In this document: piece after piece, positions 1 to 60,001 of the stretch | How positions within the stretch are numbered: position 1 is the first letter of the stretch | Layout of the letters: each line of letters begins with the position of its first letter | IMG/VR virus record: IMGVR_UViG_3300021225_000464 | Coordinates: 1-60,001 of that record | Reading direction: 5' to 3' (one strand) | Source: a virus | Lineage: Duplodnaviria; Caudoviricetes | Length of the DNA stretch: 60,001 bases | Position numbers and translations under genes: made by a program | The notes under the pieces: generated by a model | Databases searched by the model: none | The model's input: the letters and a program-made list of their open reading frames with translations, nothing else | What the model was told of the DNA's origin: nothing

Positions 1-537
1 AAAAAAAAAACAAAAATAAATAAAACAAATAATATAAACAAAGATAATTTAGACGAAGTTATAGGTTGCTCAGGTTATGGTCCGTCAACACCTCAATTTA
101 AATTAGCTAAAGTTATGGCACAGAAAGAGGGATGGAATAAAACTGATAATAATGGAAAAGGTTCAAGAAGTTATAGAAACAATAATCCAGGTAATTTAGA
201 TTATCAGGATGGTTTTAAATCGGTTGATAAAGATGTTACAAAAGAAACTACGTTAGACGGTAAAGTTGGTAGATTTGCAAAATTTAGTTCACCATGTTTA
301 GGTTCAAAGGCTTTAATAGAACAAAAAATCATTAAATGGTCTAAAGGTGAAATGCCGGATTATGGTCAAGCTCCTAATTATAATAAAGGTCAAAAACCAA
401 CTCTTAAGCAATTTATGTATACCTACGCACCACCTACTGAAAATGACACCACAAAATATATAAAATTTATTTTACAAAGTTTAAATAACCCTAAATTTAA
501 TGAAAATACCTTAATGAAGGATATTTTAAAAATATAA
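1..537 (+). CDS. Lysozyme-like virion/peptidoglycan-hydrolase-type protein, 5' truncated
   Basis: Frame is open from base 1. Motifs RNNNPGNL, FAKF and YAPPTENDT..YI are typical of phage lysozyme-like structural proteins. Confidence 0.6.
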   Translation, partial: KKKTKINKTNNINKDNLDEVIGCSGYGPSTPQFKLAKVMAQKEGWNKTDNNGKGSRSYRNNNPGNLDYQDGFKSVDKDVTKETTLDGKVGRFAKFSSPCLGSKALIEQKIIKWSKGEMPDYGQAPNYNKGQKPTLKQFMYTYAPPTENDTTKYIKFILQSLNNPKFNENTLMKDILKI

Positions 538-559
538 TTTAAGATACTATTTATAAGAT

Positions 560-877
560 ATGAAAAAGTTTATTATTACAGAAAACCAATTAGAATTCAT
601 TGTTAAAAGATACATTAACGAAGATGCGAGATACGTAATGTCTTTTGACGAATTTATGAGACATAAAAACAAAGACCAACAGTATAAATGTGGTTATGAA
701 AACTTATGTTTTGTAATTCATGATGGAAACTACCAAATTGATTTGGATGAAAAGTTTCATGAAAAACACAAAATTCCTAATGGTGTTGGTGGAACAATTT
801 ACCACGATGGTAACAATACTTATTTCTGTCCTGACTTTGGTGATGACAGACCACAGAGAACTATTCAGGTTTATTAA
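560..877 (+). CDS. Hypothetical protein with putative head-targeting leader
   Basis: N-terminus MKKFIITENQLEFIVKRYINE; TATTTAT at 548-554. Confidence 0.7.
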   Translation: MKKFIITENQLEFIVKRYINEDARYVMSFDEFMRHKNKDQQYKCGYENLCFVIHDGNYQIDLDEKFHEKHKIPNGVGGTIYHDGNNTYFCPDFGDDRPQRTIQVY

Positions 878-1569
878 AATTCGAACTGATGTTCGAATTC
901 ATAACCAGTAGCTTCTGTTTCAACATTCATACGAAAATCTAATTCTATTTTTTCTTCGGCGTTATTAATTGTGAACGTTCCTTCCGAACCTTCATTTATT
1001 TCCCATCCACCATGGTTACTTTCAAGAATATTGTATAATTTGTCTTCCCAAACTGCTGGGAGAGTAACTCTTTCATTATTATCATTAGTGTGTCCATAAT
1101 CATCAATATAACCTGAGTCACCCGAACCGCTGAATTCAATTCTAATTTCTGTTTTACCTTCTTCTCTCCATTTAAGCATGTCTTCAAGTAATTCTTTTTC
1201 ATCAATTTCGAACTCTCCTACAGATGATTCAAAGTCCATTGTGAATATGGTTTCCTTAACGGTAAATTTTTTATTAAATGTAAAGTATGTAAATGTTATT
1301 CTACCTCTTTGGTCACCATCTATTTGTGATAAATCAAGAACATTATCTTTTAAAGTTTCAAAAAACTTGTCTAAAAAATCTACCATACTATCAGGTAGTA
1401 CTGGAACAGCATTACCTTTATTAGTGAAAGGACTAAAATAATAATCAACATATCCATCATACCCAAGGTAGATGTCATTTTCAACATATGTCATACCGTT
1501 ACTTAATAAGATGTAATGGAGTAGTTTAAATTTTTTTACAAGTTCTGGATTTTTAAATAATTCTTTCAT
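874..1569 (-). CDS. DUF6878-like protein
   Basis: Motifs FSGSGDSGYID and GWEINEGSEGTF. Start moved to the ATG at 1569 (MKELF), 4 nt from a TATTTAT motif at 1574-1580. Confidence 0.6.
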   Translation of the reverse strand: MKELFKNPELVKKFKLLHYILLSNGMTYVENDIYLGYDGYVDYYFSPFTNKGNAVPVLPDSMVDFLDKFFETLKDNVLDLSQIDGDQRGRITFTYFTFNKKFTVKETIFTMDFESSVGEFEIDEKELLEDMLKWREEGKTEIRIEFSGSGDSGYIDDYGHTNDNNERVTLPAVWEDKLYNILESNHGGWEINEGSEGTFTINNAEEKIELDFRMNVETEATGYEFEHQFEF

Positions 1570-1580
1570 AGTAATAAATA

Positions 1581-1934
1581 TCAATCATCAATTTCTAACT
1601 TCATGGTTTTAATCATCCATAAAGGTCTTTGTTTATTTTCTAATGCTAACACCCATTCTTTTGCGGAAGGTATGTATCCGTTACAATCTTCCATTACATG
1701 TTGTTCGCCGACATAACGGGTGTATACCGTTTTTCCGTCACTATTTTTAAATTCAGGACCAAACTTTTGTTCCATTTCAAATATACCTTCTGAATGATGT
1801 CTGAACATTCTGTGTAACGAATGACCATACCAAGCCTTTGTTTCATCTAACCATTCGTGTAGATGGATATAATCTTCCCATTTACCTCCGAATTTTTTTG
1901 CCGATGATTTTGAATGTAGGATTGGATGTGCCAT
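1581..1934 (-). CDS. DUF6915-like His-rich protein
   Basis: MAHP..HSKSSAKKFGG..EDY..H.W.D.TK...HRMFRHHSEGIF...EQHV.ED pattern. Confidence 0.7.
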   Translation of the reverse strand: MAHPILHSKSSAKKFGGKWEDYIHLHEWLDETKAWYGHSLHRMFRHHSEGIFEMEQKFGPEFKNSDGKTVYTRYVGEQHVMEDCNGYIPSAKEWVLALENKQRPLWMIKTMKLEIDD

Positions 1935-1938
1935 AATT

Positions 1939-2208
1939 TTAATGTTCTATTGATGTTGTTAATATATAATCCTCAGGAAGTGAAAGAATTTTGACAGTAT
2001 GTAAGACAAGAATTTCCAAACCTTCTGGAAAAAGTTCAATTGCGTATTCATAATTTGTTGGATATAATTTTATGGATAAAATGTTTCTTTTTTGACTAAT
2101 TGAATGAGAAAACTCCGTAACTTTGATTTCGGAATTTTCACCAAACCATTGGTCAATGTCTTTTTTGTTTGTTTTATTTAGGACTTTTTCAAAAAAACTC
2201 TTTTTCAT
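1939..2208 (-). CDS. Hypothetical protein
   Basis: 89-aa ORF tiled in the same direction as its neighbours. Confidence 0.6.
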   Translation of the reverse strand: MKKSFFEKVLNKTNKKDIDQWFGENSEIKVTEFSHSISQKRNILSIKLYPTNYEYAIELFPEGLEILVLHTVKILSLPEDYILTTSIEH

Positions 2209-2249
2209 AATTATATATACAAAAGAAATATAAGATATTTATTGTTAAG

Positions 2250-2633
2250 ATGAAAGTAAATTTGTATGATAAATCTAGTGGACTTGGTTCTGAACAGATA
2301 AATGTTATTCAGGACTTCTTGAGATTTTGCCAAAAAAACTCTCCACTCAAGAAAGACGTTGACATTCACCTTCTTGGTGAACGTTTCGGTAAGATGACTA
2401 CAGGTAGTGAAATTACTGGTAAAATTAAAGTTCTTGCCGCTGGTAGAATGTTGATTGACATATTAAGAACTGTCGCTCACGAGTGGGTTCATGAGTTCGC
2501 TCGTCAGAGAAATATTAAGTTGCAAGGTTTCAATACTATATCACAAGAAAACTATGCCAATTCTGAGGCAGGGATTATGATACGTATGTATGAAAAAAGT
2601 AATCCACAACTAACCGCATTGTTGTATAACTAA
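2250..2633 (+). CDS. Zincin-like metallopeptidase (HExxH)
   Basis: RTVAHEWVH followed by ENYANSEAG; TATTTAT at 2236-2242. Confidence 0.6.
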   Translation: MKVNLYDKSSGLGSEQINVIQDFLRFCQKNSPLKKDVDIHLLGERFGKMTTGSEITGKIKVLAAGRMLIDILRTVAHEWVHEFARQRNIKLQGFNTISQENYANSEAGIMIRMYEKSNPQLTALLYN

Positions 2634-2656
2634 GAAAGATTATGTATATTTGTCCT

Positions 2657-2863
2657 ATGGATAGGGACTTTCAATGGATACGTAAAGTTATTGGTTCAAT
2701 AACTCATTTCGGGCAAATTCAATCTGCGGAAAATCTGGTTGAATTATATGTTAAAAAATATGAAGATTCTGAAGAATTAACACAATATTCTTTGGACTTT
2801 GAATGTAGTATTGTTTCATTGAAAAAACAATTAATTGGTAAGAAAGCAATTCTTGAGTTATGA
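2657..2863 (+). CDS. Hypothetical protein
   Basis: Start moved to MDRDFQW, just after the TATATTTG element at 2645-2652. Confidence 0.6.
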   Translation: MDRDFQWIRKVIGSITHFGQIQSAENLVELYVKKYEDSEELTQYSLDFECSIVSLKKQLIGKKAILEL

Positions 2864-3456
2864 TTGAAAAAATAAAAGAACTTTATTGGACTAAAATTGG
2901 TTATAAAGTAAGAGGTTTTTTTACCTCTGTTGGTAATCTGATTAAGTGGTTTCCTGTTATTTGGAAAGACCGTGATTGGGACGACCATTATATTTTTGAG
3001 GTATTCAAGTTCAAGTTAGAAAAACAGGCTAAGTACATTAAAGAAAAAGGATTTCACACTAATTCAGACCTTGATGCTAAAAGAATGATGTTGTGTGTTA
3101 AACTGATGGAAAAAGTTCAGGAAGATTTTTATACCATGGAATACATGGATTATGAGGAAAAAGATTTTTTCTTTGTTCCGACAGGTGAAGGTATTGAAGA
3201 TGGTGAGGGTGGGTATTATATGGAGACACGTTTGAAAAAAGAAAATCTAAATGATTTTTTCAAAAAATATCCATTGGTGTATAAGAAAATTGTTACCAAT
3301 AAAAAGTATCATATTTTTAAAATGGACAACGAGGACTTAACTTCATACGAGGTTAAATCAAGAATTGCTTTGAATATCGGAAGATACAATCACGAAAGGG
3401 CTAGAAAGTTACTTTTCAAAATCTTGAGTGAGAATATTGAACGTTGGTGGAATTAA
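2860..3456 (+). CDS. Hypothetical phage protein
   Basis: 198-aa ORF with an ATGA overlap; WFPVIWKDRDWD...WW pattern seen in phage proteins. Confidence 0.7.
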   Translation: MIEKIKELYWTKIGYKVRGFFTSVGNLIKWFPVIWKDRDWDDHYIFEVFKFKLEKQAKYIKEKGFHTNSDLDAKRMMLCVKLMEKVQEDFYTMEYMDYEEKDFFFVPTGEGIEDGEGGYYMETRLKKENLNDFFKKYPLVYKKIVTNKKYHIFKMDNEDLTSYEVKSRIALNIGRYNHERARKLLFKILSENIERWWN

Positions 3457-3773
3457 TTTGAAGGTGTTTCTTCTTCAGTTGTTTCTTCTATCGGTTCAAT
3501 AATTGTTGTTTCATCAGAATTATCTTTTGATTTTCTATAACCTAAAAGAGTTGCTCCAATACCAACAAGGATGATTGATTGTGTAATAACATCAATATCT
3601 TTGTTTAAAAACATTTTATCTACACATCCCATAAAGAATGTTATCCCACCGATAAAAACGATGTAAAGACCTGCAGTTCCACTTCCTGATGTCTTTCCTG
3701 TGCTATTGGAAGTCATTTCAGCAAAAGAAAACTTTTTGATGTTTCCGATTTGTTTTTTAATATACTCTTTCAT
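3453..3773 (-). CDS. Small membrane protein (two TM helices)
   Basis: Hydrophobic segments GLYIVFIGGITFFMG and IILVGIGATLLGY. Confidence 0.7.
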   Translation of the reverse strand: MKEYIKKQIGNIKKFSFAEMTSNSTGKTSGSGTAGLYIVFIGGITFFMGCVDKMFLNKDIDVITQSIILVGIGATLLGYRKSKDNSDETTIIEPIEETTEEETPSN

Positions 3774-3776
3774 TTT

Positions 3777-3908
3777 TTACCTCCCTTGACCTTTATAAGG
3801 TTTTTTGTAATTCTTACTTGTTTTATTGGATGTAAATTTCTTTGATGATTTACCTGATTTCTTAACTCCGAATGATAACTTCGTTGAACCTGTTGATTTA
3901 GCTGCCAT
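3777..3908 (-). CDS. Small basic protein, 43 aa (not in ORF track)
   Basis: Manual translation MAAKSTGSTKLSFGVKKSGKSSKKFTSNKTSKNYKKPYKGQGR*; fills the gap exactly. Confidence 0.75.
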   Translation of the reverse strand: MAAKSTGSTKLSFGVKKSGKSSKKFTSNKTSKNYKKPYKGQGR

Positions 3909-3979
3909 TATTTTATTTATTTAGCAATAAGTATGTGATTTTTTTAAAATTGTATGTATTTATAAATAAAAATTAAATT

Positions 3980-4618
3980 ATGAAAAAATTATTAGATATT
4001 TCTTCTGAAGAAAGAAACAGAATTTTGGAAATGCATCAAAGTGCTACCAAGAGAAATTATTTGAGTGAACAATCAACTCAACAGGTAGCGGCTGGACCAA
4101 CAGTTAAAGGTGTTACTTATAAACTACAAGGGTTAACTGATAAAAATATTAATGATTTTTTGAATGTTACAAATAATGGTGGTTTGTGTGAATTTTTTGA
4201 CCCTGTTTTTTATGACATTCTTAATCAAACTAGAGATAAAAAAAATATGGTTGGTTGGGTTTCTTATTGCGGTACTCCAGACCCTGGTAATCCATGTTGT
4301 GACATGGTTTCTAATTTGAAAGATTATATAAATGTTTTGGCAAAATCATTTACCACAACTGAACAATTTAAAACATATCCATTTTCAAAATATATGGAAA
4401 CAGCGGCAAAAGGAAAAGTATTTAAAAGTCTTTGGACTCAAAAAATGAAAGACCTATTAGACCGAAGTGGAAATGGTAATTTATATGACGTAGCAAAGGC
4501 TAAACAATTATTAGGTACTAAAGGACAAAATCAAGGACAATCATTTGATAACTTAATTTTTAGTTTCCTTGTTAATCAACAGTTGGAAAAGGCAAAACTT
4601 CCTAAAATGACTGTTTAA
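3980..4618 (+). CDS. Putative head-packaged protein (cassette 1, late gene)
   Basis: Leader MKKLLDISSEERNRILEMH...YLSE|Q; TATTTAT at 3957-3963; Cys-containing body. Confidence 0.65.
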   Translation: MKKLLDISSEERNRILEMHQSATKRNYLSEQSTQQVAAGPTVKGVTYKLQGLTDKNINDFLNVTNNGGLCEFFDPVFYDILNQTRDKKNMVGWVSYCGTPDPGNPCCDMVSNLKDYINVLAKSFTTTEQFKTYPFSKYMETAAKGKVFKSLWTQKMKDLLDRSGNGNLYDVAKAKQLLGTKGQNQGQSFDNLIFSFLVNQQLEKAKLPKMTV

Positions 4619-4638
4619 TATAAAAATAATTAGAAATT

Positions 4639-4668
4639 AAAAAGGGAAGACGTGTCTTCCCTTTTTTT
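4639..4668. terminator. Bidirectional intrinsic terminator
   Basis: AAAAAGGGAAGA-CGTG-TCTTCCCTTTTTTT between convergent genes. Confidence 0.85.
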
Positions 4669-5101
4669 ATTTAATGGTGAATGTGACATCATCACCTTTT
4701 GAAAAAGAACCAAAAACTCTATTACCATCTTGGTATTCAGTGATAAACTCAAGAGTATCTTCATTTTCAATTTTACCAAGTGTGAAGTATGTTTTGGTAC
4801 CGTTATCATCAACAATACAATCAAAAACATTTTTTGTTTCAAAAATTTCAGTGATTGGGAAATCAAATTCCCCATTGAAATTAACTAGGTGAACTGTTTT
4901 TTTATTGAAGTCAAATGTGTAAACATTTTTCCCAATCCCATAGTCAGGATACTCTATCAAATCCATATCCATTGCCTGAAATGTTGGGACTAATGAACTG
5001 TGATTAAAATTTTGAAATTTTGTAGTTGTTACTGTAACAATTTGTCCATTAACAACTAAACTTGTTAGGGTAACTACTAAAGAAAGAAATAAGTTTTTCA
5101 T
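4667..5101 (-). CDS. Secreted beta-rich protein with Sec signal peptide (cassette 1)
   Basis: MKNLFLSLVVTLTSLVVNG|Q signal peptide with Gln at +1; TATATTTG on the minus strand at 5128-5135. Confidence 0.75.
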   Translation of the reverse strand: MKNLFLSLVVTLTSLVVNGQIVTVTTTKFQNFNHSSLVPTFQAMDMDLIEYPDYGIGKNVYTFDFNKKTVHLVNFNGEFDFPITEIFETKNVFDCIVDDNGTKTYFTLGKIENEDTLEFITEYQDGNRVFGSFSKGDDVTFTIK

Positions 5102-5174
5102 AGGACTTGATTATTTAATTATTTCTACAAATATACACAAAATATTCGTCCACACAAACATATTTATTAATAAA
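5081..5174. repeat. 94-bp direct repeat, copy 1 (divergent promoter block)
   Basis: Matches 6436-6529 with 4 mismatches. Contains the first 7 codons of the secreted gene, CAAATATA and TATTTAT. Confidence 0.95.
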
Positions 5175-5184
5175 ATATTTTATT

Positions 5185-5991
5185 ATGAAAAAAGTAATTA
5201 GACTAACTGAAAATGATTTAGTTAGAATTATAAAAAAAGTTATATCTGAACAAGATACAACACAAACTACTGGTACAACACAAACCACCACTCAAAGTCC
5301 TGATTTATCTAATTTAGGTATAAAAACACTTAATGGTGGTATTAAAGTTGTTGAGGTTCCTCAAAAACAAAGTCGTGATATAGAAAAAATTGCTAAACAA
5401 ACTGGCGATAAAGTTTATGGGGTAGGTAAATATGAAACAATAAGTTCAGTGGGTGGAAATTATCAGGGAATGCTTGTAGTTAAAAAAGAGGCGTATCAAA
5501 AATTATTATCAGACAAAGGTATTACTGTTGTGGAAGGGGAACATTGTTCTGAACCAAGATGGACAGGTAAAAAAGATAAAAATAATCCTACCGGTTGGGT
5601 GTACACATGGAAGGTAGGTAATGATTTTTCTAAATACGTTGTCAAACCATTACCATGGGATTTATTTAATAAAATACTTAATGAAAGAGGAACACCAGGA
5701 TGTCCTGACGATAGAGCAAATAGACACATGCATCCTAAACATAAAGGGGATTATTCAGGAGGTAATTTTACAGACCCAAAAGTAAGTCAAACGTCAAAGA
5801 ATTTCTTTAATGACCCAACCTCAAATTCAAATCTTAGAGCTTTTTGTAATAATTTAAAATCCACAAGTTTTTATCGTATTAATGGTTTTCCGGGTATATC
5901 GGCAAAATGTCCTGTATTTGTTGATGGTAGTGACGAAGATATGGAACGTTCATTTTCTACAAATGATTATATAAGGATTCAAGTTATTTAA
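5185..5991 (+). CDS. Putative head-packaged protein (cassette 2, late gene)
   Basis: Leader MKKVIRLTENDLVRIIKKVISE|Q, Thr-rich linker, four Cys; TATTTAT at 5161-5167. Confidence 0.65.
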   Translation: MKKVIRLTENDLVRIIKKVISEQDTTQTTGTTQTTTQSPDLSNLGIKTLNGGIKVVEVPQKQSRDIEKIAKQTGDKVYGVGKYETISSVGGNYQGMLVVKKEAYQKLLSDKGITVVEGEHCSEPRWTGKKDKNNPTGWVYTWKVGNDFSKYVVKPLPWDLFNKILNERGTPGCPDDRANRHMHPKHKGDYSGGNFTDPKVSQTSKNFFNDPTSNSNLRAFCNNLKSTSFYRINGFPGISAKCPVFVDGSDEDMERSFSTNDYIRIQVI

Positions 5992-5993
5992 TT

Positions 5994-6018
5994 AAAAACC
6001 CCTCTAACGAGGGGTTTT
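5994..6018. terminator. Bidirectional intrinsic terminator
   Basis: AAAAACCCCTC-TAAC-GAGGGGTTTT overlapping the stop of the minus-strand gene. Confidence 0.75.
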
Positions 6019-6456
6019 CTTTTTACATTTAACATCAAAACACATGTAACCTTCAGTAGTTTCATTATTAATGTCATACTCAACTAACATATTAACTGAT
6101 TTATTATCATTTTTGTAAAGAACTACAACACCTTTAAAACCTTTAGTATCAACACATTCAAAAGAAATTAAAATATCGTTTGATGGATTTTTGAATACCT
6201 CAGTGATAACAAAATTAAATACCACACCCTCGCCATTTTTCATAGTTAAAGATTCATTATCAACATCAATAGTGTAAACAACTTCCCCCTGACCAAGAGT
6301 GGTATATGTGATTAAACCATTTTCCAAAGATGGGATAAAATTAACTTCTTTTGGATGTTGAAATTTTTGGATAGTATCGGTTTTTACAACAAATACTTGA
6401 GAGTTAGCAACTAAACCAACCATCACTAAAACAAGAGAAAGAAATAAATTTTTCAT
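6004..6456 (-). CDS. Secreted beta-rich protein, paralog of 4667-5101 (cassette 2)
   Basis: MKNLFLSLVLVMVGLVANS|Q; shares YT.D....(T/S) and F.F.ITE.F motifs with the paralog; CAAATATA at 6483-6490. Confidence 0.75.
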   Translation of the reverse strand: MKNLFLSLVLVMVGLVANSQVFVVKTDTIQKFQHPKEVNFIPSLENGLITYTTLGQGEVVYTIDVDNESLTMKNGEGVVFNFVITEVFKNPSNDILISFECVDTKGFKGVVVLYKNDNKSVNMLVEYDINNETTEGYMCFDVKCKKKTPR

Positions 6457-6529
6457 AGGACTTGATTATTTAATTATTTCTACAAATATACACAAAATAT
6501 TCCTCCACACAAATATATTTATAAATAAA
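6436..6529. repeat. 94-bp direct repeat, copy 2
   Basis: Aligned by eye to 5081-5174, 1355 bp apart, 4 mismatches. Confidence 0.95.
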
Positions 6530-6570
6530 GTGAACTTTGTTCATAAACTTTAAACCCACGTTAATGGATA

Positions 6571-6774
6571 ATGACGAAAATGAAACGAATTCTAACGGAA
6601 AATGTTGCCACCTATTGCCTTATGCTCGCAATGTTTTTCAATCCACTAGGATTCGACATAATGTTCAAAGCAATTTTAGATTACACAAGTTCCTATTGGA
6701 TTACCACAGGAATTTTCTATTGTATTTCAGCATTATTCTTTGGGTTGTATTTCTTATTACGAAGTAAAAAATGA
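6571..6774 (+). CDS. Small two-TM membrane protein
   Basis: Two hydrophobic segments and a basic C-terminus; ATGA overlap with the next gene. Confidence 0.55.
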   Translation: MTKMKRILTENVATYCLMLAMFFNPLGFDIMFKAILDYTSSYWITTGIFYCISALFFGLYFLLRSKK

Positions 6775-7370
6775 ATATCAAAAAAATCATCAAAAAAGTT
6801 CTTAACGAGTCAGTGGAAAAACCACTTATCTCAGAACACCTTAATTATCATGTAACAAATGATATACCACTAAACGACAACATCTTCAGGTTTGGTTCAG
6901 AGGAGTTCTTCAATGTAATTAACGAAGCTCGTGAATTGTATTTTGAAGGAATGGTTGAATTAAATGAAGATGACGTTGAACTTGTTGAATCTGATTTTGG
7001 AAAACAAGTAAAATTATCAAGTGGAAGAGTTATTTACTTGGATACTCCTATGGAAGAAGAGTTTATTTCTGAAGCTGAGTATAACGGAAAAAAGGTAGAA
7101 CTTGGAAAACCAAGAAGAAACAGTGGTGGTGGGAAGAAATATGTTGTTTATGTAAAGAACCCATCAACAGGTAGAGTTAAGAAGATTTCATTTGGTGACG
7201 TTCATGGTGGGTTGACTGCTAAGGTATCTAACCCTAAAGCTCGTAAATCATTTGCTGCAAGACATCAGTGTTCTAAGAAGAAAGATAGATTAACTGCTGG
7301 TTATTGGGCATGTCGTTTGAACCGTTTTGGTTATTTGTGGGGTGGTAAAACTTATCCTGGATTTTGGTAA
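6771..7370 (+). CDS. Conserved phage protein: leader, acidic region, basic C-terminal domain
   Basis: MNIKKIIKKVLNE leader; after FISE|A comes KKYVVYVKN..KKISFGD..RKSFAARHQC..GYWAC. Confidence 0.7.
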   Translation: MNIKKIIKKVLNESVEKPLISEHLNYHVTNDIPLNDNIFRFGSEEFFNVINEARELYFEGMVELNEDDVELVESDFGKQVKLSSGRVIYLDTPMEEEFISEAEYNGKKVELGKPRRNSGGGKKYVVYVKNPSTGRVKKISFGDVHGGLTAKVSNPKARKSFAARHQCSKKKDRLTAGYWACRLNRFGYLWGGKTYPGFW

Positions 7371-7371
7371 T

Positions 7372-7638
7372 ATGAAACCGTATAAAGATAAACAACTTAC
7401 AGAAACTTCTAAGATTAGAGTTTTCAAATCAGATGTTGATAGTGGTGAACTACAATGGCATCGTGATAGAGAAGATAGATTGGTTGAAGTGATAGAGGGT
7501 AATGGTTGGAAGTTCCAATTAGACAATCAGTTACCAATCAATTTAAACGAAGGTCAAGTATTGTTAATTCCAAAAGGGACTTATCACAGAATATTCAAAG
7601 GAAAGGATGATTTAAAAATCAAAATTGATTTTATCTAA
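7372..7638 (+). CDS. Cupin-fold protein
   Basis: WHRDREDR.VEV and IPKGTYHR cupin motifs; start moved to ATG 7372. Confidence 0.7.
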   Translation: MKPYKDKQLTETSKIRVFKSDVDSGELQWHRDREDRLVEVIEGNGWKFQLDNQLPINLNEGQVLLIPKGTYHRIFKGKDDLKIKIDFI

Positions 7639-8251
7639 GAATTCTTTTAACAACCGTATCAATCAATCTCTTTAAGAAATTACCTGAGATGGTAATAAGA
7701 CCAAATGAAACAAGTGACTTTGTTAACATTTCAGCGTCGTTCATATCCCACACTCCTTCAGCAACAGCATCGTAAATCATAGGAATGATTGGAACAAGAA
7801 ATGCGTAACTCAACATGTTTGATACACTGAAAGTAATTACATTTAAACTTTTTAAGAAATCTGCTAACGCTCCTTTTAATTGGTTTGCTTTCATTGCTCC
7901 TGTTTTAAAAGGTTCTTCCAAACCATGTTCTTTAATTTTTTCAATTAAACTTTTAACAAATGGTTTTTCTTGAAAGAAGATTACCGAAGCAATACCAACG
8001 GCAATTAACGAAGCGTCTTTTTGTGTAATATCAGGGTATTCTCCATTAAGATACTGCATCACAGGACCCATAAATCCTCCGATTGATGCTCCCCATGTTA
8101 ACATCATCTTTAAATTCATAGAAGTGTTTTGTTGAACGTCATGAACAATTTGTTTAGTAAATTCCATTCCGTCTTCCTGAACTTCTTTTACACGTTCATT
8201 AACTTCTTCAAATAAGAGTTTTCTTTGTGATTCAGATATTAAATATTTCAT
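7631..8251 (-). CDS. Membrane-segment protein with putative head-targeting leader
   Basis: MKYLISESQRKLLFEE leader; several hydrophobic helices. Confidence 0.65.
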   Translation of the reverse strand: MKYLISESQRKLLFEEVNERVKEVQEDGMEFTKQIVHDVQQNTSMNLKMMLTWGASIGGFMGPVMQYLNGEYPDITQKDASLIAVGIASVIFFQEKPFVKSLIEKIKEHGLEEPFKTGAMKANQLKGALADFLKSLNVITFSVSNMLSYAFLVPIIPMIYDAVAEGVWDMNDAEMLTKSLVSFGLITISGNFLKRLIDTVVKRILR

Positions 8252-8267
8252 TATATTTATAAATATA
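8252..8267. promoter_or_regulatory. Palindromic bidirectional late-promoter candidate
   Basis: Perfect palindrome TATATTTATAAATATA filling the 15-nt gap between divergent ATGs. Confidence 0.7.
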
Positions 8268-8869
8268 TGAAATCAAAATTAAATCCACAATTGAAACCAG
8301 GTGACAGAATTGTCTTGATTGATATGACCGAAGAACCAACATTATCTTTTGGTGATAAAGGAACTTTTACGGGTGTTCATAAAGGTGGTGGATTTAATCA
8401 ATACAAAGTTAAATGGGACAAGGGTGGTTCATTATATATGTTAGATGAAGATAAATGGATGAAGGAAGAGGATTTTAATGAAATGATGGAAAAAAAGAAA
8501 AATAGAAACATCCAAGAAAGTCAGATAAGTGACTTATCTGATGATTCATTTTTATTGAAACATTTTAACATGTTATTCTTAAAAAGATATTTGAATAAAC
8601 TTAGAGAGTCTAGTGTTGTTAATATGTTTGCGGCCGCACCATATCTTTATATGGGTAAAGAAAGATTGGCCCACGAACACAAGTATAGTGATACCAATGA
8701 AGCGTTTGATGAGGTATTGGATATGGCAGACCAAGCTCAAAGAGAAATGGTAAGTGGTGTGATTAGTATTCTTGAAGAAGAAGATAAAGAACTTTCGTCT
8801 GAAAACATTAATTCAAAACTTAAACGTTACTCACCAAAGATAATTAAGTTCTACGCAAAGTATTACTAA
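8267..8869 (+). CDS. DUF4314-like N-domain fused to an LRES..NMF.A.PYL domain
   Basis: LKPGDRIVLIDM...GDKGT...VKWDKGGSL, then LRESSVVNMFAAAPYL. Confidence 0.55.
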   Translation: MKSKLNPQLKPGDRIVLIDMTEEPTLSFGDKGTFTGVHKGGGFNQYKVKWDKGGSLYMLDEDKWMKEEDFNEMMEKKKNRNIQESQISDLSDDSFLLKHFNMLFLKRYLNKLRESSVVNMFAAAPYLYMGKERLAHEHKYSDTNEAFDEVLDMADQAQREMVSGVISILEEEDKELSSENINSKLKRYSPKIIKFYAKYY

Positions 8870-9102
8870 ATCTGAAACAACGGGTTTCTTTCACCAAAAT
8901 GTCCTCCGACAATATTATAGTAGTAATATTCTAAAGCGTCTTCATAAGACATATCTTTCTGTAATGATTCAAGTATCTTGTCACGGGAATAAAGTATTCT
9001 AACTCCATTACCAAATTCTTCTACGATACCTGTAATACAATCGTCAAATCCGTCTAATAGGATTGCACCTTCTGCTAATTCATCTACTTCTTCTCTTGTC
9101 AT
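8866..9102 (-). CDS. Conserved small phage protein
   Basis: LDGFDDCITG...EDALEYYYYNIVGG..GE..P.F pattern. Confidence 0.7.
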   Translation of the reverse strand: MTREEVDELAEGAILLDGFDDCITGIVEEFGNGVRILYSRDKILESLQKDMSYEDALEYYYYNIVGGHFGERNPLFQI

Positions 9103-9608
9103 TTGTTTTTGTATTGTTCTAATGAAATTCCTTCTGTGTCTTTATCACTAATCTTCATTTTAAAATTAAAACCTCTCATAAATTTTGAGATGATATCTTT
9201 AACTTCTTCTATTGTATCCCACTGAATACAACCTTCGTGTTCTTTTGAATATTCATTATCAACCAAGTAGTTAACAATTGTTCCACTTTGAAGTGTTAGG
9301 AACCCATGAGCATATCCTTTTGGGACATAAACCGCTTCACCTGATGTTAAAACAAATGTTTCTAATTTACCAAAGTCTTCACTTTCTTTATCCAAGTTAA
9401 CAACAAAATCAATTACTTTTCCTTGAATGACCGAAACCAATTTGGTTTGTGCCATTGGTTCTTCTTGATAATGTAATCCACGAAAGACAAAGATATCGTC
9501 GTTTATACTAATGTTTGATTGAACCCACTTGTCAGAAAGTTTGATTGGGGTAAAAGACCCACGATGGTCTTTAAAAACTGGTTGTAATAGTTGATAAGGT
9601 TTTTCCAT
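9099..9608 (-). CDS. rmlC: dTDP-4-dehydrorhamnose 3,5-epimerase
   Basis: FKDHRGSF, RGLHYQ, QTKLVSVIQG, VPKGYAHGFLTL, ISDKD. Confidence 0.9.
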   Translation of the reverse strand: MEKPYQLLQPVFKDHRGSFTPIKLSDKWVQSNISINDDIFVFRGLHYQEEPMAQTKLVSVIQGKVIDFVVNLDKESEDFGKLETFVLTSGEAVYVPKGYAHGFLTLQSGTIVNYLVDNEYSKEHEGCIQWDTIEEVKDIISKFMRGFNFKMKISDKDTEGISLEQYKNK

Positions 9609-9672
9609 GTGTAAAGTATAATAAATTAATATTATTCAATCAACCATATATTTATTTAGAAAACAATTATAT

Positions 9673-10140
9673 ATGAGAAACGCATTTTTTTTGAATATTA
9701 CTAACGAAGAAAAACAATCAATCCAAGATAGACATAGAAGTTTATATGATGGATACTCAACAAATGGAGACACCTCTCCAAAAATGAATCAACTAAAAGT
9801 TGAGAACTTGGCGTTAGATGAAAAAGGAATTACTGTAAGTAATAGAGGTGATGTTAAAGAATATACTAACACAGAAGTTAATAGAAAACTTAAAAGTGTT
9901 TGTGAAGGTTGTGGTGGATTGTATGAAGGTGATATGTGTGAATGTGGTAATGGTAGAATGTATGAAGAAAAAAGTACTTGTAATGAGTGTGGTACTGAAA
10001 TGAAAGAAGGTGAACAATGTGAGTGTGGTACTCGTTATTCTATGGAAGAAATTGAAGAAGGTATTAAAATTAAGTCAAAGGCTTCTTTAGTACAAGAACA
10101 AATCAATGAATCACTTAAGTGGTTCAAGAAAATCATTTAA
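9673..10140 (+). CDS. Cys-rich putative head protein
   Basis: CxxC and CECG repeats; leader ITNEEKQSIQDRH; TATTTAT at 9649-9655. Confidence 0.65.
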   Translation: MRNAFFLNITNEEKQSIQDRHRSLYDGYSTNGDTSPKMNQLKVENLALDEKGITVSNRGDVKEYTNTEVNRKLKSVCEGCGGLYEGDMCECGNGRMYEEKSTCNECGTEMKEGEQCECGTRYSMEEIEEGIKIKSKASLVQEQINESLKWFKKII

Positions 10141-10144
10141 GGAA

Positions 10145-10480
10145 ATGAAAATCAAAGAAATCGTTGATTACTACTATAATCCAAAATCTGAAATTATACA
10201 AGTTAGTTTCAGATTAAACGAGGATGGTGACGACGAAATAAGAGAACATGAATTTGAACTAGACTTTGTTGAAAAGTCTGGTTTTTTCATTTTGGAGAAT
10301 TATGATTATGAATCAAGTGATTTTCCAATCATATATGAAGAAGATACTGACGAGTTAATTATTGATGAAGAAGCGTCAGATGAAAAAGAATACGAAGTGG
10401 ATACAAGTGAGTTGAAAGATTTTATGGAAGAATTCTATAAATTAAATCCAAAAAAAATTCCACCTTCGTTTTTATTCTAA
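10145..10480 (+). CDS. Acidic hypothetical protein
   Basis: Start moved to MKIKEIV at 10145. Confidence 0.65.
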   Translation: MKIKEIVDYYYNPKSEIIQVSFRLNEDGDDEIREHEFELDFVEKSGFFILENYDYESSDFPIIYEEDTDELIIDEEASDEKEYEVDTSELKDFMEEFYKLNPKKIPPSFLF

Positions 10481-10522
10481 TAACTCCACTTTTTTTATTG
10501 GTCATCTTATATTTATGTAATA

Positions 10523-10786
10523 ATGATACATGACGTTGATTACATAATTTCATTGCTTAAAAAATTAACTACTGATAACGAAAGAAGAAGTAGTAAAGAT
10601 GAATTAGGTGAACAAGACGCAGCTCCTGCGGGAGGTGGTGGTGGCGGAACTTCTAATACGAATAAGAGAGGTAGTAATTGGAATGAACTTTATGCGACAG
10701 TTAGAGGACCCGCAAACATGTTAGGTAAAAAGGGAGAGAAGTGGGACTCAGGGATTAAACGTGGTGTTGGTAATCAAGTTTGGTAA
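10523..10786 (+). CDS. Small putative virion protein with W..RG.(A/G)N repeats
   Basis: LGE|Q site, Gly linker, two repeats; TATTTAT at 10510-10516. Confidence 0.65.
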   Translation: MIHDVDYIISLLKKLTTDNERRSSKDELGEQDAAPAGGGGGGTSNTNKRGSNWNELYATVRGPANMLGKKGEKWDSGIKRGVGNQVW

Positions 10787-10788
10787 AA

Positions 10789-13700
10789 ATGAATTCAAAT
10801 CAAAAAGAAATATTGGAAAGAGTTTTATTGATGATGAAATACGATTCATCTAAAACTTTGAATGAAAACATTAGTGAAATTAAAGTAATTAACGAACAAT
10901 CTTATAATTCTGATTGGGATGGGACATACGTTAATGGGACTAATAGTATTTATAATGGATTTGAAAGACCAAATTATATCGGTGATAAGAAAAAAACTGC
11001 AAAAAATTTAAGGGTTGTTGATATCCAACCTGTAAGTTTTGAAAAAATAATGGCTTGTAAAACAAAAACTAAAGGTGTTTTTGGACCAGTCACGGAAGAA
11101 GAGTTTAAAAAAAGATGTCAAAATTTAAGAAATTTTACTAATTCTTATTATGTTGATAGTAACGGTAAAATGATTATTCAAAATGGGTTACCGATTGACC
11201 CAAATACATATGGGGGTTCAGTGGGTCAAATGTTTACAGTGTGGCAATTAGTTAAACCAACTACTGAATTTAGAAATAAGTATAAAGATATTGCAACAGT
11301 AAGCGGGTCAGATAAATTAGTTCAAAATATGTCACTTAAAGAATTAAGTGATTATATATCTTACGGATTTTCAGAGAGTAGTGCGAGATTTGGTTTAACT
11401 AAAGAAATGAAAGACGCAATAATTCGTTTTGCTAAAAAAATTAAAAGTTTAAGTACGGAAGAATTAATTAATTTATCGTACAAATATCCATGTTTATTTG
11501 TTGAATCTAATTCCAAACAAGCGTCAATTAGTACGCCTAATAAAGTATCAAAAGATAAACTTTTATCACAAGGTGTTCAAGCAATGATAATTGATTTTGA
11601 GTTGTATAAAAGATATGATATGGAATATGATGAAAATCCTGAAAAGTTTAATTATCAACCAATAAGATATCCAAATTGGGATAATCTTATCAAATATTAT
11701 GGTTTAGATTTCTTAAAGGATTTTAAAGCTTCTGCGGACAAAGTAGTTGAGAGATTTGAAAAGGGTATAAAGGGTAGGACACAAGAGGGGTATCCTGATT
11801 ATGGAAGTAGATATTTGAATATGCAAGGTGCATTGGCGGATATGGGTTATATGAAGCATTATCAATTAATGAATAAAATAACTGTAACATTTCAAAACGC
11901 ACTTGAAAATTATAATAAAAAAAATGGAACAAGTTATAAAATGCCTTTAGAATGTGGAATGTCACAACAAGAAATTGCAAGAAGGGAAAAGTACAATGAA
12001 ACATGGTCTTATGATAATCCTATTAAAGAATGTGATTTACTTTTATCAGAATTAAGAAAAACTGCTTATCCTGAAATTAATAATTATTCACAAAATGAAA
12101 CATCAGAAAAGGAATCGGAAGAAGAAGCTAAAAAATTCTTAGACGAAAGAATTAAAAAAGAATTTATAAATATTGATATTGATAAAAGAACCTGGGGATA
12201 TCCTGATGAAAATGTAAAAGGACAAAAGGTTAGATTAGGCCCGGCAGTAACTTTTATGAATGAAAGTCAAGTTTCAAAAATAGTTGATTATTTACTGAAA
12301 AATTGTATTGGGCAATCTTATGGACAAGGTATTGAAAGCGGCTCTGAAAATTATTATTCAAAACCTTTATTGGGTATAAGTGTTGACCCATACCAAATTC
12401 CGTATTGTTTAAGATACAATTTAATTAAAGAAGAAGAAAATAATGATACAGAGGAAAGTGAAATTTCAATTTTTAAAGCAATTGTAAAATTAGCTGGAAT
12501 ACAAAAGGAACAAATAAGAATTATGCAAACCACTTATCCTGATAAACCTTACTTATGGCAAGATTACTTTCAGGGTGAACCAGGAACTTACGAGTATTAT
12601 AAGAAAAATTATTATGTTTATAATGCTGTTAGACAACACTTAATTCAAGACGGTAATCCAAATCCAACTGAAAAAGATGTTTTTGAAAAAATAAAATATT
12701 TCACTTACGATTGTATAGGTAGTAGAGATATTCTTAACAAAATTGCAAAAGGTAATTGGTTTTACAATGGTCAAAGAGTTGGTGAATACTATGCTGACAA
12801 TAAAGGTTATACTAAATATAAAATACCTTGTACAAATAAAACTTGGGATAAGTACGGTACGGTGATACAACTTGGAGGTATGATGTTAGTCGCTGCGGCC
12901 ACTTGGGGATTAGGAGCAGGACCGGCACTTGCGTTTTGGGTTAATATATTAACAGACACCGCATTAAATGCCGTTTCATTAAAATACTCAATAGAAGAAC
13001 AAGACCCATCTAAAATAAAAATGGATATCGCATTTTTATTATTACCATTTTTATTTGAAGTTAAACCTGTAAAGCAATTCTTTGAAGCGATGGGTAAAGT
13101 AAAAATAAATCAAGATGCTCTTAATTCTGTTATATCAAAATTTGCAAGTTTAGGTAACAACTTCACACCACAACAAGTTGAAAATTTGATTAAAAATATG
13201 AGTTCAGATGAAAAATTTGTCGTTAATATTATGATGGACGGTACTAACCCTCAAGTTCAAAAATATGTTAGTCAAATTTCAGACGGATTAAAAGCGAGTG
13301 TTAAATCAAGTGCTTCAACAAAAGCAGTATTAAAATCTTTAAAACCTGTCGCATTTCAGTTAGCAATTTTTGCAGTACCTGTAGCAACGTACTTTGGAAA
13401 AAAATTAGGTTTAATAAAAGAAAAATGGAAGTTGGCTACAGGTAAAGAAATAAATGAAAAAGAATTAAAAATTTTAGAACTTTTTTATTCATCATTATCC
13501 ACTGAAGATTCATTAAAAGTTGACAAAGTTTTATCTGAAAAACCTCAATTGATTGTTAATCTTGTACAATCACCTCAAGGTGAAGAATTATATAAGGGAG
13601 TTACAGGTATTAGTAAAATGACACCTGAAGAACAATTAAAAAGTATAAATAACCTTAAACAGATACATCAAAAAACGATTGAAAGATTAAGAAAAATGAA

Positions 13701-13845
13701 AGAACAATATAATCAAAATGTCCAACCTGAAAATCAAATTTCGACATCATCGGATTCGTCAAATTATGGAAACACAAATTTTGATGAAGTAATGAAATGG
13801 TTGGATGAAGATGATAAAGTTGTTATTGACAACCTTCAGAAATAA
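10789..13845 (+). CDS. Large putative ejection/internal virion protein with hydrophobic hairpin
   Basis: Leader with LNE/ISE/INE|Q sites; hydrophobic VIQLGGMMLVAAATWGLGAGPALAFWVNIL and FQLAIFAVPVATYF. Confidence 0.55.
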   Translation: MNSNQKEILERVLLMMKYDSSKTLNENISEIKVINEQSYNSDWDGTYVNGTNSIYNGFERPNYIGDKKKTAKNLRVVDIQPVSFEKIMACKTKTKGVFGPVTEEEFKKRCQNLRNFTNSYYVDSNGKMIIQNGLPIDPNTYGGSVGQMFTVWQLVKPTTEFRNKYKDIATVSGSDKLVQNMSLKELSDYISYGFSESSARFGLTKEMKDAIIRFAKKIKSLSTEELINLSYKYPCLFVESNSKQASISTPNKVSKDKLLSQGVQAMIIDFELYKRYDMEYDENPEKFNYQPIRYPNWDNLIKYYGLDFLKDFKASADKVVERFEKGIKGRTQEGYPDYGSRYLNMQGALADMGYMKHYQLMNKITVTFQNALENYNKKNGTSYKMPLECGMSQQEIARREKYNETWSYDNPIKECDLLLSELRKTAYPEINNYSQNETSEKESEEEAKKFLDERIKKEFINIDIDKRTWGYPDENVKGQKVRLGPAVTFMNESQVSKIVDYLLKNCIGQSYGQGIESGSENYYSKPLLGISVDPYQIPYCLRYNLIKEEENNDTEESEISIFKAIVKLAGIQKEQIRIMQTTYPDKPYLWQDYFQGEPGTYEYYKKNYYVYNAVRQHLIQDGNPNPTEKDVFEKIKYFTYDCIGSRDILNKIAKGNWFYNGQRVGEYYADNKGYTKYKIPCTNKTWDKYGTVIQLGGMMLVAAATWGLGAGPALAFWVNILTDTALNAVSLKYSIEEQDPSKIKMDIAFLLLPFLFEVKPVKQFFEAMGKVKINQDALNSVISKFASLGNNFTPQQVENLIKNMSSDEKFVVNIMMDGTNPQVQKYVSQISDGLKASVKSSASTKAVLKSLKPVAFQLAIFAVPVATYFGKKLGLIKEKWKLATGKEINEKELKILELFYSSLSTEDSLKVDKVLSEKPQLIVNLVQSPQGEELYKGVTGISKMTPEEQLKSINNLKQIHQKTIERLRKMKEQYNQNVQPENQISTSSDSSNYGNTNFDEVMKWLDEDDKVVIDNLQK

Positions 13846-13892
13846 AAAAATAATTTTTTGTAGTTAATAAATATTTATAATTAAAAACGACA

Positions 13893-15377
13893 ATGAAAAA
13901 ACAAATATTGGAAGAAATTAATAGGTCTCGTGAAATTATGGGTCTTAAATTAATCACTGAATCTATTGGTGATGAAATAAGTGATATGGTATATGCATTG
14001 ATTAAAAATGTTGATTCTATAGAAGATGATGCAGTTGAAGCTATTGCATCACAAATGAGAAAGGCTGCAGACGCTGATGCGTTGGCTAAAAAAATAGATT
14101 TAGACAAGTATTTGGATGATATGTTAATAACAGGTAAAGTAAGTGACGACATTGCAGAATTACTTAATAAAGCAATTTTAAGTAAAAAAAGTTATACGGA
14201 TGTTGTTCGTAAACTTGTTAAAGATACTGACCCTTTATTAATAAATATAAAAAATACTATTTTAGATAATGACGCACTTGATTTGATTAAGATGTCAAAT
14301 ACTCTTGATGAGTTGAAACAACTTGAGACTGATTTATTAAACAATTTTAAAAATTATACTGACCCACTTGGTAATAATTTATCAGATGAAATGGTTGCTT
14401 TATATAAGAAAGATATTGATGATGCAACAGCTTCACGAAGAGCAGAATTGGAAGCTCCGGGTAAAATCGCTTCAGAAGCCTCAACCCAAGCTGAAAAACA
14501 AGCAATTAAAGATGCTGAAGATTTAATCAAACAAATTAAAAAAGAACTTTCCGGTGAAGGAAAAAAACTTACGAACAATCTTACGGTTGACCAAGTTATG
14601 GGAAAGTTGAAAACTATGACTGAAGAAGAAGTAATAACTTTTTATAAAAAAATGTCATCAAACACTCTGTGGAAATCTTTTTTAACATGGATGTCTAAAA
14701 ATGTTAATCCAAGGATTAAAAACTTTTTGCGAACAATAAAACTTTTAAAACTTGATGATACGGGTAAATTAGTTTTCAGACCTGGTATGTTAGCAGTTTA
14801 CGTATCTGTTATTGGTGGGGCTTATATTTTATTTGACATGTTTAGAACAAGTGAAAGTGAGTGGAAAGAGTTATATGATGACTTATTAAAAGTTTGTCCA
14901 AATGGAAAACTTGAAGATGGTGTGAACACATCGATAGCTGAAGATATTAAAGAAAGTAATACTTTAAGACCTGATTGGGTAATGTCCGTAGTTTACAATG
15001 GTGAAAAAACAGAAGTATTTTATGAAGATGGTCAGTGGTTCTTGAATATTAAAAGCGGAAAACCTGGTGAAGAATACCAAACTTTAAATTGTAACGATGC
15101 AAAATTGGCTGACAAGACGTTTGAAGAAATTGGGACAGACCCTACTATTAAAAAAGACGAAGAATCCAAAAAATTAGAAGCGGATAAAAACGATTTTATT
15201 ACTAAAGCTAATGCTTTTTATGGGGTTACGACTATTGGAAATTTAGTTACTATTGATGGTACTGTAATAAAAATCAAGTCGGATGATGGTACAGTATATA
15301 CGGTTGAAAAAAATGCTGATGGTAAGTTTGCTATAAAAGGTGCTGGAGCTTCTGGTGCTGATGTAATAATACCTTAA
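13893..15377 (+). CDS. Putative ejection/internal virion protein with one TM helix
   Basis: MKKQILEEINRSREIMGLKLITE|S leader; TM MLAVYVSVIGGAYILF; TATTTAT at 13872-13878. Confidence 0.55.
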   Translation: MKKQILEEINRSREIMGLKLITESIGDEISDMVYALIKNVDSIEDDAVEAIASQMRKAADADALAKKIDLDKYLDDMLITGKVSDDIAELLNKAILSKKSYTDVVRKLVKDTDPLLINIKNTILDNDALDLIKMSNTLDELKQLETDLLNNFKNYTDPLGNNLSDEMVALYKKDIDDATASRRAELEAPGKIASEASTQAEKQAIKDAEDLIKQIKKELSGEGKKLTNNLTVDQVMGKLKTMTEEEVITFYKKMSSNTLWKSFLTWMSKNVNPRIKNFLRTIKLLKLDDTGKLVFRPGMLAVYVSVIGGAYILFDMFRTSESEWKELYDDLLKVCPNGKLEDGVNTSIAEDIKESNTLRPDWVMSVVYNGEKTEVFYEDGQWFLNIKSGKPGEEYQTLNCNDAKLADKTFEEIGTDPTIKKDEESKKLEADKNDFITKANAFYGVTTIGNLVTIDGTVIKIKSDDGTVYTVEKNADGKFAIKGAGASGADVIIP

Positions 15378-15382
15378 AAATA

Positions 15383-17308
15383 ATGAATACTAAAAATAAA
15401 AAAATAATAGTTGAACAACCAACATTTGGAAAAAGTTCTTCACCTACGGCATCATTTGGAGGAACTTCAGGGAATTCAGGTGGGGCATCATTTGGGGGGA
15501 CTTCAGCAAAATCAGGTGGGGCATCATTTGGAACAAGCTCAGGAAGTTCAGGTGGAGCATCATTTGGAAAGGGTTCAAATAAAAAAGATGAGAAACCTAA
15601 AGATGATAAGTCATCCGGAAAACATCCAGAAAACCAAGCGGAAGGTGATGCATTTAGAGAATGGATGAGTGTAAATCATTCTGATTTTAGATGTGGTAGT
15701 GACAAACTTGAAAATAAAAAAAATATGTCGTTTACTAATTTTTGTATAAAAGATGCTTGGGGTCAATTTGGTAAATCTTTTAAAGAAAAGTCAGGTACAT
15801 CAACAGGAGGTACTTCAAAACATGGAGAATTTCCAATTAATACTGTTGATTTATCTAATATGTTTAGAGAATGGGTTTATAAATATCGCAATGATTATGC
15901 AAGTAAACATACTGAATTAGAACGAAAAATATCTGACCCCAAAAAAAATGCAGATACCGCTTTAAAACTTGCTTGGGCACGATTTTCACAAGAATATATT
16001 GATTTTTTAAAGACAAGACTTAATGATAAACTATTGATGTCAACAGGTTCAAAATTAGAAAAATCTAATAATGATTGGGAAACTTCTGATTCGGCTTTAG
16101 AAATAGGTACTGAAAGAATATTAAAAGATGAAGAAACAGAATTAAAAAAATGTGAACCTTGGACCAAAGGGAATTCTATTGAAAAAGAGGTAGGTAGAAC
16201 ATCGTTTAGTTCTGTTAAAAACGACATGGCTAAAAGATTTGTTGAATGGATAAATGATGAAGGTATGCTTGACAGATATGTACCTGAAAATTTTTGTAAT
16301 ACTGATACTTTTAATACTGATTGGGTTGAGGAAAAATATACATATAATAATGTTGATAATGAACCGTACCAACACCCTTTACTTAAATTATTAGCAACAG
16401 TCAAAACGACAACTAAAAACACTAAAGGTGAAACAATTCCTGTTAGACTTTTTGAAAAATTTTTAAGAGAATCTGGTAAAGATGTTAATGTAAAAAAAGA
16501 TATTTCTCTTAGAAAAAGTGGGATACCATCTTTAAATTCACCATCAGAAACTTGGGCGGAAACAATAATTACCGCAGGACCAAATAAACCATTTTGTGTT
16601 GGATTAAGAAATTCGTTATCGTTAACATTTGAAAGTGGTAGTGAAATGGTTAAAAAAGCGATTGGTCTATGTAATTCAAAAAACTCTAGTTGGTTAGATA
16701 AAAGTTTAAAAGGAAAAGTTAAAACAAAATTAGGAGTTTTCCAAGAAAATAAAATGATAAAAGAAAGTATTGAAAACAAACTTAAATTAAAAAAAACCGA
16801 AAAAACTTTAATTAGTTTATCGGAAGATTTTAATAAACAAAATTATAAAAAATTCTTTGAAGCGTTAACTAAATTTAAAAAAAATAAAAATATCAACGAA
16901 TCAACAAATACTGAATTTGAAAAATCGTTTGATGTGATTTTTAAAGGAAAAGAAACTGAATTTAAAAATAGAGCAATAGAATATATTTTAAACAAGTTAG
17001 AAGTATCACCAACTTCAGACCTTGGAAAAAATATCAAATCTGAATTAGACAACATACCAGCAAAAGATATGTTTAAAAATGAATATGATGTTCCTGAAGC
17101 TATATCAAAAGCTGTTGAATTATCTTCACAATCAAATACTGAAGAACAAAAAGGCTTAAAAGGTATTGTTTCTAAATCAGTCAAATTTGACGATAAACAA
17201 ATCAAACAAGGTGTTAGACAACATCTTCACGATTATATTGAAGGAGTTAAAGATGATATTAAATCTTTGGAACAAAAATTAAAAAGTTCAATAATGAAAG
17301 ACATTTAA
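15383..17308 (+). CDS. Putative internal virion protein with G/S-rich and FREW repeats
   Basis: IIVE|Q site, four ASFG units, duplicated FREW...AW..F module. Confidence 0.55.
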   Translation: MNTKNKKIIVEQPTFGKSSSPTASFGGTSGNSGGASFGGTSAKSGGASFGTSSGSSGGASFGKGSNKKDEKPKDDKSSGKHPENQAEGDAFREWMSVNHSDFRCGSDKLENKKNMSFTNFCIKDAWGQFGKSFKEKSGTSTGGTSKHGEFPINTVDLSNMFREWVYKYRNDYASKHTELERKISDPKKNADTALKLAWARFSQEYIDFLKTRLNDKLLMSTGSKLEKSNNDWETSDSALEIGTERILKDEETELKKCEPWTKGNSIEKEVGRTSFSSVKNDMAKRFVEWINDEGMLDRYVPENFCNTDTFNTDWVEEKYTYNNVDNEPYQHPLLKLLATVKTTTKNTKGETIPVRLFEKFLRESGKDVNVKKDISLRKSGIPSLNSPSETWAETIITAGPNKPFCVGLRNSLSLTFESGSEMVKKAIGLCNSKNSSWLDKSLKGKVKTKLGVFQENKMIKESIENKLKLKKTEKTLISLSEDFNKQNYKKFFEALTKFKKNKNINESTNTEFEKSFDVIFKGKETEFKNRAIEYILNKLEVSPTSDLGKNIKSELDNIPAKDMFKNEYDVPEAISKAVELSSQSNTEEQKGLKGIVSKSVKFDDKQIKQGVRQHLHDYIEGVKDDIKSLEQKLKSSIMKDI

Positions 17309-17793
17309 AAACTTTTTTGAAAATCAATCCAAATTTTTTGTAAAGACTGACCCACAGAATCCGAAAAAATAGTAGGTTCTGTGGGTTTTTTCATTAACCT
17401 CATATTAGTTTCACTTAATAACTTGTCTCCTTTCTTTGAATTACAGGGCATACAACAAGTAACTAGGTTATCCCATGTATTACCTCCACCTTTTGATTTC
17501 GGGATGATATGGTCTATCGTAAGGTCTTTTTTGTTTCCACAATAAACACAAGCATTATGGTCACGTCTCATGATTCTATGACGATTGACACGAATACGTC
17601 TACGAGTAAATGAAACGTAGTTTAAAAGACGTATAATGAGTGGTCTAACAAAGTTCTTGATACCGCATACTATTGGTTCTTCAGATGATTTAACAACCTC
17701 CGCCTTTCCTTTATAGACTAAATTAAACCCACGATTAAATGAAGTTACATTTAAGGGACTGTAATCTGAATTAAGTACCAATATTCCACTCAT
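17305..17793 (-). CDS. HNH endonuclease (McrA-like)
   Basis: LVLNSDYSPL, RD..CVYCG, TIDHIIPKSKGG..WDNLVTCC..CN..K. Start moved to ATG 17793, next to CAAATATA at 17799-17806. Confidence 0.9.
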   Translation of the reverse strand: MSGILVLNSDYSPLNVTSFNRGFNLVYKGKAEVVKSSEEPIVCGIKNFVRPLIIRLLNYVSFTRRRIRVNRHRIMRRDHNACVYCGNKKDLTIDHIIPKSKGGGNTWDNLVTCCMPCNSKKGDKLLSETNMRLMKKPTEPTIFSDSVGQSLQKIWIDFQKSF

Positions 17794-17868
17794 AATCACA
17801 AATATATTAATAAAAATTTATTGGGACAAATTGAATTCTCCAATAAGTATTATTATACTTAAATTGTT

Positions 17869-18120
17869 ATGTCGGAAAACAAAATACAAATATCGGAAAA
17901 ATACAGAGATGATGTTAAAGGATTAACACATGATAAACTTATATTAGTTCCTTTGGAAGTATTGGAAAATTTACATGACTTTTATAACTGGAAAGAATTT
18001 ATTTCAAACTCAAATTATATTGAAGAAAAATCAAAACCGATTATTGAAGAATATAGTAAAGTTAAATTTTCATTTGATGACGAATGGGATAATTTTAGTG
18101 GAACACATTTTGGATATTAA
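17869..18120 (+). CDS. Hypothetical protein
   Basis: 83-aa ORF preceded by TTGAAT-N17-TATACT. Confidence 0.6.
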   Translation: MSENKIQISEKYRDDVKGLTHDKLILVPLEVLENLHDFYNWKEFISNSNYIEEKSKPIIEEYSKVKFSFDDEWDNFSGTHFGY

Positions 18121-18122
18121 TT

Positions 18123-18299
18123 ATGTTTGTAATCGTTAAATTTGTAAAGAACCACAAAGATGTGGAAATGCCGGTAATCATTTTAGACACCAATGATGAA
18201 ATCTTGGAGTTTAATACCTATGAAGAGGCTGAGAAGACTAAAGAATTGTTTGAAAAGAATTCTGATTCAGGTCATAGATATATTGTTAAGGAACTCTGA
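18123..18299 (+). CDS. Hypothetical protein, 58 aa (not in ORF track)
   Basis: Manual translation MFVIVKFVKNHKDVEMPVIILDTNDEILEFNTYEEAEKTKELFEKNSDSGHRYIVKEL*. Confidence 0.7.
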   Translation: MFVIVKFVKNHKDVEMPVIILDTNDEILEFNTYEEAEKTKELFEKNSDSGHRYIVKEL

Positions 18300-18338
18300 T
18301 ATTGTCACAAATTTAATCTATATTTGTGACAAATAAAT

Positions 18339-18412
18339 GCCTTCGTAGCTCAGTAGGATAGAGCAACAGATTTCTAATCTGTGGGTCAGGGGTTCGAATC
18401 CCTTCGGGGGTA
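18339..18412 (+). tRNA. tRNA-Arg(UCU), CCA not encoded
   Basis: Acceptor GCCTTCG/CGGGGGT, D-arm TAGCTCAGTAGGATAGAGC, anticodon arm ACAGA-TTTCTAA-TCTGT, T-loop GTTCGAATC; TATATTTG at 18319-18326. Confidence 0.95.
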
Positions 18413-18418
18413 CTATTT

Positions 18419-18446
18419 AAAAAAGGGTAAATTTTTACCCTTTTTT
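18419..18446. terminator. Intrinsic terminator after tRNA
   Basis: AAAAAAGGGTAAA-TT-TTTACCCTTTTTT hairpin. Confidence 0.8.
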
Positions 18447-18500
18447 ATTTTACAAACTATTTATAATTCAGTTATCTATAAATTAAAAAAAACTTGTTAA

Positions 18501-19118
18501 GTGAAGGAGATATTACCAACAATCATTACCTCGGTTACATCAATTGTTATTGCATTAATAACTGCAGGTTTCTTCAATATGATGAAGGAAAAAAGAGCAA
18601 AACAAAGTTCAAGAAATAAACTTTCTCAACAAATAGAAACAGATGAAATTGTTCATTCTACTTTAAGAGAAATTAGAAGAAAATATAATGCGGACAGAAT
18701 ATATGTGATTCAGTTCCATAATGGTGGTAATTTTTATACATCATCAGCAATGCAAAAAGCATCAGTTACATACGAAAGATGCTCTGATGGACTTGAGAGA
18801 ATAACTGAAAAAATTCAAAATGTATTTGTAAGTCATTACAATTGGTTAATAAAACAAACTATGGGTGATGGATTATTTATTCACGATTGTGATGTTATTC
18901 CCGATATTGCAACAAAGGCATTAATTAAAAAGTTTGGAACACAATCAATGGTTTCGTTACCTATTATGGACAGAGAAAATCATTTGATTGCTCTTCTTTG
19001 TATGGATTGGGTATTCAGTGAACACGTTGAAATATATTGTGAAAACGAAGAGTTTACAAAGAATTTCAGAGAAGACTTTAGAAAAGATGCTGAGTCAGTA
19101 AAAAACTTTTTAGTGTAA
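18501..19118 (+). CDS. TM plus GAF-like domain protein, possible T4 T-type holin
   Basis: N-terminal TM, then NADRIYVIQFHNGG and SMVSLPI...LIALLCMDW, a GAF-like pattern. Confidence 0.5.
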   Translation: MKEILPTIITSVTSIVIALITAGFFNMMKEKRAKQSSRNKLSQQIETDEIVHSTLREIRRKYNADRIYVIQFHNGGNFYTSSAMQKASVTYERCSDGLERITEKIQNVFVSHYNWLIKQTMGDGLFIHDCDVIPDIATKALIKKFGTQSMVSLPIMDRENHLIALLCMDWVFSEHVEIYCENEEFTKNFREDFRKDAESVKNFLV

Positions 19119-19874
19119 ACTTGTTGAAGGTTTCCTTCCTTTACCATACACTTCACCGTCACCATCTAAACCCATGAAATAAGATACAGTATAATCTTCA
19201 GTTAGTTCAATACGGGTTTCATGAATTTCAACCTGACTATCTATTATGAAAGTTTTATTATTTGTTCGGTAATTTTCAATTTTATCTGATTCAATTTCAT
19301 TAAATCTTTCGAGTTCTGATAATTCAAGTTCAATTTCCTCATCAATACTGAAAAAATAATCAACTGATATTTCGTAAGTATCGTCCTGTTCTATATCGCC
19401 CGTACCATCACAAGTATCACAATTTAAGTGACCATCACCATCACACCATCCACATTCCGTTTTTCCACTACCTTGACAATCATCACAGGCATTACCTTCT
19501 TCATCTTCACCAGTTCCATCACAGTAACTACAATCTTCTTCTCCAGTTCCATCACACTGATTACAATCTTCTTGACCGTCACCACCACATGAACCACAAG
19601 TTTCCCTTACGCTAGAATCAATTACTTCACCCAATGAATAGGTAAACCCTTCATTTTCTACTGTCCATAAGATACTTTCAAATTCTTTCTCTCCCAAATT
19701 AATTCTTGAAATAAGATAGACTAGTTTAACAAAGTCCATTCCTGAAATGACAGAAACCATTTGGTAATAAGGACTATTTTTACTTTGAAGGACATTTGCT
19801 ATTTCATAAACCAAATCAGATTTTAATGACGAACTTAGTTTTTGAGCAATACGAATTAATTTACTGTTTTCCAT
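19110..19874 (-). CDS. Protein with DnaJ-type zinc-finger repeats (no J-domain)
   Basis: Six CxxCxGxG repeats; no HPD motif. Confidence 0.75.
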   Translation of the reverse strand: MENSKLIRIAQKLSSSLKSDLVYEIANVLQSKNSPYYQMVSVISGMDFVKLVYLISRINLGEKEFESILWTVENEGFTYSLGEVIDSSVRETCGSCGGDGQEDCNQCDGTGEEDCSYCDGTGEDEEGNACDDCQGSGKTECGWCDGDGHLNCDTCDGTGDIEQDDTYEISVDYFFSIDEEIELELSELERFNEIESDKIENYRTNNKTFIIDSQVEIHETRIELTEDYTVSYFMGLDGDGEVYGKGRKPSTSLH

Positions 19875-19875
19875 A

Positions 19876-19889
19876 ATATTTATAAATAT
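19876..19889. promoter_or_regulatory. Palindromic bidirectional late-promoter candidate
   Basis: ATATTTATAAATAT in a 15-nt gap between divergent ATGs, same geometry as 8252-8267. Confidence 0.7.
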
Positions 19890-20783
19890 ATGTCATATCA
19901 AATGAATAAAAAAATATTACACGAACAATCTTTACACGAACTACGTAAGTTGGAAAATTTGTTTGAAGAAGAATCAAGTGCACGTCCTGTTGCTTCAAGT
20001 GTTAGAAGTCATCTTGAAGGTTTAGGTTATGAAACTAAAAAGACAATGGACCAAGCTGGTGATTTGACACCTCAATTTGGAGATACGTTAAAAAAAGTTG
20101 CGACTGCATTTAAAGAAAAACTACCTCATTTAAAAATTAGATTTGGTTCAGGTAGAGATTTATTTCACAAAGCGTTTCCTAATAGTAGACACAACAAAGG
20201 TAACGCAATTGACGTAGTATTTAAAGGGATTGATAAAAGTGATGACAGTGAGTTAAATAAAATATCTACATTACTTTGTGCGTTAAGAAAGAAATATCCT
20301 GGTTTTACATTTATTGATGAGTATAGAAGACCAACTAGATTTTCTACAGGTGTCCACTATCATTTATCATATTCTGATAAAAAAACTGATGAAGGTGGTG
20401 GTACATCTGAATTTTGTTCATCATTAAAAAATATTGATAATTTGGACGATATTGATTTTGATTCAGTTGAATTAATTGAAACAAAAGAAACTCAAAAAGA
20501 ACCATCAAAACTTGATAAGTTTTTGGATTATGTTGGTTTAGGTGATTTGAATAGTGCAACTGCAGGTGATAAAGGAAGTCAAAAAACTTTAGTTGATAAA
20601 GCTAAAGAACTTTTTTCAGATGATGATGTTAAAGACACTGATGACGGATTTGAAATCTTTGGATATAGTGTTGATGATATTTTAGATAAAGTTAAAGGTG
20701 TTTTACCTAAGTTTGAATCTGAAGAAAAGAAAAAAAATCTTTTAGAAGATATTGAAAAAATTAAATCAAAAATGATTAAATAA
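19890..20783 (+). CDS. Peptidase M15-like (Hedgehog/DD-peptidase fold) peptidoglycan endopeptidase
   Basis: SRHNKGNAID and VHYHLS zinc motifs. Confidence 0.7.
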   Translation: MSYQMNKKILHEQSLHELRKLENLFEEESSARPVASSVRSHLEGLGYETKKTMDQAGDLTPQFGDTLKKVATAFKEKLPHLKIRFGSGRDLFHKAFPNSRHNKGNAIDVVFKGIDKSDDSELNKISTLLCALRKKYPGFTFIDEYRRPTRFSTGVHYHLSYSDKKTDEGGGTSEFCSSLKNIDNLDDIDFDSVELIETKETQKEPSKLDKFLDYVGLGDLNSATAGDKGSQKTLVDKAKELFSDDDVKDTDDGFEIFGYSVDDILDKVKGVLPKFESEEKKKNLLEDIEKIKSKMIK

Positions 20784-20809
20784 AAAAAGGGACTGAAAAG
20801 TCCCTTTTT
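20782..20809. terminator. Bidirectional terminator (M15 gene / tmRNA)
   Basis: AAAAAAAGGGACT-GAAA-AGTCCCTTTTT. Confidence 0.85.
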
Positions 20810-20812
20810 AAT

Positions 20813-21207
20813 TGGTGGAGATGCCGGGGGTCGAACCCGGGTCCAAATATGTCGGACATAAAACACTACACGTTTAGGTCATTGTTTTTCTAAACAATCC
20901 GAAACTTCACAATTCCCTTATTTTATAGTGGTTCGGTTTACTGAGAACTAATCCTCCACTTTGTTTCTTTTCGGATAGAAACCACACCACAGTACAAGCT
21001 TCTGTTGCAAGGTTATATGCTCACCGACCCCGTTGTATACTAATCTTAGATTAGGCTACAGTTACTTCTTCAGTACGGATTAAACCGAGTGTAGAAAGTT
21101 TTGCAATTGTGTTGCCGTTTGTGTTTTAAACCAGTTTTACAGGGTTAGTTTAGCCCCGACGTGCGTTTTATGACAGATTCATACCTGTCAAATCCAAAAA
21201 CATCCCC
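20813..21207 (-). ncRNA. ssrA: tmRNA (395 nt); tag ORF at 21116-21051
   Basis: 5' GGGGATG...GGATTTGAC pairs with 3' CATCTCCACCA including the G3-U Ala determinant; T-arm CCGGGTTCGACCCCCGG; internal ORF GNTIAKLSTLGLIRTEEVTVA*; TATCTTTG element at 21230-21237. Confidence 0.93.
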
Positions 21208-21281
21208 ATATCTTCAAAGAACTATGTTACAAAGATATAAATATATTCTTCTTTTACCAAGTATTTATAAAAAAAAGTTTA

Positions 21282-22352
21282 ATGAGTGTATTATACGAAA
21301 CATTAGTGGAATTTGTCAATGGAGAGACTACGGCTAATCGTGTTAGTTTTTTTGATTCAGAAGGTATTGTTCGTGTTACAAGGGTAAATGAAAAAAATCT
21401 TGGTAAGTCCTTGGTTTATTTGAATTTTGATTATGAAGATTATATTAAACTTTTCATCCCTGATGATGGGTATAATAATACCTATTTAATTAATGTTGCA
21501 TTTAGCAGTAGTGGTTATTATGGTGGTCATATATTTATTGATTCATATACTGTTGATAATGATTGGGACGAAGGATACGGACTTCAGTTTTTCAGCGACG
21601 AAAATTTGGGTAAGGTTAAAGAGATTTTGACTTTTCTACGACCTGAATTATCTGATACTAATTTAAGAGATGCAAGTGGTGAAAATATTGTTGAAATATC
21701 TAATTTTTTAAGACAAGAGTTTGATGACGAAATAGACGGAATAATTTATGAATATACCGATTATTATGACAGTGCTTTGGTTGAGGGAATGAAACAATAT
21801 GTTAAAGAAAGGTTTTGTGGTAAACTTATAAATTTTGGAATAATTGAAAAAAGGTGTGGGTCAGTTTATATGACAACAGTTTCTACCTTAATTTCATTGT
21901 GGGATAAGTCAGGTGTTGGTGAGGATGGTACTTTAACAGAAGTTCTTAAAACTATTATTGAACAAAATGATTTACAATTTGATGAGGATTTGTTTGAAGA
22001 TTATTATTCATTTTATGATAGTAAAAACTTTGATGATGAAGGATATAACCGTGGGGTGGGTAGGCAGTTAGATAAAATATTAAATAAAATTGAGGAAGGT
22101 GATAATTTTGAAAAATATAAGAAAAATGCTGATTTATATGAAAAATTATCAAAACTAAAATATAACAAATTTAACAGGTGGTATGAGTTTCCAAAACAAA
22201 AATCATTTGGAGAAGAAACAGACGCTAGATTCAAGATAGTTGGTATCAAAGATGGAAAAATACACGTTCAAAGACAGGATGGACCTACCACCAATGAATT
22301 CTTGGATTATGAAAATTTCTTGAACTTTTTATATCATCCTGAATTGTTTTAA
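21282..22352 (+). CDS. Acidic hypothetical protein
   Basis: 356-aa ORF; TATTTAT at 21262-21268. Confidence 0.7.
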   Translation: MSVLYETLVEFVNGETTANRVSFFDSEGIVRVTRVNEKNLGKSLVYLNFDYEDYIKLFIPDDGYNNTYLINVAFSSSGYYGGHIFIDSYTVDNDWDEGYGLQFFSDENLGKVKEILTFLRPELSDTNLRDASGENIVEISNFLRQEFDDEIDGIIYEYTDYYDSALVEGMKQYVKERFCGKLINFGIIEKRCGSVYMTTVSTLISLWDKSGVGEDGTLTEVLKTIIEQNDLQFDEDLFEDYYSFYDSKNFDDEGYNRGVGRQLDKILNKIEEGDNFEKYKKNADLYEKLSKLKYNKFNRWYEFPKQKSFGEETDARFKIVGIKDGKIHVQRQDGPTTNEFLDYENFLNFLYHPELF

Positions 22353-22379
22353 TAAAAAAATAGCTTATCTTTATGAGCT

Positions 22380-23198
22380 ATGATAGAAAATGTTGATTTC
22401 TTAAAAAAGGTATTATCAATACCTACAAAATCATTCAAAGAAGATTTGATGATTGAATTTTTGGTTGAATATTTAACCGAAAAAAAACACAATTTTAAAG
22501 TTGATGACTTTGGGAATGTCTATGTCACCAAGGGTGTACTTGATGAAGGTGAATCCTACCCTTGTATTGTGGCTCACACCGATACTGTCCATAAAATTGA
22601 CACCATCAATATCCGTGAAGAACAACTTTACGACTCAAAACGTAATCTTAGTTTATCACTAAAGGCATATAATGATTTTGGTGACCCAACAGGTATTGGT
22701 GGGGACGATAAATGTGGTGTATTCGCTTGTCTTCAGTTGTTGGAAGTATTTGACAAAATCAAAGTTGCATTATTCGTTTCAGAAGAAGTAGGTTGTTTGG
22801 GTTCAAAAGAAGCTGACAGAGAATTCTTCAGTAATGTAGGTTACGCCATTCAGTTTGATGCTCCACACGACTACATGGTAACTGAATATTGTTATGGTGT
22901 GAAAGTATTTGAAACGGACTCAGAATTTGAGACAAAGGCTAAGAAAGTTCTGTCTGAAGGTATGTTGTCTGAACCAAAATACATGCAACACCCTTATACT
23001 GATGTTTGGCAGTTACGTAAAAAGTTTGATTTTTCTTGTATCAACTTCTCAATTGGTTATCACAACTATCACACACCAAATGAATATGTTGTTGTTCACG
23101 AAGTTTTCGCTGGAATGAATACAGGTAAAAAAATGATTGAAGAATTGGGTAATAAGAAATACCAATTCATACACAATTCACAAATGTTTAATTTTTGA
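22380..23198 (+). CDS. M20/M28/M42-clan metallopeptidase
   Basis: AHTDTVH, GGDDKCG, SEEVG, QFD, YHNYHT. Confidence 0.85.
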   Translation: MIENVDFLKKVLSIPTKSFKEDLMIEFLVEYLTEKKHNFKVDDFGNVYVTKGVLDEGESYPCIVAHTDTVHKIDTINIREEQLYDSKRNLSLSLKAYNDFGDPTGIGGDDKCGVFACLQLLEVFDKIKVALFVSEEVGCLGSKEADREFFSNVGYAIQFDAPHDYMVTEYCYGVKVFETDSEFETKAKKVLSEGMLSEPKYMQHPYTDVWQLRKKFDFSCINFSIGYHNYHTPNEYVVVHEVFAGMNTGKKMIEELGNKKYQFIHNSQMFNF

Positions 23199-23202
23199 CA
23201 AT

Positions 23203-23230
23203 AAAAAAAAGGGGTTTATTCCCCCTTTTT
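23203..23230. terminator. Probable bidirectional terminator
   Basis: A-tract-GGGG...CCCC-T-tract between convergent genes. Confidence 0.6.
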
Positions 23231-25279
23231 CTTTCTAGCTCTTTTTGGTTTTGGTGTTTCATCAGGTTGAGATTCAACTTCTGATATTGACACTTCTTCT
23301 TCATTTATTTCAATGTTGTAGAACTTATCAAGTACAATCTTTTCACGTAGTACTTCGTCAGAAATGTAATCTTCAATTTTTTCTTGAATTGCTCTTTTCA
23401 ATGGACGTGCACCATAGACTTCATCAAATCCAACTTTAGAAACAAAGTCAATTACTGATTGTCCGAAACTAATATTGTATCCCAAATTAGTCAAACGTGA
23501 TTTTAATTTGTTAATCTCAACCAAAACAATTTTTTGAATATCATCATTTTGAAGAGTGTTAAATACGATTACTTCATCTAAACGATTGATGAACTCAGGA
23601 GCAAAGTGGTTCTTCAATTCTTTGTTCAACATTGTCTTCTTCAACTCTTCATTGGCGTAAACGTTGTTGTTACCACTGAATCCGATACCTGCTCCGAACT
23701 CTTGCATCTTTTTTACACCTAAGTTTGAAGTCATGATAATCAAACAGTTTTTGAAATTGATTTTTCTTCCAAAACTATCTGTCATGTAACCTTCATCTAA
23801 TAGTTGGAGTAATGCTGAAAAGATATCTTTGTGTGCTTTCTCTACTTCATCAAATAATACTACAGAGTATGGTTTTGTTTTAACTTGTTCTGTAAGTTGT
23901 CCACCTTCATCATAACCTACATAACCAGGAGGTGAACCAATCAAACGAGATACTGTATGTTTCTCTTGGAATTCAGACATATCTACTCGGATAAGATTTT
24001 CATCACTACCAAAGATTTGTTTCGCCAATTCTTTTGCTAATAATGTCTTACCAACACCTGTTGAACCCAAGAAGATAAATGAACCAATTGGTTTATTTGG
24101 GTCTTTAATACCTAATCTGTTTCTACGGATTGATTTGGCAATCTTTGTGATTGCTTCTTTTTGTCCAACAACACATTTATTCAATTCTTCTTCTAAATTG
24201 ATAAGAGTGTTTTTATCATCCAAACTAAGTTTTGTTAGTGGGATTTTTGTCATCGTTGAAACAACTTCATAAACAAGTTCTTCAGAAATTGACTTTCTAT
24301 TTTCTAACAAAGTTTGTTCAAACTTTTTCTTTTCAATATCAAGTTGTGATAAAACTTTCTTTTCTTTATCTCTTAAGTTTGCGGCTTCCTCGTAGTTCTG
24401 TTTTTTAACTACAAGTAATTTCTGTTGTTTAATCTCTAATGCTTGACGTTTTAATTCGTCAATAATTTCAGGATTTTTAACATCTACCTGAGCTCTTGCT
24501 CCGACCTCATCCAAAATATCAAATGCTTTATCAGGAAACTCACGGTCTGTGATATATCGTTCAGCCAAATCAACACAGATTTGTAGAATTTCATCGGTAT
24601 AATTTACCTTGTGATAATTTTCGTATCTATCCTTAACATTTTTAAGGATTTGTAATGTTTCTTCTTTTGTTGAAGAACTAACAATTACTTTTTGGAAACG
24701 ACGGTCTAACGCTCCGTCTTTTTCAATTTGTTTTTTGTATTCATCCAATGTGGTTGCTCCAATACATTGTATTTCACCTCGTGAGAGAGCTGGTTTTAAG
24801 ATGTTGGACGCATCCATTGAACCTGAAGCATTACCTGCCCCAACAATCGTATGGATTTCATCAATGAAAAGAATAACATTTGGGTTTGCTTGAATTTCTT
24901 CCAAGATAACCTTTAATCTTTCTTCAAATTGTCCACGATACTTTGTTCCTGCGACAACCGAGTTCATCTCTAATGATAGGATACGTTTATCTACAAGATT
25001 TCTTGGACAATCGCCATCAAAAATCTTCATTGCTAATCCTTCTACGATTGCAGTTTTACCACAACCTGGTTCACCAATGATAATTGGGTTATTTTTCTTT
25101 CTTCTTGAAAGAATTTGTGCAATACGTAATATTTCGTCTTCCCTTCCGACAACGGGGTCTAACTTACCTTCTTCGGCAAGTTTAATAAGGTCACGACTAA
25201 AATTGTCTAACACAGGTGTAGAAGAGTTTGATTCTACTTTTTTTGGTGCTTTACCGCTTTCACCTACTGAATCTGTCAT
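23216..25279 (-). CDS. clpC: ClpC-type AAA+ unfoldase lacking the Clp-N domain
   Basis: Two AAA modules ([16 protein letters not shown]), UVR-like middle helix ([11 protein letters not shown]), IGF loop (GAGIGF). Start at MTDSV (25279); CAAATATA at 25328-25335. Confidence 0.9.
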
Positions 25280-25367
25280 AAAATAGTTTTTATTAAAATT
25301 AAATGAATTTGAACTTAAATTCAACTACAAATATAAATCAAAATTATTTATCATTAAAAAAAAAGTT

Positions 25368-25610
25368 ATGGCAATTACAAAAGAAACAATCAGCGGAACA
25401 AATATTATTTGTGAAATTGAATCATCAAACATCACTAAAACAGATTTCAACACAGAAAGTAAAAAATTAATTGTTGATTTTAAAACGGGTGCTCAATATG
25501 AGTACGAAGGGGTTCCTCATGAAGTTTATACAAGATTTAGAATGGCGGAATCACAAGGAAGTTTTTTCAATAAAAATATCGCAAAAGCGTACAAATACAA
25601 AAGATTATAA
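25368..25610 (+). CDS. KTSC domain protein
   Basis: ESSNI...L.V.FKTGAQYEYEGVP...AESQGSFFNKNI. Confidence 0.85.
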   Translation: MAITKETISGTNIICEIESSNITKTDFNTESKKLIVDFKTGAQYEYEGVPHEVYTRFRMAESQGSFFNKNIAKAYKYKRL

Positions 25611-25630
25611 TTAGTTGATATTTATTATTT

Positions 25631-26392
25631 GTGAAAGATAATAATATAATCCAAAGTTTTTTCTCTAAAGATGAACTCAATCCAAAAATTTGGGATGAGA
25701 ATAAACAATTGAGAAAAGAAGTAAGAGAAAAATTACTTCAAACCGCTAATGAATTTATTGATTTTATTGGTGTTCCTATTTTACTTGAGGATGTTATTTT
25801 TACAGGTTCTTTGGCAAATTATAATTGGTCGGAATATTCAGATATTGACCTTCACGTTGTATGTGATTTTATTCAGTTTTCTGACACAGAACTTCCTCTT
25901 TATGAGGAATTATTTAAAGTGAAAAAAACTATTTTTAATACAAATCATGATATTAAAATTTTTGGATATGAAGTTGAGCTTTATGTTCAAAATGCAACTG
26001 AAGCACATTTTAGTTCAGGGGTTTATTCGGTATTATATGATGAATGGGAAGTTGAACCTGAAAAAGAAGATGCTAAACTTGACACTAAATTATTGAAATC
26101 CAAAATTAATCATTGGAAATCACAAATTGATACTGTAATAGATAATGCTAGTGAAAAAGATATTGATGATGCTAGAGAATATATTAAAAAATTCAAAGAA
26201 AAATTAAAAAAATATAGAAGTTCAGGACTTAAAAAAGATGGTGAATTTTCTTATGAAAATTTGGTTTTTAAGTATCTAAGAAGAAGTGATTATCTTGATA
26301 AGTTATTTAATTTAGAAAATCAACTTTTAGATAAAGAACTATCTTTAATGGAACAAAAACTAGATTTTTTACTTAATCTAAAAAAATCCTAA
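25631..26392 (+). CDS. Pol-beta superfamily nucleotidyltransferase
   Basis: TGSLANYNWSEYSDIDLHV (GS...DxD) and VELYVQ; TATTTAT at 25619-25625. Confidence 0.75.
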   Translation: MKDNNIIQSFFSKDELNPKIWDENKQLRKEVREKLLQTANEFIDFIGVPILLEDVIFTGSLANYNWSEYSDIDLHVVCDFIQFSDTELPLYEELFKVKKTIFNTNHDIKIFGYEVELYVQNATEAHFSSGVYSVLYDEWEVEPEKEDAKLDTKLLKSKINHWKSQIDTVIDNASEKDIDDAREYIKKFKEKLKKYRSSGLKKDGEFSYENLVFKYLRRSDYLDKLFNLENQLLDKELSLMEQKLDFLLNLKKS

Positions 26393-26424
26393 TTTTCTGT
26401 ATATTTATTAAGAAAACTTAAATT

Positions 26425-26607
26425 ATGGCGCAGTATTCTTCAGGAACATATACATATAAAGTAATTAATGTAGGTACAGGTTCATGTGAAACATGTTTAT
26501 CTACACTACAACCACATCCTACATGGGGTGGAGGAACAAATGGAGGAGATACTGTAGTACAATTAAACGCCGTTACTATAGGTGGATTTAATGGATTAAA
26601 TAGTTAA
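26425..26607 (+). CDS. Small putative structural protein
   Basis: 60 aa with CxxC and PHP.W; TATTTAT at 26402-26408. Confidence 0.6.
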   Translation: MAQYSSGTYTYKVINVGTGSCETCLSTLQPHPTWGGGTNGGDTVVQLNAVTIGGFNGLNS

Positions 26608-26620
26608 AAAAAACAAAAAA

Positions 26621-27886
26621 ATGAGTAAACTAAAACCAATTGGTAGTGAGAAACTACAAGGAATTGATAAGTTGCAAAGAATGATGCAAATTGCAACATA
26701 TAAAGAGCATTTACCAAATCCTATAAATGAGACATCCTCAACTGATTATAGAATTACATTGGCTGATGGACATACCTATGAAATTGTTAAAGAAAGATTA
26801 GGGTATATCATTAAAAAACAAGTTAATGAATCTGCCTCAGATTATATTGACCCAATTAAGAATAGAAAACATTTCTCTTCTTATTCTGCAGCAATGAGAA
26901 AATTAAATTTAATGGCTGGTGAAATTAATAGAGTTAATGGTATTGACGAAGGAATATCTTTATTTACTGAAGATAAAAAATATATGTTGAAGACTCCACA
27001 ACCTAAAGTTGAGGCACCAACTGAAGCACCTTCAGATTTACCTCCACCGTCACCTGAACCGGCACCTGAAGACGTGATGCCAACTCCTCCATCAGATGAG
27101 GAATTACCAATGGCACCTGAAGGTGAAGAACCATCTACAGATGATATGCCTGATATGGGTGAAGAACCATCTATAGATGATATGCCTGATATGGGTGAAG
27201 AACCGTCAGAAGGTGCACCTGTTACATTTAAATCAATTCAAAAATTAACAGGTAAATTGGCTCAAAAAATTAGAGATTATTCTGGTGAAGAAGAGTTATC
27301 AAGTAAAGATGTAAAATATGTTATTAATTCAATACTATCTTCTTTAGATTTAAATTCATTAGATGAAGAGGATAAGGAAGAAATTTTAACAAGATTTGAT
27401 AGTGATGAAGAGTCTGACTATGGAATGGAAGATATGGGTTCATCTGAAGAAGGTGATGATATAGAAATTGATTCAGAAGAAGAAGTTTCAACTGAAGAGG
27501 AACCAACACCTGAAGAAATGGGTGAAGGATGGATGGACGAAGGAGAGTTCAATGAGGATAATTATACATCAAAGGTATTAGATACTATATTTAAAGAATC
27601 TACAATTGAAAAAGTTCTTAAAGGTTATGTTGTAATCAATGAAAACGAAAAGAAATTTTTAAAAGATAAAAAGAAAACTCAAAAGACTATTTCTGAATCA
27701 AGAAAAATTAAGTATTCAAAAGAAATTGAAAGATTATCACTTACTGAAGAACAAAAAGAAATATCAAATAGAATTGTTGAGAACTTCCCATTTATAACTT
27801 TTGTAGGTAAAACAAATAAAGGTAATTTAGTATTTGAAAATAATAACAAACAACTTAAGGTATCTCCAAAAGGTAATATCCTATGA
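26621..27886 (+). CDS. Acidic, Pro-rich prohead core-like protein
   Basis: Low-complexity D/E/P tracts and many [IL]-x-E sites. Confidence 0.55.
   Translation: MSKLKPIGSEKLQGIDKLQRMMQIATYKEHLPNPINETSSTDYRITLADGHTYEIVKERLGYIIKKQVNESASDYIDPIKNRKHFSSYSAAMRKLNLMAGEINRVNGIDEGISLFTEDKKYMLKTPQPKVEAPTEAPSDLPPPSPEPAPEDVMPTPPSDEELPMAPEGEEPSTDDMPDMGEEPSIDDMPDMGEEPSEGAPVTFKSIQKLTGKLAQKIRDYSGEEELSSKDVKYVINSILSSLDLNSLDEEDKEEILTRFDSDEESDYGMEDMGSSEEGDDIEIDSEEEVSTEEEPTPEEMGEGWMDEGEFNEDNYTSKVLDTIFKESTIEKVLKGYVVINENEKKFLKDKKKTQKTISESRKIKYSKEIERLSLTEEQKEISNRIVENFPFITFVGKTNKGNLVFENNNKQLKVSPKGNIL
27122..27204 (+). repeat. 36-bp in-frame tandem repeat (GEEPSxDDMPDM, about 2.3 copies)
   Basis: ggtgaagaaccatcta(c/t)agatgatatgcctgatatg twice plus a partial third copy. 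Confidence 0.9.
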
Positions 27887-28302
27887 GTTATTTAGTTTTT
27901 GTTAACGGACTAGGTGCGAATTATAGAGGAAACAAAACTTACGAGTTTATTTTCTCACAAACAACTGATGTATTTGGTGATGATTGGGACACAGTTCCTG
28001 CAAATGGAAACCCAACACCACCTGATACTGAAGAAATTAAAAAAGTAGGAGTATTGAATAGAGACGGAATAGATATGGAGCTCATTCAAAACTCCGATTT
28101 TTTTTGTATGAAAGATGCGTTAGACAATGTGGTAGCTTTAGCTTGGGAAAAAGATAGTGACAAAGATGAAAGATTAGTTTTTCACTTTGGAATGACTGAA
28201 CAACAAGTGAAAGATAAATTATATGAAAAGGATATAATCCTTGAATTTTATAAAGAATTTGAAGAAGATGGAAATAAAAAAACAAATTCAAAAATTAGTT
28301 GA
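27883..28302 (+). CDS. Conserved hypothetical phage protein
   Basis: 139-aa ORF with an ATGA overlap. Confidence 0.7.
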   Translation: MSYLVFVNGLGANYRGNKTYEFIFSQTTDVFGDDWDTVPANGNPTPPDTEEIKKVGVLNRDGIDMELIQNSDFFCMKDALDNVVALAWEKDSDKDERLVFHFGMTEQQVKDKLYEKDIILEFYKEFEEDGNKKTNSKIS

Positions 28303-29152
28303 GATAGGTTTTACTAAAGAAAATTTAAGTAAACAATCTCCAAAACAAATTAATACCTTATATGAATCTATGGTAAATGCCCATGGATTTGTTGGTTATG
28401 GTAAAATGAATAAACCTATTGGTATTATGAATTCAAAAGGTGAAACTAAAGAGGCTATTACTCAAACTAAAGATGTTACAACAACAACAAATATACCTTT
28501 ATCGGATATTCAAAATAAAGGAACAATAATTCCAAAATCAAATGACCCTAACAAACCATCAACCGCTAAAGTGGAAAACGGAGTTTTGAAAATATCAACA
28601 GCTGAAGGTGAAATGAAAGAAGGTAAAACAAGAAAAAAGAAAAAAGTTGAAAAAAATCCTTGGGCTATCTGTACATCATCATTAGGATTAGAAGGTAAAA
28701 AGAAAGATGACTATACTAAAGGTGAAGATAAAAAATTTGAAAGATGTGTTCTTGATGTCAAAAAGTCATTAAAAGAAGGTAAAAACCCATATGAAGTAAT
28801 CTTGGAACGAAAAATGAGAGATATCATTGAAGAAAATTTAAGACCTACTATGACTAAAAAAGATTTGATTAAAAGTATTTTAGAATCACAAACTAAAGAA
28901 AAAACTAAAGAAAAGGAAAAGACAAAAACTCCAACTAGAAGAAGTCCGTTCCAACCGGCTCCTAACACAGACCCAAAACCAAAAGGTTCAGGAACTAAAG
29001 AAAAGGAAAAAACTAAAGAGAAGGAAAAAACAACAACTCCAACTAGAAGAAGTCCGTTCCAGCCAGCTCCTAACACAGACCCAAGACCAAAAGGTGAATT
29101 ACCTGATTATTTAAGTTTTGGTAGTATGAATATTAAATTAAAAGGTGAGTAA
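28268..29152 (+). CDS. Basic putative core protein with NPWAICT module and internal duplication
   Basis: KNPWAICTSSLG...KFERCV; two copies of TKEK..TPTRRSPFQPAPNTDP.PKG. Confidence 0.6.
   Translation: MEIKKQIQKLVEIGFTKENLSKQSPKQINTLYESMVNAHGFVGYGKMNKPIGIMNSKGETKEAITQTKDVTTTTNIPLSDIQNKGTIIPKSNDPNKPSTAKVENGVLKISTAEGEMKEGKTRKKKKVEKNPWAICTSSLGLEGKKKDDYTKGEDKKFERCVLDVKKSLKEGKNPYEVILERKMRDIIEENLRPTMTKKDLIKSILESQTKEKTKEKEKTKTPTRRSPFQPAPNTDPKPKGSGTKEKEKTKEKEKTTTPTRRSPFQPAPNTDPRPKGELPDYLSFGSMNIKLKGE
28892..29095 (+). repeat. In-frame tandem duplication of about 100 bp
   Basis: Two copies of actccaactagaagaagtccgttcca..gctcctaacacagaccca..accaaaaggt. Confidence 0.9.
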
Positions 29153-30449
29153 GATGAAAAAAGAACAATTAGTAAGAAGATTGGTTAATCGTATTAATGA
29201 AGCACCTATTGGGTACGAAGGACCTGAGAGAATGGCTCCTGATATCCAATCTAAATTTGAAAAAGGTGAAACACCCCATTCGGGTAGTAAGGCATTTCCT
29301 GAAATTACACCTGAAGGACCAGATAAACCATCTAACTTTGAGCAACTTATTGCATCACAAAGATTTAAAGATGTTATTGGTAGATTAAAAAGATATACAG
29401 GTCTTCAAGATGTTACATCACAGAACTCAATGATGAGACTTCAAATGATGGTAATGAATGCTATGCAAGAAATTGCTCAGATTGAATCTGAAAACAAAGA
29501 ATATTTGGAAGAACTTGCAATTGAATTGGTACAAAAAGAATTTGGTATTCCTGAAGGAGCATTACAATATGATGTAAAGTTGGTTCAACCAAATGATATT
29601 GATTCAAGCAAGTTATCACCTAAAGGTGAGGAACCAAGTGAAGAGGAAATTGAAAATATGTTTGGTTCTGAAGAAGAACAAGAACAACTTGAAGATTTCA
29701 TGGATTCATTTGAAAAATTTGATTTGGAAAAGGCAAAAAGAAGATTTATCAACTCACTTATTCAAGGAGCAGCTAAACAATCTTCTTATATGTTTGAATT
29801 ATTAAACAGAGAGTTAAACGCTATCAACCCAAGATTGTTAAACATGTATGGTGTCTTTATGTCATTCGCAGATTCACTTTATTGGTTAATGCCTGACTCA
29901 ATGGTTCAAGGTATGGCTGGTGGCGGAGAATCTACTTATGGTATGTCAGAATTGGACGCTAAGACTGACCCACCAACAGTAAAAGCACGTGGTGTTAACT
30001 TACCAATCCTTATTCATGAACTTGCTAAAGGTGTTATGGAAATTGCTGGTACATACGGATTACCAAAAGATAAGACAAGACAAGAGGCGGTGATTAACTC
30101 ACAAGATACAGTTGTTGGTGAAATTTGGGACATGAGATTAGGTCCTGTTATTTGGCAAAAGTTCCGTGAGTCTTATCCTGATGAGTTGTTTGACGATGAT
30201 AAGAGAAACTTACAACAATATTTCCTTGTAAAGTTTGCTGAACTTACACCAAACGAATTCTTCAAAATGGCTCGTGAAATTTTATCAGGTTCACCAAAAG
30301 GGAAGAAAATGGTAAAAGACATGGTTGATGAAATCATAGAAGAATTAAAAGGATATGAGTATGAAGATACTATGAAGAAATATGAAGACGATGACGACGA
30401 TGATGATGAGGATTTTGATGATTTTTTAAAAGGATTAGGTATCAACTAA
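29145..30449 (+). CDS. Conserved hypothetical phage protein upstream of terminase
   Basis: 434 aa; leader LVRRLVNRINE|A; KRRFINSLIQG and IHELAKG motifs. Confidence 0.7.
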   Translation: MSKMKKEQLVRRLVNRINEAPIGYEGPERMAPDIQSKFEKGETPHSGSKAFPEITPEGPDKPSNFEQLIASQRFKDVIGRLKRYTGLQDVTSQNSMMRLQMMVMNAMQEIAQIESENKEYLEELAIELVQKEFGIPEGALQYDVKLVQPNDIDSSKLSPKGEEPSEEEIENMFGSEEEQEQLEDFMDSFEKFDLEKAKRRFINSLIQGAAKQSSYMFELLNRELNAINPRLLNMYGVFMSFADSLYWLMPDSMVQGMAGGGESTYGMSELDAKTDPPTVKARGVNLPILIHELAKGVMEIAGTYGLPKDKTRQEAVINSQDTVVGEIWDMRLGPVIWQKFRESYPDELFDDDKRNLQQYFLVKFAELTPNEFFKMAREILSGSPKGKKMVKDMVDEIIEELKGYEYEDTMKKYEDDDDDDDEDFDDFLKGLGIN

Positions 30450-30456
30450 AAACTTT

Positions 30457-30482
30457 AAAACCCTTCAGAGATGAAGGGTTTT
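30457..30482. terminator. Intrinsic terminator
   Basis: AAAACCCTTCA-GAGA-TGAAGGGTTTT. Confidence 0.75.
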
Positions 30483-30514
30483 CTATTTTATGATAAATTT
30501 TATATTTATAGTAT

Positions 30515-32260
30515 ATGAGTTTATCTAAAGAAGCCGTTTTAATGGAGTATGCCAAGTGTATGAAATCAACACCATACGCCCTTAAAACTTATTTACAGAC
30601 ATATGACAACACTGTTTCAAAGTATGTCCCGTTAGAGTTATTCCCTGACCAAATTAGTTTGGTTGAGGATTATGAAAATTATAATGAAAATATTGCACTA
30701 AAGTATAGACAAGCTGGTGTATCTACGGTAACCGCCGCTTGGTCATCCAAAAAACTTGTTTTTGCTAAAAAGAATAGTCCTGAAAAGATATTGGTTATTG
30801 CAAACAAGTTGGATACTGCGGTGGAAGTTGCAAATAAAATTAGAGGATTTACTGAACAGTGGCCAAGTTGGGTAGGTGTTGGGTTTTCTGCTGAAAAAAA
30901 TTCACAAAGACATTTTAAGTTAACCAATGGTTGTGAAGTTAAGGCGGTTGCAACATCTAAAGATGCTCTCCGTGGTTACACACCAACTATATTAATATTT
31001 GACGAAGCCGCTTACATTGATGCTGATGGTGATTTTTGGGCGGCCTGTATGGCATCCTTATCCACAGGTGGTAAAGTGATAGTTGTGTCAACACCAAACG
31101 GATATGACCCAATCTACTATGAAATTTATGACCAGGCATTAAAGGGGATGAATGAATTCAAAATTTCCGAAATGGTATGGTGGAAAGACCCAAGATATGC
31201 GAGAGATTTATCATTAATCAATGTTAAAGATGTTATTCATTATTATTTAAATCGTAATGAATATCAAAATGTTGAGATTGTCGAATATAAAGATAAAGAA
31301 AAAAACTTTGATGAAATTAGACAGTTGATTGCTCAAGGATACAAACCAAGTTCTTCTTGGTATGAGTCAATGGTTAAAAAACTTAAGTATGATAAACGTA
31401 AAGTTAATCAAGAGTTAGAATGTGCATTTCTTGGTTCAGGTGATAACGTATTTGATACTGATTTATTGGAAAACTTAAGGATAAATATGGTTAAAGAACC
31501 ACCTACAAAGATGATGGGTGGTGGACTATGGATATGGAAAGAACCTGAAATGGGTAAAAAATATATTATGGGTGTTGATGTATCTCGTGGGGATAGTGAA
31601 GACTTTTCAACATTTCAAATTGTTGATTTTGATTCAAGAGAACAGGTTGCAGAATACGTTGGGAAACTTCCTCCTGATACTTTGGCTGAAATATGTTATA
31701 AGTGGGGTAATATGTATAATGCATTTATTGTTATAGATATTACTGGTGGTATGGGTGTTACAACATCTTTAAGATTAAGAGAGTTGGGTTATAGAAACAT
31801 GTATGTTGATGGTGTTGATGTATCTAATAAATGGAAATACGACCCAAAAGCAACTGAAAAAATACCAGGGATTAATTTTAATGCTAAAAGAGTTCAGATT
31901 ATTGCAACTTTTGAAGAATATCTAAGACATGGATTTAGAATAAATTCATCTCGTTTATTAAATGAAATGAACACATTCATTTATATGAATGGACGACCTG
32001 ACCACCAAAAGGGACAACATGATGACTTAATTATGTCAGTTGCTATGGCACTTTATGTTGGTGAGTCATCATTTACTTCACTTAATAAGGTAACAAATCA
32101 AACAAAGGCTATGATTAATTCATGGACTGTTAATACAAATGATTTTAACAGAAAACAATTTATGGACCCTGTCATGCCACATCAACAAGAAAACATTAAA
32201 CGAGAAGCTACGAAAAGCGACTACGAAAACTATTTATGGTTATTCGGAGGAAGACGATAA
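30515..32260 (+). CDS. terL: Terminase large subunit (T4 gp17-like)
   Basis: KYRQAGVST, ILIFDEAA, VSTPNG, QELEC.F, GVDVSRG...DFS, HDDLIMS. Confidence 0.93.
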   Translation: MSLSKEAVLMEYAKCMKSTPYALKTYLQTYDNTVSKYVPLELFPDQISLVEDYENYNENIALKYRQAGVSTVTAAWSSKKLVFAKKNSPEKILVIANKLDTAVEVANKIRGFTEQWPSWVGVGFSAEKNSQRHFKLTNGCEVKAVATSKDALRGYTPTILIFDEAAYIDADGDFWAACMASLSTGGKVIVVSTPNGYDPIYYEIYDQALKGMNEFKISEMVWWKDPRYARDLSLINVKDVIHYYLNRNEYQNVEIVEYKDKEKNFDEIRQLIAQGYKPSSSWYESMVKKLKYDKRKVNQELECAFLGSGDNVFDTDLLENLRINMVKEPPTKMMGGGLWIWKEPEMGKKYIMGVDVSRGDSEDFSTFQIVDFDSREQVAEYVGKLPPDTLAEICYKWGNMYNAFIVIDITGGMGVTTSLRLRELGYRNMYVDGVDVSNKWKYDPKATEKIPGINFNAKRVQIIATFEEYLRHGFRINSSRLLNEMNTFIYMNGRPDHQKGQHDDLIMSVAMALYVGESSFTSLNKVTNQTKAMINSWTVNTNDFNRKQFMDPVMPHQQENIKREATKSDYENYLWLFGGRR

Positions 32261-32264
32261 AATT

Positions 32265-32864
32265 ATGGGATATTTTAAAAGACGAAAATCTAAAACATAT
32301 AACGCTGGTACAAGAATGATTATACCTGGTTTAGGTATTTTAACAGCTAATATACAAAGTGTTGATAAATTACGTATTAAACCAAATCAACCTTTAAATA
32401 ATGTTTTACCAACGCCAACTCCGACACCAAGTAAGACACCTTCACCAAGTACAGCTCCTGCAAATACACCGACACCGACTCCAACACCAAGTAGTACACC
32501 TACAAATGTTTATAATATAACTGTAAGATTGTTAAGTCAAAGCAATTTTAATAACTTTGTTACTATTTACACAAGTACTAATAACGGATTAACTTGGACA
32601 TCACTTTATTACTACTCACTACCAGGATTTCCTGCTAATGGATACTATGGATATAACCTTAATAATTTTAATGCAGGTGAAAGTATATGGATTGGTTTGA
32701 TGTATAATAATACTAATATAAAATATGGTACAGGAAGTTTTTCTGGTGATTTTAATAGTTTATGTGGATTAAGTGAACCATTTAAAATTAATTCACTTAC
32801 AGCTAATACTGATGTATATTTAAATTTAGCAACTATAAATGGTAATGCGTATATTACATGCTAA
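32265..32864 (+). CDS. PT-linker protein with Asp-box-like C-terminal domain
   Basis: PTPTPTP tracts and YTSTNNGLTW; start moved to ATG 32265. Confidence 0.6.
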   Translation: MGYFKRRKSKTYNAGTRMIIPGLGILTANIQSVDKLRIKPNQPLNNVLPTPTPTPSKTPSPSTAPANTPTPTPTPSSTPTNVYNITVRLLSQSNFNNFVTIYTSTNNGLTWTSLYYYSLPGFPANGYYGYNLNNFNAGESIWIGLMYNNTNIKYGTGSFSGDFNSLCGLSEPFKINSLTANTDVYLNLATINGNAYITC

Positions 32865-32909
32865 TGCCTAATAAACTTTAATTTAATTTAAAAGTATTTA
32901 TATTTTAGT

Positions 32910-34748
32910 ATGAGTGAAAATAAACTAACGGTATGGCAGAGGTTATCTCAAACATTTGGACCCAATTCTTTATTGGGGCAAGATTACCCTACCTACAAAT
33001 ATGATAAGAAAGAACTTTTAAAGACAACTTCTAAATCAGAATACGAAAGAGAAAAACTTCAAGCCCAACAAACATATTATTTAGCAAACCAATGGGGTAG
33101 AATTGAAAATAATCTGTATACCCAAGCGGTTTACTATGAACCAACTCGTTTAGCGTCTTTTTATGACTATGAGTCAATGGAATTTACACCTGAAATTGGT
33201 GCAGCTTTAGATATTTACGCTGAAGAATCTACAACAATTAACCAAGATGGTTATATGTTACAAATCTATTCTGAGTCGTCAAGGATTAAATCAATCTTAG
33301 GTGATTTATTTAATAACGCTTTAGACATTAACACCAACTTACCTATGTGGATAAGAAACACTTGTAAGTATGGTGATAACTTTGTTTATTTAAAATTAGA
33401 CCCTGAGAAAGGAATTATTGGTTGTATGCAGCTACCAATCATTGAGATTGAAAGATTGGAAGCAGGTATGGGTTCTCATTCTACAGATTCTACAACAAAC
33501 CCTGAAAAAAAACATTTAAAATTTAAATGGAAACAAAAAGATTTAGAGTTTAACACATGGGAAATTGCTCACTTTAGATTGCTAGGTGATGATAGAAGAT
33601 TACCTTATGGTACTTCAATGTTAGAAAAGGCAAGACGTATTTGGAAACAATTATTATTGTCAGAAGATGCTATGTTGATTTATAGGACATCAAGAGCTCC
33701 TGAAAGACGTGTATTTAAAGTATTCGTTGGTAACATGGATGATGCGGATGTTGAACCATATATCCAAAGATTCGCCAATAAGTTTAAGAGAAGTCAAACT
33801 GTTGACCACAAGACAGGGAATGTTGATATGAGATTTAATCAAATGGCAGTTGACCAAGATTATTTTGTTCCTGTTAGGGATACAACACAAACAATGCCTA
33901 TTGAGACATTACCTGGAGCTGCAAACCTATCAGAGATTGCGGACATTGAATATATCCAAAAGAAATTGTTAACGGCTCTTCGTGTTCCTAAAGCGTTTTT
34001 AGGTTTTGAAGAAACTGTTGGTGATGGTAAGAACTTATCATTACAAGATATTCGTTTTGCAAGAACTATTAACAGAATTCAGAAAAATATGATTTCTGAA
34101 TTAAATAAAATTGCAATCATACATTTATTCATTTTAGGATTTGAAGATGAAATTTCTAATTTCCAATTAAGTTTGACAAATCCATCAACACAGGCGGATT
34201 TAATGAAAATTGATGTATGGAAAGAAAAAATTCTTCTTTATAAAGATTTGGTTGCGGACCCAGGTAGTGGTATTGCGGCAGTTTCACAATCATGGGCTAA
34301 GAAACACATTCTTGGATTTTCTGATGAAGAAATCAAACTTGATTTACAACAACAACGTATTGAAAGAGCTGTTGGTGAAGAACTTAAGAAAACTGCTGAA
34401 GTTATTACTCACACAGGGTTATTTGATAATCTTGATAAGTTATATGGAAAGAAAGAAGGTGAACCAGCAGGAGCACCGTCAGAAGGAGGTGGAGCTCCAC
34501 CATCATCTGATTTAGGCGGTTTTGGAGGAGGTGAAAGCTCACCACCTGAATCACCAGCACCTGCAGAACCAGCACCTGCAGAAGCGGCTCCAACAGTACC
34601 TGAAGGTGATAATAGTCGTAATTCTGAACTTAATATTTTATTAGAAAATTCAGGAATGTTACATGAAGATGAACTAATTGATTTGGGGCGTGTTCAAGAA
34701 TCTTTAGGAGAAATGGGTACTCAATTAGATAAACTACTTAAAGGTTGA
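32910..34748 (+). CDS. Portal protein (T4 gp20-like)
   Basis: EDAMLIYRTSRAPERRVF.V.VGNM, QDYFVPVR, IETLPG, ALRVP. Confidence 0.95.
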   Translation: MSENKLTVWQRLSQTFGPNSLLGQDYPTYKYDKKELLKTTSKSEYEREKLQAQQTYYLANQWGRIENNLYTQAVYYEPTRLASFYDYESMEFTPEIGAALDIYAEESTTINQDGYMLQIYSESSRIKSILGDLFNNALDINTNLPMWIRNTCKYGDNFVYLKLDPEKGIIGCMQLPIIEIERLEAGMGSHSTDSTTNPEKKHLKFKWKQKDLEFNTWEIAHFRLLGDDRRLPYGTSMLEKARRIWKQLLLSEDAMLIYRTSRAPERRVFKVFVGNMDDADVEPYIQRFANKFKRSQTVDHKTGNVDMRFNQMAVDQDYFVPVRDTTQTMPIETLPGAANLSEIADIEYIQKKLLTALRVPKAFLGFEETVGDGKNLSLQDIRFARTINRIQKNMISELNKIAIIHLFILGFEDEISNFQLSLTNPSTQADLMKIDVWKEKILLYKDLVADPGSGIAAVSQSWAKKHILGFSDEEIKLDLQQQRIERAVGEELKKTAEVITHTGLFDNLDKLYGKKEGEPAGAPSEGGGAPPSSDLGGFGGGESSPPESPAPAEPAPAEAAPTVPEGDNSRNSELNILLENSGMLHEDELIDLGRVQESLGEMGTQLDKLLKG

Positions 34749-34772
34749 TATTTATAGTAAAAATATTATAAA

Positions 34773-35483
34773 ATGAAATTCGGAGTAATAAAAACATTAG
34801 TTGAGAATAAATTAATTGAATCGTTTAGACAAGATTCACTTAAATCAGATATGAGTTTGTTTAACAAAAAACTTTTAAAAAATAAAGATTTTTGTAAAAT
34901 GATGTCAATCTATGATAATTTAAATGAGAATAAAGGATTAGATAAGGAAACATCAAGGTACTTAGCTGATGATTTATTTTTTGAATTCAATAAACTTAAA
35001 TTATCTGAACAAACTTTAAGTTTTATAAAAAAATGGACAAAAGATATAATAGTTGAAAACAAATACGAAATTATTGACAATTTATTATATGTTGATTTAT
35101 CAAACCCTGAAAAAAAATCATTGGCTAAAAAAACAATTGTTGAAAGTTTATCTAAAACTAAACCGATTGTTGAAAGTAAAAAAACAAATGTCCCAATTAG
35201 TTCTTTATTAAAAATTGCTAATTCAACGGCTGAAAAATATTTAGATAATTTAAATGAATCTGAAAGAAATTCAGTAAAAGAAATATTAACATCAAAGGAT
35301 GAAAATTTAAAAACAAAATTTACTGAATTAAAAGAAAATGCAATTCAAAAAATTGATGTACTTATTTCTGAATCAGATGAAGAGTTAACAAAAGTTTTAG
35401 CGGAAACAAAAGAAAGATTATCTAATGTTAAACCATCTAAAAAAGAATATATTAAATTATTAAATTTAACTCAAAATTTATAA
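34773..35483 (+). CDS. Hypothetical head-module protein
   Basis: Helical, many [IL]-x-E sites; TATTTAT at 34749-34755. Confidence 0.7.
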   Translation: MKFGVIKTLVENKLIESFRQDSLKSDMSLFNKKLLKNKDFCKMMSIYDNLNENKGLDKETSRYLADDLFFEFNKLKLSEQTLSFIKKWTKDIIVENKYEIIDNLLYVDLSNPEKKSLAKKTIVESLSKTKPIVESKKTNVPISSLLKIANSTAEKYLDNLNESERNSVKEILTSKDENLKTKFTELKENAIQKIDVLISESDEELTKVLAETKERLSNVKPSKKEYIKLLNLTQNL

Positions 35484-35663
35484 TTCAATATTTTTTGAAT
35501 TTTTATACATCGCATTTTTTAAAATCTGACGTTTTGTGTCAGATTTTTTTTTGTAGTATTTTCCTTCCTGTAGTTTTTTTACTAATTGAGTTTTAACTAC
35601 TTTTTGTTTAAACATTTTGAGGGCTTTTTCTACCTCGTTATTTCTGACAGGGATAATTAACAT
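35478..35663 (-). CDS. rpsU: Phage-encoded ribosomal protein bS21
   Basis: MLIIPV...EKALK.FK.KV..T...K.L....Y.K.S..KR.....A.Y resembles Bacteroidota bS21. Confidence 0.88.
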   Translation of the reverse strand: MLIIPVRNNEVEKALKMFKQKVVKTQLVKKLQEGKYYKKKSDTKRQILKNAMYKNSKNIEL

Positions 35664-35730
35664 TTTTTTGACAACTTTGTTATTATTGATTATTATTAAA
35701 TAAATAAACGAAGATATGAAAAATTTGTAA

Positions 35731-36195
35731 ATGAAAAAAGGAAAAAGTTGTGTAATGAAAGGTTACAAACAAATTAAGTGCTCGTATGGAACAGTGGATT
35801 CAAAAAGTTTAAAATCAATTTATCTAAATATACAATCTTGGGTTGAACCAAAAGGGTTAGAAATGGATTGGATGAGACCCGTATCAATTCTCAATAAAAA
35901 TATTAAAACAGTTTTAAGTGAAATAATTAACAATAATTTATTTAATGATAAATTTATTGTTGATTTAGATTTAAGAACAAGTGGTATATCTCTAAACAAG
36001 AGGTCTTTTATGAATTTAGAAATAACTTTTTTTGTGAAAAATGACACAGATTTTAAATCAAGTGAATTAAAAAACGAATTAAAAAATATCATATCAACAA
36101 TAGAAAAAGATTGTTTTAAAAATTCAAAATATTTTAAATTTTATCTTACAAAGAAGGATAAATTAAATACTACCGATAAAATGGAAAGTATTTAA
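35731..36195 (+). CDS. Conserved hypothetical protein
   Basis: 154 aa; preceded by TTGACA-N17-TATTAT at 35668-35696. Confidence 0.7.
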   Translation: MKKGKSCVMKGYKQIKCSYGTVDSKSLKSIYLNIQSWVEPKGLEMDWMRPVSILNKNIKTVLSEIINNNLFNDKFIVDLDLRTSGISLNKRSFMNLEITFFVKNDTDFKSSELKNELKNIISTIEKDCFKNSKYFKFYLTKKDKLNTTDKMESI

Positions 36196-36217
36196 TATTT
36201 ATCTATAAAAAGGTAAA

Positions 36218-36937
36218 ATGCAAAATTATAAAATATTAGGACCAAGAGAGACAGGAAAAGGTATTTTAATTGAAATGGATGCGGGATATGTTTCCCCAAC
36301 AGAAAAGAATAATCAAACATTTCTACAAGAGAGTAGAGACTTTAAAGATTATTCTAAACCATTTGAATTCTATGCCGTTCTACAAAAATATAACACACCA
36401 AATAGAAACGGTAGAATATATCCTGAAAGAATTCTAAAAAGAGAATCTGAAAATTATATAAAGAACTATATTGGTAAGAAAACTGCATTGTCAGAACTTA
36501 ACCACCCTGAGTCTTCATTAATAGATTTAGATAGAGTATCACACATGATTACAGAGATGTGGTGGGATGGTAATGTTCTATTAGGTAAACTATTACTTCT
36601 GACTTCACCAGGGTTCCATGAAAGAGGTATCGTATCAACAAAGGGTGACCAAGCGGCAAACCTATTAAGATTAGGTGTAACGTTAGGTATATCGTCAAGA
36701 GGGGTAGGTTCACTTAAAAAGGTTGGGGACCAAAACGAAGTACAGGATGATTTTGAATTAATTTGTTTTGACTTAGTGTCTTCACCATCAACACCAGGAG
36801 CTTATTTATTTACTGAACCTGATGGTAGATTTGCGTTTGAAGAAAACTTACAAGAAGAAAATGAAATGAAAGCTGCAAGAACAGTTAACAAATCGCTTGA
36901 TTTAATGGGAAGACTTACCGATTATTTAGGAAAATAA
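36218..36937 (+). CDS. Prohead core protease (T4 gp21-like)
   Basis: NRNGRIYP, ELNHP, VSH, GISSRGVGS, FDLVSSPSTPGA. Confidence 0.93.
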   Translation: MQNYKILGPRETGKGILIEMDAGYVSPTEKNNQTFLQESRDFKDYSKPFEFYAVLQKYNTPNRNGRIYPERILKRESENYIKNYIGKKTALSELNHPESSLIDLDRVSHMITEMWWDGNVLLGKLLLLTSPGFHERGIVSTKGDQAANLLRLGVTLGISSRGVGSLKKVGDQNEVQDDFELICFDLVSSPSTPGAYLFTEPDGRFAFEENLQEENEMKAARTVNKSLDLMGRLTDYLGK

Positions 36938-36943
36938 ATAATT

Positions 36944-37159
36944 ATGGAAATGGACGAAAAATATTTTGTGGCAAAAATCCAATATGATTTGCCAGATGAA
37001 AACACAGGAAAAATTAAAAAGGTAAGAGAAGAAAAACTTGTAAAAGGTTATTCTGTTACTGATGTTGAAGCTAAAGTTACTGAAGCTTACAAATCATTTA
37101 GTTATGATTGGAGAATTACTTCGGTAAGTGAAAGCAAAATTGACGAAGTGTTTGAGTAA
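36944..37159 (+). CDS. DUF4494-like protein
   Basis: YFVAKIQYD...GKIKKVREEKLV...SVTDVEAKV...I.SV.ESKI.EV resembles the Bacteroidota DUF4494 family. Confidence 0.65.
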   Translation: MEMDEKYFVAKIQYDLPDENTGKIKKVREEKLVKGYSVTDVEAKVTEAYKSFSYDWRITSVSESKIDEVFE

Positions 37160-37181
37160 ACAAAAAAATTAAAAAAAGATT

Positions 37182-37208
37182 AAAAGGGGACAAAAGTCCC
37201 CTTTTTTT
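37182..37208. terminator. Intrinsic terminator
   Basis: AAAAGGGGAC-AAAA-GTCCCCTTTTTTT. Confidence 0.85.
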
Positions 37209-37275
37209 ATTAATAAACTAAAAAAAAATAATTTTTCTAAACATCTACATATTTATTTAATAAAATAACTACGCA

Positions 37276-38652
37276 ATGGCAGAAAAAAACTTAGTTGAAG
37301 AAGCATTAATCCAAATACAAAATTTGGAAGAAGCTATCAATGAAAACGCAAAAGAAATACTTCATTCTACAATGAAAGAAGAAATTAGCGAATTAGTAAA
37401 AGAGTCTATGAAAAATGAGGCTGAAGAAGAAGATGAATTTGAAGTTGAAGACGAATTTGAATCTGAAGATGAATCAGAAGAAGATGACGAATTTGAATCA
37501 GGTGACGAGTCTGAAGAAGACGAGGAAGAGATTGAATTCGGAACTGAAGATGATGACGATTCTGAAGAAGACGAATTTGACATGTCAAATTTATCTGATA
37601 TGGGTGGTGATGACGAAATTGATTCTATTGAGATTCAAGATTTATCTGACGAACCAATGGAGAAAGTTTTAAAAGCTTTCAAAGAAATGAAACCAACTGA
37701 TTCTTTTGAAATTAAGAAAGAAGGTGATTTTATTCATTTAAAAGATGAAGACGATGAATACCTTATTCAAAATGGTTCTGAAGATGAAGAGGAAGAATTT
37801 GAGTTCTCAGATGAAGAAGACGAATTAGAAGAAGTCGTTTACGAAATTGAAATGAATGAAGAAGCTGAAGAAGAAGAGTACGAACTTGAAGAAAGTTGGT
37901 CTGAAGAAGAGGAAGAAGAATACGAACTTGAAGAAGACGTAGTATTTGAATCTACAAAACCAAAAGTTGGTAAAGGAGCATCAATTGGTAAAGCCAAATT
38001 TGAATATAAAAAATCAAAAGGTGGTTTTAACGAAAAGAAAGCTCACGCTAATCCAACTAAAGGAACAGGTAAACCTAAGTTTGAATTCAAAGAAGGTGAA
38101 ATGTTTGAAATGGATAGTCCAACAGGTTCTGAAAAATTCACAAAAAAAGAAGCTAAAGAAGCCGCTCGTACTTACGGATTTGGTTCTAAAAAAGGACGTG
38201 GATTAAGAAAGGCAGTTACTCCAAACAGAAACTTGACTTTTGAAAGCCGTGAAATTATGGAAGAACTTGAAATGTTAAGAGCGAAAAATGAAGAATACAG
38301 AAAAGCTTTAAATATGTTCAGAGATAAACTAAATGAAGTGGCAGTATTTAATTCAAATTTAGCTTATGCAACAAGATTGTTCACTGAACACTCAACTTCA
38401 AAACAAGAGAAAATCAATGTTTTAAGAAGATTTGATTCAGCAGATACTCTTAAAGAATCTAAAGCACTTTATAAGACAATAAAAGAAGAGTTAAGTGGTA
38501 ACACTACTAAAACTCAAATGACAGAATCTATTGAAAGAGTTGTTGAAAAAACTCCACAGTCAGGTTCAGCAGTTAATCTGATTGAATCTAAGACTTATGA
38601 GAATCCTCAATTCTTAAGAATGAAAGATATCATGTCAAAAATAATAAAATAA
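37276..38652 (+). CDS. Prohead scaffold/core protein
   Basis: Very acidic and coiled-coil, between protease and capsid genes; LNEVAVFNSNLAY. Confidence 0.8.
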   Translation: MAEKNLVEEALIQIQNLEEAINENAKEILHSTMKEEISELVKESMKNEAEEEDEFEVEDEFESEDESEEDDEFESGDESEEDEEEIEFGTEDDDDSEEDEFDMSNLSDMGGDDEIDSIEIQDLSDEPMEKVLKAFKEMKPTDSFEIKKEGDFIHLKDEDDEYLIQNGSEDEEEEFEFSDEEDELEEVVYEIEMNEEAEEEEYELEESWSEEEEEEYELEEDVVFESTKPKVGKGASIGKAKFEYKKSKGGFNEKKAHANPTKGTGKPKFEFKEGEMFEMDSPTGSEKFTKKEAKEAARTYGFGSKKGRGLRKAVTPNRNLTFESREIMEELEMLRAKNEEYRKALNMFRDKLNEVAVFNSNLAYATRLFTEHSTSKQEKINVLRRFDSADTLKESKALYKTIKEELSGNTTKTQMTESIERVVEKTPQSGSAVNLIESKTYENPQFLRMKDIMSKIIK

Positions 38653-38680
38653 ACTAAAAAATAAAAAACCTATAAAATAA

Positions 38681-40543
38681 ATGGGAGCATTATTAGAAAG
38701 TGGATTAGTAGGTAACATCGGTCTTAAGCACTTGAAAGTTATCAAAGAAGACACTATAAACAAATGGGACAAATTAGGGTTCCTTGAAGGTCTTAGAGGC
38801 CACCTAAAAGAAAACGTTGCTCAGTTATATGAAAACCAAGCATCACATTTAATTAACGAAGCTACGACTGACGGAGCATCAGGTTCATTTGAAACTGTTG
38901 TATTCCCAATCATCAGACGTGTATTCTCTAAATTATTAGCTAACGAAATCGTTTCTGTACAAGCTATGAACTTACCAATTGGTAAATTGTTCTACTTTGT
39001 ACCTCAAATCCAAGGTTATACTGGTGCTACATCAACTCCAGGTGGTGTACCAGGTGTTGCTAATCACCAAGCTCCATATGGTTCTCCAAATGGACCATCA
39101 ACTCCAGGTGCTGGATATAATGATTCAAACGCATATCCTAAAAACCTTTATGATGCATTCTACGAAGGAACTGAGCCAGGGTTAAACCCAGGTGGTCTTT
39201 TTGATTATTCAAAAGGTGCATGGTATTGGGTGACAGGTGCAACTAACACTGTTGCTTGGTCAAACGGTACATTAATCTATTCAGCATACGGTGCTGGTGA
39301 ATATAGAAAAGTTCTTATCACTTTATCAGGTTTCACAAACGCTGGTGAGGGTAAATTAATTGCTCCTGATGGACAAGAAATGGATACTGAAACATTCTTA
39401 TCTGATTTAACACTTTTCCCATCACAAGGTTTGGCTAACCAAATCAATACTTCAGGTGGAAATGTTGGACTTTATACTCCACTTTTATATCGTGTTGTGA
39501 CACAAAAATATGGTAAAGGTATTGTACAGTACGGTAGTACTCAATCAACTACTTTCCCTGATATCCCACGTGGTACTGTGTCTTACCCAGGTAACGGTGG
39601 TTCTTATAATAATGTATGTTCTCAAGATGGTAACATCATCTTAGAAATTGACTTACAAGTTCCAGCATGTATTTCTTGTAGTCAATCAACTCCTGATGGA
39701 TACACAGGAACAACTATCTTAGCTGGTTCAGGTGCTACTAACGATTCATTCGTTAAGGCATATTGGAAGCGTTACCAAGAAATGGAATTTGAAGACAGAA
39801 TTGGTGAAGTTTCTTTTGACCTTCAATCAGTAACAGTTTCTGTAACTGAAAGAAAGTTAAGAGCACAATGGTCTCCAGAACTTGCTCAAGACGTTGCGGC
39901 GTTCCACAACATTGATGCTGAAGCTGAATTAACAGCTTTATTATCTGAACAAGTTGCTGCTGAAATTGACCGTGAAATCTTACGTGACTTACGTAAAGGT
40001 GCAGCGTGGACATTACGTTGGGATTACAACGGATGGAAGCGTCTGAATAACCAATCAACTCCTTATACTCAAAAGGACTGGAATCAAACGTTGATTACTG
40101 CAATCAACCAAATTTCAGCTCAAATCCACAAGTCTACTTTAAGAGGTGGAGCAAACTGGATTGTTGTATCTTCTGAAATCAGTGCTATTTTTGATGACTT
40201 GGAATACTTCCACGTATCAAACGCGGCTCCTGAGCAAGACCAATTCAACATGGGTATTGAAAGAGTTGGTACTTTAAGTGGTCGTTACCAAGTATACCGT
40301 GACCCATACTTCCCACCAAACACTGTGTTGATTGGTCACAAAGGTACTTCTTTATTGGATACTGGATATATCTACGCTCCATACGTACCACTACAATTAA
40401 CTCCAACTATGTATAACCCATTCAACTTTACTCCAATCAAGGGTATTATGACACGTTACGCTAAGAAAATGGTTAATAACCGTTTCTACGGACGTATCAT
40501 CGTTGACGGTGTTCGTACATTTGACTTAAACGAATTAAGATAA
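38681..40543 (+). CDS. Major capsid protein (T4 gp23-like)
   Basis: VSVQAMNLP.G..FY, RKLRAQWSPELAQD, EIDREI, YAPYVPL, GIMTRY; probable maturation site LINE|ATT. Confidence 0.97.
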   Translation: MGALLESGLVGNIGLKHLKVIKEDTINKWDKLGFLEGLRGHLKENVAQLYENQASHLINEATTDGASGSFETVVFPIIRRVFSKLLANEIVSVQAMNLPIGKLFYFVPQIQGYTGATSTPGGVPGVANHQAPYGSPNGPSTPGAGYNDSNAYPKNLYDAFYEGTEPGLNPGGLFDYSKGAWYWVTGATNTVAWSNGTLIYSAYGAGEYRKVLITLSGFTNAGEGKLIAPDGQEMDTETFLSDLTLFPSQGLANQINTSGGNVGLYTPLLYRVVTQKYGKGIVQYGSTQSTTFPDIPRGTVSYPGNGGSYNNVCSQDGNIILEIDLQVPACISCSQSTPDGYTGTTILAGSGATNDSFVKAYWKRYQEMEFEDRIGEVSFDLQSVTVSVTERKLRAQWSPELAQDVAAFHNIDAEAELTALLSEQVAAEIDREILRDLRKGAAWTLRWDYNGWKRLNNQSTPYTQKDWNQTLITAINQISAQIHKSTLRGGANWIVVSSEISAIFDDLEYFHVSNAAPEQDQFNMGIERVGTLSGRYQVYRDPYFPPNTVLIGHKGTSLLDTGYIYAPYVPLQLTPTMYNPFNFTPIKGIMTRYAKKMVNNRFYGRIIVDGVRTFDLNELR

Positions 40544-40562
40544 TCTTATCTTAATGAATAAT

Positions 40563-40591
40563 AAAAAGGGACAAGAAATTGTCCCTTTTTT
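40563..40591. terminator. Bidirectional terminator after capsid gene
   Basis: AAAAAGGGACAA-GAAA-TTGTCCCTTTTTT. Confidence 0.9.
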
Positions 40592-40829
40592 ATTTGTCTA
40601 ACATTCTTAAAGATTTTGATATTATTTCAGATTCTACTAAGGTAAATGCTCCTCGTTTGTATGCGGCAACTAATGATTGTATAATACAGTTATTAGCATC
40701 TTCTTTAGTTAAATTTAAAATAAAATAATCTAAATCTTCATTTGTATTAAATTCAAAAGTATCAAATAAAACAGTTTTTGGTGATAAATGGTTTATTTGA
40801 TTTTTTATTTCATTAGTTAAATCTTCCAT
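40590..40829 (-). CDS. Hypothetical protein
   Basis: 79-aa ORF ending at the terminator. Confidence 0.65.
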   Translation of the reverse strand: MEDLTNEIKNQINHLSPKTVLFDTFEFNTNEDLDYFILNLTKEDANNCIIQSLVAAYKRGAFTLVESEIISKSLRMLDK

Positions 40830-40870
40830 AATATTAGATATTTATATAATGATACGAAATAATTGTCATT

Positions 40871-41836
40871 ATGAAAAGTAACCATCTGTTAGAAATATTA
40901 AAAAAATTAAAAGAATATGATAACTACATATCTGAAGCAACAACTTCAGGAGGTTCAGGTAGTTTTAGAGTACCTTTAAGACCCGGTTTTAAATTATGGG
41001 ACAAAGATACTTTAGAACCTTTTACTTTATCTTTAAATGGTTATGACAATGCTGAAATATATGTTGATTCTTTAGATGGTAATATTGAAACTAAAGGTGT
41101 TAAAAGAAAAGAAGAAATGTCAGTGGCCATATCAAAATCAGATAAAAGAAATCCTATCTTAAATGATGATGATGGAAGTGATTTAAATGATAATCCACCT
41201 AACAAAAAATTACTTAAAAAAGTTTTTGGTAAGAAAAAAATTAAAGAGGCAACTGATGCCACTGTAAGTTCTGGTGAATATAATGCACCTGCAGAATTTA
41301 AAAAACCCAAATGGGATAAACATGTGTTATCACCATTTTTAATTGATTCTGAACATGAACATAATAAAATTGTAAATAAAAAAGAAATACAAGGAAAAAT
41401 ATCTTTTAAACATGGTTATAACGAAAAAGACCATCCAAATAAAGGTAAATCAAAACATATTATAACACCAACAGAAAATAAAGATGTTGTTAATGAAGAT
41501 TTAGGTGTTTGGTTTGGTAAAAAGAAAAAACCTAAAGGAAGCAAACAACCAAAAGGTCCTTGGGTTAATATATGTAAAAAAGTAGATGGTAAACACCCGC
41601 CTTGTGGTAGACCTGATACTTCTAAAGGAGCTTATCCTAAATGTCGTGCAGCTGGAGTTGCGGGAAAAATGTCTGATTCCGCAAAACGTGCCGCTTGTCA
41701 ACAAAAAAGAAAGGCGGAAAAACAAGATACTCAAACAGGAAAGGGACAAAAACCAATTATGACATCATATAAGCCTAAAAAGAAAAAGACCAACGAATCG
41801 GTCTTAATCAATTTAATTAGAAAGGCTTTAGATTAA
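40871..41836 (+). CDS. Modular putative head protein with basic Cys domain
   Basis: Two I-x-E|AT..SG repeats; VNE|DLGVWF...WVNI...PCGR...YPKCR domain. Confidence 0.65.
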   Translation: MKSNHLLEILKKLKEYDNYISEATTSGGSGSFRVPLRPGFKLWDKDTLEPFTLSLNGYDNAEIYVDSLDGNIETKGVKRKEEMSVAISKSDKRNPILNDDDGSDLNDNPPNKKLLKKVFGKKKIKEATDATVSSGEYNAPAEFKKPKWDKHVLSPFLIDSEHEHNKIVNKKEIQGKISFKHGYNEKDHPNKGKSKHIITPTENKDVVNEDLGVWFGKKKKPKGSKQPKGPWVNICKKVDGKHPPCGRPDTSKGAYPKCRAAGVAGKMSDSAKRAACQQKRKAEKQDTQTGKGQKPIMTSYKPKKKKTNESVLINLIRKALD

Positions 41837-42078
41837 TAGATACTTTTACTAACTCTAATACCTGGTTTAAGAGGTTCGTATTCTCTTTTTGGTCTTGAAT
41901 ATTGACCTGTGCTAAATTCAGAATTTAAGGCTTCTAAAGCACCTCTATATCCACCTGTTTCATCTGACAGTAATCTATCAATAACGTCTTGAATTAAACT
42001 TCTATCAAGTCTTCCGTATTCTGGTTCTTCTGACATCTCTCTTAATGCTTTTTTTATTTGTGTATCTAACTTTGACAT
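41833..42078 (-). CDS. Hypothetical protein with leader
   Basis: MSKLDTQIKKALRE leader. Confidence 0.6.
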   Translation of the reverse strand: MSKLDTQIKKALREMSEEPEYGRLDRSLIQDVIDRLLSDETGGYRGALEALNSEFSTGQYSRPKREYEPLKPGIRVSKSIY

Positions 42079-42088
42079 GATTTAAATA

Positions 42089-42493
42089 TTAACAATTTAT
42101 TTTACTATAAATATTATCAAGTGAGTGATTTATTTGAGTTTCAAGTTCTTTTTCAATATTCATTGCTCTTAACTCCATTTCTTTACGAAAATAATTAATA
42201 AGTTTTTCCCACTGAGTACTACTTAATTTGATAAAATAACTGTAGGTATGATTTGTAACCGTAACTTGTCCACCATCCATTGTAATAAAAATACCTAATC
42301 TATCATTTCGGATATATTTTTTATCAGATATAGGGGCAATAATTAGTTCAGAATCTTCTGAATGGATGAGTTTTCTACATATAGTGGAACATTTCCTCAC
42401 GTTTGACATATATATGTCAAATTCGGTGTCCTTTCGGTCTAATTTACGTAAATATAGACGATATTTAACCCACAGTTTTTTAATTATAGTCAT
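42089..42493 (-). CDS. Hypothetical protein
   Basis: 134 aa; CAAATATA at 42513-42520 upstream. Confidence 0.65.
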   Translation of the reverse strand: MTIIKKLWVKYRLYLRKLDRKDTEFDIYMSNVRKCSTICRKLIHSEDSELIIAPISDKKYIRNDRLGIFITMDGGQVTVTNHTYSYFIKLSSTQWEKLINYFRKEMELRAMNIEKELETQINHSLDNIYSKINC

Positions 42494-42551
42494 GTCATTT
42501 ATGATTTGACTACAAATATACTATGATTTTTTAATAATTCAAAATAATTGA

Positions 42552-43088
42552 TTAACAATATGCCCCTGAACAATGTTTTTTCCCATCTAAACCTGGCATA
42601 CGTCCTTTACAAACTTGTACAGCATAACCATTAGCATAAGCTGAAGGATATACGTCAAATTTTGATTTAGCGGCAGCCTTACCACGAGCACATAATTTAG
42701 TACCTGCCTTTTTACGACCTTCAGTCATAGATGTCATAGATAATCCCAGTGCTTTATTAGGGTCCATTCCATCCGCCTCATCTGCAAGAGCTAAATCATC
42801 AAAATTAATATTTTCAATAACCTCTTCAGATTTCCACATGTCACCACTTTTTGTTTCATTCATTAAGAAATCAAAAACTTGGTCCATATTATTTTTGGCT
42901 TCAGCAATGTGGTCTTGAGCCCAATCGTGCCCATTAGATAGAATTTTTTCAACCATATCATGGTCTAAATCTAATAATAATCCACATTGTCTTTTCATTT
43001 GTTCTAAATTACTGAAAAACATATATCTTTCAGATTCTTCTTTAAGTACTTTTTTAATTATGTTATTTAAATTTTTCATATTACGCAA
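42552..43088 (-). CDS. Putative head protein with C-terminal YPSAYA (DUF5872-like) module
   Basis: MKNLNNIIKKVLKEE leader; KLCARGKAAAKSKFDVYPSAYANGYAVQVCKG. Confidence 0.65.
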   Translation of the reverse strand: MRNMKNLNNIIKKVLKEESERYMFFSNLEQMKRQCGLLLDLDHDMVEKILSNGHDWAQDHIAEAKNNMDQVFDFLMNETKSGDMWKSEEVIENINFDDLALADEADGMDPNKALGLSMTSMTEGRKKAGTKLCARGKAAAKSKFDVYPSAYANGYAVQVCKGRMPGLDGKKHCSGAYC

Positions 43089-43599
43089 TCATATCATCTT
43101 CTTTTAGGTCATTACAGACAACATCCAAAAACACTTCAATATCGTGTTCTAATCCTTCATAATCTTCAAATACATTAGTCCCTTCGGTTGTGTTTTCAAA
43201 CATACAAGTTTGAAAATTACCTTCTGTATCACAGTAAATTTCACCATAATAATCACTATCATCAACTGTTAGATATCCTGTATGTATTTTTTCATCTTCA
43301 GTATCTTGTGTTGATTCATATCTAAATTTAAACGATGGCATTCCTGGAAATTCAAAAGACCAAAAACCACCAGCTTTTGTCATAAAATCATCTTTAGATG
43401 ATGGTTCATCTTCTATTGATATACCTTTAGTAAATTTCTGAAGAGTTTCTTTTTCTTCAGGTGTGATTGATTCCATACCTGATTGACTAATTTTATCTAA
43501 AATTACATCAATTTTATCCTCACCTGGTTGTAATGCTTCGGATAATACAAATTTCAATAATTTTATATATTCGCCCTCTTTTAATGTTACTTTTTTCAT
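43081..43599 (-). CDS. Hypothetical protein with leader
   Basis: MKKVTLKEGEYIKLLKFVLSE|A; IDVILDKISQSGMESITPEEK motif. Confidence 0.65.
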   Translation of the reverse strand: MKKVTLKEGEYIKLLKFVLSEALQPGEDKIDVILDKISQSGMESITPEEKETLQKFTKGISIEDEPSSKDDFMTKAGGFWSFEFPGMPSFKFRYESTQDTEDEKIHTGYLTVDDSDYYGEIYCDTEGNFQTCMFENTTEGTNVFEDYEGLEHDIEVFLDVVCNDLKEDDMIA

Positions 43600-45092
43600 T
43601 TTTTGTTAACTATTTGAAACGTTAGTGTTTTTTTATAAGTATTCACTTCACCTGAAGAATATACTTTTATATCCACATTATATTCATTAGGGATTTTATC
43701 TCTAGTATCAAATACAAAATAATATTCATTTGAACTTCTATTAACTTGTGTCCAAGATTGGACTTCCACTTCTGTAGTACCTTCTTTAACATAAATTCTA
43801 TAATAGGAACTAACAGGTGTTAATATTTGTGAAGCAGTATATGCCTTTTTAATCACAACCCCAACTCTACGAATATCAGTATTTAAAACTTTTTCATCTT
43901 GTTTAATTCCATAAAAGTCAAAACCGTATAATTCAGGTTCTTTACTTTCAGGTGATAATGAGAAACCAAAACTATTAGGTAAAACAGTTAAATCATTAAC
44001 AACATCTGGAAGTGTTACACCGTTATAAATTAAATTAGACCAAGTGTCAGTAAACATACATGGTGTTGTAGCAGTTATGGCACTTGTTGTAATTTCATAA
44101 ACTCCTTGTGTTTTTAAACACGCTGTATAAGTACCAATAGTGTTCCCTATGTTATTTTCTAAAATTACTGTTGGTAAACTATCTAAAGTAATAGGTTGTC
44201 CATTGATGTAAGAGTATAGATAAAGTTTGTTACTATTATGTGAATAAAAAGAATTTCTATCGTCTTGTATTAAATCATTATATGTTGTTTCAAGATAAGG
44301 CTCGTAAAAAGTTTGTGTGTGTCTTGTAAAAAACCCTACAGAATAATTTTCAGTTAATCCTGTTAAATTTTCTAATTCAGGTAAAAACGCAACACCCCAT
44401 CCTGTAAATCCTGATGTTGAACCTGTAAGATATTGATTAATTTCATTTGTCATATCAAATTCAATATCCTCATTCCCAAATTCAAAATGTTGGGTATCAA
44501 CAATTATTAAATCAGAATAATTAACTAAACTATTATTTGTATTATCATATATTCCATTTGTACTCCAACCACTTAATGTAGTTGTTTGATACCAATTTGA
44601 AGGTCTTTGTGAGTAAGCTTTATCTTGAGGTAGGGCAATCGGTGATAATAAACCATTACCTGTGTTTAAAGTTCTTTGAACATCGTAATAATCGTATCCT
44701 ACCCCTTCATCCCACAACTGAGAGTTTCCAGTATTTCCTGATATTAATGGAATTCTAAATAAGATTAAATCAAACGATGTCGCTCTTAATCTTCCTTGAC
44801 TTGTATATTCATTAGATAATACTTCTTTATCAAAAGAAGAAGTATTAGTCATTTTAAGAATATGTGTTATACCTGAAAATCCTGTACACCCTGTTGATAT
44901 TGTTTTATCTTGTATTTTTCCAACAAGTTGTGAAAGGTCTAAATTAAATATAAATCTACTATATCCAGGTGAAGCTATCACAGAATCTGCCGAACCAAAA
45001 TAAAGTTGCGTGTATGGTGACTTTCCAGTATTAACATAACTGTTTGAAAGTATTGTATTGTTTTTACTAAAATATGAACGATGGATTGACAT
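43596..45092 (-). CDS. Putative tail/baseplate structural protein
   Basis: Beta-rich S/T/N/G composition; YSRFIFNLDLS, WDEGVGYDY; TATTTAT (minus) at 45106-45112. Confidence 0.55.
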   Translation of the reverse strand: MSIHRSYFSKNNTILSNSYVNTGKSPYTQLYFGSADSVIASPGYSRFIFNLDLSQLVGKIQDKTISTGCTGFSGITHILKMTNTSSFDKEVLSNEYTSQGRLRATSFDLILFRIPLISGNTGNSQLWDEGVGYDYYDVQRTLNTGNGLLSPIALPQDKAYSQRPSNWYQTTTLSGWSTNGIYDNTNNSLVNYSDLIIVDTQHFEFGNEDIEFDMTNEINQYLTGSTSGFTGWGVAFLPELENLTGLTENYSVGFFTRHTQTFYEPYLETTYNDLIQDDRNSFYSHNSNKLYLYSYINGQPITLDSLPTVILENNIGNTIGTYTACLKTQGVYEITTSAITATTPCMFTDTWSNLIYNGVTLPDVVNDLTVLPNSFGFSLSPESKEPELYGFDFYGIKQDEKVLNTDIRRVGVVIKKAYTASQILTPVSSYYRIYVKEGTTEVEVQSWTQVNRSSNEYYFVFDTRDKIPNEYNVDIKVYSSGEVNTYKKTLTFQIVNKK

Positions 45093-45112
45093 TTACTCTT
45101 TTTAGATAAATA

Positions 45113-46708
45113 TCAATTTATACGAATATTTTGATTTAGAACTTTACTATCAAAAAGTTTCCATTCGGAATCTAATTTTGTTTTAGTTGTTGCAAAAGAA
45201 TTTCCTTCAGCTGTCTCAAATGGAGTACGTCTATGATATTCGTGGATATGGTTTAATAAAAAATCAACCATTAAATTTAATAAATCTCTTAAAGCTTCCC
45301 CTCTAACCATTGAATTTGTTGATTCGTAATAATTACCTGAAAGAGTTGGTTCATTTATTCCATATACTTCGGAACTATTTAATTCTATTTTAGGGTAACC
45401 TGGAATCTGTGAAGAATTTGAAACTATAAATAATTTTTCTGAACCTAATACCGCATACCCAAAATCACCATTTTCAATTTTAACGGGTGTATAACTTACT
45501 TTTTTTGAAATTTGTTGTAATCCATATTTATCTTTTTTAGATATCAAACCCGCTCCTGGATTTTCTAATGGTTTTGATTTTGGGAACTCAACTAAATTTA
45601 ATAATTTATTTACGTTTTCCCATTCATTCCCTATAGGTCCATTGGCAATTTTTTGTGTGGCAATTGATGGCCGGTAATAAAATGGGAATCTTTTATCTGT
45701 AATGTCAAGTGTTTGTCTAGGTGTTGTATAATTTAAATTAATACGTCCATCATTTAATCCTGATATTACTTTATTAATAATTGCTGCAACTTCTTCTATA
45801 GTCCCAATATTTAAAAATTCATGAGTAAAAGAAGTGTAAATATTTCCTGTAATAATAATTTGTGAAGTAAAATTATTAGTTAATGTTTCAGGTCCTTTAC
45901 CTGGTAAATTATAAATGTTTATTATACCAGAAAAAGGTCCGCTACTACCTAAACCATAGGTAATTTGATATTCAACTAATTTTAAAATTTGTTCAGAAAC
46001 CGTATTATTTTGAGTTATTGTTTTTTTAGTTCCTTTAGTTGTTCTTGCATCAAAATTTGATAATTGTAAAAAACTTCTTTTTGTATTAACAATTGGATAA
46101 ACTAATGAATTTAAAATTGGTGTTTTTTTTGAACGTAATAATATTTCAGTATCTTTTAAAATAATATCTGACCTTCCTTTTGAATATAATGCAAAATCTT
46201 CAGGTTCTGCAAATACTCCTTTGGTTAGTGAGTTAAAATAACCTTTAGATGACTTAAGCGGAATTCCTGGTTTAACATTCGCTCCACTCGCTAATGTACT
46301 TCTTGATTGATTTGAATTTTCTTGTGAAAGAGCCATCATTGATGATATTGGACCCTTCAAATAAAATTGGTTTTTTCTACCTGTATTCTCAGACCAATTA
46401 GAATAAATTAAATGTACATAGTCGTTTACCGCAGGAATTATATTAACTTGAACAGGAAGAAATGATAAAAAAACAAAGGGGTCTGAAAATGCTGGTTCAG
46501 TAAATTCTTTATACCAAAATTCTTCTCTTATATCTGTTTCTTGGTCATTTAAAACTGATTTTTCTCCAATTTTAATATCCCTTAAAGATGATACAATTTG
46601 TTGGAATTTTTCCCATTCAGGTTTAACACGAATTCGTTCACGCAAATCAATGTCTGAAATGTCAATGACAGTCCCCCCAAATAAAATTCTATGACTGTCT
46701 TGACTCAT
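45113..46708 (-). CDS. Putative baseplate hub/spike (gp5-like)
   Basis: OB-fold-like FLPVQVNIIPAVNDYV near the N-terminus; C-terminal MVRGE.L..LL......HIH spike-apex-like HxH. Confidence 0.55.
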   Translation of the reverse strand: MSQDSHRILFGGTVIDISDIDLRERIRVKPEWEKFQQIVSSLRDIKIGEKSVLNDQETDIREEFWYKEFTEPAFSDPFVFLSFLPVQVNIIPAVNDYVHLIYSNWSENTGRKNQFYLKGPISSMMALSQENSNQSRSTLASGANVKPGIPLKSSKGYFNSLTKGVFAEPEDFALYSKGRSDIILKDTEILLRSKKTPILNSLVYPIVNTKRSFLQLSNFDARTTKGTKKTITQNNTVSEQILKLVEYQITYGLGSSGPFSGIINIYNLPGKGPETLTNNFTSQIIITGNIYTSFTHEFLNIGTIEEVAAIINKVISGLNDGRINLNYTTPRQTLDITDKRFPFYYRPSIATQKIANGPIGNEWENVNKLLNLVEFPKSKPLENPGAGLISKKDKYGLQQISKKVSYTPVKIENGDFGYAVLGSEKLFIVSNSSQIPGYPKIELNSSEVYGINEPTLSGNYYESTNSMVRGEALRDLLNLMVDFLLNHIHEYHRRTPFETAEGNSFATTKTKLDSEWKLFDSKVLNQNIRIN

Positions 46709-46883
46709 ACTCGTTTAAAATTTTGTTATATGTTGATTCTAATTTATCTAACTTTTTAGTTAATTCAATAACTAATTTTTTTGTGGTATCAAATTCCTTT
46801 GATAAAAAATCCATAGCCAATACTAAATCTTTATTAGATTTAGATTTATGGTCAATTAATATTTCTTTTATTTTTTCTGACAT
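46689..46883 (-). CDS. Small coiled-coil protein
   Basis: 64 aa, tiled within the operon. Confidence 0.65.
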   Translation of the reverse strand: MSEKIKEILIDHKSKSNKDLVLAMDFLSKEFDTTKKLVIELTKKLDKLESTYNKILNEYESRQS

Positions 46884-46884
46884 A

Positions 46885-48825
46885 TTAAAAATATTTTCCA
46901 GTTACCCTTACATTACCTGTTAATTGTCCTGTTGGTGGTATCGTTTCCGCAACTATAACACCCTCAACTTTACCATTTTTAGCTCTTTCTTTGAAAGATG
47001 ATGTGAAAACTGCTATTTTTTCAATAGTACCGTAATCAGTTGAACCATTTATACCTGGACCTGTTGGGATACCTATTTTTTCCATTTGTAAAATATATTC
47101 AACAACTTCTTTTTGGGGTAAGACACCTGAAAGATATTCTGTTAAATACAAAAATGATGTTGGTAAAATGTATTTTTTAGGTGGTAATGTTAATTTTAGT
47201 AAATTTAAAATTTGATTAACAACTGATTTACAACTTCTAAAATCTTGAATTAAATTAGCAACACCTTTTGCTGTTTTTCCAATGTTATTTAATTCTTCCA
47301 TACTATCTAATATTGATGCAATTGCATATTTTGACATTTTTGATTTTTCAATAATTAAATCTTTTATGGTTCGTTTAACTAATTTTAAAATGTCTTGTTT
47401 TAATTGATTAAATAACGCCTCAATAAATAATGCACTTATTTTTGATGTAACATCAATTATAAATCTTCTATTTGTTTTAGCAAAGGCCATTAAACCTGGT
47501 GATTGAGCTTCAATATCATTAATAATATTGTTATCCAAATTTGATATAGTACTACTTAATGCTTTTGACATTGTAATAAAAGGAAATATTACTTTTGGTG
47601 ATAGAATAGATTGAATTACTCCTGTTACAAAATTATTAATTATATTTTTGTCATATGATACTAAAGGTAATATTGACTGTAATTGCCATCTATTATCATT
47701 GGATAAATTAAAATAAACTTCTTGCATAATTGTATCCATATTACTACCATTATCATTTATTTCACTAATAGTTTCAAAAACATAATTTACATCTGTAATA
47801 GGTAATTGAAGATTATTACAATCAATAAATTCAACATAACCTCTACGGATTATTGAAATTTCATTTTCTATTTGTGATAATTGATTAGGTGTGAATTCAA
47901 AAAAAGTATCAGACACATCATCAAGTTCTGGGTATTTTGAAATACCACTAACATCAATTTCTTGATTATAATCAAAACACATCCCCAAAATTCTTTGTAA
48001 TATTTTAATAAATCTTTTATTATCATTTAGGTTAGAAGGTCCTGGATTAGTATTAGCACTAAGTATATTTAAAACCAAATCAAGAATTTTGGCAACTGCA
48101 TTATTAAAATCAAATAACCTTAAAGTTTTAAAATAGTCAATAATGAAATCGGTAACTCTATTTGGAGCATTTATACGGTCTAAAAGAACTATTTTAAAAT
48201 AATTCCCTTGTGTAACACCATTAAATGTCTCAAATGAAATTCTAAAAAGTTCTTGTCCTGAAGTACCATAATAAGTTTGTTGTATTGATGGAGTTTGAAT
48301 TAAATCGTAAAAAAATCTATTTGTGGCTCTTGGTATTGATGTGGGGTCATATACATTTTTTTCATATATAGACGCACCTATTATAGAGTTAGGGTTTAAT
48401 TTTAATTGTTTAAATAAATCAATATACTCAACATTTATGTATAATTCCTGATTTGTTTGATATACCTCTTCCTGAGAACAACCTAACGCCGATATCATGG
48501 AACTTAATAAAATCTCTTCAATAACACTTGGTAAATTTTGTAATTGATTTTTTAAAATTTTTATAAAAAAATTTGGAGTAGCATTTGTATTTGATTGTGA
48601 GATTAATTCAATTAATTCTTCATAAGAATTTGATGCTCTTTCTTTTATTTTTCTAGCTAAAGTTGCGGAATCTAAATTTATTTGAATACTATCTGATTTT
48701 TTTTGTAATTTATCAGTAGTTGTTTGAATAAAATTATTATAGTCATTTTTTACTTTCGTAAATTTATCAATGGCTTTAACTCTTTCTTTACTTTCTTTAA
48801 ATCCTTCTTTAATATCTTCAGCCAT
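46885..48825 (-). CDS. Large hypothetical protein, probably structural
   Basis: 646-aa ORF in the baseplate-like operon. Confidence 0.65.
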   Translation of the reverse strand: MAEDIKEGFKESKERVKAIDKFTKVKNDYNNFIQTTTDKLQKKSDSIQINLDSATLARKIKERASNSYEELIELISQSNTNATPNFFIKILKNQLQNLPSVIEEILLSSMISALGCSQEEVYQTNQELYINVEYIDLFKQLKLNPNSIIGASIYEKNVYDPTSIPRATNRFFYDLIQTPSIQQTYYGTSGQELFRISFETFNGVTQGNYFKIVLLDRINAPNRVTDFIIDYFKTLRLFDFNNAVAKILDLVLNILSANTNPGPSNLNDNKRFIKILQRILGMCFDYNQEIDVSGISKYPELDDVSDTFFEFTPNQLSQIENEISIIRRGYVEFIDCNNLQLPITDVNYVFETISEINDNGSNMDTIMQEVYFNLSNDNRWQLQSILPLVSYDKNIINNFVTGVIQSILSPKVIFPFITMSKALSSTISNLDNNIINDIEAQSPGLMAFAKTNRRFIIDVTSKISALFIEALFNQLKQDILKLVKRTIKDLIIEKSKMSKYAIASILDSMEELNNIGKTAKGVANLIQDFRSCKSVVNQILNLLKLTLPPKKYILPTSFLYLTEYLSGVLPQKEVVEYILQMEKIGIPTGPGINGSTDYGTIEKIAVFTSSFKERAKNGKVEGVIVAETIPPTGQLTGNVRVTGKYF

Positions 48826-49187
48826 TATAGATTAAATTTTTGAATGTCAGAGTTAATGTCTTTATCAATTAAACCTTGTAAGATATCATCATCCATTGAT
48901 GTTATATCAAAACTATCTTCTTGATTACTTCTTTTTTCCCATATATTAGATTGAAGCTTAGATAGTGTTAATTTTTTCTCAACACAATCATTAATAATTT
49001 TTTGTTGTTTTTCAATTACAGGACCAATAAGTGTCATATCTTCTGGTTCCTTCATCATTGAAATCATTTTATTTTGAATTCTAATGGCAGTTGAACGTTG
49101 TTCAACCAATTCATTATATATCTCTTGCATAAGAGCTAAAATAGACTCTTGTGTAAAATTTATTTGTTTTTTCTTTGGTTTGGTCAT
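48825..49187 (-). CDS. Hypothetical helical protein
   Basis: 120 aa; TATTTAT (minus) at 49192-49198, 4 nt before the ATG. Confidence 0.65.
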   Translation of the reverse strand: MTKPKKKQINFTQESILALMQEIYNELVEQRSTAIRIQNKMISMMKEPEDMTLIGPVIEKQQKIINDCVEKKLTLSKLQSNIWEKRSNQEDSFDITSMDDDILQGLIDKDINSDIQKFNL

Positions 49188-49214
49188 ACCAATAAATATT
49201 TTTGGTATTATTTT

Positions 49215-49952
49215 TTAGTCAGGATTTACCTGTATTAATCCAGTATACAATTTTTTGAATTTTTTCATTGAAGCTCTTATTTCTTTTGTTGACATGTTTG
49301 TCATTTCACGTAAAGATAAAAGGATGACATTTTTATTAAATTTATTATTATCAGTTGCTGGAAAAATAGTTTCGTAGTTTTCTAAAATCTCAACTAAAGA
49401 TAATCCTAATTTAAGTTCACTTTCATTTAATTCATTTTCCTCAATGATTTCTTTAATATAATCAATAAGAATTGGTATAAGATTAACTTCCTCAGGTTGC
49501 TCAATATCTAAATAATAAATCATTTGAGGTGCGTTTTCTAAATCACCTGAAATATCTTCATATGATATTTTTCTATTTGTTTCTTTTTGGTCTTTTAATA
49601 TTTGACCCATTAAATAGTTTTTACAAATAGTACCAAAATACGAATAGGCTTTCTTTTCTTTTGAAGGACTAAATTTATCAATTTTAGTCATTAAAAATGA
49701 ATGAGTATCAGTATGAATTTCATAAAAATCCATGTCTTTTCTATATAATTTATATCTTCTAATAATTGAAGATATCATCTTATCTAATGGAAATCTTAAA
49801 AACTCATTATAAATTTTATTTTTTTCCTCAAAAGTAGAAGCAGTCAGGAACATTCTGACTGCGTTCTCTTCTCTTATGTCAAAGTAGTTTTCAGTGCTCT
49901 GTTTTTTCTTTTTAGTAACAGAAATCTCTATTGAGCTTGCGCTTAGTATCAT
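49215..49952 (-). CDS. Late sigma factor (T4 gp55-like)
   Basis: N-terminal NYF and region-2-like KIDKFSPSKEKKAYSYFGTICKN, similar to the gp55 F.P.K....FAYFT.I..N pattern. Confidence 0.65.
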   Translation of the reverse strand: MILSASSIEISVTKKKKQSTENYFDIREENAVRMFLTASTFEEKNKIYNEFLRFPLDKMISSIIRRYKLYRKDMDFYEIHTDTHSFLMTKIDKFSPSKEKKAYSYFGTICKNYLMGQILKDQKETNRKISYEDISGDLENAPQMIYYLDIEQPEEVNLIPILIDYIKEIIEENELNESELKLGLSLVEILENYETIFPATDNNKFNKNVILLSLREMTNMSTKEIRASMKKFKKLYTGLIQVNPD

Positions 49953-50758
49953 TAAGCATTTTCAGCAACATATTTTATGTTTCTATCTTCAGTAAAGAAA
50001 TACTCTTTTCTAGCCGAAGAAACCCAAAACTTAACTTCACTCTCTGATAATTTATCAGAACCATTCTTATATTCCCAAAAAATAGAATCTTCTCTTAAAT
50101 TGGTGTGTTTATAACCAATTTTTGGGATAGTCATTATTTTAGCTGAGTTATATGTTAAACGGAGTAAAAATTCATAAACAAATGTTAATTTTACACTTGG
50201 TTTAAATCCTCCAAAATCCTCAACCAATGATTTTTTGAAAACCATTCCAGATGTTTGGAAATTTTGATATTGTAATAAAGTATCGTTTGTTAAATAACCA
50301 ATTTCTTGTGAGAAATTAGCCGCAAAGGTTGCTTCATTAGTAAATCCTTGAAATGTTAATTTATTATCAACTTCTACAACTATTGGTAAAAACGCATCTA
50401 CATCATTGTAAGATTCAATATATTTTTTAACATTTTTAAACCATATTTTAGAATACTCATCATCAACTTCTAAAATACTTACCCATTTAGTTTTAGTGTT
50501 TAAAATTGCAAAATTTACTTGATTTGCAAAATTTGGTTCATCCTCAAACTCTAAAATAGTTGTAGTTAAATTTTTAAAATCGTAATTTTTTAAATAATCT
50601 GATAAATTTTTATCTTTACCATGAATAATAGTTACGTTTTTAGGTAAAATTTCTTGGTTTTGAATTGACTCAATAGACTTTTGAAAAAAATCTTCAAAAT
50701 CCTTCATCAACATATTTTTAATTGGTAAAATTACACTTAAGTCTAAAATATTTTCCAT
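49952..50758 (-). CDS. Glycosyltransferase family 2-like
   Basis: LSVILPI, SIESIQNQ, VNFAI....TKWVSILEVDD. Confidence 0.75.
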   Translation of the reverse strand: MENILDLSVILPIKNMLMKDFEDFFQKSIESIQNQEILPKNVTIIHGKDKNLSDYLKNYDFKNLTTTILEFEDEPNFANQVNFAILNTKTKWVSILEVDDEYSKIWFKNVKKYIESYNDVDAFLPIVVEVDNKLTFQGFTNEATFAANFSQEIGYLTNDTLLQYQNFQTSGMVFKKSLVEDFGGFKPSVKLTFVYEFLLRLTYNSAKIMTIPKIGYKHTNLREDSIFWEYKNGSDKLSESEVKFWVSSARKEYFFTEDRNIKYVAENA

Positions 50759-50760
50759 AA

Positions 50761-51819
50761 TTAATTTTCTATTAGTTGTAGTTTATTTAATTCTTCTTCA
50801 AAAGTTCTTTTCATCGTTTTAAAATAAGTTTCAAATGATGATAAAATTGTTTTTTCAAATTTTGAAACATCTGAATATTTTTCAGCAGTTTCAAACGCAC
50901 TTTCGTAGAGTTTATCGGATACATTATCCTCAAGCCAATTTTGAACAAAATCTGCAACAAAATCTACTAATTTAATTTCGTCTTGTATCCAAATTCCGTT
51001 ATCTTCATTTAACCAACTTGGGATTAACTTTGGAATAACTCCCATAACCGCAACTCCTGATTTCATAGATTCAATTGGAAATGTACCAAAAGAACTTGTT
51101 CTATCATTCCAAACTGATAACATAGATTCTTTAAGTGAATTAGCAAATTCTTCTTGACTTAATCCTCTCATATCTTTAAAAGTAATCCATCTAAATTGTG
51201 GGTATTTTTGATAAAAAGATTTGATGAAATTAATACTATCTCTTTGTTCTCTAAAAACAACTGAAATAATTGGTTTTGATGGTTTTGAAGGTGTTGTAAA
51301 ATTTTCACTAATACAAGGTTCAATTACGTCAATTGCAGTCATCTTCATTAATGAAGCGATATATTTCTTTTGTTCTTCAGATGTTGTTATACATTTGGTA
51401 AATCCAAATTGTTGCCAAGTTTGACCCGGTTGTAATGTCTCAAAAATATAATCGTAAGATTGAGATAATACTATTTTAGTACATGGTAAATTAGTTAATT
51501 GAGTCATTACATACCCAAAAATTTCAGGAATAATAATAAAATCTTCAGGTGCAATTTGTAAATTTTGACCCTCAACCGCTTGATGAGGTAAAACATCATA
51601 CTTTTGACCTAACCAATTTGACACTCCAAAATAGTCTGGTTTTTCATGTAAAATAGTAACATTAAAATCTCCGTTTCGTAATGTTAATGCCATATCGTAA
51701 ATATACTTAATAGACGCTTTGGCGTTACCTTTAGTATCTTGTACAAAAAAATAAATTCTTGATTTTTTTTCAATTAAATTTTTAATTGACTCTTCAATTT
51801 TTTTAATTTTATCTTCCAT
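50761..51819 (-). CDS. GT-B (family 4-like) glycosyltransferase
   Basis: IIIPEIF and SSFGTFPIESMKSGVAV. Confidence 0.7.
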   Translation of the reverse strand: MEDKIKKIEESIKNLIEKKSRIYFFVQDTKGNAKASIKYIYDMALTLRNGDFNVTILHEKPDYFGVSNWLGQKYDVLPHQAVEGQNLQIAPEDFIIIPEIFGYVMTQLTNLPCTKIVLSQSYDYIFETLQPGQTWQQFGFTKCITTSEEQKKYIASLMKMTAIDVIEPCISENFTTPSKPSKPIISVVFREQRDSINFIKSFYQKYPQFRWITFKDMRGLSQEEFANSLKESMLSVWNDRTSSFGTFPIESMKSGVAVMGVIPKLIPSWLNEDNGIWIQDEIKLVDFVADFVQNWLEDNVSDKLYESAFETAEKYSDVSKFEKTILSSFETYFKTMKRTFEEELNKLQLIEN

Positions 51820-51822
51820 AGT

Positions 51823-52086
51823 TTAATATTTTTGAATTATTTTATTATTTAATAATGTATTAAATGCTAATTTAAATGGTATTGACGCTGATGCTTTATC
51901 ACCTAAGGTTTCGTCAACCTCTTCAGTTTCACTTAAAACAACTTCTAACATCATTTTAATTATTTCATATTGAACAACTCCTATTTGTTGTTCTGTAGAC
52001 CCCGATGAATTTGGTGTGTCTATATTAATAATTGATTGAGCGGATTCTAAATCAATGTAATAATGTTCCCCCAGTATTTTTAACAT
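51823..52086 (-). CDS. Hypothetical protein
   Basis: 87 aa, tiled within the operon. Confidence 0.65.
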   Translation of the reverse strand: MLKILGEHYYIDLESAQSIINIDTPNSSGSTEQQIGVVQYEIIKMMLEVVLSETEEVDETLGDKASASIPFKLAFNTLLNNKIIQKY

Positions 52087-52678
52087 TATCTAAATTTGTA
52101 ATTATTTCGTCTAATTCTTTAATTTTTTCTATTGTTTTAGACGAGTTTATTTTTTCGTTATAAAGTGTTTTATATTTTATAACTTTGTTATTGTAATTAA
52201 TAAGAATATCAGGGTTAGAAGTAACTATTAAATCAAAATCATTCAGAATTTGACTTTTAGTTATTTCATTGTAAAAAATTACTCGTTCAAATTGACAACT
52301 AAATTTTGATAAAAAAAATAGTGTTGCTGGTTTTGATTTTGAAATTTCATCAGAAATAATTGTAAATTCTATTTTATTTCTATGTTTGATATAAATTTCA
52401 TTTAAATCGGCAAATGTCATCATTTCACTTGATGGTGCGTGACCAAAAATTTCCATAGGACAATCCTCAAACATAAATGAAAACATTTCTTCTTTTGAAG
52501 GGAATAGGAAATGATTAAATAAGTCTAAGCTATCAATTGGTTCAACTATTGAATAGTTAAATTTATTTTCATCTTCCTCAATACCATCTGTTGATTGTAC
52601 TAAAAATTTATCATATACAATTTTAAATTTAGCAATGGTATCTCTTAAAACACCATTAATTTCAATTCCTATCTTCAT
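52052..52678 (-). CDS. HAD 5'-nucleotidase-like protein with degenerate motif I
   Basis: MKIGIEINGVLRD, where the family has IxxDxDGV. Confidence 0.55.
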   Translation of the reverse strand: MKIGIEINGVLRDTIAKFKIVYDKFLVQSTDGIEEDENKFNYSIVEPIDSLDLFNHFLFPSKEEMFSFMFEDCPMEIFGHAPSSEMMTFADLNEIYIKHRNKIEFTIISDEISKSKPATLFFLSKFSCQFERVIFYNEITKSQILNDFDLIVTSNPDILINYNNKVIKYKTLYNEKINSSKTIEKIKELDEIITNLDNVKNTGGTLLH

Positions 52679-53402
52679 ATCTTTTTAGTATTTCAGTAAT
52701 TAACGGATTTCTTACAACATCTTCATCTCCAAATTCATGAACACCAATTTCAGAAATGTTTTTAAATTTTTCAATAGCATCCCATAATCCTGAATGTTTT
52801 TTATCTTTATATCTATCAGTTTGTTCTAAGTCACCAGATATAAAAAATTTACTATCAGTACCAATACGGGTTAATAATAATTTCATTTGTTTTGGAGTGG
52901 CATTTTGTGCTTCTTCAAATATTAAAATAGAATTATCAATATTCATCCCTCTCATATATGCCAAAGCAAAAACTTCAATAACCTCCATTTGTTTTAATTT
53001 TTCTCTCGCTTCTTTACCAATGATTTTATTCAACAGATAATAAGATGGAAAAATATATGGGTCCAATTTTTCCTCAACATTACCGGGTAATGAACCAAGT
53101 TTTTCTTCAGCTTCAACTGCCGGTCTTACAATAATAATCTTTTCATATGGTGAGGTATGGTCAGCAATTAAATCAACCGCAGCTTTCATTGCGATAAAAC
53201 TTTTACCAACACCTGCCGGACCTGAACAAATTGTAATTTGATTCTTTTTTAATTTATCGTAATACTCTCTTTGACTTTGAGTTAAGAATTTATCCTTACT
53301 CTTTTTAATCATACCACTAATTTGGTCTTTTTTAGACATTTTTGGTTTAGCTTCAGTAGGAATATACTGATTGTCTTTGCTAATTGTTTTTTTTCTTGTC
53401 AT
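52662..53402 (-). CDS. phoH: PhoH-like ATPase
   Basis: GPAGVGKS, RPAVE, LGSLPG, AYMRG, EEAQN, GDLEQTD, DVVRN. Confidence 0.93.
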   Translation of the reverse strand: MTRKKTISKDNQYIPTEAKPKMSKKDQISGMIKKSKDKFLTQSQREYYDKLKKNQITICSGPAGVGKSFIAMKAAVDLIADHTSPYEKIIIVRPAVEAEEKLGSLPGNVEEKLDPYIFPSYYLLNKIIGKEAREKLKQMEVIEVFALAYMRGMNIDNSILIFEEAQNATPKQMKLLLTRIGTDSKFFISGDLEQTDRYKDKKHSGLWDAIEKFKNISEIGVHEFGDEDVVRNPLITEILKRYEDRN

Positions 53403-54373
53403 TATTTAATTGTATAATAATCCATCCAGTAGTCAATCATTTCATCTAGCATTGTCTCAAATGTATAATCGTGAGACCATCCTGTTGATTTTATTAACTT
53501 TGAAGAATCTCCTTTTAAATCGTGTAATTCTTCAGGTCTTAAAAACTTTTCATCTTGGGTTACGTATTCTTTATAGTCTAAATCTAATGAAGAAAATACA
53601 TAATTACAAAGTTCTCTAACTGAATGAGATATTCCTGTAGAACAGACAAAATCGTCAGGATTTTCTAACTGAAGAATTTCCCACATAGCTCTAACATAAT
53701 CTTTAGCGTGACCCCAATCGCGAGTTGCGTCAAGATTACCCAATTTAAGCTCATTAGATAGTCCTAATTTAATCTTAACGGCTTCTTTACATACTTTATT
53801 AGTGACAAAGTTTGTTCCTCTTCTTGGGGATTCGTGATTGAAAAGAATACCATTAGAAATAAACATACCGTAAGAGTTTCTATAGTTACGACAAATGTTA
53901 TAACTAAACACTTTAGCACACCCATAAGGTGATACTGGATTCATAGGTGTTGTTTCTCTTTGATAACCATCAGAATCAATTGAATTACCAAACATTTCAG
54001 ATGATGACGCTTGATAAATTTTTGTATTAGGTTTAATTAACTTAACTGCCTCAAGAAGATTTAAAGTACCTAATCCTGTCACATTTGCGGTATAAATCGG
54101 TTGGTCAAAAGAAATTCTAACATGTGATTGTGCCGCCAAATTATAAATCTCATCAGGCATAACCTTTTGTATTACATTAATTAATGAAGACATATCTGTT
54201 AAATCCGCATAATGTAGTTTTATTTGTTCATAAACACTATCTAATCTTGCGGTTTGATTTTCAGCAACTGAATTTCTTTTTAATGTTCCGTGAACTTCAT
54301 AACCTTTTTTTAATAAAAATTCGGATAAATATGACCCGTCTTGACCGTTAATTCCTGTAATTAATGCTATCAT
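53402..54373 (-). CDS. gmd: GDP-mannose 4,6-dehydratase
   Basis: ALITGINGQDGSYL, NLAAQSHV, YQASSSEMFG, SPYGCAK, LFNHESPRRG, RDWGHA. Confidence 0.95.
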   Translation of the reverse strand: MIALITGINGQDGSYLSEFLLKKGYEVHGTLKRNSVAENQTARLDSVYEQIKLHYADLTDMSSLINVIQKVMPDEIYNLAAQSHVRISFDQPIYTANVTGLGTLNLLEAVKLIKPNTKIYQASSSEMFGNSIDSDGYQRETTPMNPVSPYGCAKVFSYNICRNYRNSYGMFISNGILFNHESPRRGTNFVTNKVCKEAVKIKLGLSNELKLGNLDATRDWGHAKDYVRAMWEILQLENPDDFVCSTGISHSVRELCNYVFSSLDLDYKEYVTQDEKFLRPEELHDLKGDSSKLIKSTGWSHDYTFETMLDEMIDYWMDYYTIK

Positions 54374-55269
54374 TAAATAAATTTTAATATGTTATTTATT
54401 CTGTTCACAAAAGTATGTTCATTTTTAATATAAATCATTGTTTCTTGAATTTCACTAATTAATTTAGTTTTTTCAGAATCCAATAATTTCTCAAATAAAA
54501 TTTCTAAATTTGAGTCAAATACAACATGGTCACCTAATTTAGTTTTAACATTTTCAGAATTAGTACCGGTTATTCTTCCATAACTTAAATTTTTAAATAT
54601 TCTACAAGGTAAGTATCCACAATCAATGTGAGCAGGACCTCTTAAGTCCAATGACAAATATGAGTCTTGAGTTAAATATTTATTTTGTAAATCACTACCT
54701 GTTCTTGTTACATTAAAAATAACTCCATATTTTTCACATATATTTGTAAACTCATCTATTTGAGGTTCGTTTTCGTGAATAGTCCCCACATAATTTATTA
54801 TTTTATTATTAATGTTGTACTTTGTTGCTTCATCAATATTAATTTCATGTGGAAGTAAATCAGTCGCCCATGGTTGGTAAATTGTTTTTGTTTTTTCATC
54901 CCAATAACAAAAGTTATTAATTTTTTCAACACTATTTTCAGGATGATAAGCTGAAATTAGTTCATCACAAGGTTTTAAATAATTTGCTAAATTAATATAA
55001 TTTAAATCATTATTTTCATATTTTTCTAAATTAGTATGGTGAAGTACATATTTTGAACTTTTATTTATAGGAATATTTTGTTGGTATTGGTCTTCAGTAA
55101 AAAAAATTGAATTATCAAAATTGAAACTACTCAAATCTTCACTACCATCTAACCAATATGATTCAAACCCTAAAAATTTTGCGGCTTTATAATACGAACT
55201 GTGGATATAAAAATGTGTATGAAAATTATTTTTATGACCCCACACAATAAATTTTTTTTTTATGTCCAT
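54373..55269 (-). CDS. Glycosyltransferase-like protein (GT-B)
   Basis: PWATDLLP, YLPCRIFKNLSYG, C-terminal HTFVNRI. Confidence 0.55.
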   Translation of the reverse strand: MDIKKKFIVWGHKNNFHTHFYIHSSYYKAAKFLGFESYWLDGSEDLSSFNFDNSIFFTEDQYQQNIPINKSSKYVLHHTNLEKYENNDLNYINLANYLKPCDELISAYHPENSVEKINNFCYWDEKTKTIYQPWATDLLPHEINIDEATKYNINNKIINYVGTIHENEPQIDEFTNICEKYGVIFNVTRTGSDLQNKYLTQDSYLSLDLRGPAHIDCGYLPCRIFKNLSYGRITGTNSENVKTKLGDHVVFDSNLEILFEKLLDSEKTKLISEIQETMIYIKNEHTFVNRINNILKFI

Positions 55270-55322
55270 TAAATGTTTTTTAGTTTAAATAACACAGTAA
55301 TTGTATTACCGTACATATTTTT

Positions 55323-56189
55323 TTATTTTTTAATCATATATGAATATTTGTTAATATTATTAATAATATATTCAGGAAAAGTATCATCAATATTAACTTT
55401 ATCTAATTTACCTCTAAAAAATGGGTCAATATCATTCTCAATGTTATTTTGAATATTTGATATTATATGTTGATTATTGTATTCCTGATGAGAATATGCA
55501 TCTATTTTTATTTTAACTCTATCAGGTCCCCCCATAAAACTAAAATGCCACCCACCATTTTTTATTATATCTGTTGTAAATTTATTTTGTCTAATTAAAT
55601 TAATTGATAAATATTTTAACTTATTCCATACTAAACATTTAGTACCACTCCAATCATATTCTTTTAATAAATTAAAATAATAATAATATGTGGTTTGTTT
55701 AAAATCAAAAATTTCGTTAGTTATATTATTTTTAATATTTTCAATTTCTTTAGGGTTTGGTATTTCATCTAAATCTGAAATTAAAATTATATCATCATCA
55801 GAACATTCTTTAATACCATAAAATATTGCTTCTCTTTGATATGTTTCTCTACCCCATTGTTTTTCATGTCTCCCCCAACCTTCTGATGTTTCTACATAAT
55901 TTAAAATTTTGTTTTTAATTTTATCGTCTTCAGTTATTGGATTAATAACATACGGTAAATTTATAAAATCGTCAGGTGTGTCATCAATAATAACATGAAT
56001 TATTTTATCTTTAAATTTTGTAAATTTATCTTTGTTTTCATTAAAAACTAATGGTTTTTCTTTACCTGAAAATGTTACGGTTGACTCTACAATAACAAAT
56101 TTATCAACAAAATCATTAAGTGTTTCTAATCTCAATTCTAATATTTCTAATTCATTAAAAAATAAAAAACAATCATATATTTTTCTCAT
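55323..56189 (-). CDS. Glycosyltransferase family 17-like
   Basis: YDCFLFFNELEILELRL, VESTVTFSG..K, SDLDEIP, GGWHFSF. Confidence 0.85.
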   Translation of the reverse strand: MRKIYDCFLFFNELEILELRLETLNDFVDKFVIVESTVTFSGKEKPLVFNENKDKFTKFKDKIIHVIIDDTPDDFINLPYVINPITEDDKIKNKILNYVETSEGWGRHEKQWGRETYQREAIFYGIKECSDDDIILISDLDEIPNPKEIENIKNNITNEIFDFKQTTYYYYFNLLKEYDWSGTKCLVWNKLKYLSINLIRQNKFTTDIIKNGGWHFSFMGGPDRVKIKIDAYSHQEYNNQHIISNIQNNIENDIDPFFRGKLDKVNIDDTFPEYIINNINKYSYMIKK

Positions 56190-56193
56190 ATTT

Positions 56194-57105
56194 TTATATT
56201 AAATTTTTTGATTTATAGTATTTTAACGCTTCAGTTTTACATGAATCATAATCACTTAAAATACCATCTCTATCCATATATGTAAACCCACGAGTATAAA
56301 CATCACCAGTCGCCCAATAACCATCACTAACATTATGTCTTGACCAATATTTAGGCGCAATTACTTTTTTTACTTCTTGATTAAGCCACGCTGGCCACCA
56401 ACCAAAAGTAGAATTTGAAATTATTAACCATTTTGATTTTAATATAAGATAAAAATCAAAACCAATTTCATCGTGAATAGTTGGAATTTCAAACGGCATA
56501 TAACTTTTAGCACAATTTGGGTCGTCAGTAACAATTAAAAATTTCATATTTGGATTAATTTTTAACATGTGATTTATTGCATCATTCCAATATTCCCTTC
56601 TTAATATTACATTTGGTATACTTTGATATTCCCCACCTCTAAAATTCAAAACACATAGATTATCATCAAGAACGATAGATAAATCTTTTAATTTATTTTC
56701 ATATTTATTAATATATTCTTCTTTAATCTTAAACCAATTTAAGATATCATTTTTTCGGTCTATTAAATAATCCTCACACTGATAAATTCCACCTAACGCT
56801 CCATTATGACCAATTAATCTTGTGTTATCTTCAATTTCATAAACTCTTTTATCTAACATTGTTATATTAACGCTATCATAGTGTTGATAGGTTATCCATT
56901 TTTCATGAAAATTAACAAAATCACCTAAAACTTCCTGACCAAAATCAACATCCATAAAATACATTTGATTCATTCCATTATGATAATCATGACTTGGTAC
57001 AGGGTTTATTCCCCACTCAAATCCCAATTTTTCAGCAACCGCTCTACAAACGGAGTATTGCCACATATGGTTTCCAAAATTACCAGTTAAATTAGTTGTT
57101 ATCAT
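56194..57105 (-). CDS. Alpha-1,2-fucosyltransferase-like (GT11)
   Basis: GNFGNHMWQY, NFRGGEY, TDD, NSTFGWW. Confidence 0.8.
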   Translation of the reverse strand: MITTNLTGNFGNHMWQYSVCRAVAEKLGFEWGINPVPSHDYHNGMNQMYFMDVDFGQEVLGDFVNFHEKWITYQHYDSVNITMLDKRVYEIEDNTRLIGHNGALGGIYQCEDYLIDRKNDILNWFKIKEEYINKYENKLKDLSIVLDDNLCVLNFRGGEYQSIPNVILRREYWNDAINHMLKINPNMKFLIVTDDPNCAKSYMPFEIPTIHDEIGFDFYLILKSKWLIISNSTFGWWPAWLNQEVKKVIAPKYWSRHNVSDGYWATGDVYTRGFTYMDRDGILSDYDSCKTEALKYYKSKNLI

Positions 57106-57805
57106 TTTTATATTCTTCTCTAATTGTAAAATTATTATTATATAATGTAAACATAGCTCTTTCTAAAAGATATGCCTCACCTGGTTTAACATTCCAAGAA
57201 ACATAATTTTTCATTGTTTCATAAAAATGTTTGTTATATTTTAACATATCTTTTTTAGGAATTATATAATTGGCACCTGGTGCAAATCTTGTATAATCAG
57301 GAAAAACAGCATCTTCAAAAATACTATTAATCAAATCTTTATAATTAAAAACATATTTTGAAGGGAAAATAAATCTTACGGTATTATCTACCTCAATTGG
57401 ATTTTCATGGTAACCGTCATTTTCATCTACAAAAGAATACGCTCCGGGGTAATAATTACTATGGTCTCTAATATAATTTTCAATTGACGTAAATTCAGTA
57501 TTATTAATAATTTTTTTAAATTTTTCAAATCCACAATGTCTTGGTATTACATTACCTTTACAAAAAATTGTCACTTCAGGTAAATTTTCATAGTTAGTTA
57601 CTATAAAATCAAATATATCGTATATGTTGGCACCAACATTTAGTTGATGTTTAATTTTTTCATTTTCTTCAAATCTATGTGCTCTATCATAGATTAAATA
57701 ATTATCAGTATATTCATTAACCCAAGATTCATTTAAGTTCTCAGGTAAAAAATTAAAATCAGTTATTACTAAAAATGCTCCAGAATTAATAATTTTATTG
57801 TTCAT
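57092..57805 (-). CDS. DUF3431-like protein
   Basis: NVG..IY..FDFIV.NYENLPE..IF.KG, FAPGANYII, LLER. Start moved to MNNK at 57805. Confidence 0.65.
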   Translation of the reverse strand: MNNKIINSGAFLVITDFNFLPENLNESWVNEYTDNYLIYDRAHRFEENEKIKHQLNVGANIYDIFDFIVTNYENLPEVTIFCKGNVIPRHCGFEKFKKIINNTEFTSIENYIRDHSNYYPGAYSFVDENDGYHENPIEVDNTVRFIFPSKYVFNYKDLINSIFEDAVFPDYTRFAPGANYIIPKKDMLKYNKHFYETMKNYVSWNVKPGEAYLLERAMFTLYNNNFTIREEYKNDNN

Positions 57806-57806
57806 A

Positions 57807-58694
57807 TTATATAAAGTATTTAAAATTTGTTTTATCGTATTTGGTGTAAAGTCCAAAACATGTCATTTGTCCCCAAAGAGGAATATATACATCTTTTGAT
57901 ATACCAAAAAATAAAGAACTTAATGCAAAATTACTTCTTGATAATATCAAAGTTTCACAATTAGATAATAGAAATAAATCATAACACGGGTCATTATTTG
58001 CAATATATCTATATGGTAATTCAGGTACATACTCACCGGGGTTTGTTACAATAATAACCTCATGATTTGGTTTGTTTTTTAAAACCTCATCTATTATTTT
58101 TTTGACTCTTTCAGGGGGTAATGGTGATTGACTATTATGGTGAGGATATTCGTTTCTAAAATTAGTATCAAAATCAATATCAGGGATAAAACCATTTTCA
58201 ATATGTGTTTTAAAATGATTTGCACAAAAAGAACCATCATAATCAGGCCTACCTTTAACATCCTCAAGTCTGAGATGAACTAAAATTGTTTTTTTAGGGT
58301 CAAATGGTATTTCGTAATTCATTGATTTACCATATTCCATAAATTTATTTCTAAATTCATTAGAATACACATTCTCTTTAAAATAAGTAAAAAAATCAAT
58401 TTTTAAGTCTAATAATGTTTTGGACCATACAGTATAATGAGTTGGTGCTGCTAAATCAATTTTTTGTGTAAAATCTTCTGAAGTTAGTTTGCTATTATGT
58501 AAATCAACAATATCAAATAATGTTTGTAAAAAAATAGTGTAATTATATGATTGGTTATACGAATTATATACTCGTAAATGTGTCCTATGATATTTTACAT
58601 ATATATTATTATTTATTGAATATAAAATTTGAGAAATAATGTCCCCGATATTACCCCCTAATCTGTCACTTGAACCAAATAATTCTGTAAACAT
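57807..58694 (-). CDS. GT11/fucosyltransferase-fold protein
   Basis: DRLGG, VHLRLED, DLFLL..CETLILSRSNF. Confidence 0.6.
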   Translation of the reverse strand: MFTELFGSSDRLGGNIGDIISQILYSINNNIYVKYHRTHLRVYNSYNQSYNYTIFLQTLFDIVDLHNSKLTSEDFTQKIDLAAPTHYTVWSKTLLDLKIDFFTYFKENVYSNEFRNKFMEYGKSMNYEIPFDPKKTILVHLRLEDVKGRPDYDGSFCANHFKTHIENGFIPDIDFDTNFRNEYPHHNSQSPLPPERVKKIIDEVLKNKPNHEVIIVTNPGEYVPELPYRYIANNDPCYDLFLLSNCETLILSRSNFALSSLFFGISKDVYIPLWGQMTCFGLYTKYDKTNFKYFI

Positions 58695-58696
58695 AT

Positions 58697-59320
58697 TTAT
58701 ATTTTTTTAAAAATTGCGGTTAAAATGTTAGGGGATAAATTTTTATCAACTCTAATATTATCTTCTAAATTACAATAATTTAACATTTCATAACCTTGAC
58801 GTTTCATAAATCTTTCTAATGATTTTTCGTTAAAATGAAAAATATGTTCATTAGGTTTTCTATGTTTCCAATTAGTGAACCACTCATCATCTAATCCATT
58901 ATGACACCAAGGAAGACTAATTACAACATATTCACATTTTAAATTTTTAACAAATTCAATGTCATGAAAATGTTCTAAACAATCAAAAAATGTTATAACC
59001 TCAACTTTTTTATCTAAAATATTTGATACAAACTCAATACCATCAGGTAATGGGTATGCGGGTTCAATATCATTACCATATAAATTTTTTATTAAATTTT
59101 TAGACGACTCTAAAAAATAACCATTACCGTAACCGACATCCATTAATGAATTTGGTACTTTACCTATTGAACCAATAATATAACCTAATCTAAGATTTTC
59201 TATATTTCTAGTTTGATTAAACATACCATATCTATCACCATATGATTTATCATAAGTGAATTCTTCTTTTATTATTTGTTCAATAACACCATCTTGTGTT
59301 AATCTGTAGTTCTCAATCAT
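58697..59320 (-). CDS. Class I SAM-dependent methyltransferase
   Basis: MDVGYGNG, ITFFDCLEH, EHIFHFN..SL. Confidence 0.8.
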   Translation of the reverse strand: MIENYRLTQDGVIEQIIKEEFTYDKSYGDRYGMFNQTRNIENLRLGYIIGSIGKVPNSLMDVGYGNGYFLESSKNLIKNLYGNDIEPAYPLPDGIEFVSNILDKKVEVITFFDCLEHFHDIEFVKNLKCEYVVISLPWCHNGLDDEWFTNWKHRKPNEHIFHFNEKSLERFMKRQGYEMLNYCNLEDNIRVDKNLSPNILTAIFKKI

Positions 59321-59321
59321 T

Positions 59322-59809
59322 TTAAATCATTATATATTTTATGTTGTCATACCAGTAGTATGATTTATTTGTAACTCCCCAACCTTCAGGACATTTATCG
59401 TCAATTACTTTTTTAAAACACTCAATTTCCAAATTATTTTTATAATAATGTTTTATTGATGATGATAGGATTGAACTTCCTGACCAAACACATATAAATT
59501 TTTTACATGAAAATATTAAATCAACATAATGAAAAATATCTTTAGTAGTAATAAATTCAACGTTTAAATCGGAAAAAAATTCGTCAGAAACTATTAAATT
59601 AGGATAATCATTTGTTAAAATAACTAAAAATTTTTCATCTTTATGTGTTAATAAATGTGATTTTATTTTTTCGTTATCATATTCTTTAACAGATACACTA
59701 TTTAAATCTAAAACTATAAAATCATTTATGTTATCTATTGTAAGGACATAATTACCTGAAGCATTTGTTGTTATATTTTTTATAGGTATAGTTTTATTAT
59801 AAGTTCCTG
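59322..59809 (-). CDS. Partial ORF (5' end missing), possibly glycosyltransferase-like
   Basis: Open frame ending ...DLIFSCKKFICVWSGSSILSS...YYWYDNIKYIMI*; cut off by the adapter. Confidence 0.55.
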
Positions 59810-60001
59810 AGATCGGAAGAGCGTCGTGTAGGGAAAGAGTGTAGATCTCGGTGGTCGCCGTATCATTAAAAAAAAAAACACAAACAATATGATGAAAAGT
59901 GATCAGTTGACAGTGAAGGTAGTAGCGAACAAGTGTTGCAAGAAATATGCGACGGCGATACTATATAGCATCGTGCATGAGTAGATTAGGCTACAGTAAG
60001 A
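59810..60001. other. Illumina TruSeq adapter read-through plus poly-A and junk (artifact)
   Basis: AGATCGGAAGAGCGTCGTGTAGGGAAAGAGTGTAGATCTCGGTGGTCGCCGTATCATT at 59810-59867, followed by an A-run. Confidence 0.98.

Follow-up and report, generated by a model that had tools for sequence, protein, structure and literature searches.

A probable hyperplastic cargo-cassette locus, exchanged at a repeat and a coding leader, in a fragment of a T4-like jumbo phage

In polymorphic toxin-immunity systems a constant N-terminal part serves delivery, the C-terminal part varies and a small partner gene next to it co-varies, and numerous alleles are swapped at conserved junctions. A number of elements described in T4-type phages offer further comparisons for the locus considered here. 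T4-type proteases cut after Glu behind a short motif, and the capsid targeting sequence (CTS) is the sole conserved part of diverse internal proteins (PMC9026906, PMC3012670, PMC5694885). The CTS of T4 is 10-20 residues long (PMC5694885) and cargo of this type is delivered into the cytoplasm along with the DNA (PMC3012670). PeSL elements, conserved intergenic composites some 100 bp long, carry an early promoter of the host type, lie in a hyperplastic region and mark insertions, deletions and replacements of ORFans (PMC2839356, PMC4122927). Spackle (gp61.3) of T4 is an early periplasmic protein that binds the virion-borne gp5 lysozyme (PMC7677548).

The locus lies in a 60-kb window (the whole stretch of 60,001 nucleotides that was analysed), which is a fragment of a T4-like jumbo phage by its Pfam matches to head and packaging genes (Portal_T4 3.8e-75, Gp23 2e-71, Terminase_6N 1.1e-11). 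The source is probably an uncultured T4-like giant phage of freshwater Bacteroidota; it is without a close cultured relative, the best cultured capsid matches being 42% identical, and a search of the phage collection gave no nucleotide match to positions 3900-6600. The anatomy of the locus is that of two tandem units, each consisting of a plus-strand gene with an N-terminal leader, a terminator and a convergent gene for a signal-peptide protein, the units being joined by a repeat. The duplicated two-gene cassette described in an earlier, sequence-only reading of this DNA was therefore confirmed in its open reading frames, hairpins, motifs and repeat. The features are as follows.

3453..3908, minus strand: conserved left flank, two small genes (3453-3773 and 3777-3908), 84-88% nucleotide identity to the related locus L003
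3957..3968, plus strand: TATTTATAAATA, late-promoter-like motif with TATTTAT at 3957-3963, 16 nt upstream of the geneA ATG
3980..4618, plus strand: geneA, open reading frame of 212 aa; leader A, Q/T-rich linker, body with 4 conserved Cys
4639..4666, both strands: hairpin like a bidirectional intrinsic terminator, between the convergent geneA and secA; 12-bp stem, scoring on both strands
4667..5101, minus strand: secA, open reading frame of 144 aa; predicted Sec/signal-peptidase-I signal peptide at nt 5042-5101, mature part from Q; small beta-barrel family
5076..5174, no strand assigned: R1, first copy of the repeat; opening 26 nt of secA, 5'UTR, host-type promoter (minus), TATTTAT (plus)
5128..5158, minus strand: TTTG-N19-TATATTTG, Bacteroidota sigma-A-like -33/-7 promoter motif for secA, from a motif search
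5161..5167, plus strand: TATTTAT, 17 nt before the ATG of geneB
5185..5991, plus strand: geneB, open reading frame of 268 aa; leader B, T/Q linker, body
5995..6018, plus strand: terminator-like hairpin overlapping the secB 3' end, from the hairpin scan
6004..6456, minus strand: secB, open reading frame of 150 aa; signal peptide MKNLFLSLVLVMVGLVANS, followed by Q, at nt 6397-6456
6431..6529, no strand assigned: repeat copy 2 (R2); minus-strand promoter at 6483-6513, TATTTAT at 6516-6522
6483..6513, minus strand: TTTG-N19-TATATTTG, second copy, inside R2, from a motif search
6571..7370, plus strand: conserved right flank, geneC (6571-6774) and geneD (6771-7370), conserved in amino acid identity across loci
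36218..36937, plus strand: gp21-type prohead serine protease, Pfam PF03420 (Peptidase_S77), E 9.4e-27

Leader A comprises residues 1-30 of the geneA product (nt 3980-4069) and ends NYLSE, whilst leader B comprises residues 1-22 of the geneB product (nt 5185-5250) and ends KVISE. The two plus-strand proteins had been thought unrelated, which holds for their bodies (BLASTP best E 0.12) but not for their N-termini, as a profile-profile comparison aligned the leader alone (residues 1-30 versus 1-37, probability 95%); by this comparison leaders A and B are homologous and the bodies unrelated beyond the N-terminus. Each leader ends [I/L]-S-E-Q, the underlying motif [I/L]-x-E being short and expected often by chance, and in the capsid protein of the window LINE, with A as the next residue, stands immediately before the block that aligns to residues 82-126 of T4 gp23. 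Leader profiles gave weak matches to other N-termini in the window (E 0.014-0.08). Conservation of the leader DNA extends to synonymous sites, leader A is common to 10 body clusters among 70 database proteins, and leader type interchanges on one body, since body cluster P0 carries leader B 11 times and leader A once and P1 carries leader A three times and leader B once. The leader is not specific to the cassettes, because four of 21 non-redundant leader-A genes have neither an exported partner nor a repeat nearby. By analogy with T4, it is probable that the plus-strand proteins are packaged in the head and that the leader loads them and is cleaved.

Four conserved Cys are found in each of the two plus-strand families (invariant C121, C173, C221 and C242 in the geneB body) and in 5/9 body clusters overall, several others holding 0-1 Cys. 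An AF2 model of geneB (pLDDT 73.7) falls below a pLDDT of 50 at residues 21-38, where the linker is predicted to be disordered, and no fold was matched, the best values being E 0.28 by Foldseek against the PDB, Z 4.1 for VIA and E 0.11 for BFVD; the ESM Atlas yielded nothing for the body of either geneA or geneB. No significant Pfam, PHROG or PADLOC family was assigned to the four cassette proteins of the window, and the same searches with seven other cassette pairs gave none save a CAP domain in one exported type and two weak PHROG matches. Searches by family and by fold matched no body to an enzyme, a toxin or a lysozyme, although such a domain may still be present. An OmpA-like motif suspected in two larger bodies was not confirmed, there being no Pfam match and no PDB sequence match at E up to 5. 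Values of dN/dS were about 0.5 for geneB and 0.05-0.3 for secB, and purifying selection on both gene families indicates that both are real genes.

The products of secA and secB are divergent paralogs, as had been proposed, with 36% identity over 134 aa (E 6e-19), and both begin MKNLFLSLV, continue with a hydrophobic core and then have Q. This residue, Q20, is invariant in 33/33 aligned exported sequences, in which it follows a K-rich n-region and the hydrophobic core, and a Gln at +1 after the signal peptide is what the Q-rule of Bacteroidetes describes (PMC5837995, PMC10653852). The minus-strand products are accordingly predicted, from these sequence features, to be exported through Sec and signal peptidase I. 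The mature part of secB is predicted to be an 8-stranded beta-barrel (AF2 pLDDT 85.5), whose fold matches are generic lipocalin-like 8-stranded barrels (best Z 8.6). A profile search with the exported family collected 165 representatives at E up to 1e-3, and the members of ten distant clusters were, one odd label aside, all unnamed metagenomic proteins that gave no functional lead. One exported type among the relatives is the CAP-domain protein (PF00188, E 8.7e-10).

The repeat pair (5076-5174 and 6431-6529) is 99 nt long and 94% identical, with a spacing of 1355 nt, by repeat search, and BLAST of the record on itself recovered 94 nt at 96% identity (5081-5174 against 6436-6529), which agrees with the 90/94 identical positions counted earlier; these are the only two copies in the 60-kb record. 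Most relatives have a conserved block of about 150 nt that spans the entire signal peptide, and repeat copy 1 is shorter in the window because the secA signal peptide has diverged. The motif TATTTAT occurs no more than 45 nt upstream of 21 of the 64 genes, those for terminase, portal, protease and scaffold included, against an expectation of 1.1; 2000 random draws never gave more than 5. Enrichment was also seen for the T4 late-promoter word TATAAATA (25 versus 13.6), which mostly stems from its being the reverse complement of TATTTATA, and TATTTAT is the oriented motif. The host-type pattern TTTG-N18-20-TAnnTTTG is weakly enriched, with seven occurrences, two of them at the sec genes, against 3.1 expected, a count reached in 3/100 shuffles. 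It is thus plausible, on the strength of these motifs, that TATTTAT acts as a late promoter and the TAnnTTTG type as an early, host-type one, and the suggestion that the repeat holds both promoters is likewise plausible, TTTG-N19-TAnnTTTG standing before the minus-strand genes. No stem-loop was found in the repeat: the fold of 5042-5184 on the minus strand has a z of -0.17, and 77/200 shuffles fold at least as well. Terminator-like hairpins numbered six in the scan, compared with 1.1 expected in shuffles.

Relatives were found through DNA patterns (a 28-nt core of the repeat) in IMG/VR contigs. Exact matches to the core number 60 and lie in 50 other viral contigs, each of which has one or two copies (two in 10 contigs), and both the number and the content of cassettes vary, as had been anticipated. 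Between the window and L003 there is a mosaic of conservation in which the flanks are 84-96% identical, the repeat 95-98%, the leaders 82-92%, the exported mature parts 74-76% and the bodies 55-62%, and among the relatives as a whole flanks, repeat and leaders keep 82-98% identity, whereas the cassette bodies are either 55-76% identical or replaced by other alleles. There are 11 exported-protein subtypes, which include four families unrelated to each other (S0-S3), and nine unrelated body clusters of leader proteins. The repeat, being so well conserved where the bodies are not, behaves as an exchange junction, the ends of insertions, deletions and replacements between relatives coincide with it, and crossovers can be placed within the block, because its right part segregates along with the right-hand gene. 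The proposal that the repeat serves as a recombination point is therefore supported. The gene across the repeat varies and so does the leader type, whereas the pairing of body and exported protein is constant at the level of classes: in all 32 complete pairs every exported subtype has a single partner class, and mixed or single-gene cassettes numbered 0 among the 32 complete ones. The sequence data thus support the view that the unit of exchange is a leader-protein body together with its convergent exported gene, the repeat being the junction.

The sequence-only reading had spoken of swappable cognate pairs, and it is the movement of the pair as a unit that has stood. Co-variation of the partners could be plain linkage, because the stretch between the two genes of a cassette, where the terminators specific to each cassette lie, has no conserved sequence. 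Within the geneB/secB class, body identity in L017 is 47% against a secB identity of 89%, partner divergence rates are uncoupled in both L017 and L020, and such unequal divergence argues against tight one-to-one co-evolution. Other arrangements include L005 and L012, in which the only cassette carries leader A fused to the B body, and L009, which has two geneA bodies and one secA. In contigs from four lake metagenome runs the cassette bodies were thinly covered; a few low-depth joints (3988->5184, 3809->5160 and 4927->6383, with sides of 22-31 nt that are 88% alike), together with loose ends at 3988, 5181/5182 and 5220 fit shared leaders with variable neighbours, and are too weak to count.

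The explanation that seems most probable, held with some but by no means full confidence, is a hyperplastic locus of cargo cassettes exchanged at the repeat and the leader, in which CTS-like head cargo is accompanied by an exported partner. A late-type TATTTAT promoter would drive a protein composed of a helical leader of 22-30 residues, [I/L]-S-E, Q, a T/Q-rich linker and a hypervariable body; the leader, like the T4 CTS, would load it into the prohead, and a gp21-type protease would remove the leader after Glu, so that the body would travel in the virion. The convergent gene, read from a host-type -33/-7 promoter, would give a small protein exported by way of Sec and signal peptidase I. The 94-99-nt repeat would be the composite junction between cassettes, holding the signal-peptide start, the 5'UTR, the early promoter and the late promoter, and repeat and leader DNA would provide the homologous stretches at which whole cassettes are exchanged, lost or gained among related phages, much as at the PeSL elements of T4-type coliphages.

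The comparison with the T-even internal proteins (IPI, IPII, IPIII, Alt) rests on a T4-like phage with a gp21-type protease, on a short N-terminal leader, with a Glu at its end that may mark cleavage, as the sole conserved part of unrelated, fast-evolving proteins and on strong polymorphism of the locus among close relatives (PMC3012670, PMC9026906). However, the leader, likened here to the published description of the CTS, has 22-30 residues, comes in two versions that are homologous and runs into a T/Q linker, the phage probably infects Bacteroidota, packaging and cleavage are putative here, and the cargo is paired with a convergent gene for an exported protein, a pairing undescribed in the cited T4 texts. 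PeSL elements are similar in that they lie in a hyperplastic region, are conserved over some 100 nt, carry an early promoter of the host type and coincide with the ends of indels and replacements between relatives. They differ in that the present repeat lacks a stem-loop and the terminators sit between convergent genes, the block extends into the coding sequence of the signal peptide and carries an additional promoter of late type for the opposite strand, recombination has its other edge at a coding leader, and the promoter consensus is TAnnTTTG rather than sigma-70. An early periplasmic protein and a virion-borne protein, as in Spackle and gp5, would match the timing and location proposed for the cassette products, but no similarity of sequence or fold to either was found in the cassette proteins, gp5 is a tail protein and not CTS cargo, and binding between partners is hypothetical here. 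The T4 Spackle gene and gene 5 are not known to be adjacent swappable cassettes. Polymorphic toxin-immunity loci resemble the locus in their constant leader, variable body, co-varying adjacent partner gene and many alleles, whereas here the bodies matched no toxin domain, the partner gene is convergent and has its own promoter motif, its product is predicted to be exported, and delivery would be virion-borne.

The weakest step in the preferred explanation is the joint action of the two cassette products. It is possible, though on balance doubtful, that linkage alone is at work and that the products are independent accessory proteins, a cargo and an early exported envelope protein (e.g. a superinfection-exclusion or surface-modifying factor), which co-vary since recombination is confined to the leader and repeat that bracket their genes. 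The cassette-specific terminators and lack of conserved sequence between the genes are in keeping with this, as are the uncoupled divergence in L017/L020, the leader-A genes without an exported partner (4/21) and the sharing of one secA by two geneA bodies in L009, and PeSL shuffling moves unrelated ORFans likewise (PMC2839356). Against it, the same two-gene arrangement is found across 9 body clusters and 4 exported families that are unrelated among themselves, and a purely mechanical process should leave some one-gene cassettes, of which the 32 complete ones include none. Class-level co-variation in 32/32 pairs, which linkage could equally yield, would also be expected if the partners were a cognate effector and neutraliser of a Spackle-like or polymorphic-toxin-like kind, the body acting in the periplasm or envelope and the early exported partner blocking the same cargo of later phages of the same type, with competition driving the turnover of alleles. 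This is unlikely. The order of expression judged from promoter motifs (exported partner early, cargo late), the four conserved Cys in 5/9 body clusters, which suit an extracytoplasmic life, the fast evolution of the body (dN/dS about 0.5), the CAP-domain protein as one exported type and the T4 precedent of Spackle binding gp5 lysozyme (PMC7677548) speak for it, but the family and fold searches tied none of the bodies to an enzyme, a toxin or a lysozyme, Cys residues number 0-1 in several body clusters, the partners diverge at uncoupled rates and T4 CTS-type cargo goes to the cytoplasm with the DNA (PMC3012670). Similarly improbable is a polymorphic phage-against-phage system, in which a virion-delivered, envelope-acting protein and its cognate early exported neutraliser would bring about exclusion or survival within a type and leave other types unaffected, frequency-dependent competition maintaining at least 11 alleles that are swapped at the promoter, signal-peptide and leader junctions.

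The leader itself might be something other than a capsid-targeting propeptide, either an N-terminal helix for docking to a common partner or an mRNA or translation-initiation module kept by recombination, in which case the plus-strand proteins would be ordinary late non-virion proteins. Its length exceeds that of the T4 CTS and conservation at synonymous sites is expected under recombination or RNA-level constraint, but the phage encodes a gp21-type protease, a Glu-terminated end motif also precedes the mature capsid block, a linker with the low pLDDT of a disordered stretch comes next and, as with the T-even CTS, the leader is present on many unrelated bodies, all of which makes this reading quite improbable. 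That the repeat is a mere remnant of a recent tandem duplication, with no role in exchange, is barely credible: there are two tandem copies 1355 nt apart and the exported genes are paralogous, but those paralogs are 36% identical where the repeat is 94-96% identical, the block borders unrelated exported families in 50 contigs, and the co-segregation of its right part with the right-hand gene indicates crossovers within it.

Should the cargo-cassette explanation be correct, the portable capsid-loading leader of T4 and promoter-mediated modular shuffling would hold for giant phages in fresh water whose hosts belong to a different bacterial phylum, with the added feature, undescribed in the cited T4 texts, that each cargo allele has its own exported partner. 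A keyword search of open-access text gave nothing relevant on such a pairing. The regular association of cargo and exported partner suggests that the two work together at the cell envelope and yields a concrete set of protein pairs, and the conserved junctions would be natural insertion sites for foreign genes if such phages were cultured.

The flanks of the locus are conserved in protein as well as in DNA. The product of the left-flank gene at 3453-3773 shows 91-94% amino acid identity across loci, compared with 97-99% for geneC and 94-99% for geneD. The product of geneC is a 67-aa two-helix membrane protein, the reading frame of which is settled by an excess of synonymous over non-synonymous differences (72 versus 13), and the slot adjoining geneC is occupied by nine different exported-protein subtypes among the relatives. 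A leader-like N-terminus is also present on geneC, the third such gene, which lies 3' of repeat copy 2.

The tandem two-unit architecture described in the sequence-only reading was recovered in full, with its gene order, hairpins and repeat copies. Each cassette comprises a plus-strand gene for a leader-bearing protein (geneA or geneB, the "body" being the protein minus its leader) and a convergent minus-strand gene for an exported protein (secA or secB).

Features of the locus
3980-4618, plus strand: geneA, 212 aa
4639-4666: terminator-like hairpin between geneA and secA
4667-5101, minus strand: secA, 144 aa
5076-5174: repeat copy 1, between secA and geneB
5185-5991, plus strand: geneB, 268 aa
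5995-6018: terminator-like hairpin at the convergence of geneB and secB
6004-6456, minus strand: secB, 150 aa
6431-6529: repeat copy 2, right of secB
6571-6774 and 6771-7370: conserved genes geneC and geneD, right of repeat copy 2

Terminator-like hairpins are enriched (6 seen against 1.1 expected). A repeat search gave the two repeat copies as 99 nt at 94% identity with a spacing of 1355, and BLAST within the record gave 94 nt at 96% and no third copy there. secA and secB are indeed divergent paralogs (36% identity, E 6e-19) and the plus-strand proteins are unrelated beyond the N-terminus, to which both BLASTP and profile-profile comparison confine their likeness. Two overlapping plus-strand ORFs of ~67-76 aa occupy the geneC region (6537-6774), and 6571-6774 is the real gene, because differences among nine homologous sequences are mostly synonymous in that frame (72 synonymous and 13 non-synonymous, against 34 and 51 in the other); its product is a two-helix membrane protein.

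On the minus strand each repeat copy carries TTTG-N19-TATATTTG, 26 nt upstream of the ATG of the exported gene. Motifs of the TTTG/TAnnTTTG type also lie upstream of an HNH gene, a ClpB-like gene and the gene at 42089-42493, and are weakly enriched across the window (7 against 3.1 expected, a number reached in 3 of 100 shuffles). On the plus strand TATTTAT closes each repeat copy and stands 16-17 nt upstream of geneA and geneB, and that of copy 2 is ~48 nt ahead of the gene at 6571. It is a good candidate for a late promoter, since in the orientation of the gene it occurs no more than 45 nt upstream of 21 of the 64 genes, those for terminase, portal, core protein, protease and scaffold among them, against 1.1 expected (maximum of 5 in 2000 draws). 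Folding of the repeat revealed nothing notable in RNA structure. The palindrome TATTTATAAATA, which may be a two-way late promoter, lies at 8254-8265 between the divergent genes 7631-8251 and 8267-8869 and again at 19877-19888 between 19110-19874 and 19890-20783. Partial matches to the repeat's promoter and UTR (30-53 nt, 80-90%) at 26548-26578, 27649-27700 and 225760-225796 of a 240-kb relative (G001:C1) suggest an early promoter module common to other genes.

Twelve other viral contigs match a 49-nt core exactly, and an exact 28-nt core recurs as 60 stretches in 50 contigs, ten of them with two copies. The conserved block measures ~150 nt in most relatives, where it spans the entire signal peptide. 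Comparison with L003, a locus of identical layout, gave nucleotide identities of 84-96% for the flanks, 95-98% for the intergenic repeat, 82-92% for the leaders and 85-93% for the signal-peptide codons, against 55% and 62% for the two bodies and 74-76% for the mature parts of the exported proteins. Similarly, the right-flank proteins of L004 and L007 are 98-99% identical, but geneB only 51% and secB 74%. Cassette number (one or two) and content vary among related contigs, with bodies replaced. L005 and L012 have a single cassette in which the B body is fused to leader A, the first cassette of L008, L010, L013 and L014 is a different one that pairs a 231-aa body with an exported protein of 168 aa, and L009/L086, which is without a B cassette, has a tandem duplicate of the geneA body, the first copy with leader A and the second with leader B, followed by one secA.

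Once contexts identical over +/-300 nt had been removed, 39 repeat contexts remained, two of them from the window. The exported gene is complete in 35 and both genes are complete in 32; seven contexts cut by contig ends were left out of the pair count. The exported proteins form four unrelated families.

Families of exported proteins
S0: barrel family, with secA and secB as members
S1: exported family, three subtypes of which pair with body cluster P2
S2: exported family
S3: CAP-domain protein (E 8.7e-10)

Exported proteins grouped at 60% identity give 11 subtypes, and the bodies nine clusters. In all 32 complete pairs an exported subtype is found with one body cluster only, P2 being common to three S1 subtypes. 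The gene across the repeat is not constant and may be geneC, a gene with leader B or leader A, or another one. Nine different exported subtypes occupy the slot adjoining geneC, and the leader type changes on the same body. Because the pairing is fixed and both neighbour and leader vary, the unit of exchange is the body plus the exported gene, bounded by the leader at one edge and by the repeat at the other. Within the repeat, the right-hand part goes with the right-hand gene, which locates crossovers within the block. The comparative data thus support the earlier proposals that the cassettes are swappable and that the repeat, so much better conserved than the bodies, is a recombination point.

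Leader A is found on 10 body clusters among geneA's 70 database matches, and its DNA is conserved down to synonymous sites. The AF2 model of geneB (moderate confidence, pLDDT 73.7), for which structure searches yielded no fold match, has the leader as a helix at residues 9-23, after which comes a disordered T/Q linker. Leaders A and B, whose profile-profile alignment has an 8-residue insertion, both terminate in I/L-S-E with Q as the next residue, and the capsid protein has LINE|A immediately ahead of the block aligning to T4 gp23 residues 82-126. T4-type prohead proteases are described as cleaving after Glu behind a short motif (PMC9026906), the capsid targeting sequence (CTS) as a propeptide of 10-20 residues by which proteins are loaded into the prohead (PMC5694885), and T-even internal proteins as highly diverse, the CTS excepted (PMC3012670). 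These accounts support the comparison with T4, and we infer that the leader is best read as a capsid-targeting propeptide; virion delivery of the plus-strand proteins would then be plausible. Leader HMMs match only weakly elsewhere in the window (E 0.014-0.08), to four of the proteins listed below, and the phage may pack many of its proteins via such N-termini. Each of the listed proteins begins with a similar amphipathic helix that ends in I/L/V-x-E (YINE, VLNE, RINE, YISE, VLKE, VLSE):

560-877
6771-7370
9673-10140
29145-30449
40871-41836
42552-43088
43081-43599

Four of the 21 non-redundant leader-A genes are located elsewhere, without exported partner or repeat. At a separate locus (L084, L085, L096, L101) a leader-A gene of 151-185 aa precedes another plus-strand gene with a leader-like N-terminus (MGNIILTENQYSRIK...), and both exported gene and repeat are absent.

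Both protein families are under purifying selection (dN/dS ~0.5 for geneB-type and 0.05-0.3 for secB-type genes), and geneB has four invariant and geneA four conserved Cys. The secB model is a confident 8-stranded barrel (pLDDT 85.5) with only generic likeness to lipocalin-like barrels; a profile search recovered 165 representatives of its family (E up to 1e-3), and the 10 distant clusters examined are all metagenomic. Pfam, PHROGs and PADLOC identified no defence, toxin or lysozyme families among the window and other cassette proteins. Several points bear on whether the two proteins of a cassette work together as a putative cognate pair. In favour, unrelated families all retain the two-gene layout, the promoter motifs give a suggestive timing of early exported partner and late cargo, and in T4 the early periplasmic protein Spackle is described as binding the virion-borne gp5 lysozyme (PMC7677548). 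Against it, the co-variation of partners, seen in every complete pair, is explained by linkage, T4 CTS cargo is described as delivered to the cytoplasm (PMC3012670), and partner divergence, correlated overall (r = 0.74 over 66 non-independent pairs), is uncoupled in L017 and L020, where the body stands at 45-47% against other alleles and secB at 89-91% against the main allele group.

Two themes familiar from T4 come together at the locus: hypervariable internal proteins that carry a CTS, and recombination at the conserved promoter cassettes known as PeSLs (as described in PMC2839356 and PMC4122927). Unlike a PeSL, the junction here is without a stem-loop and takes in signal-peptide codons and a second promoter, and the other edge of the exchange is a coding leader; unlike the T4 internal proteins, each cargo gene faces an exported partner, a pairing for which keyword searches of open-access text returned no account.

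The 60-kb record is estimated to be 20% complete, and the locus is also present in a relative of 240,759 bp whose completeness is put at 82%. The window has a T4-type head module with terminase, portal, S77 prohead protease (36218-36937) and a Gp23-like capsid protein (38681-40543, 620 aa), whose closest cultured matches, Microcystis phage Mel-JY01 and Flavobacterium phage immuto, are just 42% identical. Only its residues 61-105 and ~373-594 align to T4 gp23, so the ~270 residues between look like an insertion. A Bacteroidota host is suggested by the TTTG-N19-TAnnTTTG promoters and by the Gln that invariably follows the signal peptide of the exported proteins (predicted export), which agrees with the Bacteroidetes Q-rule as given in PMC5837995 and PMC10653852. 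The window also has a full-length tmRNA gene (20813-21207, minus strand; Rfam RF00023, 132 bits; ARAGORN tag peptide AKLSTLGLIRTEEVTVA) and a tRNA-Arg(TCT) (18339-18413, plus strand). Sugar-modification genes at 9099-9608 and 49215-59320 (minus strand), with PhoH nearby, encode a dTDP-sugar epimerase, GDP-mannose 4,6-dehydratase, several glycosyltransferases (families 2, 11 and 17) and a methyltransferase, and a ClpB/Hsp104-like double AAA+ ATPase (23216-25324, minus strand) lies downstream of two TAnnTTTG motifs.
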